Assembly (NCBI RefSeq): GCF_000143415.4
Contig: NW_003314263.1
Coordinates: 622,165 to 686,164, forward strand
Length of the DNA stretch: 64,000 bases
Direction of reading: 5' to 3'
DNA from: Selaginella moellendorffii
Taxonomy: Eukaryota; Plantae; Lycopodiophyta
Shown: piece by piece, positions 1 to 64,000 of the stretch
How the letters are laid out: each line of letters begins with the position of its first letter
How positions within the stretch are numbered: the stretch's first letter is position 1
The notes under the pieces: model-generated
What the model was told of the DNA's origin: nothing
What the model saw: the letters and a program-made list of their open reading frames with translations, nothing else
Database searches by the model: none
Program-made: the position numbers and the translations under genes

Positions 1-1043
1 GCTGGGAGATGGTAAAGGCAGGGCGGAAGCGAACCAAGGCGGAGACGGAACCTCCTCCAGAGCTGGAGCCTTTGGTCGAACGAGAGGCTATGGATGAAGA
101 ATCCTTGCATGAGGAGGACTCTAGTGAAGGCTTGGTGTGCTTGGCTGCTTGTGCATGCGGGGAGTGTAGCCGAACCTTAAGTCCAATCTAACCTGGGAAG
201 GGGGATTGGGAGAGATTTGGGAATCCGTGGATGGATGGCTAACGCTCCATTACTCATGTAGTGAGTAGCTGAAACCAAGTAGGCCCAAGTAGGAGTTGGT
301 ACTATAGGCGGGAACCTTGGCAAGGGAACTTAGCAAAAGCCAAGGCAGTGTTGGACGGGTAGACAATGTAAACTGGCAAATTGGAAAGGAAAAATTTGTG
401 GCTTACAATTTGGTATCGGAGCCTTTTCCTCAGTTCTAGTGAAGGATGGAGGCAGATTGCTGGGAGATGGTAAAGGCAGGGCGGAAGCGAACCAAGGCGG
501 AGACGGAACCTCCTCCAGAGCTGGAGCCTTTGGTCGAACGAGAGGCTATGGATGAAGAATCCTTGCATGAGGAGGACTCTAGTGAAGGCTTGGTGTGCTT
601 GGCTGCTTGTGCATGCGGGGAGTGTAGCCGAACCTTAAGTCCAATCTAACCTGGGAAGGGGGATTGGGAGAGATTTGGGAATCCGTGGATGGATGGCTAA
701 CGCTCCATTACTCATGTAGTGAGTAGCTGAAACCAAGTAGGCCCAAGTAGGAGTTGGTACTATAGGCGGGAACCTTGGCAAGGGAACTTAGCAAAAGCCA
801 AGGCAGTGTTGGACGGGTAGACAATGTAAACTGGCAAATTGGAAAGGAAAAATTTGTGGCTTACAATTTGGTATCGGAGCCTTTTCCTCAGTTCTAGTGA
901 AGGATGGAGGCAGATTGCTGGGAGATGGTAAAGGCAGGGCGGAAGCGAACCAAGGCGGAGACGGAACCTCCTCCAGAGCTGGAGCCTTTGGTCGAACGAG
1001 AGGCTATGGATGAAGAATCCTTGCATGAGGAGGACTCTAGTGA
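1..1043 (+). repeat. 458-bp tandem duplication of the LTR 3' end, PBS and gag start (at least 2.3 copies)
   Basis: Position n matches n+458 across 1-1043; the junction CTAGTGA|AGGCTTGG joins gag back to LTR sequence. Confidence 0.93.
869..880 (+). promoter_or_regulatory. Primer binding site (tRNA-iMet type); duplicate at 411-422
   Basis: TGGTATCGGAGC lies 3 nt after the LTR-terminal CA. Confidence 0.9.
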
Positions 1044-4000
1044 GGAAACTTCCAAACAGGAGTCCGGTGGCGAGGTTCGGTCGTCCAAGGCTCGATTGGA
1101 CGTTCTAGAAAGACAGTTGGCACAGACCAATGCCCTGCTGGAGACTCTCATACGCAAGCTAAAGCGTGCCGAGAAGCGGAAGAAAAAGCGAAAGACTGCG
1201 AATGCTGGTAGCGCAGAAGGTGCAGACCCTTCGGTAGGGACTAAGGTAGAACCAAACAAGGTCGAACAGACCGAAGTGGAATTAGTCCCTCAAGCAGTTC
1301 CCAAGTACAAACCAAAGCCCTCACCGGTCTTCAAGGGAGTGAATGACTATAAGGTGGTGGAGGATTGGTTTTACGATATGGAGGACTATTTTTGAGCATT
1401 GCGATTACCGAGCTCGGAGAAGGTCCCATGTGCAAAACCATACTTGGCAGATAATGCCAAGTCTTGGTGGAGAACGACAGAGGCCAACGAAGGACCGGTG
1501 GCCACTTGGGACATAATGAAGGCAAGGATCCGCGCAACTTACGTTCCTCCGAATGCTACTCTGCATCTAAGAGACAAGCTAAGTAGGCTGAAGCAGACCG
1601 GAACCATTCATGAGTATGTGAATGGGTTTATGGCAAAGAGGATACTTGTCATGGACATGGAGGATATAGGTGCGTTCCATGCCTTCATATCAGGTTTGCA
1701 AACCTGGGCTCGCGGTGAGGTGATGCGTTGGAACCCGACCAACTACAAGGAAGCGTTGGATGCGGCCATCAAGGTGCATTTCAACGATAACTTGCAAAAG
1801 GGGAACGCGATGGGGTCGGGGTCCACATTTAGCAAAGGGGCCAAACCAAGGGGAACGTATAGCAAAGGGAAATTCAAGAAGAGTTTCTCTAAGAATGAGT
1901 CCTCGGGGTTCCGAAAAGGCAAATCCGGTGGCCAGCGAGCGAGTACATGGGGGAGTCAAGCAAAAAGAGACAAACCCACGGATAATAAGGTCAAGTCGTT
2001 TAGCAGGATGGGAAACAACGTATGCTACAACTGCGGTGAAGCGGGACACTTTTTGAGGGAATGTCCCTACCCAAAGAAGACCAGAGCCAATATGGCTATT
2101 AAGTCAGGTGAAGTCCAAACTGAGGTATGTGATCCAGTCCCTAGCTCAAAGTTACTCATTACACGAGCAACTTTGGTAGAGAGTCATTTGCGACATTTAC
2201 TAGCCCTCCGAGGGAAGCTCGGGGGTAGCTTTGTTAAGATCCTTATTGACACGGGTGCTTCAGATAATTTTGTGGCTGCAAACATAGTCCGGCAAGCCGG
2301 ACTAACGGTGCAGCAGCTGGGCGAACCAAGGACTATAGAGTTTGTTCAAGGTAGCCAAAGCACCGATGAGGTACTTCGACAAGCGAGAGTCGAAGTAGGG
2401 ACTTGGAAAGTAGACATGGATTTCACCATGTTGGACATGGCGGGATTTGACGTGATCTTCGGGATGGATTGGTTCAATCGGTTCGTGGTAGCTCTGCATG
2501 GACAAGGTAGGAACCTTGTGGTACTAGCGAATGCCCAAGGAAGAAGATCTAGGGTGGAAGCTCAGGATCTAAATGTAGGGCAACGCAAGGCCAAAGATTC
2601 GTGCCTAAACCTGGTGTCCACGAGGGGACAACTCACTAAAGGGACCAAGGCTGCATTTTTGTGCTTACTCTCAGTGAGGAGTGACAAAAAGACAGGAACG
2701 GAAGAAGTACCTTTAGTGATTCAGCGGGTGTTGGACCAATTCCAGGATACCATGCCAGAGGAGCTACCGGCGGGGTTTCCCCCCACACGACTGATAGAAC
2801 ATAAGATTGAGCTAGTCGAGGGTGTTGAGGTAGTGGTTCGTCCCCCCTATCATTTGAACAAAAAAGAACTCGTAGAGCTCAAGCGCCAACTAGAGGAGTT
2901 GGTGGACAAAAGGTATGTTAGGTTGAGCAAGTCGCCGTATGGGGCACCGGTGTTATTTGTGAAAAAGAAAGATGGATCTATGCACATATGCATAGATTAC
3001 CGGTTGCTCAACAAATATACAAAGAAGAACAAGTACCCTTTGCCAAGGATTGAGGACCTGTTCGATAGGTTGGGAAAGGCAAAATACTTCTCGAGGATTG
3101 ACTTAAGGTTAGGATACTACCAGATTAGGGTAGCAGAGGAAGATGTCGAGAAGACAACCTGTCGAACGAGGTATGGGAGCTTCGAGTTTCTGGTGATGCC
3201 CTTCGGGCTATGCAATGCGCCAGCAATGTTTTCGGCGATGATGAACCATATCTTTGTACCCTATCTAGATCACTTTGTGGTCGTCTATATTGACGACATC
3301 CTGATCTATAGCGAAACGCTAGAGGAGCATGCCAAACACTTGACGAAGATGTTTGAGAAACTAAGGGAACACCAACTGTATGCTAAAGAGAGCAAATGTG
3401 ACTTTGCTCAGCAAAAAGTAAAGTTTCTCGGGCATGTGGTGGGCAAAGACGGGCTCAAGGTGGACTCTGAGAAGGTTCAAGCGATCCAGGATTGGGAGCA
3501 ACCATCAAATGTACACAAGTTAAGGGCATTCTTGGGGCTATGCAACTATTATCGAAAGTTTATCAGACACTATTCGAGAGTAGCCCTGCCCTTAACAGAC
3601 CAAACGGGAAAAGGGAAGATGGTATGGACAGCGGAATGCGAGGTGGCATTCGTCCACCTCAAGGGGAAGTTGAGGAAGGCTCTCGTGTTGACGTTACCAG
3701 ACTTTGGTAAGGACTTTGAGGTAGAAACGGATGTTTCAGACTTTGCGTTGAGCGCAGTTTTGAAGCAAAACAATCATCCAGTAGCGTTCTTCTCGAAGAA
3801 GTTGGACAAGGCTCAACGGAAGTGGCCTGCCCATGAGAAGGAATTGTTTGTGATGGTCAAGGCACTCAAGGAGTGGCAACACTACCTTGGGAGACACTTC
3901 AAAGTTTACACGGACAATGTGGCAATGAAACACTTCTTGTCATAGCCCGACCTGAGGGGAAAACAAGGTCGGTGGGCCAATGCTTTGGCCGAGTTTGATT

Positions 4001-4798
4001 GCGAGATTCTATACAAGCCTGGGAAGAGCAACATCGTGGCAGATGTGCTAAGTCAAAAAGCAAGCTTGAAGTTGGCGATATCTAGCGCGACAACAACCTT
4101 TTGGGATGATGTGCGGACTGTATATGAGAACGATGGTCTAGCACAAGAAGTGTTGCTGAGGAATCTAGAGGCACGGGAAGCTCACTAGAGAGGTGAGCTG
4201 CCAAAGGAAGAGAAAACGGGCTATGCGGAACGCAACAGACTCATATATTATAAGCAAACAAGGGTGTATGTTCCAGAAGGGGAACTAAGGAAGGTAGCCT
4301 TAGAAGAGTGTTATGACGGACCTCTTGCGGGACACGGTGGAGTGCCCAAGACAATGGGCTTACTCAAGAGGAAGTACCACTGGCAAGATATGGCTAAGAA
4401 TGTCCAAGACTATGTAAAGACATGTCCAACATGTCAGCAGGTCAAAGCTGTGACTAAAGCTAGTGGGGGCTTGTTACAAAGCATCCCAATTCCAGATCAT
4501 CCGTGGAAATGTTTTACGATGGATTTCATCACGGGACTCCTTCTAAGCGAGGGGTTCGATGCGATATTCGTGGTGGTGGATCGATTTTCGAAGATGGCAC
4601 ATTTCATACCCACCACAACGGAAGTGGATGCAGAAGGTGTGGCGAAGCTATTCTTCGAACAAGTGGTTCGAGTGCGGGGAAGGCTAGAAGAGATTATCTC
4701 AGATCGAGATAAGATCTTCACCAGTAGGTTCTGGAGAACACTCCAGAAACAGTATCGCACCAAGTTGAAATTCAGCACAACCTATCACTCATAGACAG

Positions 4799-4845
4799 GT
4801 AATGGGTATTAAGTCAAGTTTGATGGCACTAACACTTCTTGACAG
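4799..4845 (+). other. Predicted 47-nt spliceosomal intron in the integrase core
   Basis: GTAATG...CACTAAC...TTGACAG; removal restores (HPQ)T-DGQTERVN in frame. Confidence 0.85.
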
Positions 4846-5263
4846 ACGGACAAACGGAAAGGGTGAATAAGCAGCTGGAGGATTATTTGCGATGCTATGT
4901 CTCGGGAGACTAGACCGATTGGGCAAGTCATTTGGGACTTGCGGAAATGTGTTATAACAACTCACCACATTCGAGCATTGGGGTGAGTCCATGGGAAGTC
5001 ATCAATGGGCGAGCTATTGAAGGTCCAGTGAAACTCGGCGTGGCCGAGTATCATGGAGAGTTACCCGCAGTGGAGGCATTCACGGCGGAAAGACTCAACA
5101 TTTGGAATCTAGTGAGGGATTCCTTGGAACGGGCTCAACAAAGGCAAACCAAGTACGCGAACTAGAAGTGCCGGGATGTAGAGTTCCAAGCTGGGAAGAA
5201 GGTGTGGCTGAACACCAAGAACCTCAGGCTACCAAGTGGGATCAGCCGAAAGTTGACCCAAAG

Positions 5264-5315
5264 GTAAAAATGCATGTATGCCTATAAATGAATTGATCTT
5301 GAGTTCCTTAAGCAG
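5264..5315 (+). other. Predicted 52-nt spliceosomal intron before the integrase GPY motif
   Basis: AG|GTAAAA...AAGCAG|G; removal restores RKLTQR-FAGPYEI in frame. Confidence 0.85.
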
Positions 5316-6097
5316 GTTTGCGGGGCCTTATGAGATTGAGGCTCGAATCGGTAAAGTGGCTTACTGTCTCCGACTTCCTCGAGAGATGGGGAAGATGCAC
5401 CCCATGTTCCACGTGAACTTACTCAAGCCGTATTTTGAGGATCTGCTTCGCAAGGACCAAGTAAGACCTTTACCTGAGGTTATCCAAGGGGAAGAGGAAT
5501 ACGAAGTTGAGGCCATCCTCAATGCGTGCAAGAGCAAGCGACAAAAACGCGAGGTGAGAGAGTTCCATGTGAAGTGGAAAGGATTTCCACACTACGAAGC
5601 AACATGAGAACCAGAGGAGAACCTAGCGAATGCGAGGTCTAGTGGAGGAATTTCTGCAAAGCAGAACTCTATGTACTTATGCAAAGTTCAATTAAAGTAT
5701 CAATCTGTGAAGTTGAGCAATGGCATATGTTGGGACCCAAAGGCGCACCGAAGGTAAGCTAATTAACATGGGTTAGCTAGGTCGACCAGGCGTAGGGAAC
5801 TATGCCCAACTCCCTATGGGGATGTTGAATCCGTAGATGTATTTTATAGAGGTTGGGTTCGAGTCCCAACCCCCTAGTAAAGCAAGGCTGGGTTCAAGTC
5901 CTAACCCCATGCTAGGGCATGGTGAGATGAGGAGTATAGGGACACCTATATTCCGTTGTCATAGGCTCTTGGCCGGAGAGGCTAACTTAGGCACACCGCT
6001 AAGTGGGGGGATGCCCCCGGAGACATGGTCAACAAGTTGTAGGATAAAAAAGAAACGTTCGATGTGGGCATTGAACTTCTTTTATAGGTGGTGGAGT

Positions 6098-7255
6098 TGT
6101 AAGGAACCAACTCACCAAAGTGTCGTAGGCTAAAGGATCCTCGAAAGCATGACCAAAATGACAAAGAGTTCATCGGATGGGACCGAGTCGAAGATCGAGT
6201 CCAAGACCGACTCTGAGACCGAGTTCAAGATAGAGTCTGGGATTGAGTTCGAGGTTGAATCGGAGACCGAGTTCGAGACCGAGTTCGAGACAGAGTCCGA
6301 GATCCAAATCAGGTCCAAGACCGAGTCCGAGGTCGAGTCCGAAGTCGTGTCCGAGATCGGGTTTGAGATCGCGTCCAAGATCACATCCGAGATCGAGTCC
6401 GAGACCGAGTTCGAAGTCGGGTTCGAGATCGAGTCCAAGATCGAGTCCGAGACCGAGTCCGAGTACTAATACAGGTCAAGGGGTGAAAGCCCAAAGTGTG
6501 CGTCTCTCGGGGGGGGGGGGGGCTGCAGGGGCTTCCAAAAGTATGGTAGGGATAGTGAGGTCTAGGAACCAGTCTTGAAGGAACTCTCCAGTGGTGCTTC
6601 CAAACTGACTTGAGGTTGAGACTAGGGTCGAGGGGCCTTGGGTGGGAGTGAGCAGGGACTTGGGTGGTGTCGGAGGGGCCACCCCAAGAAGTGCTCAAGA
6701 GCAGATCCCACTCCCGAAAGGGAAACCGACTACGGTGCTCCCGGCTCATGTGGAGTGGTGTCCCACTTGAGTACCATGCGGCTCATTGGTCCTCGCCCTT
6801 CTTAGGGGCTTGGGCCTTCCTTCGAGATGGAAGTGGGGGGGTAGAGGTACCCATACCGGGCCTTAGGCCACGGTGTTTCACCCCGGCGTCCCGAAGCAAG
6901 TGTTGCACCTAAGACTTGGGATTTAGCGGGTCCCATGATCAGGTCTTGTGGTACCAAGGGGTGTTAGAAACCTGAAGGCTTGGTGTGTTTGGTTGCTTGT
7001 GCCTGCGGGGAGTGTAGCCGAACCATAAGTCCAGTCTAACCTGGGGAGGGGGATTGAGAGAGATTTGGGAATCCGTGGATGGATGGCTAACACTCCATTG
7101 CTCGTGCAATGAGTAGCTGAAACCAAGTAGGCCTAAGTAGGAGCTGGTACCATAGGCGGGAACCTTGGCGAAGGAACTTAGCAAAAGCCAAGGCAGTGTT
7201 GGACGGGTAGACGAGGTAAGCTGGCAAATTGGAAAGGAAAAATTTGTGGCTTACA
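6098..7255 (+). repeat. 3' LTR of the chromovirus, with a degenerate 6/12-bp tandem array at about 6180-6465
   Basis: TG...CA termini, preceded by PPT AGGTGGTGGAGT; 3' end matches 128-407. Confidence 0.93.
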
Positions 7256-9000
7256 CTATGAGGCTAGGACTTTACAAGTTGTCAAATTAACAAAGTCGAA
7301 AAGTTAAATGACTCATGTAAAGTCAAAGAATGGTCCTAAAGGATTGGTGGAAACATTTAGACTAAGGTGTGTTGTACTTTATAAAAGATAGGGAGGATTA
7401 TGAGATCCAAGTATAAGAATAGTGGGTATCTCATTGATGGCAAAATATGCTATACTAAAGTCATGGAAAAAGTGTTCTTGGAAGAAAGCAACTTTGACAT
7501 AGAATTATATATGAACACTATAGTGCAGTATGAGAAACGACTATTATGGTTTTAGCAAAACATAGACACAATTGAAAAGTGTCGTGAGAGTATGCTCGTG
7601 GAGCTAATAGGGTGAAGACTCTAAGTGTCTCAAGGGATGATGTCTTGAAGTCAAGTTTGTTAGTTTATAAAAAACCCTTGCCAAAGGAATCCTAATGGAA
7701 ATAAGATTGGCATAACCTAAGTTGGAAGATATGCAATTCGAATGTATTGACCCAAATAATGATGGAGGTGTGAAAGCATTAGCAATGAGTTGTAGAATAT
7801 GATAACTATGAAGTAATTAAGCAAAGGTTTGGAATAATTTGTTGGAGCTAACTTCCTGAGACTTCTTGGTTAGACAAGAAAGAGGTTAGGTATATATCTC
7901 TTGGGGGATAAATGGCTTATATTGTGATATAGTGAATCAATGTCGTAAAAAGAAATGCTCATTGTCAAAGAAGGCCATTATTAGGACAATTAAACACTTT
8001 AAAACACCCAAAAAGTGGTGTTTGGTATCATGAGGGCATTGGATAAAGCCCAAGGGATTAAGTCCTTAGTAAAAAATGGATAGAAGGTGCTATCTAATAT
8101 TCAAGGTTGCAGTCTATCTGAATTGGACAAAGCGAAAAAGATTTTGGCTTTGCTAGTGATAGGTATACAAAGGTCCATGAGTAGCAATATTAATTCCGGT
8201 GTGTGGAATTACAAGGTGAGCATATCTAGATTGAAGAACCACTCTTTAAGCTATCAAGTAGGTTTATCTCTAAGAATACTTACTAAGGCATGGGAGAAAG
8301 TGCAAAACTATCCTTCTAGCCTATAGAAGAATAATCGAAGGGAATATATAAAGCCAAAAAGTAAGTAGTAAAAGGATAGAATTGAAGTATAAGAGTCAAA
8401 AGGCATAGCAAATAATGGTTATGAAAGTGGGAGTGGAAAATCAAGTGGTGCTCAAATGTATTACTACTGGTAACTGTGGTCCCATGAAGAGTCTAAAATA
8501 TAGAATTACCCATACTAAACCATATGGCAATTAAGAAGCTTGCGAAAGAAGAAGTCTTAGCAAGCTAAGGGACAAAAGTCCCTTCAAGGTTTTTAAAGAC
8601 TATTTTAGGTAAGTTAGTACCTAGAAAGAAATAATTAAAGTGGCAAAGTATAAGCATAGTCTTGAAGTTTGCTATGAGGCGAGGTTATCAAGGTTGGGGA
8701 ATTAGCTCCTAAGTGTTCAAACAGATGGCTTTGAATGACTACCAATATGACAAGGGTGAATGAGTATGGCCTTAGCGTAATGGGCTAATATGTCAGTGGT
8801 ACCTTTGGGTTTAGGTCATGGGATTGGACATATGGAGCACTTGGACCAAATGCAAAGGCTAAGTGGCATGGATGCCATTCACGGGGTTAACATGTCCCAA
8901 GTCAGGAATAGAAGTTATGGAGGTTGTGAGAAAAACTCCTCTTAGTGGTCAAAGGCATAGTTAAATGACTAAACTAAAATGGAAAATTTAGTCGCTTACA
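7256..9000 (+). mobile_element. Old degenerate fragment of the non-autonomous LTR family (internal region plus LTR 3' end)
   Basis: Similar to 30920-31050, 38390-39040 and 42725-43480; ends in GGAAAATTTAGTCGCTTACA at 9000. Confidence 0.8.
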
Positions 9001-11201
9001 CTACCCCTTTGACCATTTGGAGGAGTCTCACTCACGAACTCCATAAATCTTATTCCTGACTTGAGGACATACTAATGTCGTGAATGGCATCTATGCTAGT
9101 CAGCCTTTGCACTTGGTCCAAGTGCTCCACATGTTCGATCCTATGACTGACACCCAAAGGTACCATCGATATATCAGCCTATTATGCTAAGACTATACCC
9201 ATTCACCCTTGTCATATTAATAGTCCAAGACCATCTACATCATAGTCCCATCTTTTAAAGATTGGGCCATCCATCCATGAGTGGTCATCCCTTGACCACA
9301 CCTTAGCACCCTTAAGATGCCTGGAGATATAGGGAACCCTTTCCTAATGTCCCTTCTTCAGCCCTACTAAGTCCCTCTTCATCAACTGTCATGCTGCCAA
9401 CACCACCACTGGGTCACCACTAAATCCCACAGTCCTTTAGAACTTCCTTACCATGTGACCGTATCCTTAATCACTATACCAAAGGATTATTCCTCTTCAT
9501 TTCCACAGTCTGGGACTTTGGGATGATATTTCAAAACACTGTGGCTCTACACAAATCTCGTGGGTACTCTCCCCACCTTCCACCCTTAGGTGCCCTAGCC
9601 ATGTGGCTAAAGTGAGGTTTCGATGAGCCATGCTAGGTAGTGCCACCTACACTTGAATTGGGAGCATCGACCATTTGATCTCCTAGGGGAGCTAGAGTTA
9701 GCTCTTGAACACTTCACCAAGTTACCCCACTTGTCTGTCCGTATTTACTTTAGCCTTGGACTCCTTAGTAGTTATATTATCACTCACTATATAGGTATAA
9801 CCTTCCTTGGTCACACTGGCCTTTCCTAGCCAAATTGGCTCTACTAGAGTCCTCCCCCCTACTATACTTTTGGGGCTCACCAAACCCCTTAGGGTTTGGG
9901 AGACAATCGCTTTAGGCTTTCACCCTTGGACTCGGACTCGGACTTGGACTCGGTCTCAGACTCGAACTTGGACTTGGTCTCAGTTTTGGTCTCGGCCTCG
10001 ACCTTAGACTCCATCTTAGGTCCATCTTAGACTCGGCCTCGGACTCTATCTTGGGTCCATCTCAAACTCCACCTCGGGCTCTATCTTGGGTCCATCTCAA
10101 ACTCCACCTCGAGCTCTATCTTGGGTCCATCTCAAACTCCATCTTGGGTCTATCTTGGACTTTATCTCGGGTCCATCTTAGACTCTATCTTGGGTCTATC
10201 TCGGACTCCATTTTGGACTCCATTTCGAGTCCATCTTGGACTCAATCTCAAGTCCATCTTGGACTCCATCTCGGTCTCCTTTTTAGACCTGTTCATGACA
10301 CTTCCATATATATCATGACATTTGCCATGTGTCAGTCCTTCTTGTGTCCCTTGTTAAAGACTCATTCACTGATTGTTTCATGCTCATTCCTTGAGCATTT
10401 TGTTTAGAGTTCCACTCCTGCTCTCGACTTTCTAAGTCAAAACTTTTGGTCCAAACATGTTATGCTTGTTAAACTTCCACTTTAACCATTACCATATGGC
10501 ACCTTTTTGGCTCCATTTTGGGACTTAGGGATTTATATTTCACAACTCCACCACCTATAGATAAAGTTCAATGTCCTTATTGAACATTATACCATTTTAT
10601 AAAGTAACCCCATCATGGATTACTATTTTCCTTAGGACTAAGCCAATATGTTCAACATTAAAGGCTCATCATGCTTTTCCCACCCTCTAAGGAGCATAGT
10701 CTTTTTAGCTTAGAGACTCATTTGATCACATGTAGTGGTTCTTCCCCTATATTTATTTAGTTCTCGAAAACTTGTTAGAAATACCTTCTTTATCTCAATC
10801 CTATTATTCATTCCTGAGTAATTTTAGCTTCTATCAACATAATCATCACACTTTGGAACTTTAATTTTAACTTCTCAAGTCAATTTCCTAGGTGTCTCTA
10901 ACACCTTGCATTGCACATATTATGCAAACTCCACTTCCCCATCTTAGGAAGTTATTTACTTGAAGGCACCATCATCTTTTCTTCTATTTTGTGCCACAAT
11001 TGGCACTAAGTTCCATTTATCCATAATTTATACTAAAGCTGTCCACAGCCTTATCATTTGGATACCTTGTCGCTCCCTCTCTTGGAGCTTTCACTTTCAC
11101 CAAATTGGAATATTTGGGAATCCATCTTTGGAAATATATTTTTTTTCTCACAATCCGTTAGCATTTAATACATGAGTGTTCATTACCTAACTTTGCCATT
11201 T

Positions 11202-11225
11202 AAGCTCTATTTCGTTAAAGTGGGA
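11202..11225 (+). repeat. Left TIR
   Basis: Exact reverse complement of 25627-25650. Confidence 0.95.
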
Positions 11226-11643
11226 ATTGTCATTATCCCACTTGTAAAATAAGGTTTCCAAACCTTTATATAGTATATAAATATAACAAAATTCAACTGC
11301 ATTGAGGCACATGCCATTTTATTTTAAACAAGGAAATGTCTACTCAATCACTTCTCCTCCCCCTGCCACTGCTTCACCTCTCTCTTCTCCTTGTCATCGT
11401 CGTCCAATTTTTTTCCATCCTTTTAATATTGGCTCAGTTGCTCCGAGTTTAGGTGGAGCCCAAGTCCCCATTCAATCTTTACTTTCCCCTTATTAATAAA
11501 ACAACTTCGTAGACTTCCAATAACATGCTGTAACACTTCTAGTATAATGCAAATCCTCTCAAAGAATTGTCTTTTAATATTAATACAATGGCATGGAACC
11601 CCATGCCATAATAAGTTACATTTTTAAATAAATACATGCCATC

Positions 11644-13934
11644 TCAGATTGTTATTTTTTGCTTCCAACGCCTATACAATAATCTTGGAATTTCATCACT
11701 CTCCACACTATCAGGATTTAAACCCAATAGTAATGCCATCTCTTCTCTAATACGTCCACGCTCATGTTCAGTGGTCGAAGAACCCATCCGGTTGAGTAGA
11801 TTATGGAGATGCGGATAGTGCTTGGCTAGACAATATACATGCCATAAATGATGACTGGTGTCTGTCCGATCAAATGGCTTCTGATATACCGTTCCATCTG
11901 CCATTTGGTTGATTTCTGCAGCCACCTCCTGGACTGGCTGGTTCTCTATCACCATCGCTCCAAGCCGTTTTGCAAGGTCCCCCAGAACATACGGTTTCTT
12001 CTCCCTAGTTTCCATACTGCAAGAGATGGGGTGCACTGCATATGTGTGCGTGTTCGCTGCAGTTTTAATCAGCGAGTCATCGATGATGAGGATTTCACTT
12101 GACCTAGCAGTCCGGTTCATCACTACAGCCTCTGGCTTGACGAAGATGGGCTTGCTACCCCTCACATGGACCATAGTCAAGCAATCCTCCTGCGTTAGGA
12201 AAAAGTCAAATGGTAATATTACTCGCGTCTGATCGTGCATCATCTGTAGCAACGTTAATGCATTGTGGCGCATCATGGATGTCCAAACTCCCAATTGCAA
12301 ATTGAACCCGGCCCTCTGTTTTAAGTGTCGCATGGTCATTATTAGATCCCGCAGTTTCTCCCGTGTGATTAATGTGAATCTGTCTCTTTTGACCAACTTG
12401 CGACCGCAGGCTTTGGAGGGTGCAGTGACATTCGAGGACGAGCCACGCTCATGGGAGAAAAGGACACCGTTCAGATCAAAAACGATATAGTACTTTCGCC
12501 GTGACTCTGAAATGAAATGCGTCAGCATAAAAAATGGTACAAGTCAATTTTACCATCTACAATATTAGCGAATGGTGCTCCCGATGGTCATTCAGAGGGT
12601 TTTGGTCGAGGAAACGTGAAGGGCGGAAATACTCTCCTCTGCAATGTGGGGTCAATCGCATCCGATGGCGTGTGGGCACATGCCCTTTCAGCTGTAGACT
12701 CTGGTACAACTGGCTCAACAGTGGCATGGGGTGGTTCCGATGGTGTGTGATCACACGCCATTTCAGTTGGTGCCTCCGTTGGCAAAGTGGACATGACCGA
12801 ACAGGCAGCAGGGGCGGTGTAGGGAGGTTTCAACGGCGCGTAGTCAGACGATTGGGCACACGTTGAGTCCGTTGGAAATGAGGATACAACCGGCTCGGCA
12901 GCTGGGGCGGCCTCATGCGGGTCCAATGGCACCTGGTCACCGTCAGTTGGATACGTGGACAAGATTGACTCAGTGGTATGGGCAGCATCAAGTGGAGCGT
13001 GGTCAGTTTGCTTGGCGTTGATATGGATAGTAGCCTCCACCAGCTCTAATGACTCTTGCAGGCAAGTAGAGTCCACTGGCAGATCCATATGCATGTCCAA
13101 ATATCTCCCTTCGATTGAGATGGTATCCTCCTTACTGGCTACTAAAAACAAACTCATTAGCACATTGAATCGACTATACTGTATTTACCATCAACTGCTA
13201 TTGAGGAACTAGGACCGATATCACTTGGGCGCACTGCTGATTCTGAAGGATTGGACATACGTTTCAACCCTTGCTTGGCACTATCCTTCCTCGACACTAA
13301 AGGCTAGAGTTTGTATCTTAATTCAACTGAATAATCTCTACTTACCATTTGCTTTGCAACCTACATGGACAATGTTAGAAATGGTAAAAGGTTAGGAATG
13401 GATGTACTATTATTTACCTGATGGTTTGTCTTGTATGACCTTCCTCCGCTACTCTTTGGCCACCTCAGGCTGGCCATCGTCGTCATCATCGTCGTCGTCA
13501 TTATTGTGATCGTCACTATTGTGAGGACCATCCAAGTCCTCTTCGTCCTCCTCTTCGTCCTTCTGCTCTTCCTGCTCATTATCTTTTTCTGGCTCCTCAT
13601 CCCCCTCCTGCATTTCTTCCATAGGCTGCTCAGGCTGGATGGCTTGTTCTTCCAGGACCATCTTGGGAAAATCATCTGGCCGAGTTTCCATCTCAAAATA
13701 CAAGACATCCATAGCCTGTTTTAGTGCGTGACCTAGGACCGTATCCTCACCCGACTGCCTTAACATAGTTTCTGCACGTTCTTGCACCCTTCGAAGACGA
13801 CGAGATGAGAAAAACGTGGCCCTGACTTGAAAAGCATCCCTCATCCATTGTACCTCTCCAGTGAGATTGGGGAAGGGGAGTCCGCCATAGGAATCTGAGT
13901 CAGGAGGTGGTGACCGCGAGGCATTACCTATCAT
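11644..13934 (-). CDS. Transposon cargo: multi-exon gene with an acidic/low-complexity N-terminal part and a C-terminal FCP1/NIF-like HAD phosphatase domain (last exon 11644-12506 is open)
   Basis: YYIVFDLNGVL, GVWTSMM, FFLTQEDC, KPIFVK and ILIIDDS motifs; predicted 47-nt intron 12507-12553 joins it in frame to ORF 12588-13163 (one TGA). Confidence 0.7.
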
Positions 13935-16900
13935 CTTTTCGTTGCCCTTCTTCCTTTTCGAATCAAACGCCTCTGATCCCGAAGACTGTCCAACGTGCTT
14001 TCGCTTTTATGACCACTGTCAGTTTGAGCTTGGCTGGTGCTTGCCTGTTTTGCCTTTGAAGAAGTGTCTCCTACAAGGAATGGCATGAGACCACACGCCA
14101 TTGCAAATATAATTTGTACCTCCTTTTTTCCTATTGCTTGTCTGTTTGTCCTTCTTCGACGTGCCACCAGTGCGTTTTTCAGTCCTCGTGTCTGAATATT
14201 CACAACGATCTATAATCAAAATGGCGTGAGGCCTCACGTGACCTTACCTTGTGCAGGTTGTGAGCTCGGCCCAACAGTAGCTGTTAACGCCGTTTCAGCA
14301 TCTGGGGGTGGCCACGCTCCTGCATACAGAGCTTGTGAGATAACATTTAAACTTAAAGTGCATACTCACCAGGTTCGCAGAGAAGATACTGTTTTTATTT
14401 GGCAACTGTAATTATATGCTTCATTGAAGTCACCTCTTCAATGGAGTTTGTCACCGCAACACACGGGACACCCTTGAGTAGTGCGGCTCGAAAGAATAGT
14501 CCGCCGTAGTTGTACTCGACAACGCATTTGCCCTTGGAGTCGGAAGCAGGTGCTATTGCGTTGAAGACCCAGCTGAGCATTTCCCATGCTGCACCTGGAG
14601 CTTTCTCTGGATTCGAAAGCTCCATAGCCGTCTTCAGTTCCTCAGGCACGGGTAAATTGACCTCCCTCAGATCAATTCGATCGGCCTTGTCGAACAAAGC
14701 TGGGAAGTCACTCCAGTCCCACTTTGCTGCAGGACCAATAACAAGGGCGAGTGTGAAGATGCGGACATTCGTCGGTATCTTCTTCTTAGCCATTATCCCA
14801 TGGATCTCCTACATCTCCTTGCCTTTCAACCGACCCTTCACCTCGTTCAAGGCCTTCCAGAACTTGTGATAGGATTCGGAGTCGTAGATCATATAGTGGA
14901 CTGAAGATTCCACCTCCGCAAGTCCCACCATTAAGTCAATGATGGAGCTGACTTCGTCTGCATGAGTGATCTCCTCGTTTGTAAAGTCCATCACACAAAA
15001 GATGTTCTTGACTTGCTCATCTCCGCGGGAAACGATGCTCCTCCACCTTTGATCCTCATCCGAATTCACGTATACCCGGTAAGGTTCTCGATAGGCCTCT
15101 ACTGCGGGGTCGAGCTGTTTCTGAAGCCGGCGGTCGACATCCCTCTTAATGAAATTTGGATACTGATCCAACTTCTCAGCTTTACTTTTCGTGGCATCCC
15201 GCAGCAGATCGATGAACTTGGGGGCCCCCTTCACGTAGTCGTCGATGTCTTCATTTGACAACTCCAGCTCTTCCATCATCTCTTGCGTGGTGTCGATGCT
15301 CACCCTCTCCACGGCCACTTGCTCGAAGATCCAATCCTTCAATAGCGCATGAGCTCTCAGAGTCGTGCACAAGTCCTCGTATGTCACAATATGGCCGGGA
15401 GTCATTTTGGTCTTGTTGAAGACTACCTCACCACGTAGAAGAGCATTAGCCATTGTCAGAAGGTCGTCGTCGTCTAGAGACCGCGAGAAACGCAAGGCGT
15501 TGAGCTTCAAATCATTGGGCTTCCGGCCGTCCTCCACACCCATTGAGTTTAGCAACTCCCCGTCATGGTACCTCCTCAGCACATCTACCCATTTGTCAAA
15601 AACAACTTTTGTCGTGAGTAGAATGTTATGGATGCTGAGTGTGTCATTGACCCCCAGTGTTTTCGAGAGAAGACTCGAGAATTCCTGCAATGGAAATGGC
15701 GTGAGGCCACATGCTATGCCACATGCAACGAGGCTTACCTGCCAGGCGCTAGTTGCTAGTGCACGTCCTTGTCCTGGTTTTTGTGGCTTCTTCAGTTGAA
15801 CCCAGAGCTTCCGTGTTCGTGCCAATGTCTCGTGCAGACTCGATTTGTAGCACGTTTCTTGCTTGACATTTTGCGCATGGGAGATGGATATAATAGATCG
15901 GAGGGGCGAGTTGCCTTTTATCAGGCGGACAACTTTTGTCTTGAAGACTTTCTTCACCTCCTCGCCCACCATAATATCCACAACTATCTCTTGCATCGCC
16001 AAGCTAGAATGCTGCCCGGAGATGGCATAGAACCGGATGTTCTGATCGTCCAACACCTTCCTATTGATCAAGTCTAGAAACCTCGTCTCGCCCTTCATTG
16101 TTCGGTAGTAGGGGATCACAGCTGCGATGTCGGGTGTTACTGGACTTGCCAGCATCTTCTGCTGCAGTTTCTCCACCCACTCATCAGATACTAGCCTGTG
16201 GTTGTATTTGCTTTGGATGTCGATACGGCTCACGTCGATTGTATATACTTTGTTGGAATAGTAACAAGTACTATTATCTGCGATGATTTTTGCTGCCTCT
16301 TCTTGCTCTTTCTGCTCTTTGCGGCTCTTCTTTTTGGTGGGTGTAGTGTTCGAACCCGAGGCAATGGCATCACCGAGTAGCTTCTTTTTTGGAGCTGCAG
16401 GAGAGTCGGACGTCGGCTTGAGCTTGACCACCCTTTTCTGCTTCGGGGTAGTTTCCAGATCGACCCCCTTCCCCTTCGCTTCGCGAACTGGAGGCACTCT
16501 CAATGGCTCAATGTTGGAATATAGTTTTTGAACATCGCCGTAGGTGAGGTCCGTGGATTCCATGTGATCTTCATAGACCCCCAGCGTCTTTGAAATTGTG
16601 GGCCTCCTGGACAACCTCTCCCTAGCTCCCTCTAGGAATTCCTCATAGCCGCTGCCCCCCTCCGGGAAGCCGCTAGGATGTGCAAGGTGGATCTTGAAGG
16701 CAGACGCTGTCTCTACCACAAGTGCCAGTCCATATTCTTGCATAGAACTGCATGGAGTGTCTGTCACTTGGATGAGGATCCCCATGCATTCTTTTCTCCC
16801 ACCATCTGTGTTGTACAGCCTCAGATCCTCACCTTCCATCCCGAAAGTCCAACTGGTGAGCTCCTCCCCCTTCTCTGCATCCACATTGACAGTGGCTGGA

Positions 16901-17283
16901 AGAAGAACGCAATTCCTTGCCTGTTCAGAAATGCACAACAATTAGAGCTGACAGATGAAAAGCTTGAGGCCACACGCCATTCACCACTGCATCAGATGTC
17001 TTGAGGCTGCATCCTAAGATGGCGTGAGGCTACACGCCATCTGTAACCGGACTGCACTCGAGAGCCCAATCGGTGCATGCCAATGTTGCTACTGAATGGC
17101 ATGTGGCCTCATACCATTTTCTACTTGGCCTAAAAGACTTACCATTTGAAGCCGAATGGAGGCCGTGACAATCGAGGCTGGACTCGCTGGCGAATGTGCA
17201 CTGTGTGTGCAGCGGATCGTAGCAGCAAGGCTACTCTGCCACTTAGAGTTGGAGAGTGGCGCTGAAATCTCCCGGGACGCCAA
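13931..17283 (-). pseudogene. Transposon cargo: ParB/Srx-like domain plus degenerate N4/N6 DNA-methyltransferase-like domain, multi-exon, with one or two premature stops
   Basis: IDVSRIDIQSKYNHR..WVEKLQQKM..FYAISGQHSSLAM (ParB-like, about 15860-16250); NPEKAPG..GKCVVEYNYGGLFFRAALLKGVPCVAV (resembles a beta-class MTase C-terminus); TAG at 14809 is in frame with ORF 14395-14793; introns 15685-15738, 14320-14369, 14192-14247 and 14071-14119 keep the frame to the stop at 13931; 5' end uncertain. Confidence 0.65.
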
Positions 17284-18013
17284 GTGGGCTGCGTGTGGGT
17301 GGTGGAGTGGGCGGCGGAGTTGGCGGCGAAGTTACAAACTGGGTGTGTTTTGAAGTGGACGCCGATGCACACGAGCGCGATACGAGCGCGAGTGTGATGC
17401 AAGCGCGAGTGGACGCCGATGCACACGAGAAACCTGTAGAGAAGGTAGATGAGCGCGAATGTGAGCGTGATCGCGAGTGGGAGCGCGATGCGAGCGTGAG
17501 TGTGCGATTATTTCTTGAATGGCGTGGGGCCGCATGCCATTTTCAAGGGCACATAGGAGTATATTCCTAGAATATTCTGACACGCGCAAGATTTTTTTGA
17601 GTTTTCTGGAGATCCAACCGTTAAATCGCAACTAGATTTTACAGAATGGTATACAATGTCTCTCTTGATGACCCTGCAAAGAAGCATCTCGATCAGACAC
17701 CACATGAGACCACACGAGCCTTACAATGTTTCAGGGGCATTTGCCATAGATCCGACCGTTATTTTGCTCCAAAATTTTACAGTTTGGTGTGCATTGACCT
17801 TTCCATCGACACTGCAAAGGGACATCACAATCAGATGCGAGATCACAAGAAACTAACTTCACTAACTCTGGTTTCACCAAGATTTACGTAAGAAGTTATG
17901 AAATGAAAGGACCCTCTCTATTGAAATGTGTTTATGGTCCTAGGGGCATTGTGACATATCAAAGGATTTTGCATCAAGTTCTGTATTTGCATGTTTATCA
18001 AGCTACTGAATTG

Positions 18014-18040
18014 CTAAACCCTAAACCCTAAACCCTAAAC
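18014..18040 (+). repeat. Interstitial plant telomere repeat / telo-box cluster, about 4 units of CTAAACC
   Basis: CTAAACCCTAAACCCTAAACCCTAAAC between the divergent transposon genes. Confidence 0.85.
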
Positions 18041-19472
18041 ATGTGGCAAATGCTGCGTGAAGAAAGATGCCCTTTCTGGGCAAATGCTGTAAGAGGCAGA
18101 TGCCGAGTAGATGTATCTCAGGCTAGCGAAGGGGACAAACGAAAGCTAGCTATAAACATGACGGGATGCAAATAGATTACTAGGCTGGTCCTGTGAAAAT
18201 CAAAAACCATAATTGAAAACATTGAAAATGCAAAAAGAAAGGTTTATAATATTTTTGAATTTTAAGCAACCAAAGGAATGTAAGTAGGGCATGTGTTTGT
18301 AAGTTTAAAAATGCCTCAACCACTTAAATTCCCAAGTAAATAAAGCTGTTTCTATTTTTGGTACAGATAAACTTTATAGCGTGTGGGCTCATGCAATTTT
18401 GAACCCAAAAATGCACCAAAAAACGCTCGACTAGCATTATTTTTTGAATGGCGTGTGGCCTTATATTGCCATAAATGGACGTACACACACAACATAATTA
18501 TTCCTTTACACGGCGAATAATCTTGGCGCGGATTGCTAACATGGCATGGGAAAGTTCGAATCACTGACATGGCACAGCTGGATCGAGGCAAGGACATGAT
18601 GTGACAAAGTTCAACCTCCGACAGCAAAGTTTAGAAGCTACTTAGTTTGAAATTTGTCAGAGGAATCATAAGATCTGGTTTGTCAGAGGATTTGATGTGA
18701 CGTTCAAGCGTGTGTTATTTTTGAATTCTCGAACTCATTCCTAGGTCTATCATTTTTGTGCGCCGTGTTCTTGGTTCCGCTGAGCACAGTGAGCGCTGCT
18801 TGTGTAAGCGGCGTTGTGGGCTGTGGTTTATGCGTCTACGAGCGGTTGCGGCATTGCGAGCGCCATTGCAAGCGGCAGTTTATGCGAGTGGCAGTTTGTG
18901 CGAGCGGTGCTACGAGCAGTTGCGGTGTTGCGAGCGGCGCTACGAGTAGTTGCGGTGTTGCGAGCGGCACTGTCTTTGGTGTGGCTACCGCTTCCTCTTG
19001 ATATTCGGCACTTGTGCTTCCTGGTATATTCACCATGGAATGGCTTAGGACCACATTTAGAAATGGCATGAGGCCACATGCCATCTTGGGCCCTTGCAAT
19101 TTCATGGCTAGCGTATTGTCATGTATGTTTTTACTTGCCTGCAGCTGTGTGTATATCAAGATGGCATGAGGCCTCATGCCAATTTTGTGAATGCGAAATT
19201 TCACGTGGGTGTCAATAGCATGTTTGAATAATGGCATGTGGCCTCATGCTATTGAGGTTGTTTGGTATGTTATGATTTAGGCCATTCTCCAATCATTTTT
19301 TGTATGGTCTTAACTTCTTTTCTGCACTTTCAGAATGGCCTTCAGGGTTGGGGAAAAGGTTTACATTTTGAATGGTGGGAAGAGAGTTGCAAAAGGGACC
19401 CTTGTGTCTATGGATCGGAACTTTGTTATACACTGTCAAAGGCTTGGGGAAGGTAATGCTGCTGTATCAGTA

Positions 19473-20901
19473 TGTGAGACACAAAATCCCTAGGCCCCAA
19501 AGTGGAGCCGGAAGGGCGCCACATGGTAGTGGCCGAAGCGAGAGCCAAACGAGCGTAACACGTTTGGACCAAAAGCTCCGACTTGAAAAATCAAGAGCGG
19601 GAGTGGAACTCCCAACGAAGTGCTCGAGGAACGAGCACGAAGCGAGCAAAAGGCGAGGCTCCAAAAAGGGACCCAAAAGGGCCAACACATGACACGTGGG
19701 AGTGTCCGAGATGGACCCGAGTTGGAGTCCGAAGTGGAGTCCGAGATGGACCCGAGTTGGAGTCCGAAGTGGAGTCCGAGATGGACCCGAGTTGGAGTCC
19801 GAAGTGGAGTCCGAGATGGACCCGAGATGGAGTCCGAGATGGAGTCCGAGATGGAGTCCGAGGTGGACCCGAGATGGACCCGAGTTGGAGTCCGAAGTGG
19901 AGTCCGAGATGGACCCGAGATGGAGTCCGAGATGGAGTCCGAGATGGAGTCCAAGGTGGACCCAAGATGGACCCGAAATGGAGTCCGAGATGGAGTCCGA
20001 GATGGACCCGAGATGGAGTCCGAGATGGAGTCCGAGACCCAGTGTTGGGTGATGAGCTGCCCACTAGGAAGTCCAAGACTAGAGTGAACACAGACCGACA
20101 AGCGGGGTAGCTTGGTGAAGTGTTCAAGAGCCGGCTCTAGTTCCCCCGGGAGATCGACTGGCCGATGCTCCCAGTCCAAGTGTGGGTGGCACTACCTACT
20201 TGGATACCTGGTGTGGCTCAACGGAACCCGCTCTAAGCCCATGGCTAGAGCACCTAAGGGCAGAAGGCGAGGAGAGTACCCAGGTGGCTCGCGTAAGGCC
20301 ACGGTGTTCCGAAATGTTGTCCCAAAGGCCCAGACTGTGGAAAGGAAGAGGAGCAGTCCTCTGGGGTAGTGACCAAGGACACAGTCGTGTGGGGAGGAAG
20401 TCCCAGAGGACCGTGGGACTTAGTGGTCGGGCCTGTGGGTCTCGATCCAGTGGCAGTGTTGGCAAACACGGCCAGGGGCAGAAAGGGACTTAGTGGGGAC
20501 TGACAGAGGGATATTGGGGAAGGCTATTCCCCTTGTCGGTGGGCATCCTAAGGATGCTAAGGAGTGGATCTGAGATGACCACTCACGGATGGTTTACCTA
20601 GTCTTGGAGAGCCAAGACGGTGATGCATGTGGTATTGGACTACCAGTGTGGCGAAGGTGATTGGGCATGGCCTTAGCATAACGGGCTGCCATGTCGGTGG
20701 TACCTTTGAGTGTCGGTCATGGGATCGGACACGTGGAGCACTTAGACCAAGTGCAAATGTTGAGTGGCATGGATGCCATTCTCGGGGCTTGCAAGTCCCA
20801 AGTCCTGGATTGGACTTATGGAGGTTGTGAATGAGACTCCTCCAAGTGGTCAGAGGTGTGGTTAAGTGACTAAAGTAGAATGGAAAATTTAGTCGCTTAC
20901 A
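19473..20901 (+). mobile_element. Solo LTR of the non-autonomous family inserted in the transposase
   Basis: TGTGAGACAC...GTCGCTTACA; TSD CAGTA (19468-19472 and 20902-20906). Confidence 0.96.
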
Positions 20902-22619
20902 CAGTAGAGACTGTCTTCGATGGGAATGTGGTCGCTATTGAACGAGGAGAGATGGTCATCAGGGTAAATGTTGTTGTTGCCTTGAAAAATCTTCAGAAGA
21001 AAGCAGATGTTGGGGACAGCGCAAGTGCAACGCATGTTCCCTCCGTGGATCTTAAGAACCGTGCTACATGGATTCAGGCAAAGGTGTTTCTAAACAACCC
21101 CGAGGAGGAGGTGGTAGCTGAGGGCTTAGCCATAGTTGTCGATCCAAGAGATGCGGTTGCTAATCAAGAATTGGGCTGGGATGATATTGGAGTTGCGATT
21201 TTAGAGGTTGTTGACACAGAAGAAAACAGTCTGACTATTAGAAGCATTGTGCGGTGGAAATTGAGGCACTTAGTGTTTGAGAATGTGAAGGATTCACAAT
21301 CAAACACCACTACAACTGATGACAGAACATCTCTTCATGGGAAAAGAAAGTACACCTTCCTAAAGCGCAGCCAAGGGGATCTGAGCAACGAACCGAAAAG
21401 ACAGAAAATGGCGATGGAGGTTCGAATGGTCTCGACAGTTGCTTGTTGCAAGAAGAGGTGCTGTCAACATGCTGATTGGGATGCTATTGAAGAGGAGAGA
21501 GCAAGATACAAGACATTGTCCTGGAAGGCAGCTCGCAATTTTGTGTATGAGGCATTACGGTCATCTGTTGATGCTTCAGAACATCAGGTGGGGGGCATGG
21601 TCTTCCAGAGGGGTTTGGTCTGCATGAAGGCATGGAGAATCATTTATGGAGTCCCTCGAACCACATTCTACAGAATCAAAACTGAGTTCGAGGATCAAAG
21701 GGTTCAACAGGCAGTCCATGGGAACGACGGTACGCACAAAACCAGGGGTCATGTTGTATATGGAGAGGCAATCTTCAAGAGGTTTGTCGAGACATGTAGC
21801 GAGCAGCAACCACATAAAACCCGCCTCTTGGAAGATGGAACACGAGACACCCAATGAGTTCTCCCTTCCATGTATACCAAGGGGGCCATATTGGAAGATG
21901 TGAATCGGGAACTCCAGAGTAATGGCTACAGGAAGCTGAGCCAATCTAGATTTAGTAGATTGTGGAGCAACAGGTTCAGGGATGTGAGTATAGGAAAGTA
22001 CTCCAGCTTTTCAAAGTGTGACGAGTGCACTGCTATCAAAATGGCTTTGTCGAAGAATTCTTGCAGCGCTCAAGAGCGAGAGACGTTGGTTAGAAGGCGG
22101 CTCGACCACAACATCGAGCAGAGAAGCTGCAAGACTGCATATTATCATAACAGGATTCTCTCCATGGAGAGACCTGGCTCTTACCTCTACATCATCCACG
22201 ACAAAATGGACCAGAAAAAGACGTGCTTACCTCGACTCAATCCTGCCCCCAAGGCAATCTCTTCATCCATGCAGCTGCCTGTGTCTCTGTTTGGCATAAT
22301 CGCTCATGGGCATGGTGCCCAGAACTATGGGAACTTCTTTGTACCTCTATGGGGTGGCGGGGGTGCAAACATGATGATTGCGTTCCTAGCAAAACACTTA
22401 AGGTCTCTGCAAAGTGCGTAGACTGAGCTGAACGGCCAACCCTTGCATAAGGCCCTTGTCGATCGAACCCCATACAGGGTTCAGCTGGAGGAGGAGCAAA
22501 GGCTTGCAGTATCGCGTGGGGCCCCATGCCATCCCAGTGAATATGTTAGCCATTAGATTGTAGGGTTATCACGTGAGGCCTCATGCCATTCCGATGAGGC
22601 TGGTCGCCCGGTGAATGCA

Positions 22620-23001
22620 CAGCCTCATCCAAACGAAGCAGAATCTCAAGGAAGTTCTTGCGGCCGATGTGGCCTTCCACCCCATCTTCTGCTCCAAACA
22701 GACAATGCTGGCAGTGAGAACAAAAACATGTACGTCTTCGCGTACTTGGCGATGCTTGTTGCCAAAGGCATATTTGAAACGGTTACACTTGGCTTTCTCA
22801 TGGTTGGGCACAGCCTCATCCAAACGAAGCAGAATCTCAAGGAAGTTCTTGCGGCCGATGTGGCCTTCCACCCCATCTTCTGCTCCAAACAGACAATGCT
22901 GGCAGTGAGAACAAAAACATGTACGTCTTCGCGTACTTGGCGATGCTTGTTGCCAAAGGCATATTTGAAACGGTTACACTTGGCTTTCTCATGGTTGGGC
23001 A
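22620..23001 (+). repeat. 191-bp tandem duplication inside the transposase catalytic core
   Basis: CAGCCTCATCC... starts at 22620 and 22811; GCACA microhomology at the junction; causes a frameshift. Confidence 0.92.
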
Positions 23002-25626
23002 CACTCATGAAGACGTTGATGCCATGTTCAGTCACCTGGCAGAGTCCCTCCGGCGATCCAATGTCCTCACCCTCCCACAACTCTACGATGAATTCCAAAA
23101 TTGCATCAAAGGCACTGTTGAAGCTGCACTTGTGACAGAGGTTCCAGACTTTAAGGGGTTTGTAAGAGGCTACATCAGGGACGGATCCGAAACGCTGATT
23201 GGCCACTCCAAGCCTCTTCAGTTTCATTTCAGCATGCGTGACGGTGCTCCAGTGATGAGGTACAAGATGAGAGAATGGGACACAGTGTGGCTGCCAGTGG
23301 ACGGCATTGAACTCTTCAAGAGAGATCCCATAACTGGGGAACCTATGATTCCTCAGGGTTCCCCACGGCCGATGCACCCGGATGGACTCAAAGACCAGGA
23401 AAGTATAGTGGCCGGGATTAGACAGCATATTGCCTTCTGGAAGAGGGGGTTAGTGTTTGGTGGAGAATCCTATTTTCAAAGGTGCAAGCCTTTGATCGAA
23501 TACTGGGAGAAGATTATATTTGCTATCCAAAATGGTCCGGTTGTATATGAAGAATTGGAAGAGTCCTTTTGGCCAGAACCCAGAGCACCAGATAGTAGCG
23601 GAACAATGTCCTCTGGAAATGCAGTGACAGATAACGATGTTGAGGATCACTATTGTGGGCCAAGGAACAAGAAGCCGGATTCAGCATTCAATCCAGTATA
23701 GGTCTGCAAAGGAATGGTCGTGCTTGTCAGACCCAGTAATAAAAAACAAATGATATGGGTGGGGCGCTGCATCACTGATGCAGAGGAGGACGCGGAAACT
23801 AACTCCTTCAATGTAACTGTGGAGTGGTTCAAGCCAAGTTCCGGATATACGAAGGATTGCCTAGAAAAGAGATGGGTGCTGAATCCAAGGGATCCCAGCA
23901 TGAGCATATCGGTGGATAATGTTGTGCATGGTTGGATGAGTGCCACCATCACCTTGCCAGACCATGCAAGAGATGCAGCAAGAGCATTCATAACCCGAGT
24001 TTAAGGTGAGATTCATTAATATTCCTTTACTAAGTTTCTAATGTATTTTATTTCAAGGTGAACAATCCGAATCTGAATCAGAGGAGGTGTGATAGCATGT
24101 GGCCTTACGCCATTCCTAGGTGAGATGATACAAATAACAAGTATAAATTCTTAGTTGTTCTAGCAAATCTTACTTAAAGTTCAAGGTGAACAAGCCGAAT
24201 ATGAATTCATCGGATTGTTATAACAAATTGCGAGGTGATGGCATGAGGCGATACGCCATTTGAGAGTGGTAGCCATTCCTATATGAGGTGAGTGAAATAT
24301 TTATTAGAAATACCTCATTCAATTGTGCACTTCTAAGTCTTGGTCCACTCAGTATTGTTTGCATGTTTTTATTTTAATTCTTTCTCTAAAATGTTATTTA
24401 GCATGTGGCTTCATGCCATTGCTCTCCACAATCATGCATTGAATTTTTCTATCCTTGCATAATACTTCTCCATATATATAGCATGTGCGCACATGTGATA
24501 TGGTTCATTAGGCCTGATATAGTGTGTGAGGTAAAACAAAGATGATGTGACATATGCATTTACCAATCACACGTGCATAAATCTAATAATATGGCGTGTG
24601 GCCCATATTAATGGCACATAAACCCATATTGTGGGCTTACATGCTTTATGTACCATCATTCCCTTGCAGCGTGTGTGTTGGTTTCCTTTTATAACACAAC
24701 GAACTCCATATTTTAGGGTGAAGAGCGTTCTCATGGCAAGCACAAAATCTGTAAGTGAGGCAGAAAAGGAGACGGAGAAGGAGATAGGTGAAGATGTAGA
24801 ATATATAAGTCTTCCAAACTCCCCGTACTATACTCCAGGTGATCATTTTTCTGAACAAACGGCAACATTAACAACTATCGAGAACGCCCCAGTAACGTTA
24901 GAGACAACAATCCAAAGCAAAACAACTGACCTGGAGAAGGATGATAGTACCGCTAAGAGTACCAAAAAGGAGGTGTCCACTAGCGCTTAGGCTTATAATG
25001 GCGTGTGCCCTCATGCCATTTACTTAATCACCAAATACCTTTTTCCCTTTGCACTAATATATCTTAATACCGGTCTGAGAAATAGAATGGCATGTGCCCT
25101 CAGGCCTTTTACTAAATCACCTTTGAAAGAAATGCAAGCCTCTATGTCGTAAAAAAAAGGTACTAGAGAAATTCCTTAATAATATGAATGTTATTTAGTT
25201 TCATGAAAATACACTAAGGGTCAAATGAGTTAAATGACTTCTCCAGACTAGCAATGCCTCTTGCTATACCTTCACAATTAGATTCGTTAGAAAAAGATAA
25301 CATTGAATAATATCTAAATGTTCTCACCATTAAGTTATATGTCTGGCTAATAGGAATGATGTTCATCTTGGAAAGCTCACCACACGCTCAATGAACAAAC
25401 AAATAGTGTGTGCACGCATGCCATCGCTCTTCTTTAGCTTCAGATTTGGCTTGTTCACCTTGACAATGAGATTTATTATACAACTAGATGGACTCAGTCT
25501 GGACACAAAGTCACCGCGCTAGTCACCATGCCCCAGATATGTCTAGCCCCTGGACAAAAAACATATAATTTCACGTCATTTTCAAATACTTGAAAATTTG
25601 TACCTAGTCCCATTTTACTGAATAAA

Positions 25627-25650
25627 TCCCACTTTAACGAAATAGAGCTT
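25627..25650 (-). repeat. Right TIR
   Basis: TCCCACTTTAACGAAATAGAGCTT followed by TSD ATTT. Confidence 0.95.
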
Positions 25651-25978
25651 ATTTGGATTCCTTCTAATAATTTCCATAGCCCAATTTTGGCCACTAGTTT
25701 TTTACTCATATTCTTTAATTGTTGCACCAAACAATATAAGATCACTACCTTCATCCTTGAGGTATTTTTTTGGTTCCATAACAAAAGTTTTTCTTTGCCA
25801 AGTTTATGAAGTATTCATCCCTAATAAGTCTCTTTAGCATTTTCTATTATGGACTCTATCCACAACCCAATTTTGTGACCCTCCCATATGTCTTTCTTAG
25901 ATATTACTTTCTTGGACTCACCATATTAACACCGCTTATTTCCTTTATGTGTCTTTCCCAATTAGTCACCTTGACTAA

Positions 25979-27183
25979 TGTCACGAATGTGACTTTGGGT
26001 ATCGAAAGTTACCTGTCGACTAGTCCTTACGAACACTCTTTCTTTACTACCATGACGGTAGGAGGTCGGTATTGTTGGACTTGTTATCAATCTCCGCCTA
26101 AGTTAGTTGAGAAATTGGTCATCACATGTGCACTTAGACTGAAAGAGCACTAATGAAGGAAATCCTATGTTGTCATTTAGTCAAGCATACTTGGCACAAT
26201 GACGAGAAACTTATGTTTTTGACTTGCACTTGCTAGTGTTGGGAACACGATATTGAGCTTGGTCCCTCAATATTGCTAGATGATAGCTTACCGTGTTTGC
26301 CAAACACTCTCGCTATCATGCCCTTTGTGTTAGTTTTATTTTGGTCCCAAATGCTATTTATGGAAAGTGTATAGATTTGCTCATTTGGCATATTTACGGA
26401 ATGTAGAGATTGTCCTGAACACAATGGTGTTCATCCCGTATCCAAATTCACAATATAGTGTCATTTCTATATTTAGTAAGTTTCGAGCTTGTCTTAAAGA
26501 CTAACTCCTGATACTAAGGGAGGCTTGGGGTGAAAGCCCAAAACGTGTGTTCCTCAAAGGGAAGGGGGGGGGGGGGGGGGGGGGGGGGTGGGAGGGGTGG
26601 GAGGGGAGAGGGGCTATGGGGGGTTCCAAATGTATAGTAGAGATAGTAGGTAGGTTGAGCATGGCTAACCAACTTGAGGCATAGTCTAGCTCCTGCTTGC
26701 GTGCCTGTTCTTGTTCTGTGTCCAACTTGGGTCTAAGCCCAAGCTCCATACCATGCTAGTTGGGTAGTCACTTTAAAGTTTTCTGCAGAAAATGGAGAGA
26801 GCATATCCTTGCGTTAGGCCACCAATATGTTGAAATAGCGCCAGACTTTGTTTGGCTCCATTTTGCGTGCTGGTCCTGGCATTGGGATGCTGTTGCTCTA
26901 GGACTGTTCCAAGTCGCTCCAGGCTCCTGTCCCTTCGCTCCTTGGGCAATATGCTCGGGAGTTGCTCCGTGGTTCAGTTCCATCACTCCTTAGCTCCATG
27001 CTTAAGGGTTTGGTACCGTTCCTTCATTCAATGGCCCAAGGCCTTGAACCTCAAGTTCCACACCACTGTCCTATGGACACATGGCATATGACATGTGGCA
27101 CATGGAGGGTCTAGGTTTTGTTTTGTGGTGTTATTCTATGGTAAATCACCATAGGATAAAGGGGAAAAACCACATGCGCTACA
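25979..27183 (+). mobile_element. Old solo LTR of a related family
   Basis: TG...CA termini; TSD ACTAA/ACCAA; contains the GGGTGAAAGCCCAAA, poly-G and TTCCAAA block shared with the other LTRs. Confidence 0.75.
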
Positions 27184-30100
27184 ACCAAGTCACACCATTA
27201 TCAATAGTTCAAATCAACAATTTGAATTAGGAACCTTATTCCTTAACCTAGCAAAGACCTTGCCCTTGTTTAGCTATAGGATCACTTAGTGATCTCACCT
27301 TGACACCTTAACATATTTGCCAATAGATATTAAGTCTTTCAAACCTTTAAGTTGTTGACCATGACCCCGGGGGCATCCCCCACACTTGACAGTGTGCCCA
27401 AACTAGCCCTTCTGGCCAAAAGTCCATAATAACTAAGATTGGGTGTCCCCATTTCATTCACCACATCCTCGATGCCTCTTGCACTAAAGTGTTTAAGTTT
27501 GATATGCCGAGCTTTCACACTAAACAATCTACCCATGCATCATGACTCCGAGGCATCCCCATTTGGTGATATGCCCAAGCTAGCCTCTTTACTGAGAGTA
27601 CATGACCACCAAAAAATGAAAGTCTTCATATTCCAAACCATCACCATATCCTAGTGAGTTAGGATTTGAACCCAAGCACTAAAGGGTTAGGACTCAAACC
27701 TAACCTTTGTATATGTATCTATGGACGACATCACCTAAGATGCCCAGTGTGACTCCCTGTGCCAGTGCATTAACTTATATCCAAAGTGTGTTACAGATCA
27801 CAATTTATAAATTTAGTTCCTCCAAACTTTTAAGTCCTTTCACTTGACTCAACTCCTTCAACTAAGGTCTCTCTTCCTCTAACTTGCCAATCTCACTTAG
27901 CAAGTCACCTGACCAGCGTAACATGGTTCTATGCATAAGCGTGAAAATCCTCAAACATTGATTTTCCAAGACCATCTGTATCACAATCCTGTTTCTCAAA
28001 GACTAGGCCATCCATCCATGAGTGGTTATCCCTTGACCACACCTTAGCACCCCTAGGATGCCTAAAGACATGGAGAACATCTTTCCATAATGTCCCTTTT
28101 TCTGTCCCCACCAAGTCCCTCTTCATCCACAGCCGTGCTCTTTAACACTGCCACTGGGTTTAAGCCCAAAGGCCTGACCACTAAGTTCCACTATCTTGGT
28201 CACTACACCAAAGGACTATTCCTCTTCCTTTTCATAGTCTAGGATTTTAAAATAACATTTCGAAACACCGTGGCCCTAAGCAAGCCTCGTGGTTACTCTT
28301 CTCACCTTCCACCTTTAGGTGCCCTAGCTATGTGGCTAGAGCGAGGTTCCGATGAACAATACTAAGTATCCAAGTAGGTAATGCCACCCACACTTGGATT
28401 GAGACCATCGACTGTTCGATCTCCCAAAGGAGCTAAAGCCGAGTTTTGAACACTTCACCAAGCTACCCCATGTGAGACACAAAATCTCTAGGCCCCCAAA
28501 GTGGAGCTGGAAAGGGTGCCACGTGGTAGTGGCTGAAGCGAAAGCCAAACGAGCATAACACGTTTGGACTAAAAGCTCTGACTTGGAAGGTCGAGAGCGG
28601 GAGTGGAACTCCCAACAAAGTGCTCAAGGAGCAAGCACGAGGCAACCAATAAGCAAGGCTCCAAAAAGGGACCCAAAAAGGACCAACATATGACACGTGG
28701 AAGTGTCCGAGATGGAGTCCAAGGCGGACCCGAGTTGGAGTCCGAGATGGACCCGAAGTGGAGTCCAAAGTGGAGTCCGAGATGGAGTCCGATATGGAGT
28801 CCGAGATGGACTCGAAGTGGAGTCCGAGATGGACTCGAAGTGGAGTCCGATATGGAGTCCGAGATGGACCTGAAGTGGAAGTCCGATATGGAGTCCGATA
28901 TGGAGTCCAAGATGGACCCAAAGTGGAGTCCGATATGGAGTCCGAGATGGACCTGAAGTGGAGTCTGATATGGAGTCCGAGATGGAGTCCGAGATGGACC
29001 CGAAGTGGAGTCCGATATGGAGTCTGAGATGGAGTCCGAGATGGACCCGAGATGGAGTCCAAGATGGACCTGAGATGGAGTTCGAGATGGACCCGAGATG
29101 GAGTCCGAGATGGAGTCCGAGATGGAGTCCGAGATGGAACTGAGACTGGGACCGAGACCGAGACCAAGACCGAGACCGAGTCCGAGTCCGAATCCGGGAC
29201 CGAGACCGAGTCTGAGTCCGAGTCCGAGTCCGAATACTAATACAGGCAATTGGGTGAAAGCCCAAAGTGATCGTCCCCCAAGGGGGGGGGGGCTGCGGGG
29301 GGTTCCAAAAGTATAGTAGGGAGAGTGTGGGGGTTGGAGCCCAGTGGAGCCAGTTTGGCCAGGAAAGGCCAGTTTGGCCTAGGAAGGCCAGACCCAGTGT
29401 TGGGTGATGAGCTGCCCATTGGGAAGTCCAAGACTAGAGTGAACACGGACCGACAGGCGGGGTAGCTTGGTGAAGTGTTCAAGAGCCAGCTCTAGTTCCC
29501 CCGGGAGATCGACTGGCCGATGCTCCCAGTCCAAGTGTGGGTGGCACTACCTACTTGGATACCAAGCGTGGCTCAACGGAACCTCGCTCTAAGCCCATGG
29601 CTAGAGTACCCAAGGGCGGAAGGCAGGGAGAGTACCCAGGTGGCTCGCGTAAGGCCACGGTGTTCCGAAATGTTGTCCCAAAGGCCCAGACTGTGGAAAG
29701 GAAGAGGAGCAGTCCTCTGGGGTAGTGACCAAGGACACAGTCGTGTGGTGAGGAAGTCCCAGTGGACCGTGGGACTTAGTAGTTGGGCCTGTGGGTCTCG
29801 ATCCAGTGGCAGTGTTGGCAAACACGGCCAGGGGCAGAAAGGGACTTAGTGGGGACTGGAACGGAGATATTGGGGAAGGCTAATCCCCATGTCGGTGGCA
29901 TTTTAAGGATGTTAAGGAGTGGATTTGGGATGATCACTCATGGATGGATGGCCCAGTCTTTGAGTGACGGGACTGGGATGCAGGTGGTGTCAAACCATTG
30001 TTGTGACCAAGGTGAATGGGCATGGCCTTAGCGTAACAGGCTGATATGTTGGTGGTACCTTGGGGTGTCAGTCATGGGATCAGACACGTGGAGCACTTGG

Positions 30101-31058
30101 ACCAAGTGCACGAAGTTGAGTGGTGGGGATGCCATTCTTGGGGCTAGTAAGCCCAAGTCCAAAATAGGACTTACGGAGGTTGTGAGTGAGACTCCTCTAA
30201 GTGGTCGGAGGTGCGATTAAGTGACTAAAGTAAAATGGAAAATTTAGTCGCTTACAATTTGGTATCGGAGCTATTCCTTAGTCTGACTTTTATTGGTGCT
30301 CAAATATATCACCATTGATATTGGCATTGGAAGGTCCTAGGAGTGGGCTTATCCTTGAGGAGTAGCATGTCGAGAGGACATGGCTCTCCACTCAAGTTCA
30401 TGCGTGACTTGGGTGCAATGTGGTGGATAGAAAAGGGGCCGGTAAGGGAACGACTTTGGGGTCTTGGGAACAGTATATGGTTTTCCTCAAAGAGTTGAGG
30501 ATGTGATCCAGATGAGCGTTTGACTCAGTAAATGGCCAATGTAGTTGTGGTAAACAACTAAAGTTGGGATCACAAGAAAGATAAAGACTCCAAAGCAATA
30601 AGGGAGTCACAAGATTATCCTCATATAGTTGAGGTTAGTGCTCATGAATGTGAGACCAGAAGTAATGACTGTGGGAGGTCAAATACGGAAGAGGACTCAA
30701 GTCCTTGAAATGGTAGCTAAGGCTACTTTTAATAAATGCTGGAACAACACAAGGAGTTGGGGGGTGTACTTAGAGATGAGTTGGTATTCTCATCACATGG
30801 ACAAGTAGTCCTAAGGGGCAGAAGTTGCCCCAGAGAACAAAACCAAGTGTCAGAGTAACACTTGTGAAAATAGTCCTTCTGAGTAGAACAGGAATGTAGG
30901 AAGTGTATTCCAGTGAGCTAGTGCCTCACAAGTGGGACCTTACGGGTCTGTGGATTAACCAAGTCCAAAACTGCTGGATGACTCAAGTAGAGTCAAGGAA
31001 TGGTCCTAAAAGGACTGATTGTAGCATTTGGACTGAGGTGTGTTGTACCCCACGAAGG

Positions 31059-34000
31059 TGTAAGCGACTAAATTTTCCATTCTACTTTAGTCACTTAACC
31101 ACACCTCCGACCACTTGGAGGAGTCTCATTCACAACCTCCATAAGTCCAATCCAGGACTTGGGACTTGCTAGCCCCAAGAATGGCATCCATGCCACTCAA
31201 CATTTGCACTTGGTCCAAGTGCTCCACGTGTCCGATCCCATGACCGACACTCAAAGGTACCACCGACATAGCAGCCCGTTACGCTAAGGCCATGCTCAAT
31301 CACCTTTGCCACACTGGTAGTCCAATACCACTTGCATCACAGTCTTGGCTCTCCGAGACTAGGCAAACCATCCGTGAGTGGTCATCTCAGATCCACTCCT
31401 TAGCATCCTTAGGATGCCCACCGACAAGGGGAATAGCCTTCCCCAATATCCCTCTGTCAGTCCCCACTAAGTCCCTTTCTGCCCCTGGCCGTGTTTGCCA
31501 ACACTGCCCCTGGATCGAGACCCACAAGCCCGACCACTAAGTCCCACGGTCCTCTGGGACTTCCTCACCACACGACTGTGTCCTTGGTCACTACCCCAGA
31601 GGACTGCTCCTCTTCCTTTCCACAGTCTGGGCCTTTGGGACAACATTTCGGAACACCGTGGCTTTATGCGAGCCACATGGGTACTCTCCTCGCCTTCTGC
31701 CCTTGGGTGCTCTAGCCATGGACTTAGAGCGAGGTTCCGTTGAGCCACGCCTGGTATCCAAGTAGGTAGTGCCACCCATACTTGGACTGGGAGCATCGGC
31801 CAGTCGATCTCCCGGGGGAACTAGAGCCGGCTCTTGAACACTTCACCAAGCTACCCAGCTTGTCGGTCCGTATTCACTCTAGTCTTGGACTTCCCAGTGG
31901 TCAGTTCATCACCCAACACTAGGTATGGCCTTCCTGGGCCAAACTGGCCCTTCCTGGCCAAACTGGCTCCATTGGGCTCCAACCCCCACACTCTCCCTAC
32001 TATACTTTTGGAACCCCCCGCAGCCCCCCCCCCCCCCCCCTGGGGGACGATCGCTTTGGGCTTTCACCCAACTGCCTGTATTAGTATTCGGACTCGGACT
32101 CGGGCTCGAACTCGGACTCGGACTTGGTCTCGGTCCCGGTTTCGAACTCGGACTCGGTCTCGGTCTCGGCTTCGGCCTCGGTCTCGGTCTCGGTCTCGGG
32201 TCCATCTCGGACTCCATCTCGGACTCCATCTCGGATCCATCTCGGACTCCATCTCGGGTCCATCTCGGACTCCATCTCGGGTCCATCTCGGACTCCATCT
32301 CGGGTCCATCTCGGACTCGATCTCGGACTCCATCTCGGACTCCATCTTGGACTCCATATCGGACTCCGTCTTGGTCCATCTCGGACTCCATCTCGGGTCC
32401 ATCTCGGACTCGATCTCGGACTCGATCTCGGGTCCATCTCAGACTCCATCTCGGGTCCATCTCGGACTTTATCTCGGACTCCATCTCGGACTCCATCTCG
32501 GATTCCATATCGGACTCCGTCTCGGTCCATCTCGGACTCCATCTCGGGTCCATCTCGGACTCCATCTCGGACTCCATTTCGGGTTCCTTTTTGGAGCCTC
32601 TCTTATTGCTCGTTTCGTGCTCATTCCTTGAGCGCTTCGTTAGGAGTTCCACTCCCGCTCTCGACCTTTCAAGGCGGAGCTTTTGGCCCAAACGTGTTAC
32701 ACTCGTTTGGCTTTCGCTTCGGCCACTACCACGTGGCACCCTTCCGGCTCCACTTTGGGGCCTAGGGATTTTGTGTCTCACAACTCCACCACCCATAGAC
32801 GAAGTTTGATGTCCTCATCGAACGGTAAACCATTTTATAAAGTAACACCCTCATGTGTTACCATTTCCATCCTTGGCACCTAGCCAATATTTGTCAATGG
32901 TCTGACATTGAAGGCTCACCATGCCTTCTGCATATTTGTCAATGGTTTGACACCAAAGGCTCACCATGCCTTGCCCATCCTCTAAGGAGGGTAGTCTCTC
33001 CAACTTAGAGACTGATTAGACCACATGTAGTGGTTCCCTCCTTTTATTGGTTTAGTTCTCATTAAACCTCTTAGAGACCCTTCTCTAAGTCAATCCTACT
33101 ACTCCTTCTCGAGTAGTCTCAATTTCCATCTATTGAACGTTTGCACCTTGGAACTTTTACTCTTTGCCTTCTGGAAGTCAATTTCCTAGGTGTCTCCAAC
33201 ACCTTGCATTGCATTTTTTGTGCAACTCCACTTCCCCATCTTAGGAAGTTCTTTACTTGAGGGCCCCATCATCCTCTCTTCTATTTCGTGCCACCTTAGG
33301 CACTAAGTTCCATTTATCATACCTTGTGGTAGGGCTGTCCATGGCCCTATCATTTGGCTACCTTACCGCTCCCTCCCTTGGAGCTTCCACTTTCGCCAAA
33401 TCGGAGCAATTCGGAATCCATCCTTGGAAACACACTTCCTTTCCCGCAATTTGTTAGCGTCCAACACATTAGTGTTCCTCGCCTAACTTTGCCACTTAGA
33501 TTCCTTCCAAGGGATTCCACGGCCCTATCTTGGCCACTCATCTTTTGCTCCTATCTGTTGATTGTTGCACTAAGCAACACCGAATCTTTACCTCCCTCCT
33601 TGAGGTATTCTTTTGATTCCATAGCAAAGGCTCTGCTTTGCCAATACTAGGGTGTTCACCCCTAGTAAGTCTCTTTAGCATCTTCCGCTGTGGGCTTTAT
33701 CCACGGCCCAACTTTGTGACCCTCCCATGGGTCTCTTTAGAGACTACTTTCCTTGGACACACTATGCCATCGCAATGACATAGCTCATTTCCCTAAGGTG
33801 CTTTACCCACTTGGTCACCTTGACCAAGCCACACCATCATCAATAGTTCAAATCAACACTTTGAACTAGGAACCTTATTCCTTAGCCCAAACAAGGACCT
33901 TGTCCTTATTTAGCCACAAGATCACCTAGTGATCTCACCTTGGCACCTTAATAGGTTTGCCAATAGGTACTAGGTCTTCCAGACCTTTAACTTGTTAACT

Positions 34001-37000
34001 ACGACCCCGGGGGCATCCCCCACACTTGGCGGTGCGCCCAAGCCAGCCCTTCCGGCCAAGGGTCCATAGCAACTGAGACTGGGTGTCCCCATCTCATTCA
34101 CCACGTCCTTGGTGCCACTTGCACCAAAGTGTTCAAGTTAGATATGCTGAGCCACACTAAGCAATCTAACCGTGCATCACGACTCCGAGGCATCCCTCGC
34201 TTGGCGGTGTGCCCAAACCAGTCTCCCCACTGAGAGTCCATGACGACCGAAATATGAGTGTCCCCATATTCCAAACCATCACCACGCCCTAGTGATTTGG
34301 GACTCGAACCCAAGCACTAGAGGGTCGGGACTCGAACCCAACCTCCGTATATGCATCTACGGACGGCATCACCCAGGATGCCTGGCGTGACTCCCCACTG
34401 CCAAGTCCTCTCACTTGACAAGCCTGTGATCATGCATGGACTCCTTTATATTTGGCCCCATGGCCCACCCTTTTTGAAGTCATCACCTTCAACTAGGGTA
34501 TTTGTTCCCCCCGACTTGCCAACCTCACTTGGCAAGTCCTCCGACCACTGTAACATGGTTCCTGCATAAGCGTGAAAGTCCTTGGTCATTGACTTTCGTT
34601 CAAAGCCCTCTCTTTGAACACTCGGGAACTACTTCCCTAACCTTGACAGCCTTGCCTCATGGCAAGCTTCAAGACCACGCTTCTGCTGCGCCATTCTGAT
34701 TTCGCGCGTTCTATGAACCATTTACACTTGGCCTTTCTAGGTACTAAGTTACCTAGAATCGTCTTTGGGAACCTTGAAGGAACTTTGTCCCTTAGCTTGC
34801 TAAGGCCTCCCTTTTTGCAAGCTTTCCAATTGCCACATAGTCTAACATGGACAATTCCATATTTTAGACTCTCCATGGCATCACGGTTGCTAGCGGCAAC
34901 ACCCTCGAGCCCCCACTTGATTCTCCACTCCCAGCTGGCATAACCAACCTTGGTTATGCCCTTCGATTCCTGTAGTTCAATTCTATCCCCTTACTTCTTG
35001 CTTTTGGCTTCACCCCTTTCCTTCGGTCATTCTCCTCCAGACCAGGAGGATAGCTTTGCACTTTCTATCATGCCTTAGCAAGTATCCTTAGGGATGAACC
35101 TACCCAATAGCCCATGGAGTGGTTCCTCAATCCGGGTATGCTCACCTTATAATCCCACACACTGGGATTACATTGTTGCTTATGGGCCTTTACATGCCCA
35201 TCACTAGCCTTGCCAAAATTCCATTTTTGGCTTTGTCCAACTTGGGTAGACAGTCCTCTCCTGTCTCCACAACCTTGGACATTTGGATAGCACCTTCTAT
35301 CCATCATTCGCTAGGGACTTAGTCCCTTGGGCCTTATCCATTGCCCTCGCGACATCAAACACCACCTTCTGGTGTTCTAGAGTGTTCGGGTGTCCTAGTG
35401 ATGGCTTTCTTGACAATGAGTATTTCCTTTTATGACATTAACTTACTATATCGCAACATAAGCAATTTATCCCCCGTAAGGGTATATCCAACTTCCCTAT
35501 GCTATTAAGAAGTCTTGGGTAGCTACCTTCTACCCGTTTAACCAGTTATTTTGCACCTCTTGCTTAGTTGCCTCATAGTTGTCAAGTCTTACAACTCATT
35601 GCTTGGTGCTTCCACACCTCCATCATTATCTGGGTCACCACACTCTTACTGCATGCTTTGCAGCTTAGGCTACGCCATTCCCATTTCCATTGGGATTCCT
35701 TTGGCAAGGGGTTCTCATGAACCCACCAACATAGCCTCAAGGTATCACACTTTGGCACATTTGGTGTCTCCACACCATCGGCTCCACGAGCCTACCTCTA
35801 GGACACTACTTATTAGTGTCTAGGTCTCGCCAAGGCCAATATAGTTGTTTCTTATGCCAATTATCCATTAGCATTGCACCATAATGTTTGCACCCAACTC
35901 TGGGCCAAAGTTGCTTTCTTTTGGGAGCATCTTTCCCACAACTTTAGCATGGCACATTCTGCCATCAATGAGATACCTACTGTTCTCATACTTGGATCTT
36001 ATGATTCTCCCCATATCTCATGGGGCACCATACACCTCAGTCCAAATGCTTCAACCAATCCCTTAGGACTGTTTCTTGACTCCACTTGAGTCATCCAGCA
36101 TTTTAGACTTTGCTAATCCAACGACCTGCGAGGTCTTGGTCTTCGAGGTGCCAACTTGCTGGAATACAACTTCTTGTATTCAGGTCCTGCTCACAAGGAC
36201 CATCTTTGCAAGTGTTCCTCCGACACTTGATTTGTTCTCTTGGGGCAACTTTTTGCCCCTTAGGACCACTTGTCCATGTGATGAGAATACCAACTCATCC
36301 TCTAAGTACACCCCCAACTCCTTGGGTTGTTCCCTCATTTATAAGAGGTAGCCCCGGCTACCATTTCAAGGACTTGAGTCCTCTTCTGTATTTGACCTCC
36401 CACGGTCATTACTTCTAGTCTCACATTCATGAGCACCAACCTCAACTATATGAGGATAATCTTGTGACTCTCTTATTGTTTTGGAGTCTTTATCTTTCCT
36501 GTGATCCCAACTTTAGTTGTTTACCACAACTACGTTGGCCATTTACTGAGTCAAACGCTCATCTGGATCACATCCTCAACTCTTTGAGGAAAACCATATA
36601 CTGTTCCCAAGATCCCAAAGTCGTTCCTTTACTGGCCCCTTTTCTATCCACCACATCGCGCCCAAGTCACGCATGAACTTGAGTGGAGAGCCATGTCCTC
36701 TCAGCATGCTACTCCTCAAGGATAAGCCCACTCCTAGTACCTTCCAATGCCAATATCAATGGTGATATACTTGAGCACCAATAAAAGTCGGACTAAGGAA
36801 CAGCTCCGATACCAAATTGTAAGCGACTAAATTTTCCATTCTACTTTAGTCACTTAACCACACCTCCGACCACTTGGAGGAGTCTCATTCACAACCTCCA
36901 TAAGTCCAATCCAGGACTTGGGACTTGCTAGCCCCAAGAATGGCATCCATGCCACTCAACATTTGCACTTGGTCCAAGTGCTCCACGTGTCCGATCCCAT

Positions 37001-38383
37001 GACCGACACTCAAAGGTACCACTGACATGGCAGCCCGTTATGCTAAGGCCATGCCCAATCACCTTCGCCACACTGGTAGTCCAATACCACTTGCATCACA
37101 GTCTTGGCTCTCCAAGACTAGGCAAACCATCCGTGAGTGGTCATCTCAGATCCACTCCTTAGCATCCTTAGGATGCCCACCGACGAGGGGAATACCCTTC
37201 CCCAATATCCCTCTGTCAATCCCCACTAAGTCCCTTTCTGCCCCTAACCGTGTTTGCCAACACTACCACTGGATCGAGACCCACAGGCCCGACCACTAAG
37301 TCCCACGGTCCTCTGGGACTTCCTCACCACACGACTGTGTCCTTGGTCACTACCCCAGAGGACTGCTCCTCTTCCTTTCCACAGTCTGGGCCTTTGGGAC
37401 AACATTTCGGAACACTGTGGCCTTACGCGAGCCACCTAGGTACTCTCCCCGCCTTCCGCCCTTGGGTACTCTAGCCATGGGCTTAGAGCGAGGTTCCGTT
37501 GAGCCACGCTTGGTATCCAAGTAGGTAGTGCCACCCACACTTGGACTGGGAGCATCAGCCAGTCGATCTCCCGGGGGAACTAGAGCCGGCTCTTGAACAC
37601 TTCACCAAGCTACCCAGCTTGTCGGTCCGTATTCACTCTAGTCTTGGACTTCCCAGTGGTCAATTCATCACCCAACACTGGGTATGGCCTTCCTAGGCCA
37701 AACTGGTCCTTCCTGGGCCAAACTGGCCCTTCCTGGCCAAACTGGCTCCACTGGGCTCCAACCCCCACACTCTCCCTACTATACTTTTGGAACCCCCCGC
37801 AGCCCCCCCCCCCCTGGGAGACGATCGCTTTGGGCTTTCACCCAACTGCCTGTATTAGTATTCGGACTCGGACACGGGCTCGAACTCGGACTCGGTCTTG
37901 GTCTCGGTCCCGGTTTCGGACTCGGACTCGGTCTCGGTCTCGGTTTCGGCCTCGGTCTCGGTCTCGGTCTCGGGTCCATCTCGGACTCCATCTCGGACTC
38001 CATCTCGGGTCCATCTCGGACTCCATCTCGGGTCCATCTCGGACTCGATCTCGGACTCGATCTCGGACTCCATCTCGGACTCCATATCGGACTCCGTCTT
38101 GGTCCATCTCGGACTCCATCTCGGGTCCATCTCGGACTCGATCTCGGACTCCATCTCGGACTCCATCTCGGACTCCATTTCGGGTCCCTTTTTGGAGCCT
38201 CGCTTATTGCTCGTTTCGTGCTCATTCCTCGAGCACTTCGTTAGGAGTTCCACTCCCGCTCTCGACCTTTCAAGGTGGAGCTTTTGGCCCAAACATGTTA
38301 CACTCGTTTGGCTTTCGCTTCGGCCACTACCACGTGGCACCCTTCCGGCTCCACTTTGGGGCCTAGGGATTTTGTGTCTCACA
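31059..38383 (-). mobile_element. Complete non-autonomous (LARD-like) LTR retrotransposon, 7325 bp
   Basis: LTRs 36818-38383 and 31059-32782; PBS 36803-36814; PPT 32783-32796; TSD GAAGG on both sides; 4-kb internal region without gag/pol motifs. Confidence 0.95.
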
Positions 38384-39041
38384 GAAGGATGGGGGGGGGA
38401 TCATAGGATCCAAGGATGAGAATAGAGGGTATCTTATCGAAGGCAAAATGTGCCATGCTAAAGTCGTGGGAAAGGTGTTCCCAAAAAGAAAACAACTTTG
38501 ACACAAAGTTGTGTGTGACCTCTATGGTGCAGTGCTAACAAATGGTTGGCATGAGAAAGAGCAGTATTGGTCTTGGCAGAGAGACACAAAGAAGAAGTGT
38601 CATAGAGGTAGGCTCGTGAAGCCGATGGTGTGGAGACACCAAATGTGCCAAGGTGTGATACCTTGAGGCTATGTTGGTGGGTTCATGAGAACCCCTTGCC
38701 AAAGGAATCCCAATGGAAATGGGAATGGCATAGCCTAAGCGGCAGAGCATGCAGTTGGAGTGTGGTGACCCAGATAATGATGGAGGTGTGGAAGCACCAG
38801 CAATGAGTTGTAGGACTTGACAACTATGAGGCAACTAAGCAAGAGGTGCAAAATAATTGGTTAAATGGGTAGCAGGTAGCTACCCAAGCCTTCTTAATGG
38901 CATAGGGAAGTTGGACGTACCCTTACGGGGGATAAGTTGCTTATGTTGCGATATAGTAAGTTAATGTCATAAAAGGAAATACTCATTGTCAAGGAAGCCA
39001 TCATTGGGACACCCGAACACTCTAGAACACTAGGAGGTGGT

Positions 39042-40744
39042 TGTAAGCGACTAATTTTTCCATTTTACTTTAGTCACTTAACTGCACCTCTGACCACTTG
39101 GAGGAGTCTCATTCACAACCTCCATAAGTCCAACTCAGGACTTGGGGCTTGCTAACCCCGAGAATGGCATCCATGCCACTCAACCTTAGCACTTGGTCCA
39201 AGTGCTCCACGTGTCCGCTCCCATGATTGACACCCCAAGGTACCACCGACGTATCAGCCCGTTACGCTAAGGCCATGCCCATTTACCTTGGTCACACTAG
39301 TGGTCCAACACCACTTGCATTCCAATCCCGTCTCTCAAAGACTGGGTCATCCGTCCATGAGTGATCATCCCAGATCCACTCCTTAACATCCTTAGGATGC
39401 CTACAGACATGGGGAATAGCCTTCCCCAATATCTCTGTTCCGATCCCCACCAAGTCCCTTTCTGTCCTTGGCTGTGTTCGCCAACACTGCCACTGGATCA
39501 AGGCCCACCAGCCTGACCACTAAGTCCCACTACTATAGGACTTCCTCACTGTGTGACTGTGTCCTTGGTCACCACACCAGAGGGCTACCCCACTTCCTTT
39601 CCACAGTCTGGGACTTTGGGACACCATTTTGGAACACCGTGGTGTAAGCGACTAAATTTTCCATTCTACTTTAGTCACTTAACCACACCTCTGACCACTT
39701 GGAGGAGTCTCATTCACAACCTCCATAAATCCAATCCAGGACTTGGGACTTGCTAGCCCCGAGAATGGCATCCATGCCACTCAACATTTGCACTTGGTCC
39801 AAGTGCTCCACGTGTCCGATCCCATGACCGACACTCAAAGGTACCACCGACATAGCAGCCCGTTACGCTAAGGCCATGCCCAATCACCTTTGCCACACTG
39901 GTAGTCCAATACCACTTGCATCACCATCTTGGCTCTCCAAGACTAGGCAAACCATCCGTGAGTGGTCATCTCAGATCCACTCCTTAGCATCCTTAGGATG
40001 CCCACCGACAAGGGGAATAGCCTTCCCCAATATCCCTCTATCAGTCCCCACTAAGTCCCTTTCTGCCCCTGGCCGTGTTTGCCAACACTGCCACTGGATC
40101 GAGACCCACAGGCCCGACCACTAAGTCCCACGGTCCTCTGGGACTTCCTCACCACACGACTGTGTCCTTGGTCACTACCCCAGAGGACTGCTCCTCTTCC
40201 TTTCCACAGTCTGGGCCTTTGGGACAACATTTCGGAACACCGTGGCCTTACGCGAGCCACCTGGGTACTCTCCTCGCCTTCTGTCCTTGGGTGCTCTAGC
40301 CATGGGCTTAGAGCGGGTTCCGTTGAGCCACGACAGGTATCCAAGTAGGTAGTGCCACCCACACTTGGACTGGGAGCATCGGCCAGTCGATCTCCCGGGG
40401 GAACTAGAGCCGGCTCTTGAACACTTCACCAAGCTACCCCGCTTGTCGGTCTGTGTTCACTCTAGTCTTGGACTTCCCAGTGGGCAGCTCATCACCCAAC
40501 ACTGGGTCCGGCCTTCCTGGGCCAAACTGGCCTTTCCTGGCCAAACTGGCTCCACTGCAGTCCTCCCCCTACTATACTTTTGGAGCTCACCAAACCCCCC
40601 AGGGTCTGGGAGACGAACGCTTTGGGCTTTCACCCTCTCAGGCTCCGGACTCGGACTCGGACTCGGACTCGGACTCGGACTCGGACTCGGACTCGGGCTC
40701 GGGCTCGGTCTCGGCCTCGGCCTCGGTCTCGGTCTCGGTCCCGA

Positions 40745-40776
<32 letters not shown>

Positions 40777-42724
40777 CCGGTCTCGGTCTCGACTTCGTAC
40801 TCCATCTCGGACTCCATCTCGGACTCCATCTCGGACTCCATCTCGGGTCCATCTCGGACTCCATTTCGGGTCCATCTCGGACTCCATCTCGGGTCCATCT
40901 CGGACTCCATTTTGGGTCCATCTCGGACTCCATCTCGGACTCCATCTCGGGTCCATCTCGGACTCCATCTCGGACTCCATTTCGGGTCCATCTCGGGTCC
41001 ACCTCGGACTCCATTTCGGGTCCATCTTGGACTCCATCTCGGGTCCATCTCGGACTCCATTTCGGGTCCATCTCGGACTCCATCTCGGACTCCATCTCGG
41101 GTCCATCTCGGACTCCATCTCGGACTCCATCTCGGACTCCATTTCGGGTCCATCTCGGGTCCACCTCGGACTCCATCTCGGACTCCATCTCGGACTCCAT
41201 CTCGGGTCCATCTCGGACTCCATCTCGGACTCCATCTCGGGTCCATCTCGGACTCCACTTCGGACTCCAACTCGAGTCCATCTCGGACTCCACTTCGGAC
41301 TCCAACTCGAGTCCATCTCGGACTCCACTTCCACGTGTCATGTGTTGGTCCTTTTGGGTCCCTTTTTGGAGCCTCGCTTTTTGCTCGCTTCGTGCTCGTT
41401 CCTCGAGCACTTCGTTGGGAGTTCCATTCCCGCTCTTGACTTTTCAAGTTGGAGCTTTTGGTCCAAACGTGTTACGCTCGTTTGGCTCTCGCTTCAGCCA
41501 CTACCACGTGGCACCCTTTCCGGCTCCACTTTGGGGCCTAGGGATTTTGTGTCTCACACGTGGCCCTACGCGGGCCTCATGGGTACTCTCCCCGCCTTCC
41601 GCCTTTGGGTGCTCTAGCCATGGGCTTAGAGCGAGGTTCCGTTGAGCCACACCAGGTATCCAAGTAGGTAGTGCCACCCACACTTGGACTGGGAGCATCA
41701 GCCAGTCGATCTCCCGGGGGGTACTAGAGCCGACTCTTGAACACTTCACCAAGCTACCCCGCTTGTCGGTCCGTATTCACTCTAGTCTTGGACTTCCCAG
41801 TGGGCAGCTCATCACCCAACACTGGGTCCGGCCTTCCTGGGCCAAATTGGCCTTTCCCGGCCAAACTGGCTCCACTGCAGTCCTCCCCCTACTATACTTT
41901 TGAAGCTCACCAAACCCCCCAGGGTCTGGGAGACGAATGCTTTGGGCTTTCACCCTCTCAGACTCGAACTCGGACTCGGACTCAGACTCGGACTAGGGCT
42001 CGAGCTCGGGCTCGGTCTCGGGCTCGGCCTTGGTCTCGGCCTCGGCCTTGGTCTCGGTCTCGGTCCCGATCTCGGTCTCGGTCTCAGTCCCGGTTCCATC
42101 TCGGACTCTATCTCGGGTCCATCTCGGACTCCATCTCGGACTCCATCTCGGGTCCATCTCGGACTCCATCTCGGACTCCATCTCAGACTCCATCTCGGAC
42201 TCCATCTCAGACTCCATCTCGGACTCCATCTCGGGTCCATCTCGGACTCCATCTCGGGTCCATCTCGGACTCCATCTCGGGTCCATCTCGGACTCCATCT
42301 CGAACTCCATCTCGAACTCCATCTTGGGTCCATCTCGGGTCCACCTCGAACTCCATCTCGGACTCCATCTCGGACTCCATCTCGGGTCCTTCTCGGACTC
42401 CACTTCGGACTCCACTTTGGACTCAACTTCGGCCTCCAACTCGGGTCCATCTCGGACTCCACTTCGGACCCCAACTCGGGTCCATTTCGGACACTTCCAC
42501 GTGTCATGTGTTGGTCCTTTTTGGGTCCCTTTTTGGAGCCTTGCCTATGGCTCGCTTCGTGCTCATTCCTCGAGCGCTTCTTTGGGAGTTCCACTCCCGC
42601 TCTTGACTTTTCAAGTCGGAGCTTTAGGTCTAAATGTGTTACGCTCGTTTGGCTCTCGCTTCGGCCACTACCACGTGGCACCCTTCCGGCTCCACTTTGG
42701 GGCCTAGGGATTTTGTGTCTCACA
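39042..42724 (-). mobile_element. Solo LTR, itself interrupted by another solo LTR
   Basis: TSD GTGGT/ATGGT; the two halves 39042-39642 and 41564-42724 are colinear. Confidence 0.88.
39643..41558 (-). mobile_element. Solo LTR nested in a solo LTR
   Basis: TSD CGTGG (39638-39642 and 41559-41563). Confidence 0.95.
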
Positions 42725-45700
42725 ATGGTGTTTGATGTTGCGAGGGTAATAAATAAGGCCCAAGGGACTAAGTCCCTAGCAAATGATGGATAGAAGGTGC
42801 TATCCAAATGTCCAAAGGTGGCGGAAACAGGAGAAGACTTTCTACTCGAATTGGACAAAGCCAAAAATGGAATTTTGGCAAGGCTAGTGATGGGTATGTA
42901 AAGGCCCGTAAGGAACAACGTAATCTCGTTGTGTGGGATTATAGGGTGAGCATACCTGGATTAAGGAACCATTCCCTAAGCTATCGGGTAGGTTCATCCC
43001 TAAGAATACTTGCTAAGGCATGATAGAAAGTGCAAAGCTATCCTCCGGGTTCGGAGGAGAATGACCGAAGGAAAGGTGTGAAGCCAAAAGCAAGAAGTAA
43101 GGGGATAGAACCAAACCATAAGAATCGAAGGGCATAACCAAGGTTGGTTATGCTAGCTGGGAGTGGAGAATCAAGTGGGGGCTCGAGGGTGTTGCCGCTA
43201 ACAACCATGATACCATGGAGAGTCTAAAATATGGAATTGTCTATGTTAGACTATATGGTAATTGGAAAGCTTGCAAAAAGGGAGGCCTTAGCAAGCTAAG
43301 GGACAGAGTTCCTTCAAGGTTCCCAAAGATGATTCTAGGTAGCGTAGTACCTAGAAAGGCCAAGCGTAAATTGTTCAAGAAACGCGCGAAATCAGAGTGG
43401 CGCAGCAGAAGCGTGGTCTTGAAGCTTGCCATAAGGCAAGGCTATCAAGGTTAGGGAAGTAGTTCCCGAGTGTTCAAAGAGAGGGCTTTGAACGAAAGTC
43501 GATGACCAAAGGCTTTCACGCTTGTGCAGGAAGCATGTTACAGTGGTCGGAAGACTTGCCAAAGCGAGATTGGCAAGTCAGGGGAACAAATACCCTAGTT
43601 GAAAGTGATAACTTCAAAAAGGGTGGGCCATGGGGCCAAGCATGGAGGAGTCCATGCATGATCACAAACTTGTCAAGTGAGAGGACTTGGCAGTGTGGAG
43701 GAACTAGGTTCCTAAGCTGTGATCTATGGCGCGCTTTGAGTATAAGTTGGTGCACCGGCGTGGGGAGTCACGCCAGGCATCCTGGGTGATGCCGTCCGTA
43801 GATGCATATACGGAGGTTGGGTTCGAGTCCCGACCCTCTAGTGCTTGGGTTCGAGTCCCAACTCACTAGGGCGTGGTGATGGTTTGGAATATGAGGACAC
43901 TCATTTTTTGGTGGTCATGGACTCTCAGTGTGGGGACTGGCTTGGGCACACCGCCAAGCGAGGGATGCCTCGGAGTCGTGATGTACGGTTAGATTGCTTA
44001 GTATGGCTCAGCATATCTAACTTGAACACTTTGGTGCAAGTGGCACCAAGGACATGGTGAATGAGATGGGGACACCCAGTCTCAGTTGCTATGGACCCTT
44101 GGCCGGAAGGGCTGGCTTGGGCGCACCGTCAAGTGTGGGGGATGCCCCCAGGGTCGTAGTTAACAAGTTAAAGGTCTGGAAGACCTAGTACTTATTGGCA
44201 AACCTGTTAAGGTGTCGAGGTGAGATCATTAGGTGATCTTGTGGCTAAATAAGGACAAGGTCCTTGTTTGGGCTAAGGAATAAGGTTCCTAGTTCAAAGT
44301 GTTGATTTGAACTATTGATGATGGTGTGGCTTGGTCAAGGTGACCAAGTGGGAAAAGCACCTTAGGGAAATGAGCTATGTCATTGTGATGGCATAATGTG
44401 TCCAAGGAAAGTAGTCTCTAAAGAGACCCAAGGGAAGGTCACAAAGTTGGGCCGTGGATAGAGCCCACAGCAGAAGATGCTAAAGAGACGTACTAGGGGT
44501 GAACATCCTCCAGACTTGGCAAAGAAGAGTCTTTGCTATGGAACCGAAACAATACCTCAAGGAGGGAGGTAGAGATTCGATGTTGCTTGGTGCAACAATC
44601 AACGGATAGGAGCAAAAGATGAGTGGCCAAGATAGGGCCGTGGAATCCCTTGGAAGGAATCCAAGTGACAAAGTTAGGCGAGGAACACTAATGTGTTGGA
44701 CGCTAATAAATTGCAGGAAAGGAAGTGTGTTTCCAAGGATGGATTCCGAATTGCTTCGATTTGGCGAAAGTGGAAGCTCCAAGAGAGGGAGCGGTAAGAT
44801 AACTAAATGATAGAAGAGATAGAAAACGAAATAGAAGAGAGGATGATGGTGCCCTCGAGTAGAGAACTTCCTAGGATGGGAAGTGGAGTTGCACAAAAGG
44901 TGCAAGGCAAGGTATTGGAGACACCTAGGAAATTGACTCCAAGAAGTCAAAATTCAAAGTTCCAAAGTGCAAAGGTTATATCGATGGGAATTAAGACCAC
45001 TCGAGAATGAGTAGTGGGAATTGAGTTAGAGAAGATGTCTCTAACAGGTTTAGTGAGAATTGAACCAATAAAAGGGAGCAAACCACCCCAGGTGGTCGAA
45101 TAAATCTCTATGTTGGAAAGACTATGCTCCTTAGAGGATGGGCAAGGCATAGTGAGCCTTTAGTGTCAAACCATTAACGAATATGGAGAAGGTATGGTGA
45201 GCCTTCAATGTCAAACTATTGACAAATATTGACTAGGTGCCAAGGATGAAAATGGTAACACATGCGGGTGCTACTTTATAAAATAATTTATCATTCGATG
45301 AGGACATCGAACTTTGTCTATGGGTGGTGGAGTTGTGAGACACAAAATCCCTAGACCCCCAAAGTGGAGCCGGAAGGGTGCCACGTGGTAGTGGCCAAAG
45401 CGAAAGCCAAACAAGTGTAACACGTTTGGGCCAAAAGCTCTGACTTGAAAGGCAAACCATCCGTGAGTGGTCATCTCAGATCCACTCCTTAGCATCCTTA
45501 GGATGCCCACCGACGAGGGGAATAGCCTTCCCCAATATCCCTCTGTCAATCCCCACTAAGTCCCTTTCTGCCCCTGACCGTGTTTGCCAACACTACCACT
45601 GGATCGAGACCCACAGGCCCGACCACTAAGTCCCACGGTCCTTTGGGACTTCCTCACCACACGACTGTGTCCTTGGTCACTACCCCAGAGGACTGCTCCT

Positions 45701-46146
45701 CTTCCTTACCACAGTCTGGGCCTTTGGGACAACATTTCGGAACACCGTGGCCTTACGCGAGCCACCTGGGTACTCTCCCCGCCTTCTGCCTTTAGGTGCT
45801 CTAGCCATGGGCTTAGAGCGAGGTTCCATTGGGCCACGACAGGTATCCAAGTAGGTAGTGCCACCCACACTTGGACTGGGAGCATCGGCCAGTCGATCTC
45901 CCGGGGGAACTAGAGCCGGCTCTTGAACACTTCACCAAGCTACCCCACTTGTCGGTCTATGTTCACTCTAGTCTTGGACTTCCCAGTGGGCAGCTCATCA
46001 CCCAACACTGGGTCCGGCCTTCCTGGGCCAAACTGGCCTTTCCTGGCCAAACTGGCTCCACTGCAGTCCTCCCCCTACTATACTTTTGGAGCTCACCAAA
46101 CCCCCCAGGGTCTGGGAGACGAACACTTTGGGCTTTCACCCTCTCA

Positions 46147-46298
46147 GACTCGAACTCGGACTCGAACTCGGACTCGGACTCGGACTCGGACTCGGACTCG
46201 GACTCGGACTCGGACTCGGACTCGGACTCGGACTCGGACTCGGACTCGGACTCGGACTCGGACTCGGACTCGGACTCGGACTCGGACTCGGACTCGGA

Positions 46299-46345
<47 letters not shown>
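46147..46345 (+). repeat. (CTCGGA/CTCGGG)n hexamer microsatellite inside an LTR
   Basis: About 33 near-perfect units, versus about half that number in the sister LTR (52604-52705). Confidence 0.9.
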
Positions 46346-46385
46346 TCTCGGCCTTGGCCCTTGTCTCGGTCTCAGTCCCGGTCTC

Positions 46386-46990
46386 CACCCTGCCGAAAGC
46401 GCAGCGGCGCCACTACAAGAACGCGTTCCACGCGCTGACGCGGATTGGCAAAGACGAGGGCGTGCTGGCGCTGTGGAAGGGAGCCGGACCCACGGTTGTG
46501 AGGGCCATGGCGCTCAACATGGGAATGCTGGCATCTTACGACCAGAGCGTCAAAGTGTTCAAGGCGTTCCACTTCTCCGAGATTCCCACAGTGATAGGTT
46601 GGTGCTCCAGCCAGCCAGCACCACCACCACCACCTTTTCTCTAACACCTGCTTTTGCTTCCGCAGGCGCGAGTGCAGTGTCGGGTTTCTTTGCTTCTGCA
46701 TGCAGCCTACCCTTCGACTACGTTAAGACGCAAATACAAAAGATGCAGCTGGGGCCTGATGGCAAGTACCCCTTCTCGGGCTCTTTGGATTGCGCCGTCC
46801 AGACGTTCAAAAAGCACGGGCCTCTCAAGTTTTACACGGGCTTTGGAACGTATTGCGTGAGGATCGTGCCCCATGTCATGGTAGGCATATGCTATTTGTT
46901 CTCCCTCCACTCACCCGCTGGCGACCATTGCAGATGACATGGATATTCCTCAACCAGATACAAAAGTTAGAGACTCGCGTGGGCCTGTGA
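46386..46990 (+). pseudogene. DTC: Captured 3' half of a mitochondrial dicarboxylate/tricarboxylate carrier gene, introns retained
   Basis: TLPKAQRRHYKNAFHALTRI..GVLALWKGAGPTVVRAMALNMGMLASYDQS..G|ASAVSGFFASACSLPFDYVKTQIQKM..RIVPHVM|MTWIFLNQI; introns 46598-46665 and 46881-46933. Confidence 0.93.
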
Positions 46991-49900
46991 TTCTTTTCTT
47001 TCGGACTCCATCTCGGACTCCGTCTCAGTCCATCTCGGACTCCATCTCGGGTCCATCTCGGACTCCATCTTGGGTCCATCTCGGACTCCATCTCGGACTC
47101 TGTCTCGGTCCATTTCGGACTCCATCTCGGACTCTACCTCGGACTCTAACTCGGGTCCTTCTCGGGCTCCACTTCGGACTCCAACTCGAGTCCATCTCAG
47201 GCACTTCCACGTGTCATGTGTTGGTCCTTTTGGGGTCCCTTTTTGGAGCCTCGCTTTTTGCTCGCTTCGTGCTCGTTCCTCGAGCACTTCGTTGGGAGTT
47301 CCACTCCCGCTCTTGACTTTTCAAGTCGGAGCTTTTGGTCCAAACGTGTTACGCTCGTTTGGCTCTCGCTTCGGCCACTACCACGTGGCGCCCTTCCGGC
47401 TCCACTTTGGGGCCTAGGGATTTTGTGTCTCACAACTCCACCACCCATAGACGAAGTTCAATGTCCTCATCGAACGATAAACCATCTTATAAAGTAACAC
47501 CCGCATGTGTTACCATTTCCATCCTTGGCACCTAACTAATATTTGTCAATGGTTTGACATTGAAGGCTCACCATGCCTTCTCCATATTCATCAATGGTTT
47601 GACATTGAAGGCTCACCATGCCTTTTGCATATTCCTCAATGGTTTGACACCAAAGGCTCACTATGCCTTACCTATCCTCTAAGGAGGGTAGTCTCCCCAA
47701 CTTAGAGACTGATTGGACCACATGTAGTGGTTCTCTCCTTTTATTGGTTTAGTTCTCGTTAAACCCCTTAGAGACCTTTCTCTAAGTCAATCCCACTACT
47801 CCTTCTCGAGTAGTCTCAATTTCCATCTATTGAACGTTTGCACCTTGGAACTTTTACTCTTTTGACTTTTGGAAGTCAATTTCCTAGGTGTCTCTAACAC
47901 CTTGCATTGCACAGATTGTGCAACTCCACTTCCCCATCCTAGGAAGTTCATTACTTGAGGGCATCATCATCCTCTCTTCTATTTTGTGCCACCTTAGGCA
48001 CTAAGTTCCATTTATCATACTTTGTGCTAAGGCTGTCCATGGCCCTATCATTTGGCTACTTTACCGCTCCCTCCCTTGGAGCTTCCACTTTCGCCAAATC
48101 GGAGCAATTCGGAATCCATCCTTGGAAACACACTTCCTTTCCCGCAATTTGTTAGCATCCAACACATTAGTGTTCCTCGCCTAACTTTGTCACTTGGATT
48201 CCTTCCAAGGGATTCCACGGCCCTATCTTGGCCACTCATCTTTTGCTCCTATCCGTTGATTGTTGCACTAAGCAACATCGAATCTCTACCTCCCTCCTTG
48301 AGGTATTTTTTTGATTCCATAGCAAAGGCTTTGCTTTGCCAAGACTAGGGTGTTCACCCCTAGTAAGTCTCTTTTAGCATCTTCTGCTGTGGGCTCTATC
48401 CACGGCCCAACTTTATGACCCTCCCATGGGTCTCTTTAGAGACTACTTTCCTTGGACACACCATGCCATCGCAATGACATAGCTCATTTCCCTAAGGTGC
48501 TTTTCCCACTTGGTCACCTTGACCAAGCCACACCATCATCAATAGTTCAAATCAACACTTTGAACTAGGAACCTTATTCTTTAACCCAACCAAGGACCTT
48601 GTCCTTATTTAGCCACAAGATCACCTAGTGATCTCACCTCGGCACCTTAACAGGTTTGCCAATAGGTACTAGGTCTTCTAGACCTTTAACTTGTTAACTA
48701 CTTGTTAACTTGTTAACTTCCAGACCCCGGGGGCATCCCCCACACTTGGCGGTGCGCCCAAGCCAGCCCTTCCGGCCAAGGGTCTATAGCAACTGAGATT
48801 AGGTGTCCCCATCTCACTCACCACGTCCTTAGTGCCACTTGCACCAAAGCGTTCAAGTTAGATATGCCGAGCTTTCACTCTAAGCAATCTAACCGTGCGT
48901 CACGACTCCGAGGCATCCCTCGCTTGGCGGTGTGCCCAAACCAGTCTCCACACTGAGAGTCCATGACCACCGAAATATGAGTGTCCTCATATTCCAAACC
49001 ATCACCACGCCCTAGTGATTTGGGACTCGAACCCAAGCACTAGAGGGTCGGGACTCGAACCCAACCTCCGTATATGCATCTATCACCCAGGATGCCTGGT
49101 GTGACTCCCCACGCCGGTGCACCAACTTATACTCAAAGCGCGCTATAAATCACAGCTTAGGAACCTAGTTCCTCCCCATTGCCAAATCCTCTCACTTGAC
49201 AAGCCTGTGATCATGCATGGACTCCTCCATGCTTGGCCCCATGGCCCACCCTTTTTGAAGTTATCACCTTCAACTAGGGTATTTGTTCCCCTGACTTGCC
49301 AATCTCGCTTTGGCAAGTCCTCCGACCACTGTAACATGGTTCCTGCACAAGCGTGAAAGCCCTTGATCATCGACTTTCGTTCAAAGACCTCTCTTTGAAC
49401 ACTCGGGAACTACTTCCCTAACCTTGATAGCCTTGCCTTATGGCAAGCTTCAAGACCACGCTTCTGCTGCGCCACTCTAATTTCGCGCGTTCCTTGAACC
49501 ATTTACGCTTGGCCTTTCTAGGTACTAAGCTACCTAGAATCCTCTTTAGGAACTTTGAAAGAACTCTGTCCCTTAGCTTACTAAGGCTTCCCTTTTTGCA
49601 AGCTTTCCAATTACCATATAGTCTAACATGGATAATTCCATATTTTAGACTCTCCATGGCATCACGGTTGCTAGCGGCAACACCCTCGAGCCCCCACTTG
49701 ATTCTCCATTCCCAGCTAGCATAACCAACCTTGGTTATGCCCTTCGATTCCTATGGTTCGGTTCTATCCCCTTACTTCTTGCTTTTGGCTTCACACCTTT
49801 CCTTCGGTCATTCTCCTCCGAACTCGAAGGATAGCTTTGCACTTTCTATCATGCCTTAGCAAGTATTCTTAGGGACGAACCTACCCGATAGCCTAGGGAG

Positions 49901-52738
49901 TGGTTCCTCAATCCAGGTATGCTCACCCTATAATCCCACACACCGGGATTACGTTGTTGCTTACGGGCCTTTGCATGCCCCTTGCTAGCCTTGCCAAAAT
50001 TCCATTTTTGGCTTTGTCCAATTCGAGTAGACAGTCTTCTCCTATCTCCGCCACCTTGGACATTTGGATAGCACCTACTATCCATCATTCGCTAGGGACT
50101 TAGTCCCTTGGGCCTTATCTACTGCCCTCGTGACATCAAACACCACCTCCTGGTGTTCCAGAATGTTCGGGTGTCCCAATGACGGCTTCCTTGACAATGA
50201 ATATTTCCTTTTATGACATTGACTTACTATATCGCAACATAAGCAACTTATCCCCCGTAAGGGTATCCCCAACTTCTCTATGCCATTAAGAAGGCTTGGG
50301 TAGCTACCTTCTACCCGTTTAACCAATTATTTTGCACCTCTTGCTTAGTTGCCTCATAGTTGTCAAGTCCTACAACTCATTGCTGGTGCTTCCACACCTC
50401 CATCATTATCTGGGTCACCACACTCTAACTGCATGCTCTGCAGCTTAGGTTATGCCATTCCCATTTCTATTGGGATTCCTTTGGCAAGGGGTCCTCATAA
50501 ACCCGCCAACATAGCCTCAAGGTATCACACCTTGGCACATTTGGTGTCTCCACACCATCAGCTTCACGAGCCTACCTCTATGACACTTCCTCTTTGTGTC
50601 TAGGTCTTTGCTAAGACCAATACCACTCTTTCTCATGCCAACCATCGGTTAGCACTGCACCATAGAGGTCACTCATAACTTTGTGTCAAAGTTGTTTTCT
50701 TTTTGGGAACACCTTTCCCACGACTTTAGCATGACACATTTTGCCATTGATGAGATACCCTCTATTCTCATGCTTGGATCCTATGATCCCCCCCCCCCCA
50801 TCCTTCGTGGGGTACCACACACCTCAGTCCAAATGCTTCCATCAGTCCTTTTAGGACCATTCCTTGACTCTACTTGAGTCATCTAGCAGTTTTGGACTTG
50901 GTTAATCCACAGACCCGTAAGGTCCCACTTGTGAGGCACTAGCTCACTGGAATACACTTCCTGCATTCCTGTCCTACTCAGAAGGACTATTTTCACAAGT
51001 GTTACTCTGGCACTTGTTTTTGTTCTCTGGGGCAACCTCTACACCTTAGGACCACTTGTCCATGTGATGAGAATACCAACTCATCTCTAAGTACACCCCC
51101 CAACTCCTTGGGCTGTTCCAGCATTTATTAAAGGTAGCCCCGGCTACCATTTCAAGGACTTGAGTCCTCTTCCGTATTTGACCTCCCACGGTCATTACTT
51201 CTGGTCTCACATTCATGAGCACTAACCTCAACTATATGAGGATAATTTTGTGACTCCCTTATTGCTTTGGAGTCTTTATCTTTCCTGTGATCCCAACTTT
51301 AGTTGTTTACCACAACTACATTGGTCATTTACTGAGTCAAATGCTCATCTGGATCACATCCTCAACTCTTTGAGGAAAACCATATACTGTTCCCAAGATC
51401 CCAAAGTCGTTCCCTTACTGGCCCCTTTTCTATCCACCACATCGCGCCCAAGTCACGCATGAACTTGAGTGGAGAGCCATGTCCCCTCGGCATGCTACTC
51501 CTTAAGGATAAGCCCACTCCTAGGACCTTCCGAAGCCAATATCAATGGTTATATACTTGAGCACCAATAAAAGTCGGACTAAGGAACAGCTCCAATACCA
51601 AATTGTAAGCGACTAAATTTTCCATTCTACTTTAGTCACTTAACCACACCTCCGACCACTTGGAGGAGTCTCATTCACAACCTCCATAAGTCCAATTCAG
51701 GACTTGGGACTTGCTAGCCCCGAGAATGGCATCCATGCCACTCAACATTTGCACTTGGTCCAAGTGCTCCACGTGTCCGATCCCATGACCGACACTCAAA
51801 GGTACCACCGACATGGCAGCCCGTTATGCTAAGGCCATGCCCAATCACCTTCGCCACACTGGTAGTCCAATACCACTTGCATCACAGTCTTGGCTCTCCA
51901 AGACTAGGCAAACCATCCGTGAGTGGTCATCTCAGATCCACTCCTTAGCATCCTTAGGATGCCCACCGACAAGGGGAATAGCCTTCCCCAATATCCCTCT
52001 GTCAATCCCCACTAAGTCCCTTTCTACCCCTGACCGTGTTTGCCAACACTACCACTGGATCGAGACCCACAGACCCGACCACTAAGTCCCACGGTCCTTT
52101 GGGACTTCCTCACCACACGACTGTGTCCTTGGTCACTACCCCAGAGGACTGCTCCTCTTCCTTACCACAGTCTGGGCCTTTGGGACAACATTTCGGAACA
52201 CCGTGGCCTTACGCGAGCCACCTGGGTACTCTCCCCGCCTTCTGCCTTTAGGTGCTCTAGCCATGGGCTTAGAGCGAGGTTCCATTGAGCCACGACAGGT
52301 ATCCAAGTAGGTAGTGCCACCCACACTTGGACTGGGAGCATCGGCCAGTCGATCTCCCGGGGGAACTAGAGCCGGCTCTTGAACACTTCACCAAGCTACC
52401 CCGCTTGTCGGTCTATGTTCACTCTAGTCTTGGACTTCCTAGTGGGCAGCTCATCACCCAACACTAGGTCCAGCCTTCCTGGGCCAAACTGGCCTTTCCT
52501 GGCCAAACTGGCTCCACTGCAGTCCTCCCCCTACTATACTTTTGGAGCTCACCAAACCCCCCAGGGTTTGGGAGACGAACGCTTTCGGCTTTCACCCTTT
52601 CAGACTCGAACTCGGACTCGGACTCGGACTCGGACTCGGACTTGGACTCGGACTCGGACTCGGACTCGAACTTGGACTCGGACTCGGACTCGGACTCGGG
52701 CTCGGTCTCGGCCTTGGCCCTTGTCTCGGTCTCGGTCC

Positions 52739-52779
<41 letters not shown>

Positions 52780-53358
52780 CCGGTCTCGGTCTCGACCTCG
52801 GACTCCATCTCGGGTCCTTCTCGGACTCCATCTCGGACTCCGTCTCGGTCCATCTCGGACTCCATCTCAGACTCCATCTTGGGTCCATCTCGGACTCCAT
52901 CTCGGGTCCATCTCGAACTCCGTCTCGGTCCATCTCGGACTCCATCTCGGGTCCATCTCGGACTCCATCTCGGGTCCATCTCGGACTCCATCTCGGACTC
53001 CATCTCAGACTCCATCTCGGACTCCGTCTCGGTCCATTTCGGACTCCATCTTGGACTCCACCTCGGACTCTAACTCGGGTCCTTCTCGGACTCCACTTCG
53101 GACTCCAACTTGAGTCTATCTCGGGCACTTCCACGTGTCATGTGTTGGTCCTTTTGGGGTCCCTTTTTGGAGCCGCGCTTTTTGCTCGCTTCGTGCTCGT
53201 TCCTCGAGCACTTCGTTGGGAGTTCCACTCCCGCTCTTGACTTTTCAAGTCGGAGCTTTTGGTCCAAATGTGTTACGCTCGTTTGGCTCTCGCTTCGGCC
53301 ACTACCACGTGGCGCCCTTCCGGCTCCACTTTGGGGCCTAGGGATTTTGTGTCTCACA

Positions 53359-54097
53359 TCCTCCCCCCTAGTATACTTTTGGAGCTCACCAAACCCCTTA
53401 GGGTCTGGGAGATGATCACTTTGGGGTTTCACCCTGGGACTCAAACTCAGACTTGAACTTGGACTTGGACTCGGACTCGGTCTCAGACTCGGCCTCGGCC
53501 TCAAAGTCCATCTCAGGTCCATCTTGGGTTCATCTCAGACTTCATCTTGGACTCTATCTCAGGTTTATCTCGGATGACTCCTTAGGTCCATCTCAAGTCA
53601 TGTGTTGTTCCTCTTGTATCCCTTTTCTAGAGACTCACTTATTGCTTGCTTCGTGCATGTTCCTTGAGCATATAAGCTCTTAAATTTGGACTTCCTAGGA
53701 GGTCACCCAATTTAATACTAATCAAACCCAATGATGCATAATCCCAAATATCCCAAGAATTTTAACCAATTAGAAAAGGGGGTGCACTCTTATTTATGGG
53801 CCCTTTCCTTCTATATTTGAACCCATATGAATCGTCTCTCAAGTCGTTCCTTGTGGTTGCTTATAAAGCACTCTATTGAGAGTTCCAATCGCACTCTTGA
53901 CTTTTCAAGTTAGAAATTTTAGTCCAAATTTGTTATGCTCATTTTGCTTCCGCTTCGGCTACTACCATATGGCACCCTTTCGGCTCCACTTTGAGACTTG
54001 GGGATTTGTGTCTCACAACTCCACCACCAATAGACAAAGTTCAATGTCCTCATCAAACAATAAACTATTTTACAAAGTAACCATATCATGGATTATT
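53359..54097 (-). mobile_element. Remainder of an old LTR (continuation of 27930-28470) plus PPT
   Basis: Degenerate LTR sequence ending TGTGTCTCACA at about 54016, followed by ACTCCACCACC. Confidence 0.75.
53671..53865. mobile_element. Cassandra-like solo LTR containing a 5S rRNA-derived segment
   Basis: TATAAGC...GCTTATA termini (decayed TG..CA); TSD GAGCA/AAGCA; the minus strand of 53688-53742 reads ...TTGGG..TAGTATTA..TGGGTGACCTCCTAGGAAGTCC, like the plant 5S internal control region. Confidence 0.7.
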
Positions 54098-54829
54098 ATG
54101 TTCAAGCGTAAACCATACTTGAGCTCACGAGTTAAACTCAATTTTAAATTGTAATTTAGTACAAACATTATAAACTTTAAAATTTTAAGGTTATGATGAA
54201 CCTAATAATTTCATAACTCTATATATTATATAGATAAAAATGTTCTAAAGGACACTTCTTGTTCTAATAATTTAAATATTTACTACATGCAATGATAGGG
54301 ATATTTGTTAGAACATAAAATAAAATGTTTGCAAAAAGAGTATTCTTGTAACTTTTTTAAATTTGTACTTTGTACTTTCTGGCTAGTAAATGTCAGGTTT
54401 GTCATAATTTTAAAATTATTAAATTTGAATTAAGATTCTATATAAGGCCATATAACCCCTCCCCATTTTCTCTTGGGGCTGCAAGTTTGCAAACGCGTGT
54501 GTGTGAGGGATGGATCCACGATTGGGACTGGAAACTTTGAGGCACGAAAGGAAAAAATAAAACTATAATGGTACATATGCTCTTGCAACAAATTGCAACA
54601 TCACACACCCAAAAGACTACTATGAAATATTTTTTGAGATAGTAAAGACAAAAATGGAGATTCATGAATGCTATAGGCAATATTGCGAAAAGAACACTCG
54701 CAAGTATATGAAATGAAAAGTGAAATAATAAAATATTTTTATCAATTATATAAGGTATAATAAGTTTATATTATTGATAGAAAATAAACATCGATAGTGT
54801 TGGAAAATCTAATTAGCTCCAAAAGTTTT

Positions 54830-56450
54830 TTACAACTCGGCAATAGTAAAGCTTGCTTGGTGTAAATGAATATCTACTTTAGGATCCTGGTGCAAGATGT
54901 TGATAAAAATGTAGTACATATGCTTGCAAGGAGTATATGCTTTCCCATATTCCTCGTGCTTTCTAAAGTTTGGACATGTGAAAGAAGGAAAGTTTTGAAT
55001 GGCAATTATGTACTCTTCACCTTCTATTTTAACTATATACTCCTTTGCAAGTGTAGTGATGTACTTCGTGGAGAGAATCTCACACTCAAGTGTTTGAGCC
55101 AAATTTATTTTATCTTTCTTCTGCTTGGAGATGGTACTAATAAATTTAACTGCTTTGCCTTTTCTTACTGACCTCTTATGCATCTCTATAGGAATAGTCC
55201 TAGTTTTATCAATCATGTCTCCAACTCTCCTTTCAAGATTGAAACTAGATTTCTCAATGTTTTCAATCTCATCTGAGATGAGCGCAACTTCATTAGCAAC
55301 CAGCCATTCTTTAGGTACTACATTAAGTTTAGTCACTATAGTGTCTTCAAGCCACTTTGTATGGTTGACATCAGTGTTGCAACAATATAGCCAACACCAT
55401 CTTGAAAATCCTACTTGCTTTCGTTCCCTATGGAAACATAGGGTTGGAATAGAAGTACACTTGTCACCACAGATCCAAGCTCAACACTTGCCCCTTAGAA
55501 GCATCCTCACATACCTTACATTTGATTTTTCTAGCACTCGACGGATTGCCCATTGCTTCAGCTCCACACTACGATAAGCAATTTCAACTTGCTATGATGC
55601 ACTTCATCAACCACTTGAGGTGGCTCGGTTCGGGGGCGATGTTTTAGAGCAAAATGATACTCAACATTAAGCTTGTGAGAGCTTTTTGCTCCAAGATCTA
55701 TGCCAACATCTTCACCAGCAAAGGAAAAGCGATGCTTTGAGCAGACGGTCTTCATGTCACCAATAGAAGCCCGAAGAGTGTACTCCATAGATGTGCTGCA
55801 AACCACTTCCTCCACTATAGTTGCCACTATTCGTGTTAATGGAATCAATTTCTTCTTCATCCGATCGTGTAACATCTCAACTAAAGGTCCTGTTTCCATG
55901 TATCTTCCTTCCTCAAATGCTAAGGCTTTTGAAGACTGCTCTACAACATGTATTAAATCTGATAGACGTGCTTTATATAGACTCATCTTCCCTTTCCCTA
56001 CCTCAAATGAACACTAGCTCCAATGCTTACTCTCTGAGAGATTCATAGTTGGTGTGTATGCAAGATCCTAAAGTGGTTGATCCTTATAAAAAGTTGATAT
56101 TAAAAAGTAATAAAAAGAGAGGAAAAAAAAAAAACCAACCTGAAAAGAGTGATGTCCCCATTAGAACATCCTAACTTCCCACCACCCCAACCACGACTCA
56201 AGTTGTGGTAAACAACTTATGTTAGTATGGCCATCTTCACGCCACCACATTCGGATCTCATTTGCTTTTGCCTCATACTCTTCTTCAGAAAGTGCAACCT
56301 GCCATTGTTTGCATAACTCCTTAAATGCTAATTGGAAATCTGGCTTGATAAGGTGGTAGTGTTGGTTTAGGCTTTGAGCTCAATGGAACAACCGACCTTC
56401 TAGGGGTTGACCATTCCCAAAGACTACCTAGACACCATTCCAATTAGCCC
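54830..56450 (-). pseudogene. MULE-like transposase C-terminal part with a SWIM zinc finger
   Basis: LFH*AQSLNQH..FKELCKQW..EIRMWW..WLGWW..WG (56140-56400); FTCPNF..YTPCKHMYYIF SWIM motif (about 54900-54990); several stops. Confidence 0.65.
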
Positions 56451-56734
56451 TAGCCCCATCACGGCCGCCGTCATTAGGGTTTTATAGAAAGTAGAGTGGG
56501 AGATTGGGATCCATCAGCGTCGAACAAAATGACACCAAGAGTAAGTTTTTTTTTCTCTTCCACTCCCTTGTCACTCCACCTCAACACCAAGCACCACAAC
56601 ACCTAGTATCACCGCCTGTGCCCAGTGCTACTATGCCCACGCCGCACTTAGCACCACCGCACCCACACCACGCACTGTCATGCCCAGCCTCTAGCACCGT
56701 CGTGCCCAGCGCCACCGCTGCCGTGCCCAGCACC

Positions 56735-57290
56735 GCCACTGCCAAGTGCCCGGCTGGCCATGGCGCTTGGGGGCAGGCTGGTACGCCGGCGAACTGGCAC
56801 CCTTGCCAAGTGCCCGAGCTGAGCACTCCACGCGGGCCGGCCATGGTGCTTGGGGGTGGGCTGGTACACTAGCGAACTGGCCCACACAGCCTTGCCCATG
56901 CCAAGTGCCCAGGCCAGGCACTTGGCCGAGCACTCCACGTGGGCTGGCCATGGCGCTTGGGGGTGGGCCGGTACGCTGGTGAACCAGTGCCTGTGTGGAG
57001 TGCCCGGGCCAGGCACTCAGCTGGGCACTCTACGCAGGCTGGCCATGGCACTTGGGGGCGGGCTAGTACGCCAGTGAACCGGCGCCTGCACCAAGTGCCT
57101 AGGCCAGGCATTTGGCCAGGCACTCCACACAGGCCAGCCATGGTGCTTGGGGGCGGCCGGTACGCCGATGAACTGGCGCTCGGGCCAAGTGCCCGGGCCG
57201 GGCACTCAGCCAGGCACTCTGCGTGGGCCAGCCATAGCACTTGGGAGTGGGCCAGTACGCTGGCGAACCTCGCCCGCTCGGCTGCACACT
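56735..57290 (+). repeat. GC-rich minisatellite, about 93-bp unit, about 6 copies
   Basis: GGCCATGG(C/T)GCTTGGGGG recurs near 56755, 56838, 56945, 57040, 57133 and 57226. Confidence 0.85.
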
Positions 57291-57359
57291 CCACGTTCCT
57301 TATGCATTTTTATGTCTTATGCATTTTTATTTCATAATGATTTTTTTTTTATTTTCAGA

Positions 57360-60300
57360 AACGAAAACAACTACAAAAGGAGAAGGATGTTAGATCAAAG
57401 AGAATAAGACATGAGGAAGATGAGATCCAGGATGACAATCAATTTGACCTTCAGATAGAGATTTCCACAGTGACAACTCTACTGTCTTCGCAACTAGATA
57501 GCTTCAGTCCACATGCACCCCCATTTTTGCCACCACTGTTATCAATGCCACCATCACCATTACCACTGCCACCACCTTCACCACCATTGCCACCTCTACC
57601 TTCATCACCACCATTACCACCACCGCTATCATCACCATTACCACCACCACTGCCACCATCATCAGCATCAGTAGCACCATTGCAACCATTGTCATCACTA
57701 CCATTGCTGCCACAACCATAAATGCCACTACTCTTAACATATTCACAAAATATGGCAGAAACTAATTATATTACGGAGCAGTGCTTAGGTGCACCTAATG
57801 GGGGTGTTGGGCCCGATTTGGGGGCTAAATCTGATAATGGTGCTATTGGAGGTGTAGTTGAAGCTGAAAGAGAAGTGGAGCTACCTGAACACATTGTAGA
57901 CAAGCGCTTCCAAGAGACAGTTTTGAGAACCAAACAAAAGGCCATTCACATGACTCTAGAGTCTCTCAAGTGGGAAGGTCTAGGAGACATGATTCGAGAA
58001 ATCCCACTATATCAATTCACTTAGACAAGCATTGTTCAGTTTGCTTCACCTCACTTCATCAACATGGACATCTATAGTTTGTACAAACAAAATGACCTTG
58101 GGACAAACATAGGTATATTCCTTGTTTCAGTCTTCAAGCCAGGAATGACAAATACCCTCTCGGTGTCACCGGAAATCGAGAGGGTTTGGGATGACATTTA
58201 GAAAATGAAGTCCCACGAATTTGACAACATGCTTATGAGCCATCCTGGGACTCAACAATTTGTGGGGAAAATGTTCTACATTATCAACAGGAATCATCAC
58301 TAGTGTGCATGGATGAAGTGCATCAATGAATGCTTCCGAGACAATCCTATCTATCACATTAATGTTTCGGTTGAACATGTATACGTGAGAGGATCTCTAG
58401 ATATGGCAAGGCTTGTGATAGCTTGCCACAAAATTAATGCGTAGCACCTCTCTCTCTTCAATCACTTTTAACAATTTGTGTTTTGCAAGCTGGGATAATT
58501 TGTAGTGCAAAAACAAAGCCTAGTACATGATATCGAGCAGATCCGATTTCTTGCCAATCTCAATGAGGATGCAATCCGGAGCCATTATGGTGATGATTTA
58601 GCATCACTTATTCGACATCAACGAGGTCATCAAGATGCCAATAGATGGTACAAGAATCCAATGGCTTTTATGACAATCGTGTGGAGTAAAGTATGTTCTT
58701 CCAAGTATACTTCTTGTCATAGAATGTTTGTGTTATCTTCAGCCATTGGTGAAGGTTAAGCAAGATGTATATGCACAGTTGCATCAAGTTGAAAATGATC
58801 AAGAACTCTTAGAGCATTTAGCTGCAATTGACAAGAAAATCAACATCATAAAGAAGACAAAGGTAAAGAAATTACTTAGTGTGGCTGACCCTTGAGGCCC
58901 AAAGGAATGGTTTGATATCATAATAGAGATTTCTTGTCATGAAAGTAAGTATTGTTTGTGTTTACATGAAGATTACTCACAAAAGTTATTTCTTAATGGG
59001 CAAGACTCCAGATGAGATTATTTACAACATCTCAAAGTCAAAGCTTACATATGAAGAACAAATGCACATTTTGAATGACCTCAATAGAAAACTCAAGGAA
59101 GGAGAAAAAGGTTTGGACAATATGATGGAGATTGTGATAAGGAGGACCATCTACATTTCACAAACTATATATGAAGGGGAGATGTTTCTAGCACCTTTCA
59201 TAAAGGATGATCTTGAGCAACTTCCATTCAAGGACTTTGTCACCACTAAGCTTACAAAACTCAGAGAGGACTAACTGCCGAAGAAGGCCACAAGCACAAC
59301 TCTATTTGATAAACAACTTGGCCAACCTTACTTCATGCGGCGAATGGCTTTCAGGTAACATACAATTTCTCAACTATACTCAATTTGTTTATATTCTATT
59401 ATAGGTATCTCCAATATAGAGGCATTCCTCTTGAAACACTAGTATGCAAACGACTTCTAAGGCATGGTGTGAGAGATGGAGGTATATACCCGACAACAAT
59501 GAAGTTTCCAGCAGTAATAAAGCGAGCTTGTCCTTGGGAATTGGAGATGCCAAATTATGCACTAACCCGTCGATAGGCTGCAAGAGGCAATAATGAAGAC
59601 GTGTTGGATGGCGAAAATGATGGCCATAAGAATGTCAACACTGTTGGTGCCAATGGCAAGGAGTGAAGATGGCGGTGAGAACAACTTGCAAAAAATTCCT
59701 CGAGACGAAGTGGAGTAAGAGAACTAGAACATATAAGAAGTTCTACCTCAACGAAAGCGTGCAAATCCACATTTGGAGGAATTAGTCAATAATGATGATG
59801 ATCGTCCAAGATGTACCCATAAGCAAGGAACTTCTCGAGGTATATTTCTCTTAATTTTCTCCTATTCTTAGTTCTTCAAAATGGTTGCAGCAAAAATTGT
59901 CGGGAGTAACTTCATTCCAGCTTGTCTTGATACCCGAAAAGAGGACCTAGAGGAACTTACATCTACCACACACCACATAACAATATATAATTTTTTCTTA
60001 AGTTCACATCTTACTTTTGTCTTCTTCCCTTAGATTTGCCCTGTTTCTCCAGTGGCATTCCGTGGTGAAGTTGGGATCTTTATTGACTCCTATAGTTCAT
60101 TGATGGCATCTTTCGAGAGGGATGCTAAGAATATGGCTATCCGGCAAAAGTGGGAGTGCTTTTGTCAGAAGATCCATAGGCGACCGCTCAAAAGCACAAA
60201 CTTCATGCTCTTTGACATGCCAGATGGTCTTCCAAATGCTAATGGTGATATCCCAAGCTGGAACATCCTAACTAAAGATCACTTAAAGGATGCATTCCTT

Positions 60301-60427
60301 TTGGCAGCAATTATCCTTCACACAACCAGTTAAGTTGCTTTCATTCTCCCGAATAACCCCATTGGATGTCTTGCCTTATGAAGGCCATGGAATGAAAGGG
60401 ATTTAATGGGAACTGAAAAAGGGATAT
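57360..60427 (+). pseudogene. Decayed multi-exon ParB-like plus MTase-like gene, divergent from the MULE-like transposase
   Basis: The frame of ORF 57722-58024 continues to GKMFYIINRNHH*CAWM (58265-58315), which becomes IIDGNHR if three CpG>CpA changes are reverted; FMLFDMPDGLP..IPSWN at about 60200-60265 resembles the MTase DPPY strand. Confidence 0.6.
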
Positions 60428-63341
60428 TGTCAAGACCCCTAACAAGATCAAGACTGGAAAATGCAAAAAGACAAAGAGAAAAGCTAGTGGAAACAAAGAA
60501 AAGGCCTTAGACTGGCGTTAATTCAGATTGTGGAGAAATGGAACAAGGCTAACCTATATATATTATAGGTTGATGAAGCTCCACTACTCTTGGATCGAGG
60601 ACGGCCTAAATATAGCTGAGGTCGAGGAGGCGCCACATCATCATCAGGAATGTGGCTCGAGACTCAGGAATCGGGAAGTGTCTCGAGAGTCAGGAATAGG
60701 GAAGTGTTTCGAGAGTCAGGAATAGGGAAGTGTCTCGAGAGTTAGGAATGTGGTCTGCAGGTCAGGAATTCGGCGAGAGTCAAGAATGTGGCAAGAATTG
60801 GGGGATTCCTGACAGCACCCCCTCCTCAAGAACGAGTGGAACGAGGATGTGAACGAGAACGAAGAGGAGGATGAGATGAGCGGCGAGGGATGGGAGATGG
60901 AGAAAAAGAATGAAGACTGGGACGAGAAGGATAGCGGCGGTGGAAGTCCTAAACAAGGTCAGGAGAATGAATCAGGTTGTCCGCAGGTTCCCAAGTGCGT
61001 TCCTCAGGTCCGTAACCCTTCCAGTCCACTAGATAGTAGAGTTTAGACTGTGAAATCTTGGAATCAAGGATGTCCTGAACCTCGTACTCAAACCCATCCT
61101 CGAGCTGCACTGGTGGAGGCGGAGGAATGACCCGATTTGGAATAGGATTGGGAATATAAGGCTCAAGGAGAGAGGAGTGAAAAACGGGGTGAATTTGATA
61201 TGAGGAGGGAAGTGCAAGGCGATAAGTGACAGGATTAATGATGGCAGTGATAGGGAAAGGACCAAGGCGTTTGAAATCGAGTTTTGGACAGGGCCTGGTG
61301 GTGGAGATATTTTGCCTGAGGAGCCAGACTTTATCCCTGATATTGTAAGGAGGACAATCCTGACGATGGACATTGGCAAATGTTTTCTGAGATTCCTGAG
61401 CACGATGGAGGTGGAAGGAGATGGAGTTGTGGATTTCCTGGAGGTTGGAGATAAATGCCTCAGAGCGGGGATTTGAACGAGAGGATTCAGATGGAGAACG
61501 AAGTGAGAGATTGAATCGGAGATTTCGGCCAGAGTTCGCAAAGAAGGGGGAAACTCGAAGAGAGGAGTGAACAGAGTTGTTATAGGAGAACTCAGCAAGG
61601 GGAAGGATATCGAACCAGTTATCCTGATGATAGTTGATGAAGCACCTCAAGAATTGTTCCAACGTCTGAATCGTTCGCTCAGACTGCCCATCAGTTTGAG
61701 GATGATATGTCGAAGAGAGGTTGGCCTTCACTCCAAGCAGCTGCAAAAACCGTTGCCAGAAATGAGAGATGAACTGAGGCCCCCAATCCGAAACCACATC
61801 TGTAGGAATCCCATGAAGTCGGAAAATTTCCCTAAATACCAGTTTTGCCATGTCCTCGCCCGAAAACTCCTTGGTACATGGCAAGAAGTGCGCCATCTTT
61901 GTGAAGCGATCCACCACGACTAAAATGTTGTTGAAGCCTCCAGAACTCGGAAGATCACTCAAGAAATCCATGGAGATGGATTCCCAAGGACCTGAAGGGA
62001 CTGGAAGGGAACGAAGCAAACCTGAAGGAAGGTGGCGAGGTACCTTATTCCGGGCACAAGTGTCACAGGAGGTAACAAAAGCTTTGATGTAGTCGTCCAT
62101 GTGAGGCCACCAAAAGTCCCGTGCAACTAGCTCATAAGTTTTCGCAATGCCGAAGTGACCAGCAGTCGGGCTATCGTGGCACGCCATCAGGACCAACCTT
62201 CGAGCATCACCTTCAGGAACGTAAAGCTGCTCCCCACGGTACAATAAGCCATCTAAGAACTTGAACTTGTCAAATCGCCGGCAGTCGGGAGTCACTGGGT
62301 GTCCAGCCTGAAGATGGGGGAAAATGTCGCTAGCGAGATCATCGGATTGAAGATCGTTTCTGATTGCATCCATCAAGGAGGAGTCCTGAGGGGCCAGGGA
62401 AATTGCCATAACTTGAAGCCGATCAGGACCGAGGATAACTTGATCCTGTTGATCGAAGGCAGGATTACCAGGCCTGAGACTAAGATAGGAGCGCCTTGAA
62501 AGAGCATCAGGAAGGCCTTGAAACTTTCTAGGTCTGTACTTGATAACAAAGTCAAACCGACTCAAGAATTGTGCCCACCTTGCTTGACGACAGCTTAAAA
62601 CTCGGGAAGTGGCAAAGTACTCGAGATTTTTGTGATCCGTCCAGACTGTTGTTTGATGGCTCGCCCCCTCCAAGAAACGGCGCCACTCTCCAAAGGAATC
62701 CACGATGGCAAGGAGCTCCTTGTCGTGGATTTCGTAATTGATCTCCGCAGGCTGGAATTTCCGAGAATGGAAAGCGACCGGATGAAGTTCGTGATCCGCT
62801 CCGAGTTGAGACAGCACAGCACCAATGGCAAAGTCGGAGGCGTCAGCCTCGATGAAGAAAGGTTGTGAGGAATCAGCATGGATCAAGACAGGAGCAGAAC
62901 TGAAGGCCGCCTTGAGTGTGTCGAAGGCCTGCTAGGCAGCAGCAGACCAAGAGAAGGGAACATCCTTGTGAGTGAGATGTGTGAAAGGAAGGACAATGTC
63001 AAAGTAGTGATCAATGAATTTGCGGTAGAAGTTGGCGAAGCCAAGGAAAACCTGAACGTCCGACATTGATTGTGCAGGCTCCCATTCGAGAATAGTCTTG
63101 ACTTTGGCAGGATCCATTGTGATACCCTCAAGAGTGACAATGTACCCAAAGAACTCCACAGACTGCTGATCAAAGGAACATTTCTCAAGCTTCTCAAGCT
63201 TCACGTATAGGCCGTGTTCTCGCAGCTTCGCTAGCACCTTACGTACATGTTTGTCATGCTCCTCCTGAGTTTTTGAGTAGATGAGGATGTCATCGAGGTA
63301 GACGATCACCATCTGATGAAGAAACTCCCGAAAGACGTTGT
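60428..63341 (-). mobile_element. Tcn1-like Ty3/Gypsy chromovirus, 3' part (RT-RH-INT-chromodomain, PPT, 3' LTR 60428-60814)
   Basis: YLDDIL; ADASDFAIGAVL; NYEIHDKELLAIV; HPQTDGQSER; YEVQDILD..YLVDWKGY..TWEP; PPT TTGAGGAGGGGGTGC; LTR termini TGTCA...TGACA. Confidence 0.95.
60949..63341 (-). pseudogene. pol of the Tcn1-like element (stop at 62932, interrupted at 63342)
   Basis: ORFs 60949-62886 and 62932-63363 are in the same frame. Confidence 0.92.
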
Positions 63342-64000
63342 TGTAAGCGACTAAATTTTCCATTCTACTTTAGTCACTTAACCACACCTCTGACCACTTG
63401 GAGGAGTCTCATTCACAACCTCCATAAGTCCAATCCAGGACTTGGGACTTGCTAGCCCCGAGAATGGCATCCATGCCACTCAACATTTGCACTTGGTCCA
63501 AGTGCTCCACGTGTCCGATCCCATGACCGACACTCAAAGGTACCACCGACATAGCAGCCCGTTACGCTAAGGCCATGCCCAATCACCTTTGCCACACTGG
63601 TAGTCCAATACCACTTGCATCACCGTCTTGGCTCTCCAAGACTAGGCAAACCATCCGTGAGTGGTCATCTCAGATCCACTCCTTAGCATCCTTAGGATGC
63701 CCACCGACAAGGGGAATAGCCTTCCCCAATATCCCTCTGTCAGTCCCCACTAAGTCCCTTTCTGCCCCTGGCGGTGTTTGCCAACACTGCCACTGGATCG
63801 AGACTCACAGGCCCGACCACTAAGTCCCACGGTCCTCTGGGACTTCCTCACCACATGACTGTGTCCTTGGTCACTACCCCAGAGGACTGCTCCTCTTCCT
63901 TTCCACAGTCTGGGCCTTTGGGACAACATTTCGGAACACCATGGCCTTACGCGAGCCACCTGGGTACTCTCCTCGCCTTCTGCCCTTGGGTGCTCTAGCC
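63342..64000 (-). mobile_element. LTR of the non-autonomous family inserted in the RT of the Tcn1-like element (runs off the window)
   Basis: TGTAAGCGACTAAATTTTCC...; near identical to 39643-40300. Confidence 0.95.

What the first reader, a model, noticed from the sequence alone, without database searches (positions are those of the whole stretch)
11202..25650. Giant Sola-like DNA transposon carrying a ParB/MTase-like gene, an FCP1-like gene and its own array of palindromic sites: candidate self-recognition or anti-silencing system
Seen: perfect 24-bp TIRs and an ATTT TSD delimit a 14.4-kb unit. It holds a DDD transposase (+), divergent intron-containing cargo genes (-), and about 25 copies of one 22-bp palindrome that I see nowhere else in the window. 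Known: Sola elements make 4-bp TSDs (AWWT for Sola1) and are usually described with a transposase only; bacterial ParB loads at palindromic parS sites and spreads; ParB-MTase fusions occur in phages and bacteria; Arabidopsis VANDAL transposons encode VANC proteins that bind motifs dispersed through their own element and counter silencing. Inference: the ParB/MTase-like protein binds the palindromes as a dimer and coats, marks or protects the element, possibly with the FCP1-like protein acting on Pol II CTD state.
Basis: partly seen in the sequence, partly recalled or inferred. Interest (0 to 1): 0.93.

Follow-up and report, generated by a model that had tools for sequence, protein, structure and literature searches.

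The report
Sola-like transposon with ParB-like partner gene
This is a real but dead 14.4-kb cut-and-paste transposon in a non-seed plant. Besides its transposase it carries a gene with a bacterial ParB DNA-binding fold, a phosphatase-like gene and 25 private palindromes. This design was already reported in algal transposons in 2025, and which protein binds the palindromes is still open.

Summary
Perfect 24-bp TIRs and an ATTT duplication bound a 14,449-bp element. It has a DUF7869-type transposase on + and intron-bearing accessory genes on -. All 25 copies of a 22-24-bp palindrome lie inside the element, and none overlaps a coding block.

The ParB claim passes its own refutation test. An alignment-based AlphaFold model of window 15850-16254 matches ParB N-domains (Z 10.2, rmsd 2.2 A over 98 residues), followed by a ParB/KorB-like helical DNA-binding part. 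The canonical GERR arginine motif reads SGQHS.

The methylase-like part is supported only weakly and lacks the DPPY catalytic motif. The phosphatase-like gene belongs to the NIF family, but its motif reads DLNG, not DxDxT.

This copy is dead. The transposase is broken by a 191-bp tandem duplication, the accessory gene has an in-frame stop, and the copy shows C-to-T decay.

The design is not new. A 2025 paper describes Ectocarpus Sola1-1_Ec32 with a ParB-like/methylase gene opposite the transposase, and red-algal elements with ParB-domain genes beside inverted-repeat arrays. This scan has also reported the same family many times on other pieces of this genome.

New here are the land-plant setting, the degenerate methylase, the conserved NIF-like partner and the intron/UTR-dispersed sites. 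Relatives carry different palindromes, but I could not separate transposase from ParB-like protein as the binder.

The parts
11198..11201 (.). Left target-site duplication ATTT
   Evidence: Read directly; same 4 bases at 25651-25654.
11202..11225 (+). Left terminal inverted repeat, 24 bp
   Evidence: Exact reverse complement of 25627-25650.
25627..25650 (-). Right terminal inverted repeat, 24 bp
25651..25654 (.). Right target-site duplication ATTT
11647..12543 (-). NIF/FCP1-like (HAD phosphatase-like) ORF. Its motif I reads DLNGV, not DxDxT.
   Evidence: Pfam NIF E 3.9e-4, 20.6 bits, just under the 21.8 cut-off. The fern counterpart P0027 residues 802-977 scores NIF E 7e-17 and has the same DLNG.
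13452..14006 (-). 185-codon open frame with an acidic tail between the two accessory genes. Exon or separate gene; function unknown.
   Evidence: no Pfam match.
14398..14793 (-). C-terminal piece of the MTase-like domain (motif-I-like VVEYNYGG...AALL). It is in the same frame as the 710-aa ORF.
   Evidence: Alignments A3 and A4. Profile against PDB: best natural hit M.RsrI at motif I, E 0.21. hhalign against PF01555 methylases: P 6.7e-4, probability 27%.
14809..14811 (-). In-frame TAG that interrupts the ParB-like/MTase-like gene in this copy
   Evidence: Frame continuity is shown by the coordinates, and homologues read through this region.
14827..15093 (-). N-terminal piece of the MTase-like domain. 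The motif-IV position reads VMDFTNEE, so DPPY is lost.
   Evidence: Alignments A3 and A4. HMM of A4 matches ORF residues 617-705.
15343..15840 (-). Helical middle part that superposes on the HTH DNA-binding domain of ParB, KorB and pNOB8 ParB. It contains the 54-nt intron.
   Evidence: VIA-align: about 200 residues aligned to 5k5d, 5k5a and 8qa9, Z 8.2-8.6. Atlas neighbours are ParB_N + HTH_ParB/KorB clusters.
15685..15738 (-). 54-nt GT..AG intron made largely of one palindrome (site at 15696-15717)
   Evidence: The 18 residues it would encode are absent from homologues and have pLDDT 30-38 in the model.
15850..16254 (-). ParB/Srx-fold N-terminal domain (ORF residues 230-364). Family signature ISGQHS.
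   Evidence: AlphaFold2 with a 23-row alignment, pLDDT 80-92 in this part. Foldseek: nearly all of the top 40 hits are ParB, Noc, KorB, Srx, SbnI or PadC. VIA-align: Z 10.2, rmsd 2.2 A over 98 residues to 7bm8_A.
16959..19252 (.). Region between the head-to-head genes, holding 9 of the 25 palindromes (16959, 17019, 17096, 17519, 18376, 18448, 19063, 19161, 19231)
19372..20180 (.). Nested unrelated repeat: a ~120-bp unit also found at 10 or more other places in the window, followed by a 12/23-nt tandem array
20880..22421 (+). Transposase, N-terminal exons (Cys-rich and HTH-like part; first catalytic Asp in IIHDKMD)
   Evidence: Same motifs in the Calypogeia relative L013.
22511..22589 (.). Two palindromes between conserved transposase coding blocks (predicted intron)
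22617..22998 (+). Perfect 191-bp tandem duplication inside the transposase exon with the second catalytic Asp (QTDNAGSENKN). It shifts the frame.
22919..23701 (+). Transposase C-terminal catalytic part (GHTHEDVD), Pfam DUF7869
   Evidence: E 5.1e-30. 33 homologues, including liverwort proteins.
11296..11609 (.). Two palindromes near the left end, downstream of the NIF-like ORF
12665..12761 (.). Two palindromes just upstream of the NIF-like ORF
   Evidence: At 12685 and 12744 the family majority restores the consensus.
14080..14242 (.). Two palindromes downstream of the MTase-like exon
24092..25424 (.). Seven palindromes in the 3' region after the transposase (24092, 24238, 24398, 24478, 24998, 25087, 25403)

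Best explanation
Shown:
- This is a decayed copy of a high-copy, Sola-like (probably Sola1) cut-and-paste transposon of a non-seed land plant. The repeats match Selaginella.
- The family carries a conserved accessory module on the strand opposite its transposase. The module is a protein with a ParB N-domain, a ParB/KorB-like helical DNA-binding part and a degenerate beta-class DNA-methylase-like domain, followed by a NIF/FCP1-like gene.
- About 25 private 22-24-bp palindromes sit only in its non-coding DNA: introns, UTR-like ends and above all the region between the head-to-head genes.

Inferred:
- The palindromes are docking sites for a dimer of an element-encoded protein.
- The most likely binder is the ParB-like protein. 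It would act as KorB does on its dispersed palindromic operators in plasmid RK2: it recognises the element's own DNA and tunes transcription or chromatin of both genes.
- The methylase-like and phosphatase-like parts would serve as binding or adaptor modules, not as enzymes.
For: Anatomy.

ParB fold and HTH-like part.

Module conserved:
- Fern Adiantum P0027 aligns over ORF residues 246-625 (E 4e-18) and continues into a NIF domain (E 7e-17).
- P0035 and P0036 end with the motif-I-like exon instead.

Sites are under constraint:
- None of the 25 overlaps a coding block (P < 5e-6).
- At all three sequence differences listed inside palindromes, the family majority restores the consensus.

Sites go with ParB-family genes elsewhere:
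- Contig L003 encodes a family member and has 26 copies of a different palindrome, including a 13-copy tandem array just upstream of the ORF.
- Red-algal Plavaka elements, which have a different transposase, have inverted-repeat arrays beside a ParB-domain gene.

Established knowledge: ParB, KorB and Noc bind palindromes as dimers. KorB and Noc structures are among the best fold matches.
Against: - There are no binding data.
- The transposase has its own Cys-rich/HTH-like N-terminus and could be the binder.
- In relative L014 all 11 palindromes lie in and around the transposase gene (2887-7951), while the probable ParB-like gene (11.2-15.8 kb) has none.
- In Calypogeia L013, 9 palindromes flank the transposase and no ParB-like gene was seen within 10 kb, though that flank is broken by a retrotransposon.
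- Earlier notes of this scan report relatives without the accessory gene that keep palindrome arrays. I could not confirm or refute this.
- The arginine motif of CTP-dependent ParB clamps is missing.
- No RNA evidence was found.
Confidence: 0.42

Rival explanations
1. The palindromes are transposase-binding sites. They would be subterminal and internal sites that help assemble the transposition complex or regulate the transposase gene. The ParB-like protein would do something else, such as chromatin or copy-number control.
For: - Every relative of the DUF7869 transposase with enough flanking DNA has its own palindrome next to the transposase gene: L014 has 11 sites and L013 has 9.
- In L014 the sites surround the transposase and not the probable ParB-like gene.
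- Sites cluster toward both ends of the window element.
- The transposase N-terminus has a Cys-rich motif and an HTH-like stretch.
- Several earlier notes of this scan reached this reading.
Against: - The palindrome has no similarity to the TIR.
- Sites are spread through the whole 14 kb and are densest between the two genes, not near the ends.
- L003 has an array directly upstream of a ParB-family ORF, with no transposase in 6.9 kb.
- Plavaka elements with another transposase family also pair ParB-domain genes with inverted-repeat arrays.
- The relative I could inspect best (L014) seems to have a diverged ParB/MTase-like gene, so a relative truly lacking the accessory gene was not shown here.
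Confidence: 0.3
2. The ParB-like/MTase-like protein is an active N6-adenine or N4-cytosine DNA methylase. It is targeted to the palindromes and marks the element epigenetically, as proposed for the algal proteins.
For: - The domain order ParB then beta-class methylase is that of phage and plasmid ParB-methylases, for example M.PhiCh1-I in alignment A5.
- There are weak but position-specific matches to the TQKP and motif I region.
- Protein-language-model neighbours include N6_N4_Mtase clusters at 0.85-0.86.
- The Ectocarpus protein is described with a predicted N4C/N6A methylase domain.
Against: - The DPPY position is degenerate in every member seen: VMDFTNEE, VLDAAHG, VCDSANG, VLDATTD, IADLRRC.
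- The acidic residue after strand 2 is not conserved.
- There is no Pfam hit at E <= 0.1 in any member.
- hhalign probability is only 27%.
Confidence: 0.08
3. The palindromes act at the RNA or structural level, or are bound by a host factor. Examples are hairpins that define tiny introns or UTRs, or small-RNA precursors. They would have no dedicated element-encoded binder.
For: - All sites are in transcribed-looking non-coding DNA.
- One site makes up most of a 54-nt intron.
- Sites often come in pairs or triplets 57-160 bp apart.
Against: - Perfect palindromes without a loop are poor hairpin substrates.
- Each family having a different palindrome of the same size fits a co-evolving protein better than a host factor.
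- Sites also occur outside any gene, near the ends.
Confidence: 0.1
4. The accessory genes are accidental captures of host genes with no role for the element.
For: S. moellendorffii has a single-copy, host-like gene with the middle and MTase-like parts, lying between ArfGap and VQ genes.
Against: - The same ParB-like/MTase-like then NIF order is seen in a fern.
- The family is high-copy in the organism's DNA runs.
- The analogous module occurs in brown-algal Sola1.
Confidence: 0.04

Closest known systems
Sola1-1_Ec32 of the brown alga Ectocarpus (Genome Biol 2025, PMC12477816)
   Same: A giant Sola-type DNA transposon. [quoted passage not shown] The authors already propose that such proteins bind and modify their own transposon.
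   Different: - Here the host is a land plant and the element is 12-14 kb, not 21.5 kb.
- The methylase motif IV is lost.
- A NIF/FCP1-like gene follows the accessory gene.
- About 25 private palindromes are dispersed in introns and UTRs; the paper's text has no match to 'palindrom'.
- Direct sequence homology to the Ectocarpus protein was not tested.
Plavaka accessory gene PAG3 of the red alga Bostrychia (bioRxiv 10.1101/2025.02.11.637652; Curr Biol 2025)
   Same: A ParB-like N-terminal domain encoded by a giant transposon, with arrays of inverted repeats beside the gene. The authors propose self-binding.
   Different: The transposase superfamily differs. The partner domain is a 2OG oxygenase, not an MTase-like domain. 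The arrays are tandem and adjacent to the gene, not dispersed through the element.
KorB and its dispersed palindromic operators on plasmid RK2; ParB-parS; Noc-NBS (bacteria)
   Same: ParB N-domain followed by an HTH domain (fold matches 8qa8/8qa9, 7bm8, 7nfu). A dimer recognises palindromes scattered over one replicon, many of them in promoter regions.
   Different: This is a eukaryotic transposon. The GERR arginine motif for CTP is replaced by SGQHS. There is no ParA partner and no evidence for sliding or spreading.
Phage and plasmid ParB-methyltransferase fusions (e.g. M.PhiCh1-I; PF01555 family)
   Same: The same domain order, and a likely evolutionary source of the accessory gene.
   Different: Those enzymes keep DPPY and FxGxG. 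The plant family has lost DPPY and matches PF01555 only at motif level.
VANC anti-silencing proteins of Arabidopsis VANDAL transposons
   Same: By analogy only: an accessory protein proposed to bind short motifs dispersed in its own element.
   Different: The protein fold and the transposon superfamily are unrelated. No homology was tested or expected.
Sola2-Fanzor chimeric elements of Dictyostelids (Mob DNA 2013, PMC3627910)
   Same: Sola elements with AT-rich 4-bp duplications (ATAT, AAAT, ATTT) that carry a second gene.
   Different: The second gene there is Fanzor/TnpB, not ParB-like.

Membership tests
Sola superfamily of DNA transposons (Sola1) | 4-bp AT-rich target-site duplication | tested here: met
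   ATTT on both sides. AWWT-type duplications including ATTT are reported for Sola2.
Sola superfamily of DNA transposons (Sola1) | Terminal inverted repeats | tested here: met
   Perfect 24-bp TIRs.
Sola superfamily of DNA transposons (Sola1) | RNase H-like DDD transposase homologous to curated Sola1 transposases | tested here: inconclusive
   DUF7869 at E 5e-30. Conserved IIHDKMD / (Q)xDN...NKN / GHTHEDVD blocks are shared with liverwort relatives. No Sola profile or Repbase sequence was on hand. Assigning DUF7869 to Sola1 rests on earlier notes and on analogy with Sola1-1_Ec32.
ParB/Srx superfamily | ParB N-terminal domain fold | tested here: met
   Z 10.2, rmsd 2.2 A over 98 residues to Caulobacter ParB; Z 9.2 to PadC; Srx and SbnI at Z 6-7. 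Foldseek top hits are nearly all from this superfamily.
ParB/Srx superfamily | HTH DNA-binding domain after the N-domain, as in ParB, KorB and Noc | tested here: met
   About 200 residues aligned to pNOB8 ParB-N and KorB, spanning model residues 14-330 (Z 8.2-8.6, rmsd 4.7-5.3 A). Atlas neighbours carry ParB_N + HTH_ParB/KorB. Confidence in the helical part is moderate (pLDDT 60-90).
ParB/Srx superfamily | GERRxR arginine motif of CTP-binding ParB clamps | tested here: not met
   The family signature is (S/D)GQH(S/T), with invariant G and H. It resembles DGQHR-type relatives but lacks the Arg.
ParB/Srx superfamily | Specific binding to a palindromic site | not testable with these tools
   Needs EMSA or DAP-seq.
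Beta-class N6A/N4C DNA methyltransferases (Pfam PF01555) | Significant sequence or profile match | tested here: inconclusive
   No Pfam hit. Profile against PDB: M.RsrI E 0.21, aligned exactly at motif I. hhalign against 7 true PF01555 enzymes: P 6.7e-4, probability 27%.
Beta-class N6A/N4C DNA methyltransferases (Pfam PF01555) | Catalytic motif IV (D/S/N)PPY | tested here: not met
   Only the Asp is kept; PPY is lost in all members.
NIF/FCP1/SCP family of HAD phosphatases (Pfam PF03031) | Domain match above the curated cut-off | tested here: inconclusive
   Window ORF scores 20.6 bits against a cut-off of 21.8. The positional counterpart in the fern scores 61.9 bits. BLASTP of window ORF against fern protein gives E 6e-4.
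NIF/FCP1/SCP family of HAD phosphatases (Pfam PF03031) | Catalytic DxDx(T/V) motif | tested here: not met
   DLNGV in the window and DLNGL in the fern. The nucleophile Asp is kept and the second Asp is Asn. Placement against the Pfam consensus is from my own knowledge of the motif.
Sola1 elements with a ParB-like/MTase accessory gene (Sola1-1_Ec32 type) | Accessory gene with ParB-like and methylase-like domains on the strand opposite the transposase | tested here: met
   The methylase-like part has weak support only.
Sola1 elements with a ParB-like/MTase accessory gene (Sola1-1_Ec32 type) | Sequence homology of the accessory protein to the algal proteins | not tested

The most novel reading that the evidence does not exclude
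Giant eukaryotic transposons from brown and red algae to land plants share a ParB/parS-like self-recognition system of bacterial or phage origin. A ParB-fold protein would load as a dimer on dozens of private palindromes in the element's own introns, UTRs and promoter. Together with a catalytically altered CTD-phosphatase-like partner and a dead methylase module, it would shield the element from silencing or control its transcription.
Probability: 0.2. Interest if true: 0.85.

Novelty: new variant of a known kind. Interest (0 to 1): 0.5.

Why it matters
If the ParB-like protein binds the palindromes, this would be a bacterial-style DNA-binding protein with its site array working inside eukaryotic chromatin on behalf of a selfish element. 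The parts (protein and a 22-bp site) are well defined and easy to test in vitro.

It would extend a module just reported in algae to land plants. It would also add two unreported features: a conserved NIF/FCP1-like partner, and placement of the sites inside tiny introns.

It also shows that a whole ParB-fold family (lycophytes, ferns and unnamed environmental eukaryote contigs) is invisible to Pfam and to sequence searches against PDB.

As it stands, this copy is dead and the kind is already known, so the value lies in the comparison, not in the discovery.

Tried and rejected
1. Single-sequence AlphaFold model of ORF residues 209-710: pLDDT 34, unusable.
2. Word-indexed homology searches with the 710-aa ORF and with alignment A2: nothing, or only two fern proteins.
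3. Pfam, NCBIfam and PDB sequence searches of the ParB-like protein and its relatives: no significant family.
4. Protein-language-model neighbours pointed to DUF3723, the Starship accessory gene, at 0.96. No paper in the library holds both DUF3723 and ParB. The shape search of the Atlas returned ParB_N/HTH_ParB, DUF6551 and GmrSD_N but no DUF3723. I dropped it as unsupported.
5. Fern loci: no DNA was served, so the gene neighbourhood could not be checked.
6. Read laying: only contigs, no spliced forms and no RNA evidence.
8. Contigs L004 and L005 have no recurrent palindromes. They have long uninterrupted reading frames and may be transcripts, so this says little.
9. Search for a relative that clearly lacks the accessory gene yet keeps palindromes. 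L013 is interrupted by a retrotransposon. L014 seems to carry a diverged ParB (DGNHR)/MTase-like gene, though the hhalign P values are weak (0.035, 0.004, 0.042). The outcome is inconclusive.

Full report
**Observation**

The element is real and its borders are exact.
- AAGCTCTATTTCGTTAAAGTGGGA at 11202-11225 is the perfect reverse complement of 25627-25650.
- ATTT flanks both ends, at 11198-11201 and 25651-25654. The unit is 14,449 bp.
- The pattern ATGGCRTGNGGCCNCAYGCCAT gives 21 matches at up to 3 mismatches, all inside the element, against none in 100 shuffles.
- A symmetrised weight matrix finds 25 sites above the best shuffle score. All lie between 11296 and 25424 and none lies in the other 49.5 kb. 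The consensus is the 24-bp palindrome AATGGCRTGAGG|CCTCAYGCCATT.
- None of the 25 sites overlaps a homology-supported coding block, although these blocks make up 40% of the element (0 of 200,000 random placements did as well).
- Nine sites lie between the two head-to-head genes. Sites often come in pairs or triplets 57-160 bp apart.
- One site forms most of a canonical 54-nt GT..AG intron at 15738-15685 on the minus strand. Its 18 in-frame codons are missing from all homologues and were modelled at pLDDT 30-38.

**State of this copy**

The copy is dead.
- The transposase is split by a perfect 191-bp tandem duplication (22617-22807 / 22808-22998) that shifts the frame inside the exon with the second catalytic Asp.
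- The accessory gene has an in-frame TAG at 14809-14811.
- Contigs of DNA runs of the same organism show the family to be very abundant: 26,683 contig pieces in one run. Low-depth runs still assemble the element.
- This copy differs from the family majority mostly where the majority has G or C and this copy has A or T (60 of the roughly 75 substitutions tallied per run in table 1). That is the pattern of C-to-T decay of methylated cytosines.
- Three of the listed differences fall inside palindromes (12685, 12744, 17113). In all three the family majority restores the palindrome consensus.
- No RNA run and no spliced form was found.
- The stretch 19372-20180 is a nested unrelated repeat. It is also present at ten or more other places in the window and, at 85-90% identity, in a Selaginella moellendorffii locus. 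A joint in the reads also carries plant-type telomere repeats.

**Transposase**

- The C-terminal ORF matches Pfam DUF7869 (E 5e-30).
- Its relatives include proteins of the liverworts Calypogeia and Riccia and many unnamed eukaryotic contigs.
- The blocks IIHDKMD, QxDN...NKN and GHTHEDVD are shared with the Calypogeia relative.
- The 4-bp AT-rich duplication fits Sola.
- I had no Sola profile, so 'Sola1' rests on these features, on the analogy below and on earlier notes.

**The ParB claim**

Sequence methods see nothing: Pfam, NCBIfam and PDB all gave no significant match. An exhaustive HMMER scan of 1.84 billion representatives gave only 15 weak hits, the best at 4.5e-8. These hits define a small family:
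- unnamed Logan, ENA and JGI contigs;
- two S. moellendorffii proteins;
- several proteins of the fern Adiantum nelumboides.

The N-terminal domain alignment shows a conserved core with the signature ISGQHS.

AlphaFold2 with a 23-row alignment gave pLDDT 80-92 for this domain.
- By Foldseek, nearly all of the top 40 PDB matches are ParB, Noc, KorB, sulfiredoxin, SbnI or PadC.
- VIA-align gives Z 10.2, rmsd 2.2 A over 98 residues to Caulobacter ParB. The aligned model residues 22-156 correspond to window 15850-16254.
- About 200 residues align to pNOB8 ParB-N and KorB, covering the following helical DNA-binding part (Z 8.2-8.6).
- The Atlas shape search returns ParB_N + HTH_ParB/KorB clusters, DUF6551 and GmrSD_N.

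The GERR arginines that hold CTP in ParB clamps are not present, so CTP-driven clamping is unsupported.

**Methylase-like part**

- All members share a C-terminal block of the form hhh(D/E)hxxGG...A(L/A)L...h(V/I)x(E/N/S).
- A profile of it finds the beta-class adenine methylase M.RsrI as its best natural PDB hit, aligned exactly on motif I, but at E 0.21.
- I built an alignment of E. coli YhdJ and six phage PF01555 enzymes, one of them the true ParB-methylase fusion M.PhiCh1-I. hhalign matches the TQKP-motif I-strand 2 region at P 6.7e-4, probability 27%.
- Language-model neighbours include N6_N4_Mtase clusters.
- Three weak signals point at the same motif of the same family. I rate a degenerate beta-class methylase fold as probable but not shown.
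- At the motif-IV position only the Asp survives in every member (VMDFTNEE, VLDAAHG, VCDSANG, VLDATTD, IADLRRC), so base methylation is unlikely.

**Phosphatase-like gene**

- The window ORF scores just under the NIF cut-off.
- Adiantum P0027 (1125 aa) aligns with the window protein over residues 246-625 (E 4e-18) and then runs into a clear NIF domain (E 7e-17).
- Its sister models P0035 and P0036 end instead with the motif-I-like exon.
- So the order ParB-like/MTase-like then NIF-like is conserved between a fern and this plant, and the module is not an accidental capture.
- Both species read DLNG where the family has DxDxT. The nucleophile Asp is kept and the second Asp is Asn, which suggests altered or lost catalysis.

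**What is already known**

- The 2025 Ectocarpus TE paper describes the 21.5-kb Sola1-1_Ec32. [quoted passage not shown] - The Bostrychia genome paper reports a ParB-domain accessory gene in Plavaka elements with inverted-repeat arrays beside it.
- Sola2 elements with a Fanzor gene were described in 2013.
- This scan has also met the same family many times on other pieces of this genome.

**Who binds the palindromes?**

Relatives carry different palindromes of the same size.

| Locus | What it encodes | Palindrome | Copies and position |
|---|---|---|---|
| L014 | DUF7869 transposase | CATCGGGGGATCCCCCGATG | 11, in and around the transposase gene |
| L013 (Calypogeia) | transposase | TCACGAACCATGGTTCGTGA | 9, around the transposase |
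| L003 | member of the ParB-like family; no transposase in 6.9 kb | TCGCAACGC-G-GCGTTGCGA | 26, including a 13-copy tandem array with 26-bp period just upstream of the ORF |

- L014 also seems to encode a diverged ParB-like (FFICDGNHRRLAW) and MTase-like protein on the other strand. The three hhalign matches are weak, and no palindrome lies in that gene.
- I could not find a clear relative that lacks the accessory gene yet keeps an array, as earlier notes claim. I also could not exclude one.
- Points for the ParB-like protein: the fold, the loop-less palindromes typical of ParB, KorB and Noc sites, the L003 array, and the Plavaka precedent with a different transposase.
- Points for the transposase: its constant association with the arrays, and the L014 layout.
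- My estimates: 0.42 for the ParB-like protein, 0.30 for the transposase, and the rest for other readings.

**Verdict**

The finding is real and well delimited.

New elements are the land-plant host, the loss of the methylase and ParB nucleotide motifs, the conserved NIF-like partner with DLNG, and the placement of the sites in tiny introns and UTR-like DNA.

Interest is 0.5. Novelty: new variant of a known kind.

Noticed in passing
window 22617-22998: A perfect 191-bp tandem duplication inside the transposase exon. At 100% identity it is either very recent or an assembly artefact.
   Followed up: partly
window 19372-20180; also near 28471, 32659, 38260, 41415, 42606, 45332, 47316, 53240, 53900: A ~120-bp repeat unit followed by a 12/23-nt tandem array is nested in the element. 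It recurs across the window and is 85-90% identical to S. moellendorffii L002:8584-8709.
   Followed up: partly
window about 31187, 36946, 39170, 39771, 51732, 63470 (partner site 26 nt further on): Another repeat family carries a fixed pair of palindromes, GAATGGCATCCATGCCACTC and TGCACTTGGTCCAAGTGCT. The first shares the ATGGCAT half-site with the transposon's palindrome. These places match L002:8708-9222 at 65-70% identity.
   Followed up: no
L003:2142-2506: Thirteen copies of TCGCAACGCGGCGTTGYGR in a head-to-tail array with a 26-bp period, directly upstream of and running into the start of a ParB-like family ORF. Thirteen more copies are dispersed over the 6.9-kb contig.
   Followed up: partly
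L004:3318-3941: A SET-domain ORF (Pfam E 4e-5, above the cut-off) lies downstream of a family member on a 5.3-kb contig. This recalls the N6-methylase/SET accessory gene PAG2 of red-algal Plavaka elements.
   Followed up: no
L001 and L002:10001-11425 (S. moellendorffii): A 451-aa protein (P0003/P0021) has the middle and MTase-like parts (IVEYGCGG) but no ParB domain. It sits as a single gene between ArfGap and VQ genes on two scaffolds, without palindromes. It may be a domesticated derivative.
   Followed up: partly
window 11600-17599 against DNA runs: This copy differs from the family majority mainly by A-for-G and T-for-C (about 60 of the roughly 75 substitutions tallied per run). This is the signature of deamination of methylated cytosines.
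   Followed up: partly
window 14812-16941 (protein): Protein-language-model features place the protein next to DUF3723, the conserved accessory gene of fungal Starships (score 0.96). The shape search did not return DUF3723, and I found no paper linking DUF3723 to ParB.
   Followed up: partly
My three profiles and a motif scan found nothing significant there.
   Followed up: partly
L014:1217-1270 and 10821-10836: Plant-type telomere repeats (AAACCCT)n occur in inverted orientation on either side of the palindrome-bearing transposase region.
   Followed up: no
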